Source: Candidatus Woesearchaeota archaeon | GTDB taxonomy: Archaea > Nanobdellota > Nanobdellia > Pacearchaeales > UBA284 | Reading direction: 5' to 3' | Length of the DNA: 36,846 bases | NCBI GenBank assembly: GCA_964481435.1 | Contig: CAYZTH010000002.1 | Coordinates: forward strand, 1 to 36,846 | Notes under the pieces: model-generated | What the model was told of the DNA's origin: nothing | The model's input: the letters and a program-made list of their open reading frames with translations, nothing else | The model's database searches: none | Position numbers and translations under genes: made by a program | Part shown: piece after piece, positions 1 through 36,846 of the stretch | How the letters are laid out: every line of letters begins with the position of its first letter | How positions within the stretch are numbered: the first letter of the stretch is position 1

Positions 1-8
1 GGAATTTT

Positions 9-470
9 TTGATTGCAATTATCTTGAGTTTTTTGCCTATTGTTGAACTTAGGGCTGGAATTCCTATGGCTATTCTTTCAGGGATTAATCCTTGGATTGC
101 CTTTTTCCTGTGTGTCTTTGTCAATATATTAATTATACCTTTTGTTTTCTTCTTTCTTGATAAGGTCCATGTTTGGCTTTTATCTTATAATTGGTATAAA
201 AAATCTATAAATAAAACTTTTGAGAGAGCTAAGAAGAGAAGTGAAAAAGTCAAAAAAAATATGAATACATGGGGTATGCTGGCCCTAGCTTTATTTGTGG
301 CCATTCCCCTGCCTGGAACAGGTGCTTGGACAGGAACTATTGTTGCCTGGCTCTTGAAACTGAATAGGAAAAAATCATTTTGGGCTATAACCCTCGGAGT
401 TGCTATAGCTGGAATAATTGTTACCCTAGCTGTAACAGGACTGGTTGCCCTATTTGGGATTTTTATATAA
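9..470 (+). CDS. small multidrug-export-like integral membrane protein (COG2426 / Sm_multidrug_ex-like)
   Basis: 153-aa ORF with about 4 hydrophobic helices. The N-terminal LPIVELRAGIP motif is typical of this family. It has a TTG start at the window edge and the frame stays open to nt 3, so the 5' end may be truncated. Confidence 0.55.
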   Translation: MIAIILSFLPIVELRAGIPMAILSGINPWIAFFLCVFVNILIIPFVFFFLDKVHVWLLSYNWYKKSINKTFERAKKRSEKVKKNMNTWGMLALALFVAIPLPGTGAWTGTIVAWLLKLNRKKSFWAITLGVAIAGIIVTLAVTGLVALFGIFI

Positions 471-524
471 CTAGATAGTGGTTACAAAAAGAAAGATTTA
501 TAAATTAAGAAATTCTTGAAATTC

Positions 525-923
525 ATGACAAACAAAGATTATTCCCAACATCGCGGTTTTTTTAGAGAAATCATGGGCTACCCTGAAACATGGATAATTC
601 TTGCAGCCCTATATGGTCTCGCAGAACTTGGAGTTACAGTTATCAAAGCCAATCAGTATGATAAATTTTTCTTACAACAAGCAGAGGTTCGCACCAGCGA
701 TTTAAGCCCAAGGGCTAAAAATGACAGCACCGGTACCTTGGCTAAACATCTGGAATCCTGGTTTCCGGGAATAGGCCCATTCAGCGTAAATCAAGCGAGG
801 AGGAATAGTAGACTCGCTAGAGACCAGTTAATAACTGTTGAGGAGGTAAGAGCTGAACAAAATATGCTCGATTCTGCTGATGCCGCATACGCAGATTCTA
901 TCCGTGCTGAAAGAGCAAGATAA
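525..923 (+). CDS. hypothetical protein (one predicted TM helix, Arg/Ala-rich C-terminus)
   Basis: The ORF track gives 516..923 with a TTG start. The first ATG is at 525, 20 nt downstream of TATA-like TTTATAAA (497-504). No recognisable domain. Confidence 0.45.
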   Translation: MTNKDYSQHRGFFREIMGYPETWIILAALYGLAELGVTVIKANQYDKFFLQQAEVRTSDLSPRAKNDSTGTLAKHLESWFPGIGPFSVNQARRNSRLARDQLITVEEVRAEQNMLDSADAAYADSIRAERAR

Positions 924-1001
924 TTCTTTTATCAATAAAATTCTTAAAGCCCAGATTCTATTGTATTTATATATAATCAGAAAAAGAGGAAAAAAAGTCA
1001 A

Positions 1002-1502
1002 ATGAAAGTGGGCAAAAAAACAATCAGGGCCTTTAGATGGATTGTGGGAATTCTGAGAAAGCATAATGTCCCTTTTCAGATAAGCGGGGGATTCTCTGCT
1101 AAAGTATATGGCTCTAGAAGACCTGTGCATGATATTGATATAGATATCCCTGAAAATAAATTTAGGGTAATTCTCCCTGAAGTAAAGAGGTATATTGTAT
1201 ACGGGCCTTCAAAATACAAGAGTGATGCCTGGGATTTGTATCTAATGACTCTGAACTATCATGGACAGCTTTTAGATATTGGCGGAGCATTTGATGAGAA
1301 AGTCTGTGATATAAGAACAGAAAAATGGAGGAGCATTCCTACCAATTTTCACAATGCAAAGGAAATGAGTGTTTTTGGTTTGAAAGTTCCGGTTATAAAT
1401 CCGCATGAATTAGTTGAGTATAAAAGTTATCTTTGCAGACACCAGGTTGAAGATATCAAAGCTGCAAAGGAATTTATTAAAAGAGAAAAGGTGAAAAAAT
1501 GA
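1002..1502 (+). CDS. nucleotidyltransferase-fold protein (Pol-beta superfamily)
   Basis: Motif ISGGFSAKVYGSRRPVHDIDIDI matches the G[GS]-x(9-13)-D-h-D-h NTase signature. AGAGGA lies upstream of the ATG. The stop overlaps the next start (ATGA). Confidence 0.65.
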   Translation: MKVGKKTIRAFRWIVGILRKHNVPFQISGGFSAKVYGSRRPVHDIDIDIPENKFRVILPEVKRYIVYGPSKYKSDAWDLYLMTLNYHGQLLDIGGAFDEKVCDIRTEKWRSIPTNFHNAKEMSVFGLKVPVINPHELVEYKSYLCRHQVEDIKAAKEFIKREKVKK

Positions 1503-1975
1503 AAAATAGACGAGGACAATTCTTTTTGATATTTGCCGTGATAATAGGCATAGCACTTCTTGTTGCTGCAACACAGTTCAACAAGACATCCAAAGATAAT
1601 TCTGGTAAAGAGATGTTTGAGCTAAGATGTCAGAACTATCGTAATGAGATATTCAAGATAAGCGAGTATGCCCTATCCCATGATAAGACACAAGAATCTG
1701 GATTGATTAAGGATTTCTCAGATGGTTTTTATGATTATATGAATAGAAGTTACGATCATTTTGATTTGTATTTCTTATATAGCAATGAAACCAAGGCAGG
1801 GGTTGTTAAATATCTTGATGGAATTAAAGGAGAATTTGAAGAAATATATTTATTTGAAAATAGTTATACTTTTACTGGGGCAGATATAACCAAAACATAT
1901 AACTTTTATACAGATGATTCATTTTACTTTTATATGAGGGCGAAGAAAGGAGGAGAAGTCTATGTATGCGAATAA
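1499..1975 (+). CDS. archaeal type IV pilin-like protein (class III signal peptide)
   Basis: The N-terminus MKNRRGQFFLIFAVIIGIALLVAA has a basic stretch, then Gly, then a hydrophobic helix. AAGGTGA Shine-Dalgarno-like motif upstream. Confidence 0.55.
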   Translation: MKNRRGQFFLIFAVIIGIALLVAATQFNKTSKDNSGKEMFELRCQNYRNEIFKISEYALSHDKTQESGLIKDFSDGFYDYMNRSYDHFDLYFLYSNETKAGVVKYLDGIKGEFEEIYLFENSYTFTGADITKTYNFYTDDSFYFYMRAKKGGEVYVCE

Positions 1976-2081
1976 AATAGAAGTAATTAATTTAAAACTA
2001 AACAAAGATTTTGGTAAACTCTAAGTTCACAACGTTTTGCAAAACCCAATTAGCCAAAATAACATAAGTCAAATCAAAAAA

Positions 2082-2600
2082 ATGAGACAAATTATTAATA
2101 ACAAGAAAGGAATATCTGAACTGGTTTCATATGTTCTATTGATTGTGTTAGCTATTGCAATTGCTAGCGGCGTTTACATCTGGCTTACGAGCATTGCTAA
2201 ACCTTCTAATGCGGTTGAATGTCCTGATGTTAACTTGAGGCTTGAGAGTTATGAATGCATTCAAAGATTCGCAAATGATCCTGGAAAGTTAACCCTTGAT
2301 TTAAAGAATAATGGAAAATTTGATATCACTGGATTCAGGATAATGATAAGAGATGATCCTGATAGACTTTTTTCTAATATCAGCGTTGTGAATGATTGTT
2401 TTGGTGGAGAGAGCACCCTGGGCGCATATGGGTGCGAGATAAAGGTCTCTGAAACAAGAAGTGTTTCTGGAACTTTCTCTGCTATAAACACAGTTAGACT
2501 AGTCCAAATTATACCAATAAAAGAAGTTGATGGCAAGCTTGCTTACTGCAAACCTATTGAATTCTTGATTGATAACTGTGTTTCCCCTTCTTCTGGTTGA
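2082..2600 (+). CDS. archaeal type IV pilin-like protein (DUF1628-like N-terminus)
   Basis: An internal ATG at 2082 gives MRQIINNKKGISELVSYVLLIVLAIAIASGVYIWL, a class III signal peptide. Six Cys in the predicted exported part. Confidence 0.7.
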   Translation: MRQIINNKKGISELVSYVLLIVLAIAIASGVYIWLTSIAKPSNAVECPDVNLRLESYECIQRFANDPGKLTLDLKNNGKFDITGFRIMIRDDPDRLFSNISVVNDCFGGESTLGAYGCEIKVSETRSVSGTFSAINTVRLVQIIPIKEVDGKLAYCKPIEFLIDNCVSPSSG

Positions 2601-2608
2601 AATCAGAA

Positions 2609-3085
2609 TTATTGAGGATTAAGAGTTTTAGAGATATAGGTGAGAGCATATCCAACACCATAACCTACAAAAAATCTACCTGTAGAAACTGCTCCGTTTA
2701 TTAATAGGGCTTGAGGTATATTTCTTTTAGATCTTTCTAGGAAGTCTCTTATAAATTCTTTGGGAAACAAGGAGGCTCGAGCGTTAAATCTACATGCGCT
2801 CTGGTACACTGCATCTACTTCTTTGTCAGATATCTTAAAGTCCACACAATAGCCTTTTAAATAAGCGTCTAGGCCAGAAAAAAGAGTATTCAGCACAATC
2901 ACCCCCGTATCTGCTCTCAAACCCATTGGACGACCATTTGCAGCATTACTTCCTTCAATAGCTCCCACCACAAGTGTGGAAATATTCAAAAGGGGAACTA
3001 GGATACCCGTTGCGGATTTTATTTTTCTTGCTATTGGATGACTAACATTTTCTTCTAGACTTTCATTGTTTGTTGAATTACTCAT
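2609..3085 (-). CDS. hypothetical membrane-associated protein
   Basis: 158-aa ORF on the opposite strand inside the pilin cluster. It has a Gly-rich hydrophobic C-terminal segment (GRFFVGYGVGYALTYI). No recognisable domain. Confidence 0.45.
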   Translation of the reverse strand: MSNSTNNESLEENVSHPIARKIKSATGILVPLLNISTLVVGAIEGSNAANGRPMGLRADTGVIVLNTLFSGLDAYLKGYCVDFKISDKEVDAVYQSACRFNARASLFPKEFIRDFLERSKRNIPQALLINGAVSTGRFFVGYGVGYALTYISKTLNPQ

Positions 3086-3234
3086 ATTCTTTTCCTAGAA
3101 CCAAGAAGGTTCTTTCAATCCCTAAAAAATTGAGTTTTTTGGGATTTTGAGTCTTTTTATTAAACTTTTATACTGGTTTATACTTCAAGGCTTCTGGCTC
3201 ACAAGATTTTTAAATTCATAATACCTAGGTATTT

Positions 3235-3690
3235 ATGTTAAAATCTAAAAGAGGAATATCTCCGGTTATTGCAACAATACTTCTTGTGGTGATTGCGATT
3301 GCTTTATTTGGCGCAGTCTATGTCTGGATAACAAGTATGCAAAAAGATGCCATCATTAAGTTTGATACTGGAATTGAGCAAGCATGCTTAAAAGTTAATT
3401 TTAATGTTCTAAAACAAGGAGATGAGATACAAGTTCAGAATAGAGGTGAAGTTGCTTTGTATAGAGTTCAATTATATGTAAAGAAAGATGGCTCACTAGA
3501 TTCTCTTGGAACAATTCCGCTTGAGTCAAGCTCAGGAGTCATTGGCCAGGGAGAGAGTGCAAGCGGCGAGTTTGATTTGGCAGGATGCCAACAAATCAAG
3601 GCCGTTCCAGTCTTACTTGGCATATCAAAGAAAACAGGAACTGAGAAAGAGTATGTCTGCCAAGAGAAAACAAAGTTTATCGGATGCTAA
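3235..3690 (+). CDS. archaeal type IV pilin-like protein
   Basis: MLKSKRGISPVIATILLVVIAIALFGAVYVWI is a canonical class III signal peptide with a DUF1628-type N-terminus. TATA-like TTTTTAAA at 3207-3214. Four Cys, with the last residue Cys. Confidence 0.8.
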   Translation: MLKSKRGISPVIATILLVVIAIALFGAVYVWITSMQKDAIIKFDTGIEQACLKVNFNVLKQGDEIQVQNRGEVALYRVQLYVKKDGSLDSLGTIPLESSSGVIGQGESASGEFDLAGCQQIKAVPVLLGISKKTGTEKEYVCQEKTKFIGC

Positions 3691-3742
3691 AGACAAAGTA
3701 TAAAAAGCTAAATTTACTAAAAAATAGAGAAAAAGAGGAAAG

Positions 3743-4204
3743 ATGAATGTATTAAACAATAAACGAGGAATTGAACCTGTTATTGCAACTGTTCTTTTGA
3801 TTGTAGTTACTCTTGCTGTTGTTGGCTTAGTTATGGGATTTTTATATCCATATATTCAGAATATGATTGATAAGCAGACAGCCTGTAATGGTGTTGCTTT
3901 GAGAATAAGCAGTGAAGGAACTTGTACGGGGGGCCCAGATGGTACAAAGGTCATGGTTGAAGCTATATTGAATGATAATAATCTAAGCAAAATGACTACT
4001 TATTTCCTGTTTGGTGGGGAGACCAGGACAAATATATCAACAAGCTTGAATTTATTGCCTGAGAATGGCGGAGCAAGAACCTATAAATATGCGACTCAAG
4101 AAAAGGTAGAAAAGGTCTGGGCAATCCCAACAATAAAATTCAAAGGAAAAGATTTCAGCTGCGATAATGCAAAAGCAGAACTTACTCCTGTTTTAGCATG
4201 TTAG
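3743..4204 (+). CDS. archaeal type IV pilin-like protein
   Basis: MNVLNNKRGIEPVIATVLLIVVTLAVVGLV is a class III signal peptide. GAGGA lies upstream. Four Cys, with the last residue Cys. Confidence 0.8.
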   Translation: MNVLNNKRGIEPVIATVLLIVVTLAVVGLVMGFLYPYIQNMIDKQTACNGVALRISSEGTCTGGPDGTKVMVEAILNDNNLSKMTTYFLFGGETRTNISTSLNLLPENGGARTYKYATQEKVEKVWAIPTIKFKGKDFSCDNAKAELTPVLAC

Positions 4205-4281
4205 AGAGTATATCTAAACTGTATAAATTAAGGGTTTTAATAAAATTTTATCTTTTTAAAACCCAGACAAGATAATAACAT

Positions 4282-4818
4282 ATGAAAATGTTGAGGCAAA
4301 AAAGAGGTGTTGTCTGGGTTTCTACTATTCTGTATATCTTGATAAGTCTGGCGGTCTTATCTCTTGTCTTGGTATCTGTGCAACCAATTATAGACAAGAA
4401 CCGAGATAAAGCGCTATGTTCTCAGAGCGAACAGATGCTGAGAGATATTGATTCTAGGATAAGAGATGTCGGTTCTGTTGAAGGAAATAAGCTCTCTTTA
4501 GATGCAAAGATAAGTCGAGGAAACTTAATAATAAACTCAAGTTCAAATTCAATAACTTGGGAACTAACAGACTCGGCATATCAGTATAGTGAGGAAAACA
4601 CGCCAATAAATATTTCAGCTAATATAAAAGCCATTACAAGAAGAAGCAGAGAGAACAAATGGGATGTTAAGATATACTTGGATTATCAGGGAAAATATAA
4701 TGTAACCTATAACAATGGAGAAACCTCAAGAGTCTTATCTGAATCAGATTATGTTTTGTTCTTTGAGTATGCTGGCAATAGTGATTCTTTGAAACAGATT
4801 GATGTCCGTGTAAGTTAA
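4282..4818 (+). CDS. pilin-like protein (class III signal peptide)
   Basis: MKMLRQKRGVVWVSTILYILISLAVLSLVLV has a basic stretch, then Gly, then a hydrophobic helix. Last gene of the same-strand cluster. Confidence 0.6.
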   Translation: MKMLRQKRGVVWVSTILYILISLAVLSLVLVSVQPIIDKNRDKALCSQSEQMLRDIDSRIRDVGSVEGNKLSLDAKISRGNLIINSSSNSITWELTDSAYQYSEENTPINISANIKAITRRSRENKWDVKIYLDYQGKYNVTYNNGETSRVLSESDYVLFFEYAGNSDSLKQIDVRVS

Positions 4819-4832
4819 TTATTAATTAAATA

Positions 4833-5441
4833 TCAGTCAAGAAAACCGGCTTTTGCAAATTCCTCTTCTCTGACTTCTGCCCCATATCTTGAGATCTCTT
4901 CCATAATTTTCTGGGTTCCGAGAACATAACGGCCCTCCTTGTGTTTCCTAATTTTCCTTAAAGAAACAAGAAAATGAGCGCGCCTATTCCTCTGACCTCG
5001 TTCTTGAATTTTATTGGCTGGGGATACTCCTAACTTGCTTAAAGCACCGAGGATTGGTCCTGCTAATGATTCATAACCATGATTCTGAATTAAATTAGTA
5101 AGTTGTTTTTCAGATACTCCCTCTTTGCATCCAATCATAAATGGCTCTTTCCCCTTACCAACCCAGAGATACATTTTTGAAACATCACTATATAACAATC
5201 CGGCATCAAACTTTAAATCTTCATCACTAAAAGTACCTGGATGATAAAAACCACAGTCTCTTAAATTTTTTGGAGTAAAGAAATAGTCCGGTCTAGTCTG
5301 GACTGAGTGATTGTCTGCTTCTGTTCCATATGATTTCATTGATTTAGCGGTTTCAACTGGTCTCCTTGGCCAAGGATCTGAACGATCTTGGTCTGTTGGA
5401 CCTTGTAAACATGCTAAAAGTGTGTCTAAATTAGTTGACAT
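4833..5441 (-). CDS. hypothetical protein (contains R-N-x3-H motif)
   Basis: 202-aa ORF with no TM helix. Its composition (R/P/G/D-rich N-terminus) differs from neighbours. It carries QRNRRAHF near aa 154-159. Confidence 0.5.
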   Translation of the reverse strand: MSTNLDTLLACLQGPTDQDRSDPWPRRPVETAKSMKSYGTEADNHSVQTRPDYFFTPKNLRDCGFYHPGTFSDEDLKFDAGLLYSDVSKMYLWVGKGKEPFMIGCKEGVSEKQLTNLIQNHGYESLAGPILGALSKLGVSPANKIQERGQRNRRAHFLVSLRKIRKHKEGRYVLGTQKIMEEISRYGAEVREEEFAKAGFLD

Positions 5442-5540
5442 TTTTTACCTCTATATGTATAAGTGATAATAGTTTATAAACCTTTCTTTTTGTTACTTTT
5501 AACTAGTGGTGACAAGAAAGAGAGAATAGTTCTCGAAATC

Positions 5541-5548
5541 TTTAAATA
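5541..5548 (+). promoter_or_regulatory. TATA-like box of serS
   Basis: TTTAAATA preceded by a purine-rich GAAATC, 22 nt upstream of the ATG. Confidence 0.45.
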
Positions 5549-5569
5549 AGTCAGGAAACATAGGTTATC

Positions 5570-6877
5570 ATGTTTGACCTAAAGTTTATCAGGGAGAATG
5601 AAAAAGAGATAAGAGAGTCTATCCTGAAAAGAGGATTGGAGATTCATGCCCTAAATGATATTCTAAAAGAAGACATAGAATTTAGGGAGATAAAAGAGAA
5701 AGTTGATGAATTGCGGCATGAAAGGAATGTTATTTCTGAGAGAATAAATGAAGCAAAGAAACAGGACAAGGATGTCAGACCGATTATAGAGAAAGCAAGA
5801 AAAATCCCTGAGGAATTAAAGTCTTATGAAGAAAAATTATCTAAGCTTGAGGCGAGCACAAGCCTATTAATTAAGAAGATACCGAATATCCTTGATAAGA
5901 AAGTCCCACAAGGCAAGGATGCAAAACATAATAAAGTGTTAAGAAAATGGGGAAAGATACCAAAGTTCAAGTTTAAAATCAAGACGCATGTCGAAATTGC
6001 TGAAGACCTTGGTCTATGTGACTTTGATGCCAGTGCAGAAGTTGCTGGAAAAGGATTCTACTATCTTAAAGGAGACCTTGCTCTTTTGAATCAAGCACTT
6101 CTCCAGTTTGCAATTGATTTTATGAAGAAAAAAGGATACCAGTATATTGAACCGCCTTTAATGATGAGGGCGGACATCGCTGCTGCTGCAGGAGATCTTG
6201 GGGCATTTAAGGATGCTCTCTATAAGATTGAGGGAGAGGACCTGTATATGATACCTACTGCTGAACACGCCATTCTTGGTATGTTGAGAGATACGACACT
6301 TGCTGAAGAAAAGCTGCCAGTAAAGTGCTTTGGATATTCAATGTGCTTTAGAAAAGAGGTCGGAGCTCATGGAATCAATGAAAAAGGCCTTTGGAGAACT
6401 CATCAATTCAATAAAGTTGAACAGTTCATATTCTGCAAACAAAAGGATTCTGGAAAGTATTATGATGAACTATTAAAAAATTCAGAAGAGATTGTCAAAA
6501 AACTTGGCTTACCCTATAGGGTATTTGAATCGTGTGCAGGAGACCTGAGCATATGGAAGAGCAGAGGAGCTGATATTGAGGTTTATAGACCTACAGTTGG
6601 CGAGTATGGAGAGATTATGTCTGTGTCAAACTGCGGAGTATATCAATCAAGAGATTTAGGAATAAAAGGCACAAACAGCAAGGGCGAGAAATACTTCATC
6701 AATACCCTAAATAATACTGCCATGGCAACCTCAAGAATCATGGTAGCTATTCTAGAGAACTTCCAACAAGCTGATGGAACAGTCAAAGTTCCAAGTGTTC
6801 TTCAGAAATACGTTGGAAAAAAAGTGTTGGGAGAGAAGAAAAGTAAAAAGGTTAAGAAAAAGAAATCAAGAAAATGA
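5570..6877 (+). CDS. serS: seryl-tRNA synthetase
   Basis: N-terminal coiled-coil arm (MFDLKFIRENEKEI...). Class II motif 2 is FRKEVGAHG...GLWRTHQFNKVEQF and motif 3 is NNTAMATSRIMVAILENFQ. Lys-rich C-terminal tail. Confidence 0.95.
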   Translation: MFDLKFIRENEKEIRESILKRGLEIHALNDILKEDIEFREIKEKVDELRHERNVISERINEAKKQDKDVRPIIEKARKIPEELKSYEEKLSKLEASTSLLIKKIPNILDKKVPQGKDAKHNKVLRKWGKIPKFKFKIKTHVEIAEDLGLCDFDASAEVAGKGFYYLKGDLALLNQALLQFAIDFMKKKGYQYIEPPLMMRADIAAAAGDLGAFKDALYKIEGEDLYMIPTAEHAILGMLRDTTLAEEKLPVKCFGYSMCFRKEVGAHGINEKGLWRTHQFNKVEQFIFCKQKDSGKYYDELLKNSEEIVKKLGLPYRVFESCAGDLSIWKSRGADIEVYRPTVGEYGEIMSVSNCGVYQSRDLGIKGTNSKGEKYFINTLNNTAMATSRIMVAILENFQQADGTVKVPSVLQKYVGKKVLGEKKSKKVKKKKSRK

Positions 6878-7374
6878 AGAAACAAATGATTCCGATTGTT
6901 GATGAGCGTGACAAACTGATTTGTTATAAAGAGAGAGGATCAATTAAATCTGGGGAGATTTATCGTGTTTCTAGTCTTTGTATTATTAATAGTAAAAATC
7001 AAATTCTCTTGGCAAGAAGGGCATTGACTAAATCGCATAACCCTGGAAAGTGGGGCTTATCTGTAGAAGGCACCGTTGAAAAAGGAGAAACATATGATTC
7101 TAATATCATAAAAGAAGCTGAAGAGGAATTGGGGTTGAATGGGATAAAGCCCGTTAAAGGATTAAAGGTCCGAGTAAAATCCCTATACAATTATTTTTGT
7201 CAGATATATCATCTAAAAATAGATAAGGAACCCAAGGAATTTAAAATTAGAAAAGAAGAAATTGAAGAAATAAAATGGTTCCCTAAAAAACAATTCTTTA
7301 AACTTGTAAATGATTGCCCAGAAAATTTTATAGAGAATATGAAAGAAAGAGCAGAATTATTCTTTCCCAATTAG
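6874..7374 (+). CDS. Nudix hydrolase (IDI-like subfamily)
   Basis: Nudix box GTVEKGETYDSNIIKEAEEELGL. The upstream segment LLARRALTKSHNPGKWGLS resembles IDI-type Nudix proteins. ATGA overlap with the serS stop. Confidence 0.8.
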   Translation: MKKQMIPIVDERDKLICYKERGSIKSGEIYRVSSLCIINSKNQILLARRALTKSHNPGKWGLSVEGTVEKGETYDSNIIKEAEEELGLNGIKPVKGLKVRVKSLYNYFCQIYHLKIDKEPKEFKIRKEEIEEIKWFPKKQFFKLVNDCPENFIENMKERAELFFPN

Positions 7375-8159
7375 TTCTTGCTTTTTAATTTCTCTTTAAA
7401 CCAGATTATGGTCTCATTGATGAGATCTTTTTCAGAGCTTTTATCGAGAAAATTATGATCTCCTTCCTTTATCATCTTGAGCTTTGAACCCATCGACTCA
7501 ACAACTTTTTCATCGCCAGTACCCCCTGTTACTTCATCATTCTCTCCTCTTAATATGAGTGTGGGGGTATCTCTAAGTTTAGGAAGGTCTTTTGATAAAT
7601 CCAAAGTGAGCATTTGTTTGAACAATTCTTTTCCAGCAATTAGTTCTTTAATAACTTTTTTCGAAGGCAGTTGTTTCATCGTCACACGCCAAACGCCTTC
7701 TTCTTCAATCATCTTATGATATTTTGGCTGGTCATAATAACTTCCTAAACCAAGTTTCCAGCCAGGGCCCCAGAATACAATTGTTTTAACTTTAGGTTTC
7801 GCTATAAGGGCTGCAGAGGCCGCCATACTGACTGCAATTATCCCTATATTCTCTTTGTCTATAGCTAGGGTTTTAACATAATCAACAGCAGTTAAGATAT
7901 CTTCGGCTTCTGTATACAGGGTCATATCTTTGAATTCCATATCACTTTCACCCGAACCTCGGCAATCTATTCTAAGAACAGCAAAACCAGAATCAATTAA
8001 AGGTCCAACTGCATGATTGTTCATAGGATAATAATCTTTAGTCCCTTTAAAACCATGGACAACAATTATTATTGGAGGATTCTTATTCTTAGGCATTGCT
8101 AAAAGCGCAGCCAGTTTTTGGCCTTTTGAATTTTTGAAAAATACCTTCTTTTCGTTCAT
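7371..8159 (-). CDS. alpha/beta hydrolase
   Basis: IIIVVHGFKGTKD oxyanion region, nucleophile elbow IGIIAVSMAASAA, RGENDEV (acid) and EGDHNF (His). Confidence 0.8.
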   Translation of the reverse strand: MNEKKVFFKNSKGQKLAALLAMPKNKNPPIIIVVHGFKGTKDYYPMNNHAVGPLIDSGFAVLRIDCRGSGESDMEFKDMTLYTEAEDILTAVDYVKTLAIDKENIGIIAVSMAASAALIAKPKVKTIVFWGPGWKLGLGSYYDQPKYHKMIEEEGVWRVTMKQLPSKKVIKELIAGKELFKQMLTLDLSKDLPKLRDTPTLILRGENDEVTGGTGDEKVVESMGSKLKMIKEGDHNFLDKSSEKDLINETIIWFKEKLKSKN

Positions 8160-8235
8160 GTATTTTTAAGAAGTGATATAATTTAAATCTTTTTGCAGAG
8201 CAAAAGTCTTTTAAATCAAAATGCATTATAACAAT

Positions 8236-8904
8236 ATGGCAAAAGTAAAAAAACAAGTTAAAGAACCAAGGAAGGAAGAAAAAGCAAAGAGACACTTAAA
8301 GATCCTTGCTATCGGAGACTTGCACGGAGACACTAGGCAGGTTGAAAAGCTTGCTGAGAGAGCAATCAAAGAGAAAGTTGATTTTGTTGTGATATCTGGA
8401 GACTTAACTAATCCAGACCAGGCAACAGACTATCTTGTCGGACCTTTTGCAAAGAGGCATGTAAGGGTCTTACTTATTCCGGGAAATCATGATTTACTTG
8501 CAACAACAAATTTTCTGGAGTCAGCATACAAGCCAGATGTAATGAACATTCATGGCAAAGGAATTCAATCCCATCATATCGGAATCTTTGGGGCGGGTGG
8601 AGCGAATATAGGGCTTTTTCAGCTAAAAGATAAAGAGATGTACGATACTCTAAGAAAAGGTTTTGATCAAGTTCATGGCGCTGATAAAAAGATAATGGTA
8701 ACACATGTTCATCCTTCTAACACTTTAATGGAGAAGCTTACAACAATCTTCCCTGGCTCAGACGCCATAAGGAAGGCTATTGAGAAATTCCAACCAGATA
8801 TTGCAATATGCTCCCACGTCCATGAAGCAGAGGGCATAGAAGAGAGGATAGGGAAAACAAGAGTAATTAATGTTGGAAAGAAAGGGAAAATAATCGAAAT
8901 CTAA
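8236..8904 (+). CDS. metallophosphoesterase (calcineurin-like)
   Basis: Motifs AIGDLHGD, VISGDLTN, PGNHD, VTHVHP and CSHVHE. The ATG at 8236 lies 20 nt after TATA-like TTTTAAAT (8209-8216). The ORF track offers an alternative ATG at 8221. Confidence 0.85.
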   Translation: MAKVKKQVKEPRKEEKAKRHLKILAIGDLHGDTRQVEKLAERAIKEKVDFVVISGDLTNPDQATDYLVGPFAKRHVRVLLIPGNHDLLATTNFLESAYKPDVMNIHGKGIQSHHIGIFGAGGANIGLFQLKDKEMYDTLRKGFDQVHGADKKIMVTHVHPSNTLMEKLTTIFPGSDAIRKAIEKFQPDIAICSHVHEAEGIEERIGKTRVINVGKKGKIIEI

Positions 8905-8907
8905 TAG

Positions 8908-8942
8908 AGCAATCTTTGCCGAAGCACAAAAATAACCTTGCT
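8908..8942 (-). repeat. bulged intergenic hairpin element, copy 1 (minus orientation)
   Basis: The minus strand reads AGCAA-GGTTATTTTTG-TGC-TTCG-GCA-AAGA-TTGCT, i.e. outer stem, 5' bulge ending TTTG, and a TGC/GCA inner hairpin. Confidence 0.45.
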
Positions 8943-9000
8943 AAAATTAAAATAAATAAATATAAAATAATTAGAAATAATAAATTAAATATCAAATAAT

Positions 9001-9042
9001 GGCTTTGCAACGTTGTAAAATCTAGGGGATTTTACCAAAGCC
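9001..9042 (+). repeat. bulged intergenic hairpin element, copy 2
   Basis: GGCTTTG-CAACGTT-GTAAAATC-TAGGG-GATTTTAC-CAAAGCC. Perfect 7-bp outer and 8-bp inner stems. Confidence 0.5.
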
Positions 9043-9086
9043 CATACAGTTTATTTAAACTTACATAAAAACACGATAACATTAAC

Positions 9087-9530
9087 ATGCCAAATCCAAA
9101 ACAGACGGATAAGATTTATAGTATTGTTGCATCTGGACCAGTAATCATCAAAGACAATAAAGTCATGCTGGTTGTTCTTGATGATAAAGATCCATTTCTA
9201 AAATTTCCAGGTGGAAAAGTCTTTGAGGGCAAAACACTGAAAGAATCGTGTTTGATTGAAACTAAGATGGAGATTTGCTGTGAAATTGAAATAATCAGGG
9301 AGCTTGAACCAATGATGTTATGGAAGAAGCCACATACTGGCGAGGATATCGCTGTTGTTTTGATTCATTGGTTAGCGAAGCTCAAGGAAGGCCAGATTCC
9401 TAAGAAAGGAAAACATACAAAAGAGATTTTATGGATTGATTCTAATAAAGAAACATGGAAAGGATATGAACTTGGACCAAATGTCAAATATTTTCTAGAG
9501 AAGCTGAAGAAAGAGGGGATAATCAAATAA
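9087..9530 (+). CDS. Nudix-fold protein with degenerate Nudix box
   Basis: FPGGKVFEGKTLKESCLIETKMEICCEIE aligns by eye with GGx5Ex7REUxEExGU, but several catalytic positions are replaced. Confidence 0.5.
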   Translation: MPNPKQTDKIYSIVASGPVIIKDNKVMLVVLDDKDPFLKFPGGKVFEGKTLKESCLIETKMEICCEIEIIRELEPMMLWKKPHTGEDIAVVLIHWLAKLKEGQIPKKGKHTKEILWIDSNKETWKGYELGPNVKYFLEKLKKEGIIK

Positions 9531-9542
9531 ATAATATTCAAA

Positions 9543-10202
9543 ATGGAAACTTTCGCACAGAGTTTTGAAAGATTACCCCAAATAAGAGCGGGAATAGGGT
9601 TGTACCAAGAACCAAATCACGGCCTTTATGATGTTTACGATCATACGATGCAAGTTTTTGAAGAAGCAAGAAAGATAGATAGAAGCCTAGGTTTTGGCAT
9701 AGCTGCTCTTTTGCATGATATTGGAAAACCAGACACAGCACGCCCCATGGTAAATGGCGCAGTTCATGAATTAAATCCTTTGGGAAAATCTTATAATACT
9801 TTTAAAAAACATGAAGAAGTTGGACAGGGAATAGTAGAAAGACTGAATCCACGCTTATTCACCGCAGATAACCTTGATCAAAACCTAATTGCGACACTAG
9901 TCGGATCGCACGGATTGCCACATGAACAAATAAAAGAATTGAGATATTTTTCTAATATTCAACACTGGCCCTGGTTTTTAGAGCAATATCAGACGATGAC
10001 CAGATTAATAAAAAGTAGAGGTATCGACCCAAAACAAATTCTTGATTTATTCTTAGCAGATAAAAGAGGGGGCGGAAATTCCTTCCCAGATCAAGAAGAA
10101 GTCGAGTTGCTAATAAGCACAATTCTAAAAAGCAACCATCCAACTACCTCAGAAATAAGAAGAATATATGATTTACAAAGAGGATTAACTAGAGATTCTT
10201 AA
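9543..10202 (+). CDS. HD-domain phosphohydrolase
   Basis: YDHTMQV ... AALLHDIGKP is the H...HD signature. The 3' end overlaps elp3 convergently. Confidence 0.8.
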   Translation: METFAQSFERLPQIRAGIGLYQEPNHGLYDVYDHTMQVFEEARKIDRSLGFGIAALLHDIGKPDTARPMVNGAVHELNPLGKSYNTFKKHEEVGQGIVERLNPRLFTADNLDQNLIATLVGSHGLPHEQIKELRYFSNIQHWPWFLEQYQTMTRLIKSRGIDPKQILDLFLADKRGGGNSFPDQEEVELLISTILKSNHPTTSEIRRIYDLQRGLTRDS

Positions 10203-11556
10203 CCATGTAATCTCCCTCGAGATGATAACCTAGATTTTTATAGTACTCTCTAACCCCTACGCCTGATATGACCTTAATTGATTTGAGCTTGTTCTTCTTT
10301 GCGATGAGCTCTGCTTCAAGCATAAGCTTTCGACCTAGGCCTTTGTGCTGAGTTTCTTTATCTTCTGCTTTTTTTCCAATTTCTATGGAAGGGCCATAGA
10401 CATGGAGCTCACGAACTAAGAGAATTTTGCTTTTTTCCGAGATTCTTAACCTGATTAATCCGAAGATTATGTCTTGAGAATTAATTATTTCTAGGAAAAA
10501 TTCTTTTCCTTTGCTTGCATCATATTTTATGATGTTAAGTTTGAGATTGGTATTGATTTCTTTAAACTTTTTATCTCGAATTGCAAAACCTATCTCTCTA
10601 CATCTTATACATTTACATATTATCTTGTTCTTTTTCATCTCATCCTGGACAACCTTTCGCAGGTCTATTTCATGAATGCCTGCGACAAGAAAATCAGGTG
10701 GAATCTCTCGCATGACCCGCATTATTCTGCAGTATTTTGGAACTAACTTCTTGAATTCTATCAAGAGCTTTATCAGTTCTTGTTTTGTATAGGGATTATA
10801 CTTGCCCTGTTTCCAGAGTTTCTGAAGTTCGGACCCATAGATGACTTGACAGGGATAGATTTTTAGCTGGTCCGGCCTGAAGGATTCATCTGCAAATATT
10901 TTTTTGAACAAAGAGATATCTTTTTTGAAATCTGTGCCAGGAAGGCCAGGCATAATGTGAAATCCGACTTTAAAGCCGGCTTCTTTCAATCTTTTTGTTG
11001 CTTGAATAACATCTTTGATTGTGTGACCTCGTTTTGTCTTTTTATAAATTACATCATCTAGGGCCTGAACACCTAGCTCAACCCTGGTACAGCCAAATTC
11101 AAGAAGTTTCTTTATGTCTTTATCTGTGCATATGTCTGGTCTTGTCTCTATGCATAGGGCAATACATCTGTGCTCTGCTGTCTCGTTCATCTTCTTTGCC
11201 TGCTCAAGTGTCTTTGAAACTTTGCCATTTAGGGCATCGTAGCATGATTTGACAAAATTGTACTGATAGGCTTTGGGATATGATAAAAATGTTCCGCCCA
11301 TTATGATTAGCTCAATCTTATCTGTTGGATGATTCATGACTTGGAAAGAATTCAATCTTGCTAGAACTTGATTATGGGGATTATAACTGAGGTTAATTGC
11401 TCTGATTATTGCTGGACTTTTAGGAGTATAAGACTGGGGAACATTCAGTGAGGGACAAAAAATACAGGTTCCATGGGGGCAGGGTCTCGGCTTTATGACT
11501 ACAGCTATAGGTGTGACTCCGCTAATTGTTTTTGTGGGCTTTCTTTGAATAATCAT
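10189..11556 (-). CDS. elp3: Elp3-type radical SAM / GNAT tRNA-modification enzyme
   Basis: SGVTPIAVVIKPRPCPHGTCIFCP radical-SAM region, IIMGGTF, and a C-terminal GNAT motif QHKGLGRKLMLEAE. Confidence 0.9.
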   Translation of the reverse strand: MIIQRKPTKTISGVTPIAVVIKPRPCPHGTCIFCPSLNVPQSYTPKSPAIIRAINLSYNPHNQVLARLNSFQVMNHPTDKIELIIMGGTFLSYPKAYQYNFVKSCYDALNGKVSKTLEQAKKMNETAEHRCIALCIETRPDICTDKDIKKLLEFGCTRVELGVQALDDVIYKKTKRGHTIKDVIQATKRLKEAGFKVGFHIMPGLPGTDFKKDISLFKKIFADESFRPDQLKIYPCQVIYGSELQKLWKQGKYNPYTKQELIKLLIEFKKLVPKYCRIMRVMREIPPDFLVAGIHEIDLRKVVQDEMKKNKIICKCIRCREIGFAIRDKKFKEINTNLKLNIIKYDASKGKEFFLEIINSQDIIFGLIRLRISEKSKILLVRELHVYGPSIEIGKKAEDKETQHKGLGRKLMLEAELIAKKNKLKSIKVISGVGVREYYKNLGYHLEGDYMVKNL

Positions 11557-11612
11557 ATTAATAAGAAGACTATTAGATTAAAAAACTTGGCATCTGAATA
11601 GAACTGGAAATT

Positions 11613-12890
11613 TTAGGCTTTCGCCATCTTTGCCCAGATAGCATCACTGATTCTTTTTAATGCTAGGGCGTAGGCTGAGGCCCTCATTGAGATTTTCTCT
11701 TTCTTTGCGAAAGTATAAACCTCACAGTAGGCCCGGTCCATAACCTCTTTCAATCTTGTATTAACTGTATTTTCTGTCCAGGGTTTATTCTGCATGTTTT
11801 GGAGCCATTCAAAATAAGAAACAACAACTCCGCCAGCATTTGCTAGAACATCTGGAATGATGAAGATGCCTTTTTTCTCTAAATAATCAGAAGCCTCTTT
11901 TGTGGTAGGGCCATTTGCTCCTTCTGCGAGTATCTTTGCCTTGATTTTTTTCATGTTCTTTGAAGTTATCACATCTTCGATTGCACAGGGGCATAGAATC
12001 TCTGAGTCGAGTTCAAAAATCTTGTCTCTATCAAGGGTTTTGATTCCGGTTTCATGATAACCTTTGATTGTCTTATTTTGTTGAGAGTATTGGAGAAGAG
12101 CGTCTACATCGAACCCATCTGATTTGTATAAGCAGAGGGATGAATCTGAGATTGCAACCACTTTTATTCCTGCTCTGAATAAAAATAAAGCGAGATAACT
12201 TCCAACATTTCCAAATCCCTGAACAGAAGCTCTAAGGTCCTCTTTATCTAAGCCAAGATCTTTGATTGCATTCATTATTGTAAAGAAAACCCCCCTACCT
12301 GTTGCCTCTCTTCTTCCTAGAGAGCCTCGCTTTTCAAGAGGCTTGCCAGTTATTACCGCGTAAGTATCTTTTCCTGTGGCTTTGCAGTGTTCGTGTCTGA
12401 ACCACTCCATTATTTTTCCATCTGTATTGACATCGGGAGCAGGAACATCTTTTTTTGAACCAACGCAGTCAGCAATTGCTTTTGAGAATTGTCTTGTTAG
12501 CTTCTCAAGCTCAGATTCTGAAAGCTTTGAGGGATCAACAATTATCCCGCCTTTTCCTCCGCCAAATGGAATTCCGGCTACTGCGGTCTTAATTGACATC
12601 CATAAAGCCAGGGCCTTAACTTCATCAAGAGAAACATTCTTATCATATCTTATGCCGCCTTTGTAGGGGCCTCGGGAGTTATCGTGCTGAACCCTATAAC
12701 CTTTGAAAATCTTAAGCTGTTTATTGTCCATCATAACTGGAACTTTGACTTGAATAACTCTATTTGGCTCAAGGATGTAGTCAATCATGTCTTTATCCAA
12801 GCCAAGTATCTTAGCTGATTCAAGGACTTGTTTGTTTGCTTCTTCAAGAGGATTTATCTCTTTTTCCTTATTTGATTTTTTTGATGACAT
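11613..12890 (-). CDS. gdhA: glutamate dehydrogenase
   Basis: YKGGIRY, PFGGGKGGI catalytic Lys loop, and GFGNVG dinucleotide-binding motif. 425 aa. Confidence 0.95.
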   Translation of the reverse strand: MSSKKSNKEKEINPLEEANKQVLESAKILGLDKDMIDYILEPNRVIQVKVPVMMDNKQLKIFKGYRVQHDNSRGPYKGGIRYDKNVSLDEVKALALWMSIKTAVAGIPFGGGKGGIIVDPSKLSESELEKLTRQFSKAIADCVGSKKDVPAPDVNTDGKIMEWFRHEHCKATGKDTYAVITGKPLEKRGSLGRREATGRGVFFTIMNAIKDLGLDKEDLRASVQGFGNVGSYLALFLFRAGIKVVAISDSSLCLYKSDGFDVDALLQYSQQNKTIKGYHETGIKTLDRDKIFELDSEILCPCAIEDVITSKNMKKIKAKILAEGANGPTTKEASDYLEKKGIFIIPDVLANAGGVVVSYFEWLQNMQNKPWTENTVNTRLKEVMDRAYCEVYTFAKKEKISMRASAYALALKRISDAIWAKMAKA

Positions 12891-12923
12891 TTTATTAATT
12901 TTGATGTAATTTGTTTATTTTTG

Positions 12924-12955
12924 GCAAGAAACCTTTTGTGTTGAGGCACTCTTGC
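12924..12955 (+). repeat. bulged intergenic hairpin element, copy 3
   Basis: GCAAGA-AACCTTTT-GTGT-TGAG-GCAC-TCTTGC. About 24/32 nt identical to copy 4 by hand alignment. Confidence 0.45.
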
Positions 12956-13042
12956 TTAACCTTATGCGCTTTTGTTAAACGTGATTAATCTTCATAACTT
13001 GAATATTTAAAAACTTAATTGATGTAGAAAACATAGGTTAAA

Positions 13043-13651
13043 ATGACAAAAATAATGAGCAAAGCAGAGAGATTGAACAAAGCCCTGGAACTTGGACTGC
13101 CTGTTCCTAATTTTGAGGTTGTCAAAAATTTTGAAGATATAAAATGGGCCGGAGAAAAAGAGGCCTATTGCGGCTGGACAATCAGAACTTCTCTAGATGA
13201 AGGTAGGGGTTTTTCCCTCCCATTTGCTCCAGAAATAAGCAAAGAGGAAATAAAGAAAAAGATTCCTGAATTCAAGGAGAAACTTGGCGCTTTGAGTGAG
13301 AGAGCCAATTTTATTATCTACCCTGCCTGGAAATTCAAGAGAACAGGAAATACAGTGGTTAGTGGAAATAAGATTATTATTGAAGGCGTAAGAGATACAT
13401 TATTTCCTGAGAAGCCTGTTCCTGATGTGCATTATACTTTCATAAAGAGAGGAAATAGTTTGCCCATACTGGAGAAGTTTAAAGGAGACAAGGAACTTCT
13501 TAATCAGAAAGAACTCTTGATGCTTTTGGATACTGCAAAAAAGGTCAAAATGGATGGTGTTTTGATTGAATGGTTTTTCGATGAAAAAAAGAATTTCCAT
13601 GTCTATGATCTTGTTCCATTTAAAGAAGGAAAACGCGAGGATGCGGATTAA
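13043..13651 (+). CDS. hypothetical protein
   Basis: 202-aa ORF. The N-terminal LGLPVPNFEVV is reminiscent of ATP-grasp / PEP-utilising N-termini, but this is not diagnostic. It overlaps the next gene by 11 nt. Confidence 0.5.
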   Translation: MTKIMSKAERLNKALELGLPVPNFEVVKNFEDIKWAGEKEAYCGWTIRTSLDEGRGFSLPFAPEISKEEIKKKIPEFKEKLGALSERANFIIYPAWKFKRTGNTVVSGNKIIIEGVRDTLFPEKPVPDVHYTFIKRGNSLPILEKFKGDKELLNQKELLMLLDTAKKVKMDGVLIEWFFDEKKNFHVYDLVPFKEGKREDAD

Positions 13652-14315
13652 AATGAAAGAAATAAAAACTAAAGTTGAAAGTGAGATTCCTAACCAAGAG
13701 CAAGTCTGGGATGAGATTGCACCTAACTGGAAAGAAGTCAGGCAAGTCCCGATTAAAGAGGCTGTTGATTTTCTAAAAGATGCTGAAGGAAATATTCTTG
13801 ATTTGGGGTGTGGAAGCGGGAGAAACTTTGTAAAATCAAAAGGCACAATTTATGGAGTAGATTTTTCTAAAAGAATGTTGACCTATGCTAAATTAAATGC
13901 AAAAAAGAAAGACATCAAAGCAATTTTGATAAAAACAGAAGGACATAAACTTCCTTTTGAGGATAATTTTTTTGATAGAGCAATTTTTATTGCCACCTTG
14001 CACTGTATTACTTCAAAAGAAAAGAGAGAACAGGCACTGCGAGAATTATTAAGAGTAATGAAACCAAAATCAAGAGCCTTGATAACTGTTTGGAACAAAG
14101 CCCAACCAAAATTTAAGGAAGAAAAGAAAGAGGTGCTGCGCGGTTGGTCGTTCAATGGAGAAAGGTTTGAGAGATATTATTACCTATATGATAAAAAAGA
14201 ACTAGTTAGTTTAGTGAATAAAGTTGGATTTAAAATAATCAAAGTTGTGGACAAAGAGATTCAAGAAAGTCCGACTTTCAAAGGGAATATTTTGGTTTAC
14301 GTTGAGAAGAGTTAA
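13641..14315 (+). CDS. class I SAM-dependent methyltransferase
   Basis: Motif I is ILDLGCGSGRN, post-I is YGVDFS, and LRVMKPKSRALI is also present. The start was chosen at ATG 13641; alternatives are 13653 and the track's 13566. Confidence 0.85.
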   Translation: MRIKMKEIKTKVESEIPNQEQVWDEIAPNWKEVRQVPIKEAVDFLKDAEGNILDLGCGSGRNFVKSKGTIYGVDFSKRMLTYAKLNAKKKDIKAILIKTEGHKLPFEDNFFDRAIFIATLHCITSKEKREQALRELLRVMKPKSRALITVWNKAQPKFKEEKKEVLRGWSFNGERFERYYYLYDKKELVSLVNKVGFKIIKVVDKEIQESPTFKGNILVYVEKS

Positions 14316-14325
14316 AAAGAAGGAA

Positions 14326-14646
14326 TCATCCCTTTGTTTCTTGAACTCTAACAACGAGGTCATAACTTCGATATATCCCCGGAATAGGTTCTTCTCGAAG
14401 CACGACCTTATGAAAGATTTCTGAACCCTTTCTAATTTTAGAATGATATGTTAGGGACCAAGGGGAAACCAGGCCGATTTCACTTAGGGCCTCTTCAATA
14501 GATAATGCCCTCATATTTGAACCACCAAGAACTTCTATAGACAATAATGTTGGACTCTCTCTTGGAAGGGCGGCTAATTCATCCATAACTCGATTCCATC
14601 TATTTTCAAGAGAATATGGTCTTGGGGCTGGAACTCGTTCTGGCAT
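14326..14646 (-). CDS. hypothetical protein
   Basis: 106-aa ORF, locally more GC-rich (about 40-47% in the 60-nt lines I counted). No recognisable motif. Confidence 0.45.
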   Translation of the reverse strand: MPERVPAPRPYSLENRWNRVMDELAALPRESPTLLSIEVLGGSNMRALSIEEALSEIGLVSPWSLTYHSKIRKGSEIFHKVVLREEPIPGIYRSYDLVVRVQETKG

Positions 14647-14750
14647 TTTTTATAATTTGATTAAGTTTAATAAATTAGATTCTAACATGGTTTAAAAAGA
14701 TTTCTAATCAACTTAAAAACTTTTAAAAACTTGTTCTTGTTCTATTTTAT

Positions 14751-16547
14751 ATGAAGATTACAAGAAAAGAGCTGATAAGCCAGTACTTGAGTTTTTTCAA
14801 GCTCAAGAAGCATGCAGTAGTCCCTAACGCAAGCCTTATTCCTGAAAATGATCCAACTGTCCTTTTCACAACTGCAGGGATGCATCCCTTAGTTCCTTAT
14901 ATCTTGGGACAGCAACATCCCCTAGGAAAGAGACTTGTTGGTGTTCAGAGATGTATCAGAACAGGCGATATAGAAGAAGTGGGAGATGCATTTCATCATA
15001 CTTTCTTTGAAATGCTAGGAAATTGGGCACTAGGAGATTACTGGAAGTCCGAGGCTATCAAGATGAGTTATGATTTTTTGACAGAAGTTCTTCAGATTCC
15101 CACAGAGAAGTTATCTATTTCATGCTTCAAGGGAGACGATGATGCTCCACGAGATGATGAGAGTGCAAAGATATGGGAGAGCTTAGGAATTGATGAGAAG
15201 AAAATTATTTTTCTTGGAAAAGACAAGAACTGGTGGGGACCAGCTGGAAAGACAGGGCCTTGTGGACCAGATACAGAAATGCATGTCTATGTTGGCCTAG
15301 GTAAACCTAAACCTGGTTCGAATGCTGAAAAAAATGAAAAAGAGTGGTGCGAGATATGGAATGATGTTTTTGTTCAGTATAATAAAACTAAAGATGGAAA
15401 GTTTGAGCATATTGACAGAAAAGTAATAGATACTGGAATGGGTGTTGAGAGGGTCTTAACTGTTCTCAATGGCTTGAAAGATAATTATCTCACTGATATC
15501 TTTCAACCTGCAATAAAAGAGCTTGAAAAGTTGTGTGATAAGCACTATGGCTTTAATCAAGACCACACCAGGATGATGAGAATCATTGTTGATCATATCA
15601 GGGCAGCTGTTTTTATCTTAAATGAGAACACTGTTCCAAGCAATGTTGAACAGGGCTATGTTCTAAGGAGACTAATAAGAAGAGCAATAAGATTCGGCCT
15701 TAGACTTGGAATCGAAGGAAAGCTCTGTAAAAGACTTGCGAAGATATTTATTGATTTCTATAAAGAGGACTATAAAGAATTCAAGAACACTGAGAGCTTT
15801 ATCCTTGAGGAGATTGAAAAAGAAGAAATAAAATTTAAAGAAACACTGGATAAAGGAATCAAAGAATTTGAGAACATTATATCCGAGAGAAAAGCAAGAA
15901 AATTGAGTGGAGAGGACTCATTCTTACTCTATCAGAGCTTTGGATTTCCATTTGAAATCACAAAAGACCTATGTAGTGAGAGAGGAATCAAAATAGATGA
16001 AGATGAATTTAATGAAGAACTTGAGAAGCACCAAAAATTATCGAGACAATCTAGCCAGGGAAAATTCAAATCAGGCTTAGCTGATGATTCAGAAGAAACA
16101 ACAAAACTTCATACTGCAACTCACTTGCTAAATCAAGCACTTAGAGAAGTTCTGCAAGAAGATATTCAGCAACGAGGTTCAAACATAACCCCTGAAAGAC
16201 TAAGGTTTGATTTTAATTTTGAGAGAAAATTAACAGACAAAGAGCTCAAGGAAATTGAAGACATTGTCAATAAGAAGATTTCCGAAGGCATGGATGTCAA
16301 GAGAGAGGAAATGTCTGTTGATGATGCTCTGAAGAAAGGAGCCCAGGCTGTCTTCAAAGAAAGATACGGAGATAAAGTTTCAGTCTATACTATCTGTGAT
16401 AAAGATAAAAAATCAAAACACTTTTCATGCGAGATTTGCGCTGGACCTCATGTCAATAACTTGAAAGAACTAGGACATTTTAGAATTCTTAAAGAGGAAG
16501 CTGTTGCAGCCGGGGTCAGAAGGATTAAGGCTGTGCTTGAGAGCTAG
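14751..16547 (+). CDS. alaS: alanyl-tRNA synthetase, short bacterial-type form
   Basis: NDPTVLFTTAGMHPL, FFEMLGNWALGDYW, DTGMGVERV. Editing-core motifs HTATH (aa 454-458) and CAGPH (aa 563-567). It ends at ...GVRRIKAVLES, so only 598 aa. Confidence 0.9.
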   Translation: MKITRKELISQYLSFFKLKKHAVVPNASLIPENDPTVLFTTAGMHPLVPYILGQQHPLGKRLVGVQRCIRTGDIEEVGDAFHHTFFEMLGNWALGDYWKSEAIKMSYDFLTEVLQIPTEKLSISCFKGDDDAPRDDESAKIWESLGIDEKKIIFLGKDKNWWGPAGKTGPCGPDTEMHVYVGLGKPKPGSNAEKNEKEWCEIWNDVFVQYNKTKDGKFEHIDRKVIDTGMGVERVLTVLNGLKDNYLTDIFQPAIKELEKLCDKHYGFNQDHTRMMRIIVDHIRAAVFILNENTVPSNVEQGYVLRRLIRRAIRFGLRLGIEGKLCKRLAKIFIDFYKEDYKEFKNTESFILEEIEKEEIKFKETLDKGIKEFENIISERKARKLSGEDSFLLYQSFGFPFEITKDLCSERGIKIDEDEFNEELEKHQKLSRQSSQGKFKSGLADDSEETTKLHTATHLLNQALREVLQEDIQQRGSNITPERLRFDFNFERKLTDKELKEIEDIVNKKISEGMDVKREEMSVDDALKKGAQAVFKERYGDKVSVYTICDKDKKSKHFSCEICAGPHVNNLKELGHFRILKEEAVAAGVRRIKAVLES

Positions 16548-16567
16548 AGCATAAAATATTCTTCTTA

Positions 16568-16598
16568 ACAAGACGCGTTTGTGCTGAGGCAGTCTTGT
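16568..16598 (+). repeat. bulged intergenic hairpin element, copy 4
   Basis: ACAAGAC-GCGTTTG-TGC-TGAG-GCA-GTCTTGT. Located 20 nt after the alaS stop. Confidence 0.45.
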
Positions 16599-16600
16599 GT

Positions 16601-16858
16601 TTATTCCTTCTTCTCAATCTTCTCTTTCTTAGTTCTCTTTGGCAAGAACATTGCGAGAATCATGCATGCTAGGAATAGGAATAATAGGGGCCAAGCGACC
16701 CAGGCCGATAAAAGCTTGGCATTATTTGCGATTGTTGTTAAGAATATTAAGACAAGGGAGACAATCATAATAATAGATGAAGAATCTAGGACTAGCTTCT
16801 TCTTTGGCTTATCCTCTTTCTTTTCCTCTTTTTTATCGGGTTTCGTTGGATCTGGCAT
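16601..16858 (-). CDS. small membrane protein (2 TM helices, Lys/Glu-rich termini)
   Basis: 85-aa ORF, preferred over the overlapping + strand ORF 16581..16916. It has clean TM topology and a TATA-like AAGATTTATTAA about 30 nt upstream on the minus strand. Confidence 0.45.
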   Translation of the reverse strand: MPDPTKPDKKEEKKEDKPKKKLVLDSSSIIMIVSLVLIFLTTIANNAKLLSAWVAWPLLFLFLACMILAMFLPKRTKKEKIEKKE

Positions 16859-16893
16859 TTTTAATAAACAGGGTTATGTGTTAATAAATCTTT

Positions 16894-16925
16894 CAGCCAC
16901 AACGTTGTGCCTTTAGGCATGGCTG
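16894..16925 (+). repeat. bulged intergenic hairpin element, copy 5
   Basis: CAGCCA-CAACGTTG-TGCC-TTTA-GGCA-TGGCTG. It shares the CAACGTT(G) bulge with copy 2 and the TGC(C)/(G)GCA inner stem with copies 1, 3 and 4. Confidence 0.5.
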
Positions 16926-16973
16926 AACTAATTATCTTTTAATTTAGATATAAAGATGATTTGGGTGTTCTTC

Positions 16974-17579
16974 TTAACAATTGCTACAGGTTGCTGTGCA
17001 CTCTTCAGTTCTCATGTGCTGGCAGTCATAGTTCAAGATGACTTGAAAGCCGTCTGTACTTCCTGCTTTTACAATCCCCAAGTCTGTTTGGGATGAAACT
17101 TCCTCGGCTATACAAGTAACTCTAACATCATAGGCATCTACTGAACCTGTATTTGTAACTCCACCATCAACTCTACCAAAACAGCCCGTAGTACCCCCTA
17201 TTTGATTGACCATTTGATGAAATGTTCTTAGAGATGCTCTTTCGGGAGTATTTGTCTGAGTTTTCTGTGTTGGTGTCTGAGCAGATGATTGAGGATTAGT
17301 TGCCTGTGTGATTTGAGTCTGAACTCTTGAAAGAACAGTGCTTGTTTCAGTAGTATTTTCCCTAGAAAATAGGATATAAGACAGAAGGACAGCTATGGCT
17401 ACGATAGCTAATATAATCACTAATCTTGGTGTGGTTGGGAGCCTTATGCCGTGTCTTCGCATTTCTTTATTGACTGTATGCTTTACTATGTCCAGGTTTT
17501 TGACCTTTTCATAGCTCTTTCCACACTTGTGGCACTTATCCCCTATAAGCCTTGAGCCACATCTTTGGCAATATTGCAT
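16974..17579 (-). CDS. zinc-ribbon membrane protein with small Cys-containing ectodomain
   Basis: N-terminal CQRCGSRLIGDKCHKCG (C4 ribbon), TM helix LVIILAIVAIAVLLSYILF, a T/Q-rich linker, and a C-terminal domain ending ...CTATCSNC. Confidence 0.65.
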   Translation of the reverse strand: MQYCQRCGSRLIGDKCHKCGKSYEKVKNLDIVKHTVNKEMRRHGIRLPTTPRLVIILAIVAIAVLLSYILFSRENTTETSTVLSRVQTQITQATNPQSSAQTPTQKTQTNTPERASLRTFHQMVNQIGGTTGCFGRVDGGVTNTGSVDAYDVRVTCIAEEVSSQTDLGIVKAGSTDGFQVILNYDCQHMRTEECTATCSNC

Positions 17580-17786
17580 TCTTTTTGGAGTTAGTTTGAA
17601 CTTAAAAACCTAACTATAAGGGGTATAACCAGTAGATAGGGCCCATATGTATATTATAAGATTGTGGCTAGTCAATTATTTTGACCTCATTTTTAAGAAG
17701 AGTTTTGAAAGAATTCACTCTCTTAATACCTAATAAACATCATTATAGACTGATTCAATTCCAGATTCTAGAAGTCACTAGTATGC

Positions 17787-18059
17787 TTATTCAAGACTCA
17801 TGGTCATGAGTATATCGTTTGATTCATCCATAACCTTCTGCATTATCTTCTTATCAGGCATATCCATGAACTCTTCTTTATACTTCAATGCCTTACTTGC
17901 TGCGGCCATAGCACCTATCTTCTCCTGGGCCTTAACTTTCATCTCATTCATTACATATTGCAGAATCTCTTCTTGATCTGCTCTTGGGTTTATTTTCTTG
18001 TAGTTAAGTGCTTTTGATGCAGCAGACATCATAGCTATCTTTATTTTTTCGTCAGACAT
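17787..18059 (-). CDS. small protein with internal duplication
   Basis: Start taken at the internal ATG (MSDEKIKI), preceded by GGGAGAG and a TATA-like ATTTAAAGG. Two about 34-aa repeats (IAMMSAASKALNYK...VMNE and IGAMAAASKALKYK...VMDE). Confidence 0.55.
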   Translation of the reverse strand: MSDEKIKIAMMSAASKALNYKKINPRADQEEILQYVMNEMKVKAQEKIGAMAAASKALKYKEEFMDMPDKKIMQKVMDESNDILMTMSLE

Positions 18060-18166
18060 TTTCTCTCCCTTTTTTAAGTATACCTTTAAATGTTTTAACA
18101 CCTTTAAAAACATTATGGAACTCGAGTAGAGGTATTATTTTCCTTTGATTTGTAAGAGAACTGATA

Positions 18167-18196
18167 ATTTTTATACACACGAATGTGTATAAAAAT
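18167..18196. promoter_or_regulatory. perfect 13-bp inverted repeat (candidate operator) between divergent promoters
   Basis: ATTTTTATACACA-CGAA-TGTGTATAAAAAT. It ends 7 nt upstream of the TATA-like box (18203-18210) of the doc operon. Confidence 0.5.
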
Positions 18197-18231
18197 AGAA
18201 GGATTTAAATACTTGAAAACTGTAACTTTCT

Positions 18232-18567
18232 ATGTTACTAAGTAAAAAATCAATAATAGGTATAAATGAAGAATTTGACAAAGGTCATGTCGTAAATGAG
18301 AATAGTCTAGAGTATGCTCTTGAACTAGCCAGAAAATCAGAAAACTGGCTAAAGTCCCTAGCTGTCTTAGTAAGGGCCATACTTATTGACCATATTTTTG
18401 AAGATGGAAACAAAAGAACTGCTGCTGCAGTTATTGTGTCCTGGCTAGAGATGGAAAACCTGCATGGAGATATGGACCAGATAAATCGATTGATTGTCAA
18501 GATACTCAAAAAGAATATAACCAGCTTAAATGAGATAATGGAGCTAATAAAAAATGCAACAGAATAA
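18232..18567 (+). CDS. doc: Doc-type toxin (Fic/Doc family)
   Basis: HIFEDGNKRTAAA matches the Doc signature HxFx(D/N)(A/G)NKR. 111 aa. TATA-like ATTTAAAT at 18203-18210. Confidence 0.85.
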   Translation: MLLSKKSIIGINEEFDKGHVVNENSLEYALELARKSENWLKSLAVLVRAILIDHIFEDGNKRTAAAVIVSWLEMENLHGDMDQINRLIVKILKKNITSLNEIMELIKNATE

Positions 18568-18829
18568 AAAACAAGATTTTGGAAAAGATGATAAAAAGTT
18601 TTTGGAAACTGCGAAAAGAATCATCAAACAAAATCCAGAGATGTTTGAAGCTTTGATGGAGTTTGAAAGAACAAAGAAACTTCCTAAACTGACAAGAAAA
18701 GAAAGAATAAATGTTACTATAGACTCTAGACTTCTAAGAAAATTCAAGGATTACTGCAAGAAAAACAATAAAGTCATGTCAAAGTTATTTGAAAGTTATA
18801 TAAAAAAGGAACTGGGGATGAAGAACTAG
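18554..18829 (+). CDS. ribbon-helix-helix (CopG-like) protein, putative Doc antitoxin
   Basis: The C-terminal INVTIDSRLLRKFKDYCKKNNKVMSKLFESYIKKEL has an RHH strand-helix-helix pattern. It overlaps the doc 3' end by 14 nt. Confidence 0.6.
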   Translation: MQQNKKQDFGKDDKKFLETAKRIIKQNPEMFEALMEFERTKKLPKLTRKERINVTIDSRLLRKFKDYCKKNNKVMSKLFESYIKKELGMKN

Positions 18830-18841
18830 TTCTTCGTCTAT

Positions 18842-19258
18842 TTATTTCATATATCCTTTTCGAGTTCCATAAATAACTGTTGGGCCTACCACGAGTCCTA
18901 TGAGATTCGCAAAAATCAAAGATTCCAAGGGCTTGGGAGTTCCACCGAATTTATGCACTGAATAAAGGATTGTGTTGGCTACTGCCCAAGGAACTGCTGT
19001 AGCCAGAGTCCATGCTAGTACAGGATTTTTTATTTTTGAAAGATTTTGAGTGAGTTTTGAAATTGCGCTACTCATTAATAAATTATAAACCAAATTTCTT
19101 GAAGCTGCCTGGATTGCTTGATCAAAGCCAGCGCTATAATTGACCATAAATACATATGCTGAATTTACTGATGAAGTGACCAAGCCTATCCTTGGATTCA
19201 CCACAGAATAAACTGCTGTTTGAATTTTGTCGAGGAGAGATTCTTTCATCTTAATCAT
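18842..19258 (-). CDS. hypothetical membrane protein
   Basis: 138-aa ORF with hydrophobic segments. C-terminal LIGLVVGPTVIYGTRKGY. Confidence 0.45.
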   Translation of the reverse strand: MIKMKESLLDKIQTAVYSVVNPRIGLVTSSVNSAYVFMVNYSAGFDQAIQAASRNLVYNLLMSSAISKLTQNLSKIKNPVLAWTLATAVPWAVANTILYSVHKFGGTPKPLESLIFANLIGLVVGPTVIYGTRKGYMK

Positions 19259-19457
19259 CCTTGGCTATCAAAACCTTACCCTCTTCAAAGACTAAACCAG
19301 CATCATTTTCGAAAGAACCATAAAAATAATCTTTTCCTCTGTGCATAAGCCACTTAGGGTATTTATCATTTTGAACAACTGAAAGAACTTCGGCAATAAA
19401 CATTGTATGAGTTCCGACGCTCAGAGTTTGAATTGTCTTGCACTCCAGGCTTACTGG
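19251..19457 (-). pseudogene. possible remnant of a flavin reductase-like (FMN-binding split-barrel) gene, C-terminal about 65 aa only
   Basis: The open frame reads APVSLECKTIQTLSVGTHTMFIAEVLSVVQNDKYPKWLMHRGKDYFYG... It resembles the C-terminal (G)DH-x-hh-GEV...PLhY.RG.Y signature of flavin reductase domains. The only ATG is at 19403 (50 aa), and the N-terminal about 100 aa of the domain are absent. Confidence 0.35.
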
Positions 19458-19511
19458 GGCTTATTCTTTAATCGACCATATAACCTATCCCAGATACCTC
19501 TCGCTGATTTT

Positions 19512-19703
19512 CTAATGTCCATCTTTACCTCCCTCAATCTTTATTTCATTTACAGTTTCATCTTGTTCGAGAATATTGATTGTGATTTCGGCAATCGTGC
19601 CGGGCTTAAGATGAGATTCGAGAATTCGAGGAATAACTATGATAGACTGAGAACCATGTTTTGCTATCTTTTTTGTGATTGTGAACTTCTTGTTTTTATT
19701 CAT
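19512..19703 (-). CDS. AbrB/SpoVT-like (swapped-hairpin) DNA-binding protein
   Basis: 63 aa. KIAKHGSQSIIVIPRILESHLKPGTIAEITI resembles the AbrB/MazE/VapB-type looped-hinge motif. Confidence 0.55.
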   Translation of the reverse strand: MNKNKKFTITKKIAKHGSQSIIVIPRILESHLKPGTIAEITINILEQDETVNEIKIEGGKDGH

Positions 19704-19903
19704 TCAAGTCTCCAATCACCTCTTGACTCGCTCTGTCTTGCTTCTATCCCGCCTAAATAGGCAAAAAGTATATACATAAAATATGTATAAATTAGAATAT
19801 ACTGTTTTATAAAGCTTTCGCTTTGTAATCATTATTAAGTAACACAAAATAGGCTAAAGAAAGAAAAACTGGTTATTTGACAAAATTTCGTGCTTGCTAA
19901 AGT

Positions 19904-20173
19904 TTATTTCCTATATGCATTGTCATGATGATCGAAATTATCAAAGAGAAGCTCGTCTTTCCTTTTGTCAAATTGAAAAATCAGGACAAAAGAACCGATA
20001 TGGACTCTTTTTGAGTCTTTCATATCATGGCTTAAATTTTTATAATGATCAACATCTTGAGAATTCGCAATTTCTTCAATCTTCTTCAAAAGTTGATCAT
20101 AGAGGGCTTTATCTTTTTTTGACATTTTTGTAAGAATTTCATGTAATTTTTCACTTATCTTAATCGTGTACAT
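19904..20173 (-). CDS. RelE/ParE-superfamily toxin
   Basis: The internal ATG (MYTIKISEKL...) is preceded by GAGGGAAAG. 89 aa. ...KRVHIGSFVLIFQFDKRKDELLFDNFDHHDNAY matches the RelE core and C-terminal catalytic region pattern. Confidence 0.7.
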   Translation of the reverse strand: MYTIKISEKLHEILTKMSKKDKALYDQLLKKIEEIANSQDVDHYKNLSHDMKDSKRVHIGSFVLIFQFDKRKDELLFDNFDHHDNAYRK

Positions 20174-20199
20174 CTTTCCCTCTTTTCGATACTTCTTTT

Positions 20200-20442
20200 T
20201 TAACTTGTTGATTTTCTTAATTCTTCGACACAACTAAATTTGGCATATTTTCCTTTTCTTATTGTTTTCAATTCTTCAAGAAACTCCGGCTTTAGTTGAG
20301 ACTCAAGAAAATTTTCTTCATATACTTGAGTCATTAAAGCAACTGCTTCACTTTTGTTTTTCAGACCAAACTTTGCCTTAACTATGTTCAGAATCCTGTC
20401 TTCTCTCTCTCCGATGTTTATTATGTTTTGAACCATTTTCAA
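20200..20442 (-). CDS. putative antitoxin (RHH/DUF2683-like) of the RelE-type toxin
   Basis: 80-aa ORF immediately upstream of the toxin (26-nt gap). INIGEREDRILNIVKAKFGLKNKSEAVALM has an RHH-like pattern. Confidence 0.55.
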   Translation of the reverse strand: MKMVQNIINIGEREDRILNIVKAKFGLKNKSEAVALMTQVYEENFLESQLKPEFLEELKTIRKGKYAKFSCVEELRKSTS

Positions 20443-20511
20443 ATTATCTGATTTATAACTTTTAATTATAATATATAATGAAACATTATATTTAAAGGTT
20501 TCGGTTATAAT

Positions 20512-21216
20512 CTATTTAGCCTGTTTCCATAAAACTTCAAAATGATTTTGATATGATTCTGCTATCTTTTTGTTCTTTATCAGAATGAATATTGGTTTTG
20601 GTTCTATCATATGTATTGAAACATAATCGCCGAAAATACAGGTTGTAGCTTCACTCTTGATATCTAAGAACTTGTACTGGAAACCTTTTAACTTGAATGG
20701 CTCTTGACTTTTAAGATCTTTATTTCCGATTATCTTTATCTTAATTCCTTTTCTTGTTGCTTCTTTTGCCATTGCGGGCATCTCATATAAACTAAAGAAC
20801 ATCAACCCGGTTGAACCAAAAGCACAAAACTCTTTTTCTTTTAGTGCTAAATTGACAAAAGTCTTTATTCCCTCTTTTCCTTCGTATATCTTAACCTCAA
20901 TATCTTGCTTTTCTTCTGTTTTTATCTTTTTTAATTCTTGAATCAAATCTGAAACAACAATCTCTTTTGATTTTAATGGATTAAGTAAATTTTCTGGGCT
21001 TGAACATGAGAAGAACTTCTTTTTTTTCTTTACAATGTAGGAGATTTGGCCTTTCTCTATAAGATGATTTAGAAGGGTGTAAGATAGGGTTCTGTCTATA
21101 CCTAAATTTTTAGCTAACTGATTAGCTGAAAGTTCTCCTTTCTTCACAAGTTCAAGATAAACTTTAGCTTCATTTCCAGTTAGGCCTGCTTCTTGAAGTT
21201 TCTCGATTGTTTCCAT
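20512..21216 (-). CDS. TrmB-family transcriptional regulator
   Basis: N-terminal winged HTH LTGNEAKVYLELVKKGELSANQLAKNLGIDRTLSYTLLNHLIEKG, plus a C-terminal effector-like domain. Confidence 0.85.
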   Translation of the reverse strand: METIEKLQEAGLTGNEAKVYLELVKKGELSANQLAKNLGIDRTLSYTLLNHLIEKGQISYIVKKKKKFFSCSSPENLLNPLKSKEIVVSDLIQELKKIKTEEKQDIEVKIYEGKEGIKTFVNLALKEKEFCAFGSTGLMFFSLYEMPAMAKEATRKGIKIKIIGNKDLKSQEPFKLKGFQYKFLDIKSEATTCIFGDYVSIHMIEPKPIFILIKNKKIAESYQNHFEVLWKQAK

Positions 21217-21245
21217 GGATTATAACGCCGGCCATACTTAAAAAT

Positions 21246-21266
21246 GTTGTTATTTTTAATAACAAC
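21246..21266. promoter_or_regulatory. perfect 9-bp inverted repeat (candidate TrmB operator)
   Basis: GTTGTTATT-TTT-AATAACAAC, 30-50 nt upstream of the trmB-like start and directly upstream of its TATA-like TTTTTAAGTA (minus strand). Confidence 0.4.
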
Positions 21267-21307
21267 TTACATATTTAATCTAAGATTCGATTTTTATATC
21301 AATTAAA

Positions 21308-21724
21308 ATGAAATCGTCAATATCGGAAAAAGTAAAAGATAGAATTTATGATGTTCGAGAATATATTGAAGAAAAAGCAATATATCCTGCACTTCTTTTA
21401 GTCTCCCCCCTGGTGGTAATGCTAGCAGCCACCACGGAGTCTAAAAGAATAAAATACAGTCTAAGAGAAGCGCTGAATCTTTATGCGGGTATTGCATTAC
21501 CCCTTTTGATTGCAGGTTCTTTTATCTATTATAAATTAAATCAAGCAATTAAAACAGATAATCCCTGGATACGAGCAGGGATGGTTGGATTTTCTTTGGG
21601 GGTTAGTGGTCCCGTAACAATTCCCGGATATGCTCTTGGATCTTATACTGCAAGAAAGTTGAACCGGCAAAGATTAGAAAGAGCAAATAAACTAGAACAA
21701 ATAACTTCTAATTATTCAACATAA
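21308..21724 (+). CDS. hypothetical membrane protein
   Basis: 138-aa ORF with 3-4 hydrophobic segments. GVSGPVTIPGYALGSY near the C-terminus. Confidence 0.45.
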   Translation: MKSSISEKVKDRIYDVREYIEEKAIYPALLLVSPLVVMLAATTESKRIKYSLREALNLYAGIALPLLIAGSFIYYKLNQAIKTDNPWIRAGMVGFSLGVSGPVTIPGYALGSYTARKLNRQRLERANKLEQITSNYST

Positions 21725-24405
21725 ATAGCTGGCTTGCCAGGCTTGGCTTTGCTTGCTTTGTTCTGGGGATCTACCTTGTTCTTATCATTGACTGCAAAAA
21801 CTTCAAGAGGTAAGTTAAGGGATTTTTGAATACTTTCTTTTGATTGTTTGTATGTGTTAAGTTCATTTGGAATTGTATATAAAAATACTTTTTTTGGAAC
21901 TTGTTTCTTTTCAGCTAACATCTTAAGGATATTACTTATGTCCTGAATTGTCTTACCAACTGCTTGCTCTTGCTTTTCAAGATTCTCATTTATCTTGCTT
22001 TCTTGTACTTTTGGCCAGGACTCAAGAGATAGGAATGTCTTATTTCCTAAATTGTGCCAGAGCTCTTCTGTGATGTGAGGACAGAAAGGGTGAAAAAGCT
22101 TGAGAAGAATTTCGTAGTTCTCTCTTTTTATCGATTCAGATAAGGAGTCTATACAGCCCATAATCGGGATAATTGCTTTGGGATACTCAAAATTCTCAAT
22201 ATTCTCTGAGACTTTCTTTATTGCTGAATGAATCTTGTTCTCTTGTGAAGGATTGGTTTCATTCTTTATTTTTTCTTTTAATCGGATTAATCTATTTATT
22301 ATCCTAAAACTTCCTTCAACTCCTTCATTTGTCCATTCCATTGGCTTGTCTGGAGAAGAGACAAAAGTCAAGAATAATCTTGCCGTATCTATTCCATACT
22401 TTTCAGAGATTTCTGTCTGGAAAACAACATTGCCCTGGCTTTTTGACATCTTTTTGCCGTCTTTGTAGACTACGCCTTGATTAAATAATCGTGTAAATGG
22501 CTCGTCAAAATTCACCATCTTTATATCTTTCAAGAACTTAGTCAAGAATCTTGCATACATCAGATGACCAACAGCATGCTCTATTCCTCCGATGTATTGA
22601 TCGACAGGCATCCAGTAATTCACTTTTTTTGAATCAAATGGCTTTTCTGAGTTCTTATTATCACAGTATCTTAGATAGTACCAGCTACTATCCATAAAAC
22701 CGCCGAGGGTGTCTGTCTCTCTTCTCGCTTTTCCGTGGCATTTAGGACAGGTCGTATTAACAAAATCTTTATTAGATGATAGGGGATTCCCTGTGACTTT
22801 GAAATCAACTTTTTCTGGAAGCAATACTGGAAGTTTATCTTCTGGAACAGGCACAATGCCACATTTATCGCAGTATACAATTGGAATTGGTGTTCCCCAG
22901 TATCTCTGTCTTGAAATAAGCCAGTCTCTTAACTTGTAGTTTGTTGTTTTCTTTCCGAGTTTGTTCTTTTCAAGCCAATCTGCCATCTTAGGCAAAGCTT
23001 CTTGGTTATTCATCCCTGAAAATTTTCCAGAATCAAATAAAATGCCATTATCTGTATATGCTTCTTTGAAATCTTTTGGGTTAATTGATTTTCCATCTTT
23101 GCTTATAACAAATTTTAATGGAATTTTGTATTTTCGCGCAAATCTAAAATCTCTCTTATCATGCGCATCACACATCACAACTCCGGTTCCGTACATCAAA
23201 GCAAAATTAGAAACATAAACCGGAATTTCTTCATTAGTTGCGGGATTAATAACATACTTTCCGATAAATATTCCTTCTTTTTCTTTTTCTTCGTTTATTC
23301 TATCTTCTATTTTTTCTTTTAAAATCTTTTTAATGAAATCTTTGACTGGTTTTTCGTATTTGGTTCCTTTTATTAATTCGTCAACCAGTGGGCTTTCTGG
23401 CGCAATAGCAATAAAAGTTACTGAGAAGATAGTATCGCATCTTGTTGTAAATGCTTCTAAAACTTTTTTTGAATCTTTTAATTTGAAAAATATGTTAACC
23501 CCTTCACTTTTTCCAATCCAATTCCTTTGCATGGTCTTTATCTTATCGGACCACTGAATCTTATCGAGGTCATCGAGAAGACGGTCAGTATACTTTGTTA
23601 TCTTGAAGAACCACTGTTCCATCTCTTTTTGTATAACTTCATTTCCACAGCGCCAGCATTTCCCTTTTTCAGCTTCTTCATTAGCAAGAACAGATTGACA
23701 GTGTTCACAGTAGTTTACAGGTGCTTTTTTTCGATAAGCTAATCCATGCTCTAAAAGTTTTAAGAAGAGATATTGATTCCATTTGTAATACTCTGGTTGG
23801 TGAGACATTATCAGTCTAGACCAATCATAGCTATTCCCTAGGGCCTTTTGATACTCTATTATCTTCTTTATTGCATCTTCTGCGTATTTTTTAGGATGAA
23901 TCCCTTGCTTTTTTGCCGCATTCTCTGCAGGAAGGCCAAAAGAATCATAACCTACTGGATAGAGTATGTTAAAACCCTGCATCCTCCTGTATCTTGCAAA
24001 GACATCTCCGATGGTATAATTCCTCACATGACCAACATGCAAGAAAGAAGCAGAGGGGTAAGCATACATTTCAAGAACATAGAATTTTTTCTTTTTATTG
24101 TCTTCTTTGACCTGGAAGATTTGAGATTTTTCCCAAGAATCTTGCCACTTTTTCTCTATACTTGAGAAATTTATTGAAGCATTAGGGGGTGAATTTTGAG
24201 ATAAGTGCAATGAAGACCTTATTTTTTCTTGTACTTTTTTTATATCTTTTTTAAAAGATTCGGGAAAATCAGATGCAATAAATTTACAATTTTCACATAT
24301 CAAAAAAGCATTTCCGCCATATAAACTAATCTTTGTACAACCACATCTCGGGCAAAACTTCATCATATTTTCTGTTTTCTTCGTTCCCTTTTTCATGTTC
24401 AACAT
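21712..24405 (-). CDS. leuS: leucyl-tRNA synthetase, bacterial-type, with N-terminal zinc-ribbon extension
   Basis: HVGHVRNY (HIGH), GYDSFGLPAENAA (bacterial-type), CP1 editing motifs TTRCDT and GTGVVMCDAHDKRDFRFA, KMSKSQGN (KMSKS). The first about 80 aa contain CPRCG...CENC. Confidence 0.95.
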   Translation of the reverse strand: MLNMKKGTKKTENMMKFCPRCGCTKISLYGGNAFLICENCKFIASDFPESFKKDIKKVQEKIRSSLHLSQNSPPNASINFSSIEKKWQDSWEKSQIFQVKEDNKKKKFYVLEMYAYPSASFLHVGHVRNYTIGDVFARYRRMQGFNILYPVGYDSFGLPAENAAKKQGIHPKKYAEDAIKKIIEYQKALGNSYDWSRLIMSHQPEYYKWNQYLFLKLLEHGLAYRKKAPVNYCEHCQSVLANEEAEKGKCWRCGNEVIQKEMEQWFFKITKYTDRLLDDLDKIQWSDKIKTMQRNWIGKSEGVNIFFKLKDSKKVLEAFTTRCDTIFSVTFIAIAPESPLVDELIKGTKYEKPVKDFIKKILKEKIEDRINEEKEKEGIFIGKYVINPATNEEIPVYVSNFALMYGTGVVMCDAHDKRDFRFARKYKIPLKFVISKDGKSINPKDFKEAYTDNGILFDSGKFSGMNNQEALPKMADWLEKNKLGKKTTNYKLRDWLISRQRYWGTPIPIVYCDKCGIVPVPEDKLPVLLPEKVDFKVTGNPLSSNKDFVNTTCPKCHGKARRETDTLGGFMDSSWYYLRYCDNKNSEKPFDSKKVNYWMPVDQYIGGIEHAVGHLMYARFLTKFLKDIKMVNFDEPFTRLFNQGVVYKDGKKMSKSQGNVVFQTEISEKYGIDTARLFLTFVSSPDKPMEWTNEGVEGSFRIINRLIRLKEKIKNETNPSQENKIHSAIKKVSENIENFEYPKAIIPIMGCIDSLSESIKRENYEILLKLFHPFCPHITEELWHNLGNKTFLSLESWPKVQESKINENLEKQEQAVGKTIQDISNILKMLAEKKQVPKKVFLYTIPNELNTYKQSKESIQKSLNLPLEVFAVNDKNKVDPQNKASKAKPGKPAIYVE

Positions 24406-24520
24406 AATCTAAATGTGCATTTAAATTTTGTGCTTTCTTAAATTATCTAGAATCGAGAGTCATGTTCTAATTTAAAAGTTACTAATCAAAGAATGTGAAA
24501 GAGTTGTAATTTTAAAAAGA

Positions 24521-24528
24521 TTTTTAAA
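24521..24528 (+). promoter_or_regulatory. BRE/TATA-like box of the lipoprotein-like gene
   Basis: AAAGA-TTTTTAAA-CAC, 20 nt upstream of ATG 24549. It is embedded in the 8-bp inverted repeat AAAGATTT...AAATCTTT (24516-24539). Confidence 0.45.
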
Positions 24529-24548
24529 CACAAATCTTTTCTAGACTT

Positions 24549-25451
24549 ATGAAAAAGAGTGTGAATGTGTCCCTAGTGATTGCCGTGATGTTTATTCTTG
24601 TTGGGCTTTTATTTGTAAATGGGTGCGGCAAACCCGCAGACACTTACACAGAAGATCAGAATCAAACTTATGGAGATGAAAATCCGAATCAACAACAACC
24701 AACAGAAACTCCAAAAGAATACAAGACCTCTGATAAGTTATCCACAATAACACTAACAAGAGACCTTATCGATTCTAGTGGCGAACTCTCTCAACATGTT
24801 TCTTTCAAACTCTCGGGATATATGAAAGAAATTGATCCTACTTCAAATGACCAGACGCGATATTCAGATCGCGCCTATACTCTCGACCAAGGTAGAATAG
24901 ATTGGAGCATACAAGAACTGGAGATTCTTGAAGGGAATAATTGCAGATCAACAACAACAATCGGGGGCGAAGGAAATGATAGCCTATCTGCATATAATGT
25001 ATACTATAACCGGGATGGCCCTCAAAAAGATGATAATGGAAATATCGTCCATCTAAAAGCATATAATATTAAGATATCTTATATTGAACATGGATTAAAT
25101 GAACAAGGAAAATCAGAACTTAAGATCCTTGGGTCACTTTTAATGCCAGTTATGAATACTTATGTCGAAACTAAAAAAACAACAAATGCGTTATGTGGGG
25201 GCACTGATTCTTTAATGGATAATGCGATTCTTCAAATTCCTATAAAATTCATCGGCTTTAACCCAGATCAAAAAACCTTTTCAAACTCATTTGAAGCTGT
25301 AGAGGGTTATGAAAATCAGATTCAAGGAACAATAACCTCGGGTTATAAAGAAGCTGTATTTGCATACATGACCCCGGTCTTGGTCACAGAAATTCCAATT
25401 CCAGGCAATGAAGCGTCATGGAAAGTTTCATGGAATCTAGAGATGCCATGA
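24549..25451 (+). CDS. secreted lipoprotein-like protein
   Basis: Signal peptide MKKSVNVSLVIAVMFILVGLLFVNGC with a lipobox-like VNG|C, followed by a Q/N/T/P-rich linker. Confidence 0.6.
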   Translation: MKKSVNVSLVIAVMFILVGLLFVNGCGKPADTYTEDQNQTYGDENPNQQQPTETPKEYKTSDKLSTITLTRDLIDSSGELSQHVSFKLSGYMKEIDPTSNDQTRYSDRAYTLDQGRIDWSIQELEILEGNNCRSTTTIGGEGNDSLSAYNVYYNRDGPQKDDNGNIVHLKAYNIKISYIEHGLNEQGKSELKILGSLLMPVMNTYVETKKTTNALCGGTDSLMDNAILQIPIKFIGFNPDQKTFSNSFEAVEGYENQIQGTITSGYKEAVFAYMTPVLVTEIPIPGNEASWKVSWNLEMP

Positions 25452-25468
25452 AAATTTAATTAATAAGA

Positions 25469-25476
25469 TTTATAAA
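25469..25476 (+). promoter_or_regulatory. BRE/TATA-like box of the Cys-rich protein gene
   Basis: TAAGA-TTTATAAA-CAAA, 33 nt upstream of ATG 25510. Confidence 0.45.
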
Positions 25477-25509
25477 CAAAAAGAAAATTATGTAGTATTC
25501 AACAAAAAG

Positions 25510-26601
25510 ATGGTGGATCCAATAACAACAGCGGCCACAGCAAAGACTGCTAAAAAGGTAAAAGACGTCACGCAGAAACCTGTAAAAAGCGCAGGAGATG
25601 TAGCGTTTAAGGTATTTCTCTTGATACTATTGGCAATAATTACTATTCTTCTTATAGTTATAATTGCATTTATTATATTCGGCTGGGTCTTTCCATCATC
25701 TAATAATACGTTTATTCCTTACCCTGGTGCAGGACCAGGAGAATCAGGTTCATACTCCTCTGGTTATAATTATACAAATTATATTAACGCCCACTATCCG
25801 GGACCAGGGAGTCTTGGGGGGGAGTGTTACTGGGCCTATATCTGCCCCGGTGTTCCACCGGCTCCAACTTGCGACGATTGCACAGACGAGAATCGTTCAT
25901 GCTATAATAATTCAGAGTGTTGCTCTGGATGCTGTGAACAGTTCAGCATAAATTATCCGATTGGGGATATCCCTGGCCAGACTGCTTTCGTTGGGGGAAT
26001 ATGCAAACCAATTGAAAGATGCCAGCAACAGTGCAAGAATTATGCTCAGACATGCACAAACACAAGCCAGTGTTGTGATGGATATTGCTGTAAGAGCATG
26101 GGCGGAACATACAAAGAGTGTAGACCTAATTTAGAATGTAATTCGTGCACAGAAAATACTCAACTCTGTTCGAGTTCAAGTGAATGCTGTTCAGGATGCT
26201 GTAATGATGGATTATGCAGCCTTGAAACTCAGTGCTGCCATGAAGAAACTCAAACATGCTCGGGCTCTTCTGATTGCTGTTATGGTCTTGATTGTATAGA
26301 CGGACTATGCCAACAACCCGAATGCAAGAACTATGCAACCCAGTGCGAAACTAATGATGACTGCTGTTCAGGATGTTGTAAGAACATGGGAGGAACATAC
26401 AAAGAGTGCAGGCTTGAAAATGAATGCTCGGCTAGCTGCAATCCAATTGGAGGTTCTTGCCTTATAGGGGCTGACTGCTGTTCAACAGTATGCCTCGGAA
26501 ATAATACCTGCGGCTGTATTCAAGGAGGATATTCTTGCCCCGTAGCAGGTTCATGTTGTTCTCCTTACGAATGCGTAACAGGTATGTGTGTAATACCTTA
26601 A
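25510..26601 (+). CDS. N-terminally anchored cysteine-rich surface protein (seven CX6CX5CC modules)
   Basis: Lys-rich N-terminus, TM helix (aa about 35-60), a G/S/Y-rich spacer, then 53 Cys between aa 106 and 360 with a repeated spacing pattern. Confidence 0.8.
   Translation: MVDPITTAATAKTAKKVKDVTQKPVKSAGDVAFKVFLLILLAIITILLIVIIAFIIFGWVFPSSNNTFIPYPGAGPGESGSYSSGYNYTNYINAHYPGPGSLGGECYWAYICPGVPPAPTCDDCTDENRSCYNNSECCSGCCEQFSINYPIGDIPGQTAFVGGICKPIERCQQQCKNYAQTCTNTSQCCDGYCCKSMGGTYKECRPNLECNSCTENTQLCSSSSECCSGCCNDGLCSLETQCCHEETQTCSGSSDCCYGLDCIDGLCQQPECKNYATQCETNDDCCSGCCKNMGGTYKECRLENECSASCNPIGGSCLIGADCCSTVCLGNNTCGCIQGGYSCPVAGSCCSPYECVTGMCVIP
26032..26139 (+). repeat. intragenic duplicated module (copy A) of the Cys-rich gene
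   Basis: Encodes CKNYAQTCTNTSQCCDGYCCKSMGGTYKECRPNLEC. It is a diverged direct repeat of 26323-26427 at both DNA and protein level. Confidence 0.6.
26323..26427 (+). repeat. intragenic duplicated module (copy B) of the Cys-rich gene
   Basis: Encodes CKNYATQCETNDDCCSGCCKNMGGTYKECRLENEC. Confidence 0.6.
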
Positions 26602-26658
26602 AAGCTAAAAGAGTTTTGATTGTGTAATTACTATAAAAAGATAGAAATTTAAGAAAAG

Positions 26659-26666
26659 TTTATAAA
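26659..26666 (+). promoter_or_regulatory. BRE/TATA-like box of the giant surface protein gene
   Basis: AAAAG-TTTATAAA-CGAT, 35 nt upstream of ATG 26702. AGAGAAG lies before the ATG. Confidence 0.45.
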
Positions 26667-26701
26667 CGATATCTCCATAAAGAAGATATAAAAAAGAGAA
26701 G

Positions 26702-29700
26702 ATGGCGAATACCTGGCAATTTTTTTTAACAGTTGTATCTGTAGCCTTATTATTATTCATGCTGATTCCACTTGTTTCGGCAAATGTATATATCCCGGAT
26801 ATTTATTTTACTCTTCCTGACAGTGTCTTTTATGCAAATGAGAACATTCAATTAAAAGGCTATGTTTATTTTACCAATATAAGCGATAACGGAACATACT
26901 ACTCCAATAATACGGTATTAGTTGGTCAAGAAATTAACCTCAGTATTTGGGATGAAAGCAGAACACTAAATGCTTCTTATAACTTGACTACAGATTCTAA
27001 TGGTTCATTTTATTCAAGATCTAATTTTTATTTATCTTCCCCTTTAGTTAGCGCCCCCCTTGTTCCTGGAAATTATTATATAAGGGCGAGCGTTGTTCTT
27101 AATAATACAAATAATAGCAATTCAACGTACTATTCTGAAATTGAATTTAGTGTTGCAAATCAAACTATGGATTTTATAAGAGTAAGCTCTGACAAGGCAA
27201 GATATAATCCCGGAAATGGAGTCATAGTTAGTGCAGAAGCTGTAAAAAAAGTAGGAGACAGAATATTGTATATCTCAAATGTTTCTATATCTGGAAATCT
27301 AAGAGATTCTGCAAAAGAGGTCTTGGAGGCTTTTTCATGCACAACTGGGAGCAATGGAAAGTGCACAACAACAGTTACAGCGCCAGACTATGGAGAATAT
27401 ATCTTAGAGGTTAATAATTTCAAGGCATTTAGTTCATTCCAAGTTGTACCATTTTCTTTTATACTATCTGTTAAAGATGAAAATGGAAAATCTATAAAAA
27501 ATGTTTTTTCGCGAGGGGAAAAGGCAAAAATTGAAGTTAAAGCGAATAATGCAAGTTCTTCAGATACATATCGTTTCATTGGATATATAAAAGACTCTTC
27601 TGGAAGAATAATTGAAAATATCTCAACGGTGGTGCTAAATTCAAATAACTCTTTTGCAAACAGCTATGAGGTTAGTATTGACTCTGATTATAATTATGGA
27701 AGCTACTCGGTCTACGTTGATGTTACAAAAGATGGAGATGGGACTATCAGTTCTCTAACTTCTTTTAAAATTGAAGATTGGAGTCTTTCTTTGAGCAAAA
27801 AATCATCGCGTTCTGGGTTCGAATATGGGTACAGCGCATTTCCAAATTCTACTTTATACTTTGAACTTCTTCCGTTGTATAGAATAAATGGATCAATAGT
27901 GCCCAACATAAGCTTCTCTTCATTCACCGCATTGCTCAAAGATGAATTAAATAATGTTATAAATAGTTCTAATGTTTCTTGGAATTCGAGTTGTGGAACT
28001 TCTGGATGTTACGAATTCTCTTTAAGAGCTCCTGAGAACTATGGAAAATACTCTCTTTATGCTACCCTAGTTTATAGTAATAATGTTCAGACAATTAGCA
28101 GAGCAATCAATATAATAAATACTGTAATCTCTGCTCAATCAACTGATAAAAACGGCAATATAAAAGAATTATTTGGGACAAATGAGTTTGTTTATCTGTC
28201 TTTTTTAACATATAATCTAACTAATCCTAGTGTAAATCTAAGTGATGCTGAATTATTTATTGTCCAATATATGAATGGAACTGAAATTTCATATTCAAAT
28301 GCCAGTTCTTTTGAAGAAGTCAATGGAACAGGTTATAGATGGTCTTGGAATTCTAGCCTGCAAAGAATAAAGATGGACACTCTAAAAATGGGAGGGTTAT
28401 ATAATATCTATATCTTTGGAAATAACAGGTCAGCAGGAGCCGAAGCTAAATTTATTATAAATCCATATGACGCATGTATCTCTCCAAAAAATTCTTTAGA
28501 AACTAACAGTTATTATGTGTGGCAATTCAAGACATCAGATACTATTTATTTTGAAATTAAGATAAGCCAAGCAAACAACCCATTGGGCAAAGCAACTGCA
28601 CTAAATCTATCCTCAACCTCAAATTCAAGCACCAATGGAACACAAGGCGGACTTGGGGCTGCATGCGCAATGGATACTACAACAAAACAAGTTGTTACAA
28701 ATGCGACACTAACAATTGATGAAGTAAAAAATTCAGAATCTGGAGTCATACAGTCTTTTAATTCATCTGGGTCGAGCTGCACTCCAAAGGATAATCTGGG
28801 AACCTATATTTGCACTCTTAAACCCTTGTCAAAATGGGATTCTGGACAAATACTTGTTAAGGTTGATATTGAAGGACAAGATGGTTCAACCAGCACGGTT
28901 TATGGTATGTTTGAAGCACGAGCATTTTATTTATACGGATGGAGCCAATCATGGCAGAACAGCCCGACCTCTAATATAACTTTACAAATACAAATATATG
29001 AAGCAGGAAGCAATTGGTGGGGCAGCGGGAGCGGCATAAGCGGCACAGTAACTGTAACTAAAGTTGAATATCAAGGAGGCTCTGGAGAGTGGATATGGCC
29101 CCCAATTGATTCAGGGTATAATGTTTCTTTATTAAATTCAACTTCAGTAAGTGGAAGTACCGGAACTATGACATTAGATTCTTCGTATGCTTCTGGCGGA
29201 AGATGGAAAACTGGAAATTATAGAGCAGTCCTTAAAGCGACAACTTCCTCGGGAGACACAGACTATGGTTATGCTTGGTTTGGAATCAGAATGTGGGATG
29301 TTTATGGCTCTCCGATAGAGTGCACTGATTCTTCATGCAATTATAAGAGTTATTTTAATACAAGAGAAAATATAACTTTATTTATTCAAGTTAATAAACC
29401 GGGAATGTGGGGAAGTTACAATCAAGATTTGAGTGATAATGTCAGCGTAAGCGTTAAGAAAATCCAAGATTGCAGAACCTGGCCTTGTAAAGAACTAAAT
29501 CAGACAGATTATAGCGCAAATAGCATAAATGTCAGCAGAACAAGCGGGTACTATTGGAGTGGCAATTTAACTTCTCTTTCAAATTATATAATATATATAA
29601 ACTCAACTTCAGGAATTTGGGATGCGGGTTCATACAATGTTATCCTTGATGTTAAAGGAATCAATGAAAGTGATAGTGGTTCAGCTTGGTTTAATTCAAT

Positions 29701-31645
29701 TGCATTTTATGTTGAAACGCAGCCAGTTAATTCTAATGGGACTTCTTATAAGTACAATATAAAACCCGGAGAAACAGCTTATATCAATGTAACAACAACT
29801 AAAAATTATAAATATTCAAGTTCTGGAACAAGGTATAATTTCTCAGATTATGTAAATACGAGTATTGTTAATATAACTCTGTCAAGATGGGATCAAAATT
29901 CTCAAAGTAGTGTCAAATATAACTTACAGTCTCTAAATGTCGCTCCTTTACAAGTAAATGGAACCCAGATATTAAATATTACTTACACTAACGGGAATTG
30001 GCCTTCTGGATACTATTGGGGAGAACTTTTAATGAACAACTCTGATGGAGAGAATTCAAGAGGATGGCTATACTTTAATGTACAACCATTTAGAGTTGAT
30101 ACTTCTATAAGTTCATATAATGTGGACTATGATAGTTGTGCTAATGCTAGCTTGAATGCGAGAGAGCCTGATTGGAATTACTATTCTTTACTTTATGGAA
30201 ATTATTCTGTTACCGGGGTATATGAAGATATATGGTCTATGTCGGGAGTTCAAAGAACAACCTATACTAATTATACCCTCAATGGAGGGGATAATACAAC
30301 TGAATTCAATGCCACAACGTATATAAATATCTGTCCAAACGAGGGAGGCTGGGGAAGCGGAAGTTGGGGAGGATATCACTACTTGAGTCTTATTGTTTCA
30401 AATGCTTCTGACCTGGCATCCAATCAAACAGGGTGGTTGTATTTTAGGACAATTCCCTTCATAACAAGCTGGAACAGTGGTAGTAATATAAGAAAAACTT
30501 CCTCGAAAACAGCAACTGTAACCCTAACAAGAGTTTTAGGAGGAAATGCATCTGGAAATTTAACTAAACTCTATCAATGGAGATATGATGCCTACAAAAA
30601 TGGAGAAGAAGAGTATATATACAAAACGAATGATAGTTGTTGGTCAAATGTTTCGAGCGCCTGCACAATAAATGGTGCTGCAAATATTACAATTTTTCCT
30701 CCATCATATGGATGGAAGTCTGGATACAATTATATTTATTCTGTATGGACGAATGTAAACGGTAGCACAAGGTTCGAGGATTATAATGGAATTTATTTCC
30801 AAGCAAGAGATATTTATTATGGGACATTCTCTAATTACGATCAAAATAACAGTTATAAATATAATTTTGCTCAAGATGAAAATCTAACTATAAAAGTGGT
30901 TGTAAGAGATCCTGATGATAACCTAGCAAATGTCAATATCACAAAGGTCGAATATAGCACTAATTATTATACTTATAGTGATGCTACATATACTACAACT
31001 AATTTAAGCTATGGAACACACCTCATAACTATGACAAATTCAGGAAATTGGTCTTTGGGATATTATTATATCAGAATAACTGTAACTGGTTCAGAAGGAA
31101 GTGTATTATTTTCTGATACTGGAAATCTTCGAGTTAAAGATATGGTCGCTCCAACACTAAATATAACATATCCCATAAACAATGTGACCTATTCAAATAA
31201 TTCTTTGATATTTAACATTACTCTCTCTGAAAATGGTATTTGTGAGTCAACGCTTTATAACTACTATAATTTCTATAATTCGTTTTGTTATAATTGGAAT
31301 GCAACCAATTCATCAAATCAAACAAAAGAAGCATGTAATACTACAAAGTATAATTACAGCGGAAACACCTATTATTATGAATGGCTTTCTTACCACTATC
31401 ACTCTCTTTACTCTGATAATGGGAGTGCATATTGTTATAGATCTAGTTCTTGTTCTGGCTCAAATGACGCTTTAATAGCAAGAGCAAGAGTCTTTACTTC
31501 CGGAACATCATCAACAAGCCAAAGCTTTACTCTTAACACCACTAATTGGACAGAACAAAATTATGGAGTATATATTAATTGCTATGATAATGATTGGAAT
31601 TATGGCCATGAATTAGTTACTGTCGCTGTAAACAACCCTGTTTAA
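26702..31645 (+). CDS. giant secreted surface glycoprotein (S-layer/adhesin-like), no membrane anchor
   Basis: 1647-aa uninterrupted ORF. Signal peptide MANTWQFFLTVVSVALLLFMLIPLVSA. N/S/T/Y-rich, with about 80 N-x-S/T sequons by hand count. No C-terminal TM helix. Confidence 0.85.
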   Translation: MANTWQFFLTVVSVALLLFMLIPLVSANVYIPDIYFTLPDSVFYANENIQLKGYVYFTNISDNGTYYSNNTVLVGQEINLSIWDESRTLNASYNLTTDSNGSFYSRSNFYLSSPLVSAPLVPGNYYIRASVVLNNTNNSNSTYYSEIEFSVANQTMDFIRVSSDKARYNPGNGVIVSAEAVKKVGDRILYISNVSISGNLRDSAKEVLEAFSCTTGSNGKCTTTVTAPDYGEYILEVNNFKAFSSFQVVPFSFILSVKDENGKSIKNVFSRGEKAKIEVKANNASSSDTYRFIGYIKDSSGRIIENISTVVLNSNNSFANSYEVSIDSDYNYGSYSVYVDVTKDGDGTISSLTSFKIEDWSLSLSKKSSRSGFEYGYSAFPNSTLYFELLPLYRINGSIVPNISFSSFTALLKDELNNVINSSNVSWNSSCGTSGCYEFSLRAPENYGKYSLYATLVYSNNVQTISRAINIINTVISAQSTDKNGNIKELFGTNEFVYLSFLTYNLTNPSVNLSDAELFIVQYMNGTEISYSNASSFEEVNGTGYRWSWNSSLQRIKMDTLKMGGLYNIYIFGNNRSAGAEAKFIINPYDACISPKNSLETNSYYVWQFKTSDTIYFEIKISQANNPLGKATALNLSSTSNSSTNGTQGGLGAACAMDTTTKQVVTNATLTIDEVKNSESGVIQSFNSSGSSCTPKDNLGTYICTLKPLSKWDSGQILVKVDIEGQDGSTSTVYGMFEARAFYLYGWSQSWQNSPTSNITLQIQIYEAGSNWWGSGSGISGTVTVTKVEYQGGSGEWIWPPIDSGYNVSLLNSTSVSGSTGTMTLDSSYASGGRWKTGNYRAVLKATTSSGDTDYGYAWFGIRMWDVYGSPIECTDSSCNYKSYFNTRENITLFIQVNKPGMWGSYNQDLSDNVSVSVKKIQDCRTWPCKELNQTDYSANSINVSRTSGYYWSGNLTSLSNYIIYINSTSGIWDAGSYNVILDVKGINESDSGSAWFNSIAFYVETQPVNSNGTSYKYNIKPGETAYINVTTTKNYKYSSSGTRYNFSDYVNTSIVNITLSRWDQNSQSSVKYNLQSLNVAPLQVNGTQILNITYTNGNWPSGYYWGELLMNNSDGENSRGWLYFNVQPFRVDTSISSYNVDYDSCANASLNAREPDWNYYSLLYGNYSVTGVYEDIWSMSGVQRTTYTNYTLNGGDNTTEFNATTYINICPNEGGWGSGSWGGYHYLSLIVSNASDLASNQTGWLYFRTIPFITSWNSGSNIRKTSSKTATVTLTRVLGGNASGNLTKLYQWRYDAYKNGEEEYIYKTNDSCWSNVSSACTINGAANITIFPPSYGWKSGYNYIYSVWTNVNGSTRFEDYNGIYFQARDIYYGTFSNYDQNNSYKYNFAQDENLTIKVVVRDPDDNLANVNITKVEYSTNYYTYSDATYTTTNLSYGTHLITMTNSGNWSLGYYYIRITVTGSEGSVLFSDTGNLRVKDMVAPTLNITYPINNVTYSNNSLIFNITLSENGICESTLYNYYNFYNSFCYNWNATNSSNQTKEACNTTKYNYSGNTYYYEWLSYHYHSLYSDNGSAYCYRSSSCSGSNDALIARARVFTSGTSSTSQSFTLNTTNWTEQNYGVYINCYDNDWNYGHELVTVAVNNPV

Positions 31646-31648
31646 AAA

Positions 31649-32713
31649 ATGAGAAAAACAAAGGAAAAATTAATAGCGGGTAGAAATTCAATCTTGTTCT
31701 TTATTATTTTATTTTTATTCTTAATTAATCTTTGTTTGGTTTATGCTTCAGCTGATTTCCAAGTAACTAGTTTTTCGTGTTCTCCAGAAGAAATTGTTGT
31801 GAGCAGCAGTTTTTCTTGTACAGCCCAGATTAAAAACTCAGGGGATAACGGAAGTTTGGGCGTTGTTACACTTTATCCTGATTCTAGTGCCTGGCTTGAA
31901 GAGTCTAACTATCCCCAAGCATATGGGTCTAGTATTCAGGGTGGGGAGACTATATCTATTGCATTCTCTGAATTAAGAGCAACTAAATCAGGAACAAATG
32001 GTTTTTCAAAGATTATGCTTGATTCGGTTACAGACAATTATGTCTCAGATAATGGGATCAGTGTGAATACTATTAATGTTATTGCTGTTTTGGAGGTTTC
32101 TGATTCTTCTGTTTCTATTGGAGATATCTTTGATGTCATTGTAGAAATTACTGCAGGCGGGAGTATCGATGTTGTTCTTAAATTTGAAGGAAATGCTGGC
32201 TGTGATTTAGGAAGCCAATCCAGTCAAAAAACAATAACTGGAATGACTGATGGAAGTAAACAGTCGAGAACATGGACCGCGGTTACGCAAGCAGATGATG
32301 TTGCTTGTTCATTTACAATTACTGCTACTGCAACAGGAACAGGAGGTATTGCTTCAAAACAAGATAGTTCTTCAGAAACACTAACCTGTTCAGACTGCCC
32401 TGTTGAAGAAGATGAAGGAGGCGGAGGAGGAGGGAGCGGTGGAGGAGTAGCCTCAGCAAATGAAACTGATGCAACTAATCAGACAAACCAGAATCCAGAA
32501 TTGAATAATAACACAAATATTCTGAATAATCAAAGCACTACCAATAAAACTGGTGAGAATAAAGAGGGAAAAGGGAATAACTTAACCTGGTTGTGGTGGG
32601 CTATCTGCGTTGCTGTTGTGGCTGTATTCACTGTTTTGGCTGTTGTTCTTACAAGAAAAGAGAAAGATCCTTATCATAAGAATTACAAGTACAAAAGACC
32701 TAACAAGTACTAA
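31649..32713 (+). CDS. C-terminally anchored beta-sandwich (CARDB-like) surface protein
   Basis: Signal/anchor ILFFIILFLFLINLCLVYASA. VTSFSCSPEEIVVSSSFSCTAQIKNSGD is a CARDB-like strand pattern. Then a Gly6-SGGG linker, an N/T/Q-rich stalk, the TM helix WLWWAICVAVVAVFTVLAVVL and a short basic tail. It starts 3 nt after the giant gene's stop. Confidence 0.75.
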   Translation: MRKTKEKLIAGRNSILFFIILFLFLINLCLVYASADFQVTSFSCSPEEIVVSSSFSCTAQIKNSGDNGSLGVVTLYPDSSAWLEESNYPQAYGSSIQGGETISIAFSELRATKSGTNGFSKIMLDSVTDNYVSDNGISVNTINVIAVLEVSDSSVSIGDIFDVIVEITAGGSIDVVLKFEGNAGCDLGSQSSQKTITGMTDGSKQSRTWTAVTQADDVACSFTITATATGTGGIASKQDSSSETLTCSDCPVEEDEGGGGGGSGGGVASANETDATNQTNQNPELNNNTNILNNQSTTNKTGENKEGKGNNLTWLWWAICVAVVAVFTVLAVVLTRKEKDPYHKNYKYKRPNKY

Positions 32714-32716
32714 TTT

Positions 32717-33496
32717 TTATACTCTAAACAGTTCTGTTGCTTTATCTCTTTCAGAAACATGGAATTCTGCTTCGAGATCTTTTCTTTCTTTAAGCAAAGA
32801 TTTCATTGTCTTTAGGGCAACAGGGGGTGTGTTATTTACTGCACTCAGATGTGATAGAACAATTTTCTTTAATTTTGTTCGCGCATGTTCCAATAAACAA
32901 ATGGAAGACTGAAAATTTGAGAGATGGCCTAGCTTGCTTGAAATCCTATCTTTTAAGAATTTGGGGTAGGGCCCATCTTGAAGCATGCCATAATCGTGGT
33001 TTGCTTCTATGAATAAAAAGTCTGATTCAGATGCATACTCTGACACATTCTTACATACTTGGCCTATGTCGGTCATTACTGAGACTGTCTTTACCTCGTT
33101 TCTGGAGAGTATTGAGTAAGAAACCGGATTCAAACCATCGTGAAATTTTGGAAAAGTTTGGACATCAAAGCCATTTATCTTTACTGTTTCATTATTTTTT
33201 ATAAAATTTAACATTTCTTGGTTTGAACAAATAAAGGTCTCTTTAGATGTTTCTTTTGTCAGAAAAATTGGGACATTAAAATTCCTTGCAAAGACATCAA
33301 CACCTTTAATGTGATCTGAATGCTCGTGAGTCAAGAAAATAGCTTTAACATTCTCTGGACTTCGCTTTATATGTTTTAATCTCTCGCAGGCAAGCTTACA
33401 GGTTATTCCGAGGTCTATCAGAATTCCTTGCTTGTCGTCATTCTCTATATAGAATGAATTGCCTGAACTTCCCGAAGCTAAAGCACATGCCCTCAT
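32717..33496 (-). CDS. MBL-fold metallo-hydrolase
   Basis: MRACALASGSSGNSFYIE..., HxHxDH motif LTHEHSDHIKG. The start is set at the ATG forming an ATGA overlap with the upstream stop; the track's longer start is 33526. Confidence 0.85.
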   Translation of the reverse strand: MRACALASGSSGNSFYIENDDKQGILIDLGITCKLACERLKHIKRSPENVKAIFLTHEHSDHIKGVDVFARNFNVPIFLTKETSKETFICSNQEMLNFIKNNETVKINGFDVQTFPKFHDGLNPVSYSILSRNEVKTVSVMTDIGQVCKNVSEYASESDFLFIEANHDYGMLQDGPYPKFLKDRISSKLGHLSNFQSSICLLEHARTKLKKIVLSHLSAVNNTPPVALKTMKSLLKERKDLEAEFHVSERDKATELFRV

Positions 33497-33969
33497 GCTA
33501 ATCTCCCCGGGGTCTTTTTTACCCATCCGACATTCTTCTTTAACCAGTGATTATAGGTCTCTTTATCAAACCTTTTTATTGATTTCAAAGCGACTTTCTT
33601 TGAATCTTTGATAAATTTTTTATCTAAATACTTTGAAGCAGGACACCCCGTATCTAAGAGATAAATTATCTTGTCTTTTGAATAGATTGCTTTGACAGGA
33701 TAGCATAGACAATCCAAAGGTTTATTCTCTTCAATTTTGCACTTGCCCTCTTTTAAAAAGATACAATCCTGGCTCCTTTTTCCTTCCTTTAAGATAAAAT
33801 AATTCTTTCCTGATTTCAATTTGATTTCTTTTACATAGGCCCCAATCTTCTTTGCTTCTTTGTAATCTAGTATTGGGGACCCAAAGAATTTTCCTGCTTT
33901 ACAGCACTTTGATTTGCAAAAAATACAGTATTTTAATAAAGATAAATCCCCCATTTTTATCACCAACAT
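33493..33969 (-). CDS. YkgJ-family (CxxCxxCC) cysteine-cluster protein
   Basis: CIFCKSKCC near the N-terminus, plus a second Cys group (DCIFLKEGKCKI...LDCLCYP). Confidence 0.65.
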   Translation of the reverse strand: MLVIKMGDLSLLKYCIFCKSKCCKAGKFFGSPILDYKEAKKIGAYVKEIKLKSGKNYFILKEGKRSQDCIFLKEGKCKIEENKPLDCLCYPVKAIYSKDKIIYLLDTGCPASKYLDKKFIKDSKKVALKSIKRFDKETYNHWLKKNVGWVKKTPGRLA

Positions 33970-34009
33970 CTCTTAGAAAAATGAGTTTTTAATGCTTTCT
34001 AGAAAAAAT

Positions 34010-36846
34010 TCATCTGTTCTTTATCAACTTTTTAACTTTATCCTGTTCTTTGTGATGCAGAATATCTAGGATTCCATCTTCATCCTTGTGCAACCGGTCT
34101 AGATTACCTTTCAATTTACGGGCAATATTAGTTTCTTCTTCAAATATAGCTTGAACGGAGTTTATCTTGTTCTTTATTTCCATCCTGATTGCTGAATGTC
34201 CTAAGTTCTTGTAATTTTCAGACTTCATCAAAATCTTTTCTTTTTCAACTAGCTTTTTGTATTTTCCAAACCAGTCCGCCATCTCATCCAAGGCCCTCAT
34301 TCTATCTGAGTCGAGACTCTTTATTTTACCTGCTTGAGAATAAGGTATCTTCTTTTTGTCTATCATCTTCCCAATCATCCCAGGACTTATCTTTACCCTA
34401 TCTCTTAATCTTGTTCTTCTATTCAGGCATAATTTTATTCCCCAGCCAGAATTCTTTCTTATTTTATTATTAAACTTCTGAATATTATAAAATGCATCAC
34501 TAGGGTCTTGTCTATTTTTAGTCTTTATATCGCCCAATATGTCCTCTTGTTTCTTCTTAAGGGAGACAAAATTGGTTATTCTCTGGACTACTTTTTCAAG
34601 AGTCAATCTCTTGAGTGGATTATATACGAAAGGGAGTATAATCAGGATTATTGCAATCAAGATAATCAGGTATAATAAACTCCGCCAATTGAATCTTCCC
34701 ATGCAACCGTTATCTGTGCAATCATAACTGATAACCAAAATACCCAGAATCTTTGAATTTGGACTACATCTACAGTCTTTACAGCAGGTTTTGCTTGTTT
34801 CGTCTACGTCACACCGATTATCGCCACATGAAGATCCCCCAACCTGTGCCCCGGCATTTTCTTTGGTTTGATTTGTTTCATTTGATGGAGTCACTGGATT
34901 TGTTTGATTAGTCACATTGGTATTATTCTTTAGAGTTACATCTCCTCCGCCGTCCCAAAGGATTGTTGGAGCGACATAATTTATGTTGAATGTCCTATTT
35001 TCAGTTATGTTTGTCTGGCTAGCAGTATCATTACACCAAACCGCCCACTTATAGTTCTGTGCATCAGAAATTCCAGGAACAGTTATGTTCAGCCAGGTAT
35101 CATTTGTGTATGAATCATTGGTATAGTTCGCTCCCCATGTTCCGGTCGTGTTTGTCCAGAGCTGAATCATGGAAACAGCAACATTGTCATAACATTTCAT
35201 ATCAAATGTGACTGAAGAACTTGTTGAATTGTAACTATCTGCAGGATTGGCCCCCTGGGCTGCGACTGGATTTGTTGAATCTCCCCCTCCTGCTGAGGCA
35301 GTCACTAGCGGAACAAGTATGCTGAAGCTCGTCGCATTTCCAGAGATAGTTTTATTCTCTATATCAACTAAGCTGTAACTGACATTCTTCCAGTCTGTTG
35401 AATTATAGTCTAGCATAACCATCAAGCTTTCATTTTTTCCTACGGGAATATCCTCTGCAGAATAGGAGATATTAAGGAAAAGCCAGTTGCTTCCTGTCAA
35501 GTTTGTTACATTGACATATTTTGAAATATTCGAATAATCTACAGGGTCGCTTGGAGGAATTTCAACGCCATCTATTTCAAAGTTACCTGAGTAAGTATAA
35601 CTTATCTTAGTCGGGAAGTACTCGCCGATTGTCTCGTTCATGAAGATATTATCGTGGCTGTAATCGCCTAGCACAATGTCCTTTGCATTTTGGGCATTTA
35701 GTACGTTATTGTTAAAAGTGTTGTTGCTCGAAGGATCACTACTTGAGCCAGCAAAATAAACAGCCCAACTATCTAATCCACTAGTATTTATGTTATTACT
35801 AGAAACATTGAAGAAAGTAGTTCTGTAAAAATAAATTCCATAACCTCCCCACCCACTGGAGTCACCTAATCCTTCCATTGTTATATTATTATTATTGACA
35901 TGGGAAATCGCCCCACTTGGATTATCGGTCTGTCTGTTATATTCTAAATAAATACCTGTGCTATAATCTCCAGTAACCAGGATGTTATTATTAATAACAC
36001 TTAAATTACCTGCAGAATAATCAATATAAACGCCGTAGTACCAACCCTCGGAAGCAGCAGTAATATTATTATTATGAATACTGCTGTTTGAACTTAATGC
36101 TTGAAGATGTATGCCTGTCTGAACCGCCGTGACATTATTATTATATGCGCTGCATCTGTCAACCATATATAAATCAATTCCGGTTTGAGCCGAGTACACA
36201 TTATTATCAAAAACAGAGTCATTATATAGGGGAGGGTAGCCGTCTATATCTCTTGTCCATAACTCTATGCCTATGCTATTTGCTGATGTTCCATCAACAG
36301 TAATATTATTTCCAAAAATATCATTATTATTTGAACCCCGTTGCATAAGAACCCCATAACTATTGGCTGCACTTCCAGTAGCATGAATCGTGCTATAAGA
36401 GATAAAATTATTACTGCAGTTATAATCCACGATTACTCCGTAACCATCTTTAGTAGTTATATTATTATAAGAAACATTAGTGTTATTCGTGCCATACCCT
36501 AGACTGATTCCCCAGTTAACTCCAATAGAAGTGATATTGTTATTAAAAACTGTTCCATTGCTTGCATTTTTAAAATAGATTCCTCCGGTACTTGTGTGTG
36601 GAACACTTGTGTTTATATTGCAGTTTTTCACGGTTGTGTTTGTTGAATTAGAATAAACCCCATGACCTGTAGCGGAAGAGGCATAATTAATTGTAAAACT
36701 GTTGCAGTCAATAATTACATCTGCCCCAGTTACATTAAAGCAAGTTCCTGCTGAATTAATGCTAGTATTCAAAGTGTAAATTCCGGGGGAGGTTATATTT
36801 GCACACCAGCCGATATCTTCTGCAGATGCTAATTGGGTTAAAGAAA
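34010..36846 (-). CDS. single-pass surface protein with a parallel beta-helix (PbH1/NosD-like) ectodomain and a 203-aa cytoplasmic tail; 5'-partial
   Basis: At least 10 coils of the type (F/Y/H/I)NNN(I/V)T..., a Big-like domain, an N/T-rich stalk, a CGDNRCDVDETSKTCCKDC motif and the TM helix LLYLIILIAIILIILPFVY. The track's start (36772) is a TTG and the frame stays open to the window end. Confidence 0.85.
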   Translation of the reverse strand, partial: SLTQLASAEDIGWCANITSPGIYTLNTSINSAGTCFNVTGADVIIDCNSFTINYASSATGHGVYSNSTNTTVKNCNINTSVPHTSTGGIYFKNASNGTVFNNNITSIGVNWGISLGYGTNNTNVSYNNITTKDGYGVIVDYNCSNNFISYSTIHATGSAANSYGVLMQRGSNNNDIFGNNITVDGTSANSIGIELWTRDIDGYPPLYNDSVFDNNVYSAQTGIDLYMVDRCSAYNNNVTAVQTGIHLQALSSNSSIHNNNITAASEGWYYGVYIDYSAGNLSVINNNILVTGDYSTGIYLEYNRQTDNPSGAISHVNNNNITMEGLGDSSGWGGYGIYFYRTTFFNVSSNNINTSGLDSWAVYFAGSSSDPSSNNTFNNNVLNAQNAKDIVLGDYSHDNIFMNETIGEYFPTKISYTYSGNFEIDGVEIPPSDPVDYSNISKYVNVTNLTGSNWLFLNISYSAEDIPVGKNESLMVMLDYNSTDWKNVSYSLVDIENKTISGNATSFSILVPLVTASAGGGDSTNPVAAQGANPADSYNSTSSSVTFDMKCYDNVAVSMIQLWTNTTGTWGANYTNDSYTNDTWLNITVPGISDAQNYKWAVWCNDTASQTNITENRTFNINYVAPTILWDGGGDVTLKNNTNVTNQTNPVTPSNETNQTKENAGAQVGGSSCGDNRCDVDETSKTCCKDCRCSPNSKILGILVISYDCTDNGCMGRFNWRSLLYLIILIAIILIILPFVYNPLKRLTLEKVVQRITNFVSLKKKQEDILGDIKTKNRQDPSDAFYNIQKFNNKIRKNSGWGIKLCLNRRTRLRDRVKISPGMIGKMIDKKKIPYSQAGKIKSLDSDRMRALDEMADWFGKYKKLVEKEKILMKSENYKNLGHSAIRMEIKNKINSVQAIFEEETNIARKLKGNLDRLHKDEDGILDILHHKEQDKVKKLIKNR

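Follow-up and report, generated by a model that had tools for sequence, protein, structure and literature searches.

A conserved gene pair for a predicted giant anchorless glycoprotein and its membrane-anchored neighbour in DPANN archaea

Results

Gene content of the region

The window analysed here is a stretch of 36,846 nt from a Candidatus Woesearchaeota archaeon (GCA_964481435.1 CAYZTH010000002.1:1-36846), and this report concerns its part from 24.5 to 36.8 kb. An ORF check of the window found seven ORFs in this part, here termed A to G, at the positions given in an earlier note on the same DNA. That note had described the region as coding mostly for exported proteins, and this was borne out: the exported or membrane proteins A, B, C, D and G have the features claimed for them and take up ~88% of the 12.3 kb. 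The GC content of the region is the same as that of the remaining window, so that the word 'island' can refer to gene content only and carries no implication of foreign origin.

A (24549..25451, + strand, 300 aa) is a lipoprotein-like exported protein and the first gene of a pair with B. Its N-terminal hydrophobic segment ends in VNGC, and in the family alignment G25-C26 is invariant in 4/4 members, with an atypical Asn at position -2. This invariant Gly-Cys at the end of the hydrophobic segment makes A lipoprotein-like, and with a lipobox and an invariant Cys at +1, lipidation is predicted. A has no Pfam or PDB match. B (25510..26601, +, 363 aa) is predicted to be N-terminally anchored in type II orientation, with a Lys-rich N-terminus, a transmembrane (TM) segment at ~33-58 and 53 Cys residues, which include seven tandem knottin-like repeats of the form C-x6-C-x5-CC-x2-4-C(C)-xn-C; the six-Cys framework C-C-CC-C-C is seen seven times. 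Only 9 homologues of B were found in a collection of 5.8 billion proteins. These homologues show borderline matches to Conotoxin_I2, Toxin_12 and Dickkopf_N, while the protein in the window has no significant Pfam match, and its best PDB match, a spider ICK toxin, is not significant (E = 0.2). Homologues of A with 38-46% identity lie directly upstream of B in all three of the B-homologue loci checked. A and B form a rare conserved pair, predicted to consist of a lipoprotein and a membrane-tethered array of knottin-like disulfide-knot modules.

The giant protein C and the anchored protein D

C (26702..31645, +, 1647 aa) has a signal peptide, a beta-sandwich array and no membrane anchor. The signal peptide, which ends in …LIPLVSA and is followed by NVY, is the sole hydrophobic segment in the hydropathy profile, and the protein has 81 N-x-S/T sequons, compared with 39.6±5.3 in shuffled sequences (z = 7.8). 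This is in agreement with the earlier note, which had called C an anchorless glycoprotein. A candidate archaeal promoter was seen by eye at 26651..26666 (+), where a purine-rich BRE-like stretch is followed by TTTATAAA ~40 nt before the ATG of C, and it may serve the C–D unit. Approximately 14 tandem beta-sandwich (MG/Ig-like) domains with paired Cys make up the protein, and its two AF2 models are all-beta (pLDDT 80.4 and 87.5), with only short helices in DSSP assignments of both. The best Foldseek matches are alpha-2-macroglobulin-type MG arrays, at TM-scores of only 0.1-0.2. C has no Pfam or NCBIfam match, a profile built from 37 homologues found no PDB sequence match at E ≤ 1, and neither C nor D matches S_layer_N (PF05123) or S_layer_C (PF05124) in Pfam at E ≤ 0.1.

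There are ~104 full-length homologues of C, with identities of 33-54%. The family is collinear over ~1640 aa with short indels only, many Trp, Tyr, Gly and Cys positions of the alignment are invariant, and 30 of the 81 sequons are kept in at least 80% of homologues; by these measures the sequence of C is tightly constrained. Added length is C-terminal, and in some homologues takes the form of a PQQ propeller or PKD/Big extensions. An N-terminal hydrophobic segment is present in 84/95 full-length homologues and a C-terminal TM-like segment in 1/95.

D (31649..32713, +, 354 aa) starts 3 bp past the stop codon of C and has a signal peptide, a C-terminal TM segment (311-338) and a basic cytoplasmic tail. 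Its conserved module of ~220 aa comprises two beta-domains, with Cys44-Cys57 and Cys185-Cys220, and is joined to the TM segment by a linker that is first Gly-rich and then Asn/Thr-rich. In the alignment of D homologues the order is conserved head, poly-Ser/Gly linker, optional PGF-pre-PGF domain and TM segment; no heptad-like segment was seen between head and TM in this alignment. Many homologues have the added PGF-pre-PGF domain, and the D of the window is a shortened form without this third domain. Weak matches to CARDB (PF07705) occur in 21/44 D homologues at E ≤ 0.01 (best 4.7e-5), and the window's D has none. The C-terminal TM segment is present in 50 of 52 complete D homologues, and the division between an anchorless C and an anchored D is a family-wide trait.

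Genes E, F and G

Genes E and F follow on the opposite strand. E (32717..33526, -, 269 aa) is an MBL-fold hydrolase (Pfam Lactamase_B, 58.9 bits, above the cut-off), and F (33493..33969, -, 158 aa), which overlaps E, is a small Cys-rich cytoplasmic protein. The earlier note had read these two genes as a YkgJ-like/MBL-hydrolase operon; the assignment of E stands, while F has only a CxxCxxCC-type motif and no significant Pfam match. E and F are an insert unrelated to the surface genes and belong to no conserved unit with them.

G (34010..>36846, -) runs past the end of the window; the source contig gives it a length of 950 aa. This surface protein is built on a right-handed parallel beta-helix and also has Ig-like domains, a Cys-rich segment next to the membrane, a TM segment at 693-723 of the window ORF and a conserved, Lys/Glu-rich cytoplasmic tail of ~200 aa. 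The convergent beta-helix gene with TM helix and cytoplasmic tail of the earlier note is thereby recovered. The Beta_helix match (PF13229, 35.9 bits against a cut-off of 25.9; NosD is sub-threshold) does show that the lack of any characterised family, which that note had extended to all five surface proteins, does not hold for G. There are 46 sequons in G (z = 6.8). In the closest G homologue (P0116) the signal peptide is intact, and the alignment of the two proteins begins at G residue 12; G itself is without a signal peptide because a fragment of an IS200-like transposase (Y1_Tnp match) abuts its 5' end. G has probably been inactivated by the IS200-like insertion in this genome. The neighbours of P0116 are unrelated and include no A, B, C or D, and the other G homologues are all mosaic Beta_helix/NosD proteins. 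G is a generic surface protein of the beta-helix type, adhesin- or glycosidase-like.

Conservation of gene neighbourhoods

We compared 10 kb around the giant gene in 63 species-representative loci and in the two nearest relatives of C (53-54% identity). Of the 51 loci with enough DNA past the giant gene, 49 have a homologue of the D ectodomain as the very next gene downstream, and most intergenic distances fall between -4 and +16 bp. The two informative loci without D are L004 and L070, the latter with only 1.4 kb of DNA past the giant gene. These loci span the Pace-, Woese-, Aenigmat- and Micrarchaeota, and the pair is also kept in the two nearest relatives. When the 999 flank ORFs were clustered, C, at 61 loci, and D, at 54, were the only ones to be broadly shared. 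A, B and F were not found within 10 kb of any giant-gene homologue in this set, E was found once (locus L013), and G once, as a partial domain match. The C–D pair is apparently single-copy and lies amid housekeeping genes. In L006 a protein of 879 aa that scores above the S_layer_C cut-off (37.8 against 23.9 bits) is encoded 10 kb from the C–D pair; this coexistence concerns one genome, and the genome of the window was surveyed across a 47-kb contig. C and D, which the earlier note had named as a pair for complex prediction, form a real, strongly conserved and undescribed two-gene unit with tight, operon-like coupling that four DPANN lineages share.

Discussion

The earlier note proposed that A, B, C, D and G together make up a single multi-component system, such as a surface layer or an apparatus for host attachment, and we consider this highly improbable. 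The five genes lie side by side here, an arrangement that three independent assemblies from this population also show, and all five encode exported or membrane proteins. However, the set is not syntenic in related genomes, a point on which the note itself had staked the idea: in more than 70 related loci only C–D and A–B recur; A and B are absent from all of the ~70 loci with the giant gene, and G occurs at a single one of them, as a partial match. Loci with A–B are without C, D and G, the locus of the nearest G homologue is without A, B, C and D, and the signal peptide of G has been lost here. G is generic and 5'-truncated, the five-gene set is co-located in no other genome, and at the level of synteny the five-gene reading fails. 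We conclude that the 12-kb region is a chance juxtaposition of independent surface genes in a Pacearchaeota-like DPANN genome, with C–D as its core. What survives of the proposed undescribed surface system is the conserved C–D pair and the rarer A–B pair; the region contains a probable undescribed surface complex of two parts, not five.

We favour, with some confidence, a two-subunit surface complex of C and D as an outer component of the envelope that is additional to a canonical S-layer. Both proteins would leave the cell via their Sec signal peptides. D would be held in the membrane by its C-terminal helix and would project its two-domain head of ~220 aa on a flexible Gly/Ser/Asn/Thr-rich linker, which is probably glycosylated. 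The anchorless, ~14-domain and presumably heavily N-glycosylated C would be kept on the cell through binding the head of D, and the two together would form a conserved outer canopy or spike beside the canonical S-layer, which would serve the envelope or contact with other cells. Identities of 35-55% across phyla are unusually high for a surface protein, and the word 'canopy' may therefore hide a more specific activity. More tentatively, C–D may be an unrecognised envelope structure of several DPANN lineages, either a second SlaA/SlaB-like layer or a host-contacting spike, of a family without detectable relatives outside the Pace-, Woese-, Aenigmat- and Micrarchaeota. If so, its unusually slow divergence would reflect a conserved binding partner.

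An additional envelope complex is more likely than an S-layer because L006 also encodes a canonical S_layer_C protein. C–D could itself be the S-layer, a functional analogue of SlaA/SlaB of the Sulfolobales with C as a glycosylated 2-D lattice and D as its membrane stalk, and we regard this as rather unlikely. Gene order, size ratio, the anchorless/anchored split and the heavy sequon load are as in SlaA/SlaB; the pair is apparently single-copy and sits amid housekeeping genes; many D homologues have PGF-pre-PGF, a domain that archaeal surface glycoproteins carry, and a SlaA/SlaB-like arrangement has been proposed for the DPANN archaeon Nanobdella (10.1101/2023.10.27.564410). In addition to the separate protein of L006, what speaks against an S-layer is that those S-layer proteins of DPANN archaea that have so far been examined or predicted belong to the MSTP-like/S_layer_N-C type (10.1101/2021.04.28.441871; 10.1101/2024.05.28.596244), that no solved S-layer protein matches C by sequence or is among its top 50 Foldseek matches, that D has a flexible Ser/Gly linker and not a SlaB-type coiled coil, and that C diverges far more slowly than is usual for S-layer proteins. 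The idea that C guards the envelope as a defence protein or protease trap of the alpha-2-macroglobulin kind, as in bacterial ECAM, with D as a tether replacing the lipid anchor, has very little to recommend it. The best Foldseek matches are indeed the E. coli and Salmonella alpha-2-macroglobulins, CD109, A2ML1 and TEP1 (E = 1e-23 to 1e-18), the length is comparable (~1650 aa), and many C homologues have faint precomputed MG2 matches. However, at such low TM-scores the unrelated Ig arrays gp210, mastigoneme, DSCAM and titin score alike, C has no CxEQ motif, no A2M or TED Pfam match and no PDB sequence match, and the helical thioester domain (TED) is absent from both AF2 models, which is strong evidence against such a role; genuine archaeal A2M homologues retain both TED and CxEQ (PMC8416519).

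It is also improbable, if less so than a protease trap, that C and D are merely co-transcribed and do not interact, for example with C as a released adhesin or matrix protein and D as an unrelated receptor. The interaction of C and D is a prediction, and the variable C-terminal extensions of C homologues suggest an adhesin-like, exposed and adaptable tip. Yet tight spacing of the translational-coupling type and the complementary anchorless/anchored split are kept across four phyla, and both would be difficult to account for if the two proteins had no function in common.

Several known systems resemble parts of the region. B shares with inhibitor-cystine-knot (ICK) toxins and secreted cysteine-rich repeat proteins (SCREPs, PMC6262176) the tandem framework C-x6-C-x5-CC-x3-C-xn-C, here read from sequence, but B is archaeal, has an N-terminal TM tether, repeats the framework seven times and has a lipoprotein gene as its partner. 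The pectin-lyase-like beta-helix surface proteins of Nanobdella aerobiophila, of 900-1300 aa with Ig-like folds and 36-52 sequons (10.1101/2023.10.27.564410), are like G in their parallel beta-helix, its sequon number and its Beta_helix/NosD matches; G differs in its added TM segment and conserved cytoplasmic tail, and in the signal peptide that is missing here. The VARTIG of Thermococcales, a hypervariable module with shuffled downstream genes, similarly has a large secreted Ig/CARDB-domain protein upstream and small membrane proteins after it (PMC8416519), whereas C–D is highly conserved and collinear, with D as a constant partner. The MSTP-like/S_layer_N-S_layer_C S-layer proteins found in DPANN and in class I methanogens (NEQ300, Micrarchaeum SLP_Mh) are, as is predicted for C, secreted, glycosylated and anchorless envelope proteins, and they occur in the same lineages as C, but C is without S_layer_N/S_layer_C signal and nearly twice as long, and L006 encodes its S_layer_C protein separately. 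With the alpha-2-macroglobulin/TEP proteins (ECAM, Salmonella A2M, CD109, TEP1), C has in common a long tandem MG array, a similar length and a Foldseek E of 4e-23 to ECAM (5a42); the thioester domain, CxEQ and helical segment are missing and the TM-scores are low, and this resemblance is one of fold class only.

SlaA/SlaB of the Sulfolobales consist of a large, glycosylated, anchorless lattice subunit and a smaller, C-terminally anchored stalk, and anchor subunits of the SlaB type trimerise through a coiled-coil stalk. C–D differs in that C has no sequence similarity to solved S-layer proteins, with SlaA absent from its top 50 Foldseek matches, and in that the D linker is poly-Ser/Gly, with PGF-pre-PGF in many homologues, in place of the SlaB coiled coil. 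A canonical S-layer protein is moreover found alongside C–D in at least one genome. Both systems are encoded by adjacent, co-oriented genes for a large, anchorless, beta-sandwich-rich subunit with heavy N-glycosylation, which in the case of C is predicted, and a smaller subunit that combines a signal peptide and beta-sandwich domains with a C-terminal TM segment, and the architecture of C–D mirrors that of SlaA/SlaB without homology.

Results

All seven ORFs of the 12-kb island were found at exactly the positions given in the earlier note. Gene A (24549-25451) encodes a lipoprotein-like protein of 300 aa whose hydrophobic N-terminal stretch closes with VNGC, and gene B (25510-26601) a knottin-like array of 363 aa with a Lys-rich N-terminus, a single TM helix and 53 cysteines. 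Gene C (26702-31645) encodes a giant protein of 1647 aa whose only hydrophobic segment is its signal peptide, and is followed by gene D (31649-32713), whose 354-aa product begins with a signal peptide and has a TM helix at its C-terminus. On the minus strand lie E, for a hydrolase of the MBL fold, and F, for a small cytoplasmic protein rich in Cys (together 32717-33969), and G (34010 to beyond 36846), a beta-helix surface protein in which a Pfam Beta_helix match above cut-off is accompanied by a TM helix and then a tail of about 200 aa rich in K and E. Among these seven proteins a Pfam and NCBIfam scan gave matches for E (MBL fold) and G (Beta_helix) only; the view that none of the five exported proteins (A, B, C, D and G) can be assigned to a family needs correcting for G. 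N-glycosylation sequons occur at about twice the frequency expected from composition in C (81 observed, 39.6±5.3 expected, z = 7.8) and in G (46 observed, 20.4±3.8 expected, z = 6.8), with no such excess in the other proteins.

The region is chromosomal and not compositionally foreign, as its GC content is that of the remainder of the window and it is flanked by housekeeping genes (SerRS, Elp3-like radical SAM, glutamate dehydrogenase, AlaRS and LeuRS). Its metagenomic source contig is 47 kb long (ena:ERZ27248937:k141_112837), and two more assemblies from this population show the same gene arrangement. Scanning the window for tRNAs and Rfam families gave no matches. Outside the island, a second cell-surface locus at 1499-4818 is an archaeal pilin-like cluster of five consecutive small ORFs (1499-1975, 2037-2600, 3235-3690, 3743-4204 and 4282-4818), with class III / type IV pilin-like N-termini of the form K/R-R/K-G, then I/V-x-P-V-I-A-T and a hydrophobic helix. 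On the source contig, a nucleotidyltransferase/HEPN pair and a phage-type integrase (L077 1106-5872), possibly an integrated element or toxin-antitoxin locus, precede the window start by about 5-9 kb.

A family-alignment scan of one genome per GTDB species gave 63 loci containing the giant gene, each taken with flanks of up to 10 kb on either side, and these were searched by tblastn with all window proteins. In 59 loci D directly followed the giant gene; A, B and F were found in no locus, E in one, and G as one partial domain match. Unsupervised clustering of 999 flanking ORFs gave only two widely common clusters, those of C (61 loci) and D (54 loci). The next largest, found in 12 loci, was a small N-anchored protein with Cys residues, of about 246 aa (range about 220-275 aa), whose gene adjoins the C-D cassette either downstream of D or upstream of C (L006 16212-16952, L014 8576-9313, L082 16811-17557, L083 6544-7254 and eight more loci). 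This third gene is absent from the window, where the E/F pair occupies its place, and is present together with C and D at the loci of C's two nearest relatives (53-54% identity), at which A, B, E, F and G were not found. The proposal that the five exported proteins form one system therefore fails on synteny across the giant-gene loci. What survives of the proposed undescribed surface system is C-D as a conserved two-gene unit, with D present in 49 of 51 non-redundant loci that have a complete giant-gene 3' end and at least 1 kb downstream, but without A, B or G as members. As such, the 12-kb island is not a system and should not be annotated as one. We note that seven loci with the C-D cassette (L044, L052, L062, L063, L065, L066 and L068) come from MAGs titled 'uncultured Methanosarcinales archaeon' or 'Candidatus Saccharibacteria bacterium', which probably reflects mislabelled bins and not true non-DPANN occurrences.

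About 104 homologues of C were found, nearly all full length and 33-54% identical, in MAGs labelled Nanoarchaeota, Pacearchaeota, Woesearchaeota, Aenigmarchaeota and Micrarchaeota. Every homologue with a source name is annotated as hypothetical, and none of those found is from a named cultured organism. The family is collinear with short indels only, the longer members (1.8-2.3 kaa) gaining length at the C-terminus, and conservation is evenly spread, numerous Trp, Tyr, Gly and paired Cys positions being invariant; of the 81 sequons of C, 30 are kept in at least 80% of 37 homologues. An N-terminal hydrophobic segment is present in 84 of 95 full-length members and a C-terminal TM-like segment in just one of the 95, so that the anchorless state is a trait of the family. 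Five members (P0057, P0069, P0081, P0091 and P0098) carry extra C-terminal modules, PQQ beta-propeller or Big/PKD domains, on the collinear core, and these appended modules suggest that the C-terminus is an exposed, adaptable end. In the same comparisons in which C was 36-42% identical AlaRS was 22-24% identical, an unreliable reference since the window AlaRS is possibly non-orthologous. The window AlaRS (14751-16547) has 598 aa, against about 830 aa for the AlaRS adjoining C-D in eight Woesearchaeota loci, and may be split or non-orthologous.

AlphaFold2 models of C, built in two segments from 44-sequence alignments, were all beta, with mean pLDDT of 80.4 for residues 25-1195 and 87.5 for residues 1196-1647, and a strand count corresponding to about 14 beta-sandwich domains. 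In Foldseek searches of the PDB, bacterial alpha-2-macroglobulins ranked top (ECAM 5a42, E = 4e-23; Salmonella 4u48), followed by CD109, A2ML1, TEP1 and C5, at TM-scores of only 0.1-0.2 and with unrelated Ig arrays (gp210, mastigoneme, DSCAM and titin) close behind. The C-terminal 452 aa, searched against the PDB and the viral BFVD, matched generic FN3/Ig arrays only. This check, suggested in the earlier note, pointed to an MG/Ig-type fold class but assigned C to no known family. We reject C as an alpha-2-macroglobulin, as it has neither the helical thioester domain (TED) nor the CxEQ motif and its TM-scores are so low; the two have a fold class in common and nothing more. A profile of 37 C homologues matched no chain among PDB sequences, solved S-layer proteins included. 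Exhaustive HMMER searching of residues 25-1195 against 1.84 billion representative proteins gave 103 clusters, all of them the C family or its fragments and none a bridge to any other family; the family is as such closed and uncharacterised.

In the alignment of D homologues, a signal peptide is followed by a conserved head of about 220 aa, a poly-Ser/poly-Gly linker, an optional domain, a TM helix and a basic tail. The head has two Cys pairs, with weak CARDB matches in 21 of 44 members, and the C-terminal TM helix is present in 50 of 52 complete homologues. Many homologues have a PGF-pre-PGF domain (TIGR04213, E = 1e-16 to 1e-23) or another small domain before the TM helix; D of the window is a short form in which the linker runs directly into it. 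The distance from the C stop to the D start is mostly -4 to +16 bp across loci, and 3 bp in the window. This spacing indicates that C and D are co-transcribed and probably translationally coupled. A BRE/TATA-like element, TTTATAAA, was read by eye about 40 nt upstream of C, and each locus examined has the C-D pair in a single copy.

A and B constitute a second, independent and rare conserved pair, as B has nine homologues in a collection of 5.8 billion proteins and, in the three B-homologue loci examined, all three keep an A homologue (38-46% identity) directly upstream while none has C, D or G nearby. A methionine aminopeptidase gene precedes the A homologue in each. In the A family the hydrophobic segment is immediately followed by an invariant Gly-Cys, in support of lipoprotein-like processing. 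In B the inhibitor-cystine-knot framework C-x6-C-x5-CC-x2-4-C(C)-xn-C is repeated seven times, and the homologues of B have borderline matches to Conotoxin_I2, Toxin_12 and Dickkopf_N. PDB sequence searches with A and B gave no significant match, the best for B being a spider ICK toxin (E = 0.2). The cysteine framework is fairly described as 'knottin-like', the fold itself being putative; such a pair, with a membrane-tethered tandem array of knottin-like modules, would be unusual in an archaeon.

The only close homologue of G is P0116 (57% identity), whose locus contains none of the other window genes; all other matches were mosaic Beta_helix/NosD proteins. P0116 has a normal signal peptide at its N-terminus (MKKSVSKRYTLFIIATFVILFCLINSSDVSA, then ADIGWC), and its alignment to G starts only at ASAEDIGWC of G, which is without the hydrophobic core. 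Abutting the G 5' end (36772-36846) is a 40-aa piece from the C-terminus of an IS200-like Y1 transposase (...HLWSRGKFAASVGFVQKDVITEYVRNQKEHH; Pfam Y1_Tnp, E = 1.4e-4) at L001 20163-20285, just past the window end at 36846, and all three assemblies break at this junction. Having lost the core of its signal peptide, G probably does not function in this genome. From the DPANN archaeon Nanobdella there is already a description of surface proteins that are heavily glycosylated and have a pectin-lyase-like beta-helix (10.1101/2023.10.27.564410).

Discussion

Pacearchaeota and Woesearchaeota are the most widespread DPANN groups, and to our knowledge their cell surfaces are essentially unknown. C and D are exported proteins of defined topology and fold class that are conserved together, and are best described as a putative archaeal two-component surface glycoprotein complex, from a protein family that is in no curated library and for which our literature searches found no paper describing the pair. 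It is notable that a 1640-aa extracellular protein is conserved across four DPANN lineages with its anchored partner constant. Being single-copy, conserved, tightly coupled and taking up about 6 kb of a very small genome, C-D is a concrete candidate for envelope or host-contact machinery in these groups, and its conservation offers a testable handle on DPANN envelopes.

The best-supported reading of C-D is a two-subunit surface complex in which D would serve as spacer and membrane anchor, and would hold the anchorless, probably glycosylated, multi-domain C by its conserved membrane-distal head. Contact between the two, glycosylation and a biological role are what we infer from these features. 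The pair could alternatively be the primary S-layer of these archaea. One genome with the C-D cassette, however, encodes at L006 51-2690, 10 kb upstream of the cassette, a separate secreted protein of 879 aa that exceeds the Pfam S_layer_C gathering score, and is a candidate canonical S-layer protein of this Pace/Woesearchaeota MAG; no S_layer_N/C protein was found within the window's source contig. Known or predicted DPANN S-layer proteins are moreover of the MSTP-like/S_layer_N-C type (10.1101/2021.04.28.441871; 10.1101/2024.05.28.596244). For these two reasons we judge that C-D is not the primary S-layer, a role that we consider unlikely while leaving it some weight, because the counter-evidence consists of a single genome and the literature.

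C-D differs from the MSTP-like S-layer proteins of DPANN, which belong to another family and coexist with it. SlaA/SlaB of the Sulfolobales have the same architecture and anchor logic, but without homology and with a different stalk, any lattice of C-D being putative. The VARTIG module of Thermococcales (PMC8416519) is similar to C-D in gene layout, but opposite in its evolutionary behaviour.

What the first reader, a model, noticed from the sequence alone, without database searches (positions are those of the whole stretch)
25879..26589. Membrane-tethered tandem array of seven knottin-like C-x6-C-x5-CC modules (53 Cys in 255 aa)
ORF 25510-26601 has a basic cytoplasmic stub and one TM helix. 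After these come seven consecutive modules with invariant C-x6-C-x5-C-C spacing, each followed by further Cys:
1. CTDENRSC-YNNSE-CC-SG-CC...C
2. CKNYAQTC-TNTSQ-CC-DGY-CC-x9-C
3. CTENTQLC-SSSSE-CC-SG-CC-NDGL-C
4. CHEETQTC-SGSSD-CC-YGLD-C-IDGL-C
5. CKNYATQC-ETNDD-CC-SG-CC-x9-C
6. CNPIGGSC-LIGAD-CC-STV-C-LGNNT-C
7. CIQGGYSC-PVAGS-CC-SPYE-C-VTGM-C

Modules 4, 6 and 7 are exact C-C-CC-C-C frameworks. This is the inhibitor-cystine-knot pattern of spider and cone-snail toxins and of plant and fungal knottins, which are normally single small secreted eukaryotic peptides.

A polymerised, membrane-anchored version in a prokaryotic, apparently archaeal genome is not a family I can name. Modules 2 and 5 are recent duplicates (26032-26139 and 26323-26427), so the array appears to be evolving by module duplication. 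Possible roles include a protease-resistant surface spacer, a host-membrane or channel-binding module, or a metal-binding module.
Basis: partly seen in the sequence, partly recalled or inferred. Interest (0 to 1): 0.75.

Follow-up and report, generated by a model that had tools for sequence, protein, structure and literature searches.

The report
Membrane-anchored knottin-module array in DPANN archaeon
A small symbiotic-type archaeon encodes a membrane-anchored surface protein made of seven back-to-back cysteine-rich mini-domains that look like the knotted peptides of spider and cone-snail venoms, a fold the knottin database reported as absent from archaea in 2017; its function is still a guess.

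Summary
ORF 25510-26601 (+) encodes 363 aa: a basic N-terminal stub, one TM helix, a spacer, a conserved CYxAYICPGVP motif, then seven C-x6-C-x5-CC modules (53 Cys). Composition-preserving shuffles give a mean of 0.24 such motifs.

Modules have either 6 Cys (the C-C-CC-C-C knottin framework) or 8 Cys (the same core plus one extra pair). Module profiles hit almost only knottin toxins in the PDB, best E = 8e-5. Relatives pass Pfam thresholds for Toxin_12, Conotoxin_I2 and Dickkopf_N. An AlphaFold model (pLDDT 76.6) matches almost only knottins, though Foldseek E-values are weak. Disulfide connectivity is inferred, not shown.

About 20 database clusters share the architecture. The two that come from named genomes are Pacearchaeota and Woesearchaeota MAGs. 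A roughly 300-aa lipoprotein-like gene lies upstream in five lineages. The last module and the membrane-proximal motif are the most conserved. Middle modules vary in number, and one relative carries a 91%-identical di-module duplication.

Looser relatives are common in metagenomes, including Myxococcota, so tandem knottin-like arrays are not unique to archaea.

Best reading: a disulfide-stabilised surface stalk that presents a conserved tip. I rate it a new variant of a known kind.

The parts
24549..25451 (+). Conserved upstream partner gene: a 300-aa protein with an N-terminal signal and a lipobox-like LFVNGC, a Q/N/P/T-rich linker, and a roughly 240-aa domain of unknown fold.
   Evidence: No Pfam or PDB hit. 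It is 38-47% identical to genes just upstream of the Cys-rich gene in L001, L002, L005 and L015, and the C-terminal end of such a gene precedes the Cys-rich gene in L016, a near-variant of the L002 gene.
25469..25476 (+). TTTATAAA, a possible archaeal TATA box about 35 nt upstream of the ATG.
   Evidence: Read directly from the sequence. Not tested, so low weight.
25510..26601 (+). Whole ORF including the stop codon: a 363-aa single-pass membrane protein with an N-terminal anchor.
   Evidence: The identical protein was assembled independently in at least 4 metagenome samples.
25510..25608 (+). Cytoplasmic basic stub, aa 1-33 (MVDPITTAATAKTAKKVKD...).
   Evidence: 7 K/R against 3 D/E. The start MVAPI.AAKAAKD is conserved in close homologs.
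25609..25683 (+). Transmembrane signal-anchor helix, aa 34-58.
   Evidence: The best 19-residue hydrophobicity window scores 3.65. AlphaFold helix at aa 29-59 with pLDDT 79-90. Present in all family members.
25684..25812 (+). G/S/Y/N/P-rich, poorly conserved extracellular spacer, aa 59-101.
   Evidence: 25% identity to orthologs with 23% gaps. pLDDT below 35.
25813..25878 (+). Conserved membrane-proximal motif GECYWAYICPGVPPAPTCDD, aa 102-123, with 3 Cys.
   Evidence: C106, Y107, Y110 and C112 are invariant in 10 proteins. 45% non-Cys identity. Three pre-module Cys are the commonest count in the family.
25879..26031 (+). Module 1 (8 Cys), with a 22-residue insert between Cys 6 and Cys 7.
26032..26145 (+). 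Module 2 (8 Cys), the closest paralogue of module 5.
26146..26235 (+). Module 3 (8 Cys). Its last Cys directly abuts the first Cys of module 4.
26236..26322 (+). Module 4 (6 Cys, spacing 6-5-0-4-4), the canonical C-C-CC-C-C framework.
26323..26436 (+). Module 5 (8 Cys), a calcin-like core plus one extra Cys pair.
26437..26514 (+). Module 6 (6 Cys, spacing 6-5-0-3-5), positionally orthologous across the family.
26515..26598 (+). Module 7 (6 Cys, spacing 6-5-0-4-4), the distal tip and the best conserved and most hydrophobic/aromatic module.
   Evidence: 52% non-Cys identity to orthologs and a hydrophobic/aromatic fraction of 0.29. pLDDT 84-88.

Best explanation
The gene encodes a single-pass membrane protein of a Pacearchaeota-like DPANN archaeon, with its N-terminus in the cytoplasm and its C-terminus outside. 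The short basic stub stays inside the cell, one helix anchors the protein, and a roughly 45-residue flexible spacer lifts the rest off the membrane.

The ectodomain is a string of seven directly abutting mini-domains of 26-51 aa, joined by linkers of 0-4 aa. Each most likely folds as an inhibitor-cystine-knot (knottin) unit held by three disulfides. In modules 1, 2, 3 and 5 a fourth disulfide is formed by one extra Cys pair.

Such a chain would be a compact, polar and acidic rod, resistant to proteases and denaturants and probably N-glycosylated. Its middle modules act as a stalk of adjustable length, gained and lost as two-module units. The conserved last module is the working tip that contacts a ligand. 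That ligand may be on a host cell, a neighbouring cell or the cell's own envelope. The protein probably works together with the co-encoded membrane-anchored lipoprotein-like partner.

Shown here: the architecture, the Cys frameworks, the family, the conserved neighbour and the conservation pattern. Predicted here: the knottin fold. Inferred: the disulfide pairing, the rod shape, the glycosylation and the adhesion or recognition role.
For: - **Motif.** Seven C-x6-C-x5-CC motifs against 0.24 expected by shuffling.
- **Cys counts.** Across 115 modules from 19 family proteins the counts fit 6 or 8 Cys. The 7+7 pairs are adjacent modules split at a CC junction; two 14-Cys segments I take to be unsplit double modules, which I did not inspect. 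The commonest spacing is 6-5-0-4-4. Extra Cys therefore appear in pairs, as expected for disulfides.
- **Module homology.** The 6-Cys and 8-Cys modules are homologous (hhalign probability 97%).
- **Sequence matches.** Profile hits in the PDB are almost only knottins, with a few Dickkopf chains and one other small disulfide-rich protein. Family members and looser relatives pass Pfam gathering scores: Toxin_12 31.8 bits against 21, Conotoxin_I2 30.1 against 27, Dickkopf_N 39 against 25.
- **Structure.** The AlphaFold2 model of aa 236-363 has mean pLDDT 76.6, and each module ends in a beta-hairpin.
- **Foldseek matches.** Top hits are the double-ICK toxin Xt3a (73 columns, target-normalised TM 0.56, prob 0.99), maurocalcin (TM 0.69, rmsd 1.9 A) and conotoxin GXIA (TM 0.78, rmsd 0.7 A over 28 columns). 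Squash trypsin inhibitors also appear.
- **Topology.** The basic stub and TM helix occur in all family members.
- **Extracellular features.** N-x-S/T sequons run at about twice the shuffled expectation in the closest members. His is scarce, at 0-4 per ectodomain.
- **Linkers.** 0-6 aa between modules.
- **Conservation.** Module 7 is 52% conserved and the proximal motif 45%, against 20-27% for modules 1-3, 5 and 6 and 39% for module 4. Module number ranges from 7 to 9.
- **Duplication.** A relative carries a di-module duplication at 91% nt identity.
- **Partner gene.** It lies upstream in five lineages, counting the window.
Against: - **Pairing untested.** Disulfide pairing was not observed. 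The tools returned no coordinates, so the knot is inferred from superposition statistics.
- **Weak statistics.** Foldseek E-values are at best 0.058, as expected for 30-residue domains. The best PDB sequence E-value is 8e-5, from a Cys-biased profile.
- **No direct Pfam hit.** The window protein itself has none.
- **Redox environment.** One homolog comes from a lake-sediment MAG. If these organisms live where oxygen is absent, as I would expect for this group, extracellular disulfide formation is not guaranteed. No thiol oxidase was seen in the window.
- **Odd Cys count.** The total is 53, so at least one Cys is unpaired.
- **No functional evidence.** There are no expression data, no known ligand, and the partner has no recognisable fold.
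- **Rod shape.** Relative module orientation is uncertain (pTM 0.39).
Confidence: 0.5

Rival explanations
1. A membrane-tethered multivalent effector. The knottin modules would be the active agents, working like bivalent venom toxins or squash-type protease inhibitors. They would bind and modulate host membrane channels or block host or environmental proteases with high avidity, instead of serving mainly as a stalk.
For: The closest solved structures are channel-active toxins, including the bivalent Xt3a and DkTx and the calcins, along with squash trypsin inhibitors. DPANN archaea depend on physical contact with hosts (general knowledge; DPANN papers listed). Multivalency gives avidity (ScrepYard paper PMC9885460).
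Against: The modules are acidic or neutral, with net charge from -6 to +1, and poor in hydrophobic residues (0.10-0.20) except the tip. This is unlike membrane-partitioning gating modifiers or the basic calcins. Middle modules are weakly conserved (20-27%) and vary in number, which suits a spacer better than seven specific binders. No inhibitor reactive-loop motif was identified.
Confidence: 0.17
2. A metal-binding or thiol-buffering array, in the manner of a metallothionein or a Zn/Fe-S protein. The Cys would coordinate metals instead of forming disulfides.
For: Cys makes up 17% of the ectodomain. CC and C-x2-CC motifs also occur in metallothioneins. If the habitat is anoxic, free thiolates are favoured. 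A 2026 survey of archaeal 'dark' domains read small 8-Cys domains as likely metal binders (PMC13607799).
Against: The spacing is rigid and matches the ICK framework. Extra Cys come in pairs (6 or 8 per module). His is almost absent. Profile and fold searches return disulfide-rich knottins, and no metallothionein or zinc-finger entry is recognisable in either list. No metallothionein or zinc-finger family appeared in the Pfam lists returned. Aromatic residues and predicted beta-hairpins are present.
Confidence: 0.1
3. A polyprotein precursor. The array would be cut between modules to release individual knottin peptides, such as antimicrobials or signals, as in plant multi-knottin and cyclotide precursors.
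For: Eukaryotic knottins are often made from multi-domain precursors (general knowledge). The modules are autonomous units that duplicate.
Against: Linkers are 0-4 aa in the window protein, and two junctions are C-C or C-G-C. This leaves no room for a processing site, and no recurrent dibasic or Asn/Asp cleavage motif is evident in the module sequences. The conserved N-terminal anchor and proximal motif suggest the protein stays on the cell.
Confidence: 0.07
4. Not a real gene or feature: a chance ORF or a low-complexity artefact.
For: No direct Pfam hit and no expression data.
Against: Homologs reach E = 4.5e-62 and align over the full length with invariant Cys. The identical protein occurs in at least 4 independent assemblies. 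Gene order is conserved.
Confidence: 0.01

Closest known systems
Inhibitor cystine knot (knottin) peptides: spider Toxin_12/huwentoxin-type toxins, scorpion calcins (maurocalcin, imperacalcin), O-superfamily conotoxins, squash trypsin inhibitors
   Same: Shares the C-x6-C-x5-CC-x3/4-C-x4/5-C framework and the local motif (S/D)CC(S)GL.C. The predicted fold has a terminal beta-hairpin. These are the best sequence-profile and Foldseek matches.
   Different: Known knottins are single secreted peptides of about 30 aa, mostly eukaryotic, usually basic or hydrophobic and not glycosylated at a conserved sequon. Here seven modules are fused head to tail on an N-terminal membrane anchor in an archaeon. 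They are acidic and polar, and many carry N-x-S before the CC.
Double-knot and tandem ICK toxins (remipede Xt3a, spider DkTx and Hi1a), and the 'SCREP' class of secreted cysteine-rich repeat proteins
   Same: Tandem repetition of independently folded disulfide-rich domains. Xt3a is the top hit by both sequence (8e-5) and structure (73 aligned columns across two modules).
   Different: Those toxins have two modules, a cleaved signal peptide, and are soluble and venom-derived. The SCREP survey describes bacteria and eukaryotes only, as 'two distinct domains of life' (PMC6262176). This protein has 7-9 modules, a signal anchor, near-zero linkers and a conserved partner gene.
I-superfamily conotoxins, framework XI (C-C-CC-CC-C-C)
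   Same: The 8-Cys modules have this Cys pattern, and several family members and looser relatives match Pfam Conotoxin_I2. By homology to the 6-Cys modules, the extra Cys are one added pair on an ICK core.
   Different: There is no conotoxin signal or propeptide. The window protein gives no Pfam hit. The loop between the CC pair and Cys 7 is 4-22 aa and variable.
Dickkopf N-terminal cysteine-rich domain (Pfam PF04706), the name NCBI gives to relative P0156
   Same: Family members and looser relatives match Dickkopf_N at up to 39 bits, and Dkk1/Dkk2 chains appear in the PDB profile hits.
   Different: Foldseek matches to Dkk and colipase are poor (target-normalised TM 0.29-0.42, rmsd 4.3-10 A) compared with knottins (TM 0.65-0.80, rmsd 0.7-2 A). 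The window protein does not hit the model. There is no Wnt-pathway context.
Cysteine-rich repeat stalk of the Myxococcus TraA surface receptor (PMC3325183, PMC6626042)
   Same: This is a functional analogy only. TraA is described as a cell-surface receptor for cell-cell recognition, and the listed papers mention its cysteine-rich repeats. From my own recollection, not checked here, those repeats form a stalk below a variable recognition domain.
   Different: It is a different repeat family, because no NCBIfam model hit the window protein. It also occurs in a bacterium, and from memory it has a different anchor and its recognition domain is not one of the repeats.
Uncharacterised tandem ICK-like arrays in metagenomic bacteria (for example Myxococcota MAG proteins MEW5853662.1 and MGM0597221.1)
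   Same: The same module consensus, C...G..C....DCCSG.C..G.C, repeated 5-25 times. These proteins match the family profile at E from 1e-10 to 1e-30.
   Different: They have a lipobox or signal peptide instead of the stub-plus-TM anchor. They lack the CYxAYICPGVP motif and the two conserved terminal modules, no partner gene was seen, and they have high-GC amino-acid usage.

Membership tests
Knottin / inhibitor cystine knot fold | Six Cys in the order C-C-CC-C-C with ICK-compatible loop lengths | tested here: met
   Modules 4, 6 and 7 have spacings 6-5-0-4-4, 6-5-0-3-5 and 6-5-0-4-4. The 8-Cys modules contain the same core (hhalign 97%).
Knottin / inhibitor cystine knot fold | Disulfide connectivity I-IV, II-V, III-VI, with the III-VI bond threading the ring formed by the other two | not testable with these tools
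   No model coordinates were returned and there is no experiment. The pairing is inferred only from low-rmsd superposition on solved knottins and from Cys being gained in pairs.
Knottin / inhibitor cystine knot fold | Small beta-hairpin or triple-stranded sheet fold that superposes on solved knottins | tested here: met
   AlphaFold2 mean pLDDT 76.6, with a hairpin at each module end. The Foldseek top 50 are almost all knottins, with target-normalised TM 0.56-0.80 and prob up to 0.99. However, all E-values are 0.058 or higher.
Knottin / inhibitor cystine knot fold | Significant sequence match to a curated ICK family | tested here: inconclusive
   The window protein has no Pfam hit. Family member P0012 passes the gathering scores of Toxin_12, Conotoxin_I2 and Dickkopf_N, and looser relatives pass Conotoxin_I2 or Dickkopf_N. 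The module profile against the PDB gives 8e-5 to 1e-3.
SCREP (secreted cysteine-rich repeat protein) | Two or more tandem disulfide-rich domains | tested here: met
   Seven modules.
SCREP (secreted cysteine-rich repeat protein) | Cleaved N-terminal signal peptide giving a soluble secreted product | tested here: not met
   A 33-aa basic stub followed by a 25-aa hydrophobic helix indicates a signal anchor, not a signal peptide. No dedicated signal-peptide predictor was run.
Conotoxin I2 superfamily (Pfam PF17557) | Match to the family model at or above its gathering score | tested here: not met
   The window protein has no hit. Only relatives reach 30 bits. The framework XI Cys pattern itself is present in modules 1, 2, 3 and 5.
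Dickkopf_N (Pfam PF04706) | Match to the family model at or above its gathering score, and a Dkk-like fold | tested here: not met
   No hit for the window protein. Dkk structures are poor Foldseek matches.
Myxococcus cysteine-rich repeat and other curated prokaryotic Cys-repeat families (NCBIfam) | Match to any NCBIfam model | tested here: not met
   Zero NCBIfam hits for the window protein and for 9 relatives.
Metallothionein or zinc-finger type metal-binding repeats | C-x-C / C-x2-C clusters or Cys/His ligand sets, a match to metal-binding families, and no requirement for even Cys numbers | tested here: not met
   No metal-binding family appears among the Pfam hits and no metallothionein or zinc-finger entry is recognisable among the PDB hits. 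The window ectodomain has 2 His. Module Cys counts fit 6 or 8. Actual metal binding was not tested.

The most novel reading that the evidence does not exclude
The knottin array may be a host-interaction organ of DPANN archaea. In this reading it is a multivalent, venom-like binder displayed on the symbiont surface, which grips or gates a host envelope protein or channel at the contact site, with the co-encoded lipoprotein as a co-factor. A corollary is that the ICK fold, with its (S/D)CCSGL.C signature shared by DPANN, Myxococcota and animal toxins, would be an ancient prokaryotic surface module that later became animal venom peptides, instead of a eukaryotic invention.
Probability: 0.12. Interest if true: 0.85.

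Novelty: new variant of a known kind. Interest (0 to 1): 0.6.

Why it matters
The 2017 KNOTTIN database paper states that knottins were 'still absent from archaea' (PMC5753296). The SCREP survey describes tandem disulfide-rich repeats in bacteria and eukaryotes only. My literature searches found no paper that links knottins with DPANN lineages or with Myxococcus-type bacteria.

If the fold and disulfides are confirmed, this family would place knottins in the third domain of life. It would also be a new format for them: 7-9 units fused with almost no linker on a membrane anchor.

It gives DPANN biology a concrete, small and expressible surface protein with a conserved partner, which could be tested for a role in host contact. 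It raises the question of how an organism with a reduced genome, possibly living without oxygen, oxidises about 25 extracellular disulfides in one protein.

It also points to a large unnamed pool of tandem ICK-like arrays in uncultivated bacteria (844 clusters). That pool may interest people who use knottins as engineering scaffolds.

Tried and rejected
- **Single-sequence AlphaFold2 of the whole protein.** Mean pLDDT was 49.6, so the model was not used for fold search.
- **Direct family scans.** Pfam, NCBIfam, PHROGs and PADLOC scans of the window protein gave nothing beyond a TM-helix artefact (Orf78, E = 0.37).
- **The partner protein.** It has no Pfam hit and no PDB hit. The word-indexed homolog search returned only the protein itself, so its relatives had to be found by BLAST in fetched loci.
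- **Viral origin.** No relative was found in 2.9 million viral contigs.
- **RNA genes.** A scan for tRNA and Rfam families, run to help place the contig, found none.
- **Downstream neighbours.** I asked whether the 1647-aa glycoprotein-like gene and the 354-aa gene belong to the system. They travel with it only within the same population and not in other lineages, so I rejected them as parts.
- **LemA and Peptidase_M48 adjacency.** It is seen in a second subfamily and partly in L002, but those genomes are closely related (LemA 72-77% identical) and the window lacks LemA. I treat it as a weak lead only.
- **Type IV pilin-like signal.** From reading the stub sequences, it is long and shows no conserved cleavage motif that I could see. 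Not pursued.
- **Literature.** Searches for knottin with archaea, DPANN lineages or Myxococcus-type bacteria, and for 'bacterial knottin', returned nothing relevant beyond the KNOTTIN and SCREP papers.
Full report
**1. The observation**

ORF 25510-26601 (+) encodes 363 aa with 53 Cys. All 53 fall between C106 and C360, a span of 255 aa. The pattern C-x6-C-x5-CC occurs exactly seven times, at aa 124, 175, 213, 243, 272, 310 and 336.

Modules 4, 6 and 7 have Cys spacings 6-5-0-4-4, 6-5-0-3-5 and 6-5-0-4-4, the C-C-CC-C-C framework. Modules 1, 2, 3 and 5 have eight Cys (C-x6-C-x5-CC-x2/3-CC-xn-C-x5-C). Shuffling the ectodomain 20,000 times, while keeping its 17% Cys, gives a mean of 0.24 motifs and never more than 4.

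The N-terminus is a 33-aa stub with 7 K/R and 3 D/E. It is followed by a 25-aa hydrophobic segment that AlphaFold2 models as a confident helix.

One detail is too strong. Modules 2 and 5 are each other's nearest paralogues (55% non-Cys identity). Their DNA shares 79% over 53 nt, and 69 identical positions over the 114-nt modules. That is related, but not recent.

**2. It is a real, conserved gene of DPANN archaea**

A search of 5.8 billion proteins found nine homologs (E from 4.5e-62 to 4.2e-6) with the same layout. Each has a short basic stub (MVAPI.AAKAAKD in the closest ones), one TM helix, a variable spacer, a conserved G.CY.AY.C motif, and then 5-9 Cys modules.

A profile search of 1.84 billion cluster representatives found about 20 clusters with the full architecture. 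Among 185,579 species-level genomes, only two carry a relative. One is a Candidatus Pacearchaeota MAG from Lac Pavin sediment and the other is a Candidatus Woesearchaeota MAG. One relative (P0156) is labelled Patescibacteria by NCBI and named 'Dickkopf N-terminal cysteine-rich domain-containing protein'.

The window itself carries housekeeping genes (SerRS, AlaRS, LeuRS, glutamate dehydrogenase), a TrmB regulator and a weak archaeal pilin N-terminal match. This fits a cellular archaeal genome. The identical 363-aa protein was assembled independently from at least four samples. No relative exists in 2.9 million viral contigs.

**3. What the modules are**

The window protein has no Pfam, NCBIfam, PHROGs or PADLOC hit.

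*Sequence profiles.* A profile of 30 six-Cys modules, searched against all PDB sequences, returns 43 hits. Almost all are knottins, with a few Dickkopf chains and one other small disulfide-rich protein:

| PDB hit | E-value |
|---|---|
| Remipede double-ICK toxin Xt3a | 8.2e-5 |
| Aca toxin 1 | 4.9e-4 |
| Spider double-knot toxin DkTx | 6.4e-4 |
| Dickkopf-1 | 3.3e-3 |
| Plant knottin Wrightide R1 | 4.5e-3 |

Many spider toxins follow at weaker scores. I recognised no defensins, EGF domains, Kunitz domains, metallothioneins or zinc fingers in the list, so the result is not merely a Cys-composition effect. A profile of 30 eight-Cys modules hits the scorpion calcins (maurocalcin 1.1e-3, imperacalcin) and Xt3a.

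*Relationship of the two module types.* They are homologous (hhalign probability 97%). In that alignment, the sixth and seventh Cys of the 8-Cys module correspond to Cys 5 and 6 of the knottin core. The fifth and eighth are therefore an added pair. This is the C-C-CC-CC-C-C pattern known as conotoxin framework XI (my own knowledge).

*Pfam on relatives.* Family member P0012 and looser relatives pass curated Pfam thresholds for Toxin_12 (31.8 bits against 21), Conotoxin_I2 (30.1 against 27) and Dickkopf_N (39 against 25).

*Predicted structure.* AlphaFold2 on aa 236-363 with a 7-sequence ortholog alignment gave mean pLDDT 76.6. Each module has a short turn or helix at the CC pair and a terminal beta-hairpin. 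Foldseek against 350,542 PDB chains gave the following (TM is normalised to target length):

| Target | Aligned columns | TM | rmsd (A) | prob |
|---|---|---|---|---|
| Xt3a | 73 | 0.56 | 3.5 | 0.99 |
| Maurocalcin | 33 | 0.69 | 1.9 | 0.98 |
| Conotoxin GXIA | 28 | 0.78 | 0.7 | 0.99 |

Hanatoxin, atracotoxins and squash trypsin inhibitors also appear. Dickkopf and colipase match poorly (TM 0.29-0.42, rmsd 4.3-10 A). All E-values are weak, at 0.058 or higher, as expected for 30-residue domains. The support comes from the uniformity of the list and the low rmsd, not from any single E-value.

*Cys parity.* Across 115 modules from 19 family proteins the counts fit 6 or 8 Cys. The twenty 7-Cys counts occur as adjacent pairs, where the script split two modules at a CC junction. 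Two 14-Cys segments I take to be unsplit double modules, which I did not inspect. Cys are therefore gained in pairs, as expected for disulfides and not required for metal ligands. His is nearly absent.

The disulfide connectivity itself could not be read out, because no coordinates were returned. It remains an inference.

**4. Anatomy and evolution**

Linkers between the last Cys of one module and the first Cys of the next are 3, 2, 0, 4, 3 and 1 aa in the window protein, and 0-6 aa in orthologs. The array is therefore a near-continuous chain of knots, not beads on flexible string. The relative orientation of modules is not reliably predicted (pTM 0.39).

Conservation is uneven:

| Segment | Non-Cys identity to six orthologs |
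|---|---|
| Distal module 7 | 52% |
| Membrane-proximal motif | 45% |
| Module 4 | 39% |
| Other modules | 20-27% |
| Spacer | 25%, with many gaps |

Module 7 is also the most hydrophobic/aromatic module (0.29). The last two modules are positionally orthologous in all close homologs. The middle of the array differs in number, from 7 to 9 modules.

In the Pacearchaeota homolog, an 8-Cys plus 6-Cys di-module has been duplicated recently. The repeat is 163 nt at 91% identity, spaced 183 nt apart, and the two 6-Cys copies are identical in protein sequence.

Modules are acidic or neutral (net charge from -6 to +1). N-x-S/T sequons occur at about twice the shuffled expectation in the closest members, often as N-x-S just before the CC pair.

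Three Cys precede the first module in most members, which gives odd totals (53, 59, 59, 59, 57). At least one Cys near the membrane-proximal motif is therefore unpaired within the chain. I have no explanation for this. A covalent dimer is one possibility.

**5. Genomic context**

A 300-aa gene (24549-25451) lies 58 nt upstream on the same strand. It has a signal sequence ending in a lipobox-like LFVNGC, a polar linker and a roughly 240-aa domain with no Pfam or PDB match.

Homologs of it, 38-47% identical, sit immediately or nearly upstream of the Cys-rich gene in four other lineages:
- L001.
- The Woesearchaeota contig L002. In L016, which carries a near-variant of the L002 gene, the C-terminal end of such a gene also precedes the Cys-rich gene.
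- The Pacearchaeota contig L005.
- L015.

In L001 and L015 an RNase H-type gene has been inserted between the two. The Cys-rich proteins of L001, L002 and L005 are themselves only 30-41% identical to the window protein. The pairing has therefore survived substantial divergence, which suggests the two proteins work together. The partner is absent near two relatives (L010, L017) and in a second subfamily.

That second subfamily (P0008-P0010, P0156) sits between a LemA gene and a Peptidase_M48 gene. LemA also lies two genes downstream in L002. The subfamily-2 genomes are close relatives (LemA 72-77% identical) and the window has no LemA, so I treat this as a weak lead.

The 1647-aa protein with 81 sequons and the 354-aa protein downstream in the window travel with the gene only within the same population.

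**6. The module is not confined to archaea**

The family profile matches 844 clusters at E <= 1e-3 and 114 at E <= 1e-10. Of the 166 proteins retrieved, the median carries 8 loosely defined modules. By amino-acid usage, 112 look high-GC, and 55 have a lipobox-like N-terminus. Named examples are two Myxococcota MAG proteins, one of 1960 aa, and an insect protein. None matches an NCBIfam model.

Tandem ICK-like arrays are therefore a large, unnamed class in uncultivated bacteria as well. The DPANN proteins are a distinct sub-architecture of that class. They combine the stub and TM anchor, the CY.AY.C motif, two conserved terminal modules and, in the subfamily to which the window protein belongs, the partner gene.

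**7. Literature**

The KNOTTIN database paper (PMC5753296, 2017) says knottins were 'still absent from archaea' and mentions bacterial knottins only as unmodelled sequences. PredSTP found no sequential tri-disulfide peptide among archaeal PDB chains (PMC4491269).

The SCREP paper (PMC6262176) describes tandem disulfide-rich repeats in bacteria and eukaryotes, 'two distinct domains of life'. ScrepYard (PMC9885460) notes that 69.5% of prokaryotic SCREPs have unrecognisable domains.

No paper in the held library joins knottins with DPANN lineages or with Myxococcus-type bacteria. A 2026 survey of archaeal 'dark' domains read small 8-Cys domains as probable metal binders (PMC13607799). That reading is the main alternative for proteins like this one.

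**8. Most likely mechanism**

The protein is a single-pass membrane protein with its N-terminus inside the cell. Its ectodomain is a chain of seven disulfide-knotted mini-domains. This would form a compact, polar, probably glycosylated projection that resists proteases. A variable stalk would hold out a conserved distal module, which would bind a ligand on a host, a neighbouring cell or the cell's own envelope, together with the co-encoded lipoprotein-like partner.

- **Shown:** architecture, frameworks, family, neighbour and conservation pattern.
- **Predicted:** the knottin fold.
- **Inferred:** disulfide pairing, rigidity, glycosylation and the adhesion or recognition role.

I put about 0.8 on 'extracellular tandem knottin-fold array' and about 0.35-0.4 on the stalk-and-tip binding role, and 0.5 on the combined statement.

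The rivals are:
- a multivalent toxin- or inhibitor-like effector (0.17);
- a metal-binding array (0.10);
- a processed polyprotein precursor (0.07);
- an artefact (0.01).

**9. Verdict**

Two corrections apply: the module 2/5 duplication is not recent, and polymerised knottin-like arrays are not unique to this lineage.

It is a new variant of a known kind. The ICK fold and tandem ICK proteins are known. What appears undescribed is an archaeal, membrane-anchored, 7-9-module version with a conserved partner gene. I score interest at 0.6. Confirming the fold and disulfides would place knottins in all three domains of life and give DPANN surface biology a tractable target. At present all structural evidence is computational, and the function is unknown.

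Noticed in passing
window 26702-31645 (+) and 31649-32713 (+): A 1647-aa secreted-looking protein with 81 N-x-S/T sequons, 22 Cys and no Pfam domain, followed 3 nt later by a 354-aa protein with an N-terminal hydrophobic segment. The pair could be a giant glycosylated surface or S-layer-type protein and its companion. They accompany the Cys-rich gene in four assemblies of the same population, but not in other lineages.
   Followed up: partly
window 34010-36772 (-): A roughly 920-aa Beta_helix/NosD-like protein with 46 N-glycosylation sequons. It is another large surface protein, so this stretch of the contig is rich in envelope genes.
   Followed up: no
window 21712-24405 (-): The leucyl-tRNA synthetase carries an N-terminal CPRCGC...CENC zinc-ribbon-like extension of about 80 aa. 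It also has the PF13603 LeuRS editing domain, which I recall as the bacterial-type form, in what appears to be an archaeal genome.
   Followed up: no
window 32717-33526 (-); L011 9899-10678: The metallo-beta-lactamase-fold protein has a precomputed Pfam hit to Anti-Pycsar_Apyc1 (a cyclic-nucleotide-degrading anti-defence family) alongside Lactamase_B. This may simply reflect the shared fold.
   Followed up: no
window 3235-4818 (+): Three consecutive 150-180-aa ORFs. The first has a weak archaeal type IV pilin N-terminal match (E = 2.7e-4, below the gathering score). They could form a small pilin-like gene cluster.
   Followed up: no
L002 9196-9958; L007/L008 5226-7600; L009 3052-4926; L018, L019: A LemA gene lies next to the Cys-rich gene in the Woesearchaeota contig. 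In a second subfamily the Cys-rich gene is wedged between LemA plus a small ORF and a Peptidase_M48 gene. The window has no LemA.
   Followed up: partly
L001 7506-7922 (-); L010 2767-4198; L015 574-978 (-): RNase H-type genes, and in L010 also a reverse transcriptase next to an IS66 transposase, sit upstream of or next to the Cys-rich gene. In L001 and L015 they lie between the partner gene and the Cys-rich gene. This intergenic spot seems to be a recurrent insertion site.
   Followed up: no
window 25825-25881 (aa 106-124) and homologs: Three Cys (C-x5-C, then one more) precede the first module in most family members. This gives odd Cys totals (53, 59, 59, 59, 57), so one Cys near the conserved CYxAYICPGVP motif should be unpaired. 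It could be free or form an intermolecular bond.
   Followed up: partly
L005 5212-5557: The Pacearchaeota homolog contains a 163-nt direct repeat at 91% identity, spaced 183 nt apart. That spacing equals one 8-Cys plus 6-Cys di-module, so this is a recent in-frame tandem duplication.
   Followed up: yes
protein cluster of P0024: One 90%-identity cluster mixes 477-aa Cys-rich proteins with 31-54-aa E. coli DUF1187 fragments. This looks like a clustering artefact in the protein collection and not biology.
   Followed up: no
window 13043-13651 (+), 13400-13846 (-) and 13566-14315 (+): Three mutually overlapping ORFs. The 249-aa methyltransferase ORF is listed from a TTG that lies 86 nt inside the preceding 202-aa ORF, so its true start is probably further downstream.
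   Followed up: no

Follow-up and report, generated by a model that had tools for sequence, protein, structure and literature searches.

The window, which is the whole 36,846-nucleotide stretch of DNA that we analysed, contains two adjacent open reading frames on the forward strand, the first encoding a giant protein with a signal peptide and no membrane anchor and the second a small protein with a C-terminal transmembrane (TM) helix. Their coordinates were exactly those of the initial annotation, which had described an anchorless giant followed 3 nt after its stop codon by a 354-aa frame. The features of the locus are as follows.

26659..26666, forward strand: TATA-box-like element TTTATAAA, read from the sequence, some 40 nt ahead of the giant ATG
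26702..31645, forward strand: gene for the giant, a predicted secreted glycoprotein (ORF of 1647 aa, coordinates including the stop codon; no membrane anchor)
26702..26782, forward strand: signal peptide of the giant, aa 1-27 (hydrophobic segment 4-32; predicted cleavage ...LVSA|NVY)
28043..31642, forward strand: C-terminal 1200 residues of the giant, with about ten beta-sandwich (Ig/MG-like) domains in a string in the AF2 model
31580..31603, forward strand: motif C-Y-D-x-D-x-N-Y, aa 1627-1634, within the Cys-rich last domain of the giant
31646..31648, forward strand: 3-nt spacer AAA between the giant stop codon (TAA) and the ATG of the small gene
31649..32713, forward strand: gene for the small, C-terminally anchored partner (ORF of 354 aa)
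31649..31753, forward strand: signal peptide of the small protein, aa 1-35 (hydrophobic segment 7-37; AF2 helix 9-31; predicted cleavage after ASA35)
31757..32389, forward strand: two-domain beta-sandwich head, aa 37-247 (mostly pLDDT above 90; proposed giant-binding site)
32399..32578, forward strand: flexible N/T/Q-rich stalk, aa 251-310 (pLDDT below 50, without secondary structure)
32417-32446, forward strand: GGGGGGSGGG hinge, residues 257-266 of the small protein, inside the stalk
32582..32653, forward strand: TM helix of the small protein, aa 312-335 (AF2 helix 312-335; hydrophobicity segment 311-337)
32654..32710, forward strand: short basic cytoplasmic tail of the small protein, TRKEKDPYHKNYKYKRPNKY, from the sequence

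Residues 4-32 form the sole hydrophobic segment of the giant. A C-terminal TM helix was looked for and was absent, and there is no lipobox, since no Cys lies near the signal peptide. The 104 homologues of the giant are 33-55% identical to it over the full length, and none of them (0/104) has a TM segment outside the N-terminal region. In the homologue alignment, a conserved motif of the mature N terminus, SAN.Y..DIYFT, starts directly after the signal peptide. The giant had no match in Pfam, NCBIfam, or the PDB sequences, and the Pfam S_layer_C and S_layer_N profiles matched neither the giant nor the small protein at E <= 1. The AF2 model of residues 448-1647 (mean pLDDT 85) was essentially all beta, and its Foldseek matches were Ig/MG-domain arrays only. 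With about ten domains modelled over these residues and the rest counted by eye, our estimate for the whole giant is roughly 13 domains, all beta. The protein is conserved from end to end at a near-constant length, with many invariant Trp, Tyr, Gly, and Cys residues, and C1627, D1629, D1631, and N1633 of the C-terminal motif are nearly invariant among 72 homologues. Long variants bear C-terminal add-on modules (PQQ/BamB propeller, PKD, and Big_13). A structural lattice protein would be more expected than a fast-evolving adhesin to show this near-constant length, this full-length conservation, and one copy per MAG.

The giant carries 81 N-glycosylation sequons against 39.6 +/- 5.3 expected from its composition (z = 7.8), which is about twofold more, and 34 of these sequons keep their position in 80% or more of 72 homologues. 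These counts and the signal peptide suggest that the giant is secreted and heavily N-glycosylated. The head of the small protein has a single sequon (z = -1.1), and its stalk (aa 251-311) has five (z = 2.4 in the compositional test).

For the small protein, the AF2 model (mean pLDDT 83) and the sequence agreed with the order of parts first described: after the signal peptide come two beta-sandwiches and a Gly hinge, then the N/T/Q-rich stalk and the TM helix, with a basic tail at the end. No coiled coil was found, and residues 250-310 were disordered and without helix in the model. Among 115 homologues, 104 have a C-terminal TM segment, after which a basic tail was seen by eye. The N/T/Q-rich stalk is peculiar to the window copy; a third beta-domain of about 100 aa takes up its position in most homologues, whose length is about 430 aa. 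The description of the head domains as CARDB-like did not hold for the window copy, which gave no significant Pfam match, to CARDB (PF07705) or otherwise, but it appears to hold at the level of the family, in which 38/74 homologues had CARDB matches at E <= 0.01 (best, 1.8e-7).

We also examined how the parts of the small protein are distributed among other proteins. An exhaustive HMMER search with the small family returned 2385 cluster representatives at E <= 1e-10, and the best 150 of these were inspected. The head was present in 72 of the best 150, with 71 spanning 95-699 aa and one of 1162 aa. The other 78 had only a C-terminal cassette (profile positions about 235-425) that ended no more than 34 residues from the C terminus, in proteins of 86-1811 aa, among them a subtilase/beta-helix protein and proteins with Ig arrays. 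The cassette alone appears to be carried by most of the 2385 representatives, while the head domain seems to be essentially confined to the pairing with the giant. The small protein is an adaptor in its build, with a pair-specific two-domain head joined to a generic C-terminal anchor cassette.

The gene pair is conserved in relatives, as had been suggested as a check of the first description. The small gene lies directly downstream of the giant gene in 68/69 genome loci, and the giant gene lies directly upstream of the small gene in 56/57 metagenome loci. An arrangement kept in these numbers of independent loci is far from chance. The intergenic gap is between -14 and +19 nt in 51/68 related loci, with 4-nt ATGA overlaps in 14, and we infer that the two genes are cotranscribed and translationally coupled. 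The TATA-like element is a probable promoter of the two-gene operon. The pair forms one locus per MAG, and both families, which are unannotated, were found in Pace-, Woese-, Aenigm-, and Micrarchaeota. No other neighbour of the pair is conserved: the lipoprotein-like, Cys-rich, MBL, beta-helix, and LeuRS genes of the window are not syntenic elsewhere, except for one LeuRS match and one MBL match in close relatives. The two departures from the pairing are a genome locus in which the 10 kb to each side of the giant gene contain no small gene (L028) and a metagenome locus with a small gene and no recognizable giant gene upstream (L095).

Two other relations between the frames were considered. Both window ORFs share a reading frame, but stop-codon readthrough was rejected because the frame relation varies among the related loci. 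Fission of a self-anchored ancestor found no support, with HHalign giving a probability of only 12% for the small family against the giant family. A BLAST search of the small protein against the 104 giants gave no match, and no fusion of the two proteins was found among the best 150 of the 2385 HMMER representatives.

In its logic, the pair is like SlaA/SlaB of the Sulfolobales, where a large, anchorless, glycosylated, Ig-rich protein is likewise encoded next to a co-oriented small partner with a C-terminal TM helix. It is also like NmSLP (Nmar_1547) and the SlaB homologue Nmar_1546 of the Nitrososphaerota, whose genes adjoin and whose small protein has Ig-like domains; the sizes are 1647 and 354 aa here and 1734 and 334 aa in N. 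maritimus. In systems of the SlaA/SlaB type, the tethering of the large protein is attributed to the small one, and archaeal S-layer proteins typically contain Ig-like arrays. The initial annotation had stated that there is no detectable sequence similarity to SlaA/SlaB, and this was borne out. When all PDB sequences, which include SlaA (7ZCX), SlaB (8QOX), and NmSLP (8C8L), were searched for both families by phmmer and by profile, no real match emerged, and these three proteins were absent from the Foldseek top 50 for the giant and small models. For both models, the top 50 contained generic Ig/MG arrays only, with TM-scores of no more than 0.3 relative to the query. Unlike SlaB, which has Ig-like domains, an extended coiled-coil stalk, and a TM helix, the small protein has no coiled-coil stalk. 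The pair further differs from SlaA/SlaB in belonging to DPANN archaea rather than Thermoproteota and in having relatives that also bear a classical S-layer gene.

Other archaeal surface proteins share some of these properties. The giant is similar to the S_layer_C/NEQ300-type proteins of Methanococcales, Thermococcales, and Nanoarchaeum in being secreted, anchorless, and probably glycosylated, but it belongs to a different family that matches no S-layer family. PySLP of the Thermoproteales is similar in layout, having a very long Ig-like array and being anchored by a TM helix with a basic C-terminal tail; however, lattice, stalk, and anchor are one polypeptide in PySLP, whereas the anchor is a separate gene product here. 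For Nanobdella aerobiophila, also a DPANN archaeon, a SlaA-like protein (MJ1_0160) and a SlaB-like protein (MJ1_0707) have been proposed as an anchorless major surface protein and a separate Ig-like anchor with a C-terminal TM helix, a pairing put forward as a hypothesis only. In contrast to our pair, the two Nanobdella genes are not adjacent, and MJ1_0160, which is weakly similar to the S_layer_C-type candidate NEQ300, does not correspond to a giant of about 1650 aa built as an Ig array.

An S_layer_C-family protein of 860-940 aa is encoded alongside the pair on at least four contigs from relatives of the window organism (L011, L033, JAIYKV010000083.1, and Ga0364475_15270950). The Pfam S_layer_C profile scored above its curated cutoff in 3/7 members of this family. 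The proteins are strongly acidic and carry 12-21 sequons, and a C-terminal TM segment was found in 0/118 members. Database matches to the family outnumber those to the giant about sixfold (651 versus 104). It has been predicted to form p6 lattices in Woesearchaeota, and annotated S-layer genes rank among the top expressed genes of Woesearchaeota. The S_layer_C/NEQ300-type family is a rival candidate for the primary lattice, and because the related genomes also encode a protein of this type, the pair is most likely not the primary lattice. The S_layer_C gene lies near the pair in 2/77 genome loci, which is roughly random placement if genomes of about 1 Mb are assumed. In one Pacearchaeota sub-lineage (L011, L078/L079, and L080), the pair and the S-layer gene share one surface-gene island. 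As for the initial proposal of an S-layer analogous to SlaA/SlaB, the gene-pair logic stood, but the S-layer label was weakened by this S_layer_C gene, a different S-layer protein that was identified in the relatives; the contigs of the window organism itself stop too early to be informative on this gene.

On balance, we lean toward reading the two genes as an operon whose products form a surface complex tethered to the membrane in DPANN archaea, an additional element of the envelope that is most likely not the primary lattice. Both proteins would be exported via their own signal peptides. The glycosylated giant of about 13 domains, which has no anchor, would then be held noncovalently by the nearly sequon-free two-domain head, and the flexible stalk, the single TM helix, and the basic cytoplasmic tail would keep the small protein in the membrane. 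The small protein would thus act as an adaptor, its giant-dedicated head being fused to an anchor cassette that other surface proteins carry themselves. The complex could be a layer, either a second one or one associated with the S-layer, or else a contact or adhesion structure that projects, with lineage-specific modules added at the C-terminal end of the giant. Since the pair logic is real and strongly conserved and the small protein is built as an adaptor, the earlier idea that it is the membrane pedestal of the giant is the best reading, with the physical interaction and the cellular role both putative. We consider it probable that the pair makes a second surface complex and not the main coat.

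The reading nearest to the initial proposal is a two-component S-layer of the SlaA/SlaB kind, forming the only layer or a second one, with the giant as the lattice canopy and the small protein as the pedestal. In their order and tight coupling, the genes are like slaA-slaB and Nmar_1547/1546, and the protein sizes are close to those of Nitrosopumilus. An Ig-like array, a near-constant length with full-length conservation and one copy per MAG, dense and positionally conserved sequons, and a TATA-like box upstream would all suit the giant of such a system. There is also a precedent in Ignisphaera, for which two S-layer protein systems are listed in one archaeon. Against this stand the S_layer_C protein on at least four pair-bearing contigs, from a more numerous family for which the p6 lattices of Woesearchaeota are predicted, and the lack of similarity to SlaA, SlaB, and the Nitrosopumilus SLP in sequence searches and in the Foldseek top 50. 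In addition, the small protein has no coiled coil, and variable C-terminal add-on modules suit a lattice poorly. We regard this two-component S-layer as unlikely. A similarly low likelihood is given to a second regular layer or host-contact array that would stand beside an S_layer_C lattice in Pace-, Woese-, Aenigm-, and some Micrarchaeota and would have evolved independently of SlaA/SlaB. In this second-layer reading, the pedestal would reuse the uncharacterized C-terminal anchor cassette.

The S_layer_C proteins have no anchor of their own, so the pair could still serve inside an S-layer architecture. The pair might form membrane-bound pillars that space the anchorless S_layer_C lattice from the membrane, giving a three-component envelope. 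The shared surface-gene island of the Pacearchaeota sub-lineage is in keeping with such pillars, published speculation already holds that DPANN S-layer proteins require a separate TM stalk protein, and the Sulfolobus S-layer is now described as a three-component system. However, the S-layer gene is near the pair at a frequency that is close to random, and S_layer_C is far more widespread than the pair, so that most of its carriers would be without the pair as an anchor. Very heavy glycosylation of the giant, as its sequons predict, would also fit an exposed giant better than a buried one. These points make the pillar arrangement improbable.

It is about as improbable that the two proteins are merely cotranscribed, with the giant secreted or bound in some other way, for example, through glycans. 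The contact between them is something that we infer, no giant-small fusions were found among the 104 giants or the best 150 of the 2385 representatives, and L028 has a giant without a small gene nearby. Yet each gene almost always adjoins the other in four candidate phyla, with all remaining neighbours changing, the head domain is essentially restricted to the pairing with the giant, and start/stop overlaps are frequent.

Bacterial ECAM/YfhM proteins are roughly 1650 aa long, membrane-tethered, and operon-linked to a partner. The giant resembles them and the Salmonella A2M in length, in its beta-sandwich array, which may be of the MG type, in its cell envelope setting, and in its operon-linked partner. 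Precomputed Pfam MG2 matches occur on many giant homologues and also on P0098, and ECAM, Salmonella A2M, CD109, TEP1, and complement proteins are among the Foldseek matches, with TM-scores of only 0.14-0.20; together these are compatible with an MG-type array, which is a generic fold. An identity as an alpha-2-macroglobulin-like protease trap was rejected as very improbable, as the CxEQ thioester motif occurs in 0/104 giant homologues, residues 448-1647 are modelled as all beta with no alpha-helical thioester domain, the giant profile matches no A2M sequence in the PDB, and the giant is a predicted archaeal N-glycoprotein with no lipobox.

The pair is best described as a probable surface complex that is new and conserved, SlaA/SlaB-like in logic only, and possibly an auxiliary layer or contact apparatus. 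DPANN archaea live through contact with other cells, and to our knowledge their surface proteins are almost entirely unannotated. Few surface modules are conserved in several DPANN candidate phyla, and the pair, single-copy and tightly coupled, is among them. It offers a concrete possibility for the way in which a giant glycoprotein with no anchor stays on the cell. The generic C-terminal anchor cassette may serve to mark membrane-tethered surface proteins when DPANN genomes are annotated. The coexisting classical S-layer gene shifts the question from which S-layer these archaea have to the purpose of a second conserved surface complex.

The two genes of the pair have exactly the positions and sizes given in the initial annotation, which had proposed that they encode a two-component S-layer analogous to SlaA/SlaB:

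26702..31645, + strand, anchorless giant protein, 1647 aa
31649..32713, + strand, small protein, 354 aa

The two ORFs are separated by the stop codon TAA and then the triplet AAA. A TTTATAAA element lies ~40 nt 5' of the giant's ATG, and there is no space for a separate promoter ahead of the small gene; we infer that the two genes are co-transcribed. The GC content of the window is ~35%, and homologues of the two proteins carry the names Pacearchaeota, Woesearchaeota, 'Nanoarchaeota', Aenigmarchaeota, and Micrarchaeota. We assign the organism to the Pace/Woese group of DPANN archaea. The window also contains a pilin or archaellin-like gene cluster:

1499-4818, + strand, five small genes in a row, encoding proteins of 151-187 aa that start with class III, type IV pilin-like signal peptides, e.g., KRGISPVIATILLVV

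The single hydrophobic segment of the giant (residues 4-32) is a predicted signal peptide, with cleavage likely after VSA27. A sequence scan found neither a C-terminal TM segment nor a lipobox, which bears out the earlier description of the protein as exported and free of both. The giant family comprises 104 homologues with 33-55% identity over the full length, most of them 1630-1680 aa, and in an alignment of 72 homologues the protein is conserved from end to end, with Trp, Tyr, Gly, and Cys invariant at many positions. In an AF2 model of residues 448-1647 (mean pLDDT 85, pTM 0.47), the protein is essentially all beta, with approximately ten beta-sandwich domains in a string; by eye, the N-terminal 447 residues may hold about three or four more. 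A Foldseek search with this model returned long Ig/MG-domain arrays (Nup210, HYDIN, titin-like proteins, the alpha-2-macroglobulin/complement family, mastigoneme, and GhpA) with TM-scores of 0.1-0.2, and there was no S-layer protein among the top 50 matches. The giant had no match in the PDB by sequence or profile search, and Pfam and NCBIfam gave no significant match for either protein. Both families are unannotated and without relatives among solved structures. The giant contains 81 N-x-S/T sequons versus 39.6 +/- 5.3 expected from composition (z = 7.8), 34 of which are kept in position in >=80% of homologues. Long variants (1800-2326 aa) consist of the 1650-aa core followed by C-terminal PQQ/BamB-type beta-propellers, PKD or Big_13 domains, and in the genome loci examined the small gene still follows them. 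These add-on modules may be lineage-specific ligand-binding tips:

P0081, residues 2003-2324
P0091, residues 1679-1954
P0098, residues 1708-1787
P0057, residues 1873-1939

An AF2 model of the small protein built from 74 homologues (mean pLDDT 83) begins with a signal helix at the N-terminus, followed by two beta-sandwich domains (residues 37-247, mostly pLDDT above 90), a disordered region (~residues 250-310) that holds GGGGGGSGGG, a TM helix (312-335), and a basic tail at the C-terminus, confirming the parts recognized initially. The term CARDB-like is appropriate at the family level, with CARDB matches in 38 of the 74 homologues (best E = 1.8e-7), but not for the window copy, which has no significant Pfam match. 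The family comprises 115 homologues, most of ~430 aa, with 43-68% identity over the two-domain head. The head is strongly conserved, and its single sequon (z = -1.1) would be consistent with a surface that is shielded or forms an interface.

We searched the small-family profile against 1.84 billion cluster representatives and obtained 4784 matches, 2385 at E <= 1e-10. Among the best 150, the head was present in 72 (71 proteins of 95-699 aa and one of 1162 aa). The other 78 cover only profile positions ~235-425, comprising the linker, a third beta-domain, the TM helix, and the basic tail, and their matches end <=34 residues from the C-terminus of proteins of 86-1811 aa. The Gly/Ser linker, ~100-aa beta-domain, TM helix, and basic tail make up a C-terminal cassette. 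Among the carriers sampled are a subtilase/beta-helix protein as well as proteins that contain Ig-type or CarboxypepD_reg domains, and a 1135-aa protein encoded near the pair in locus L079 also ends in the cassette. The cassette is not recognized by Pfam or NCBIfam and looks like a generic surface-protein anchor. Examples are as follows:

P0119, residues ~270-442
L079:5402-8809, product residues 948-1125

Because the cassette closes other proteins while the head is specific to the pair, the small protein is predicted to be an adaptor that joins a pair-specific head to a generic anchor carried in cis by other surface proteins. The N/T/Q-rich stalk of the initial annotation is present in the window copy (5 sequons), but it replaces the lost beta-domain that belongs to the family's cassette.

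Adjacency of the two genes is conserved in relatives. In a forward synteny test of 77 loci from species-representative genomes (since the locus-collecting scans depend on short peptide patterns, locus counts are no measure of prevalence), the small gene was directly 3' of the giant gene on the same strand in 68 of the 69 loci with downstream sequence. The gap was -14 to +19 nt in 51 of the 68, and 14 had a 4-nt ATGA overlap. The exception (L028:9923-19532) encodes a full-length giant (1676 aa) followed by housekeeping genes (a glyoxalase-like gene, NrdR, and ribonucleotide reductase), with no small-family match in any frame over 10 kb on each side; the small gene of this organism may be elsewhere or may have been lost. 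In the reverse test of 57 metagenome loci found via the small family (>=400 bp upstream), the giant was directly 5' in 52, and in a further 4 the upstream sequence was the C-terminal extension that long variants of the giant carry, giving 56/57 with L095 remaining. There was one pair locus per MAG. The two window ORFs share a reading frame; this relation is not conserved among related loci and is therefore without meaning.

No other window gene travels with the pair, except for one LeuRS and one MBL match in close relatives. The neighbouring genes include the following:

21712-24405, - strand, leucyl-tRNA synthetase, ~60-aa N-terminal extension with a CPRCGC...CENC zinc-ribbon-like motif
24549-25451, + strand, 300-aa protein, signal peptide ending in lipobox-like 'VNGC'
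25510-26601, + strand, 363-aa protein directly 5' of the giant, N-terminal TM segment, 53 cysteines, repeated CCSGCC-type motifs
34010-36772, - strand, 920-aa ORF (950 aa in the gene call of the source contig), right-handed beta-helix/NosD repeats, 46 sequons

The 300-aa protein is a possible archaeal lipoprotein; it matched no family and is not syntenic with the pair elsewhere. The Cys-rich protein likewise has no family match and is absent at E <= 1e-5 from the 77 genome loci. The 920-aa ORF lies downstream of the pair, from which it is separated by ~1.3 kb and two small genes. It has a TM segment (residues 694-721) and a charged ~200-aa C-terminal tail; its predicted product is another large surface glycoprotein.

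A screen of other large secreted ORFs in the loci identified, in the Pacearchaeota MAG locus L011, an ORF of >=784 aa located 4.5 kb 3' of the pair, with a weak Pfam S_layer_C match. Its N-terminus resembles that of Methanococcales/NEQ300-type S-layer proteins. The widespread S_layer_C-type family to which it belongs (860-940 aa, here SLP900) gave 651 database matches, many with precomputed S_layer_C annotation and one named 'S-layer like family'; the curated Pfam cutoff was passed by 3/7 full-length members. The members are strongly acidic and contain 12-21 sequons each; a C-terminal TM segment was absent from all 118 examined. SLP900 is probably the primary S-layer protein of Pace- and Woesearchaeota. 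A published survey listed 700-914-aa Woesearchaeota proteins, with NEQ300, as predicted hexagonal lattice formers, and in a metatranscriptome study the ten Woesearchaeota genes with the highest expression included annotated S-layer genes. An HVO_A0114-family gene (PF25212, 116-119 aa) lies divergently 5' of the SLP900 gene in 4/4 loci inspected, which may represent a conserved regulator/S-layer gene pair:

SLP900 genes: L011:13128-15479; L033:3-2618; L079:10001-12628; L080:10001-12586; L148:3001-5661
HVO_A0114-family genes: L079:9054-9407; L080:9190-9540; L081:151-501; L148:2240-2599

The initial annotation had stated that its proposal would fall if a different abundant S-layer protein were identified for this organism. 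An SLP900 gene accompanies the pair on four contigs of related genomes (L011, L033, JAIYKV010000083.1 from NCBI, and Ga0364475_15270950 from JGI), but the contigs of the window organism end just past the window. The gene order on JAIYKV010000083.1 is giant, small, 240 aa, 2069 aa, 1135 aa, HVO_A0114-like, and SLP900. SLP900 was <=10 kb from the pair in 2/77 loci, which would be close to the chance expectation for genomes of an assumed ~1 Mb, most of them with a single such gene. In one Pacearchaeota sub-lineage, a sequon-rich 2069-2130-aa protein, unrelated to the giant and with its own C-terminal 'LTWLW...' TM anchor, follows the pair (L078:12184-18393; L080:1586-7978), forming a larger surface-protein island with the pair and the S-layer gene.

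SlaA/SlaB is now recognized across Thermoproteota, including Nitrosopumilus (1734 + 334 aa), and the Sulfolobus S-layer has been described as a three-component system. The gene logic of the pair is similar to that of SlaA/SlaB, and this part of the proposed analogy stands. However, there is no sequence match, specific fold match, or coiled coil, and relatives have a separate S-layer gene, so that a true SlaA/SlaB-like lattice, as the sole or a second layer, is unlikely. A SlaA-like/SlaB-like division has been proposed for DPANN in Nanobdella, but with non-adjacent genes and a NEQ300-like major protein; a separate stalk protein in Micrarchaeum has been suggested only as speculation. Pillars formed by the pair to anchor the SLP900 lattice, itself without a C-terminal TM helix, are improbable, the two being placed near each other about as by chance. 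We give similarly little weight to co-transcribed proteins without a link; adjacency is kept in nearly all loci and the head occurs essentially only with the pair. An alpha-2-macroglobulin-like trap is highly improbable: that family is among the Foldseek matches, but the CxEQ motif occurs in 0/104 homologues and the model lacks the helical thioester domain.

The best supported reading, to which we assign slightly better than an even chance, is that the small protein tethers the giant as an auxiliary complex. Both proteins would be exported, and a TM helix and basic tail would keep the small protein membrane-bound, with a flexible stalk raising the head, which would bind the anchorless giant. 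The complex is probably an auxiliary envelope element, because a classical S-layer coexists in relatives. It could form a second layer or one associated with the S-layer; alternatively, it could project from the cell as a contact structure, with lineage-specific binding modules added at the C-terminal end. A literature search found no published description of the pair. Tethering of an anchorless surface protein through an adjacently encoded TM partner is known from other systems.
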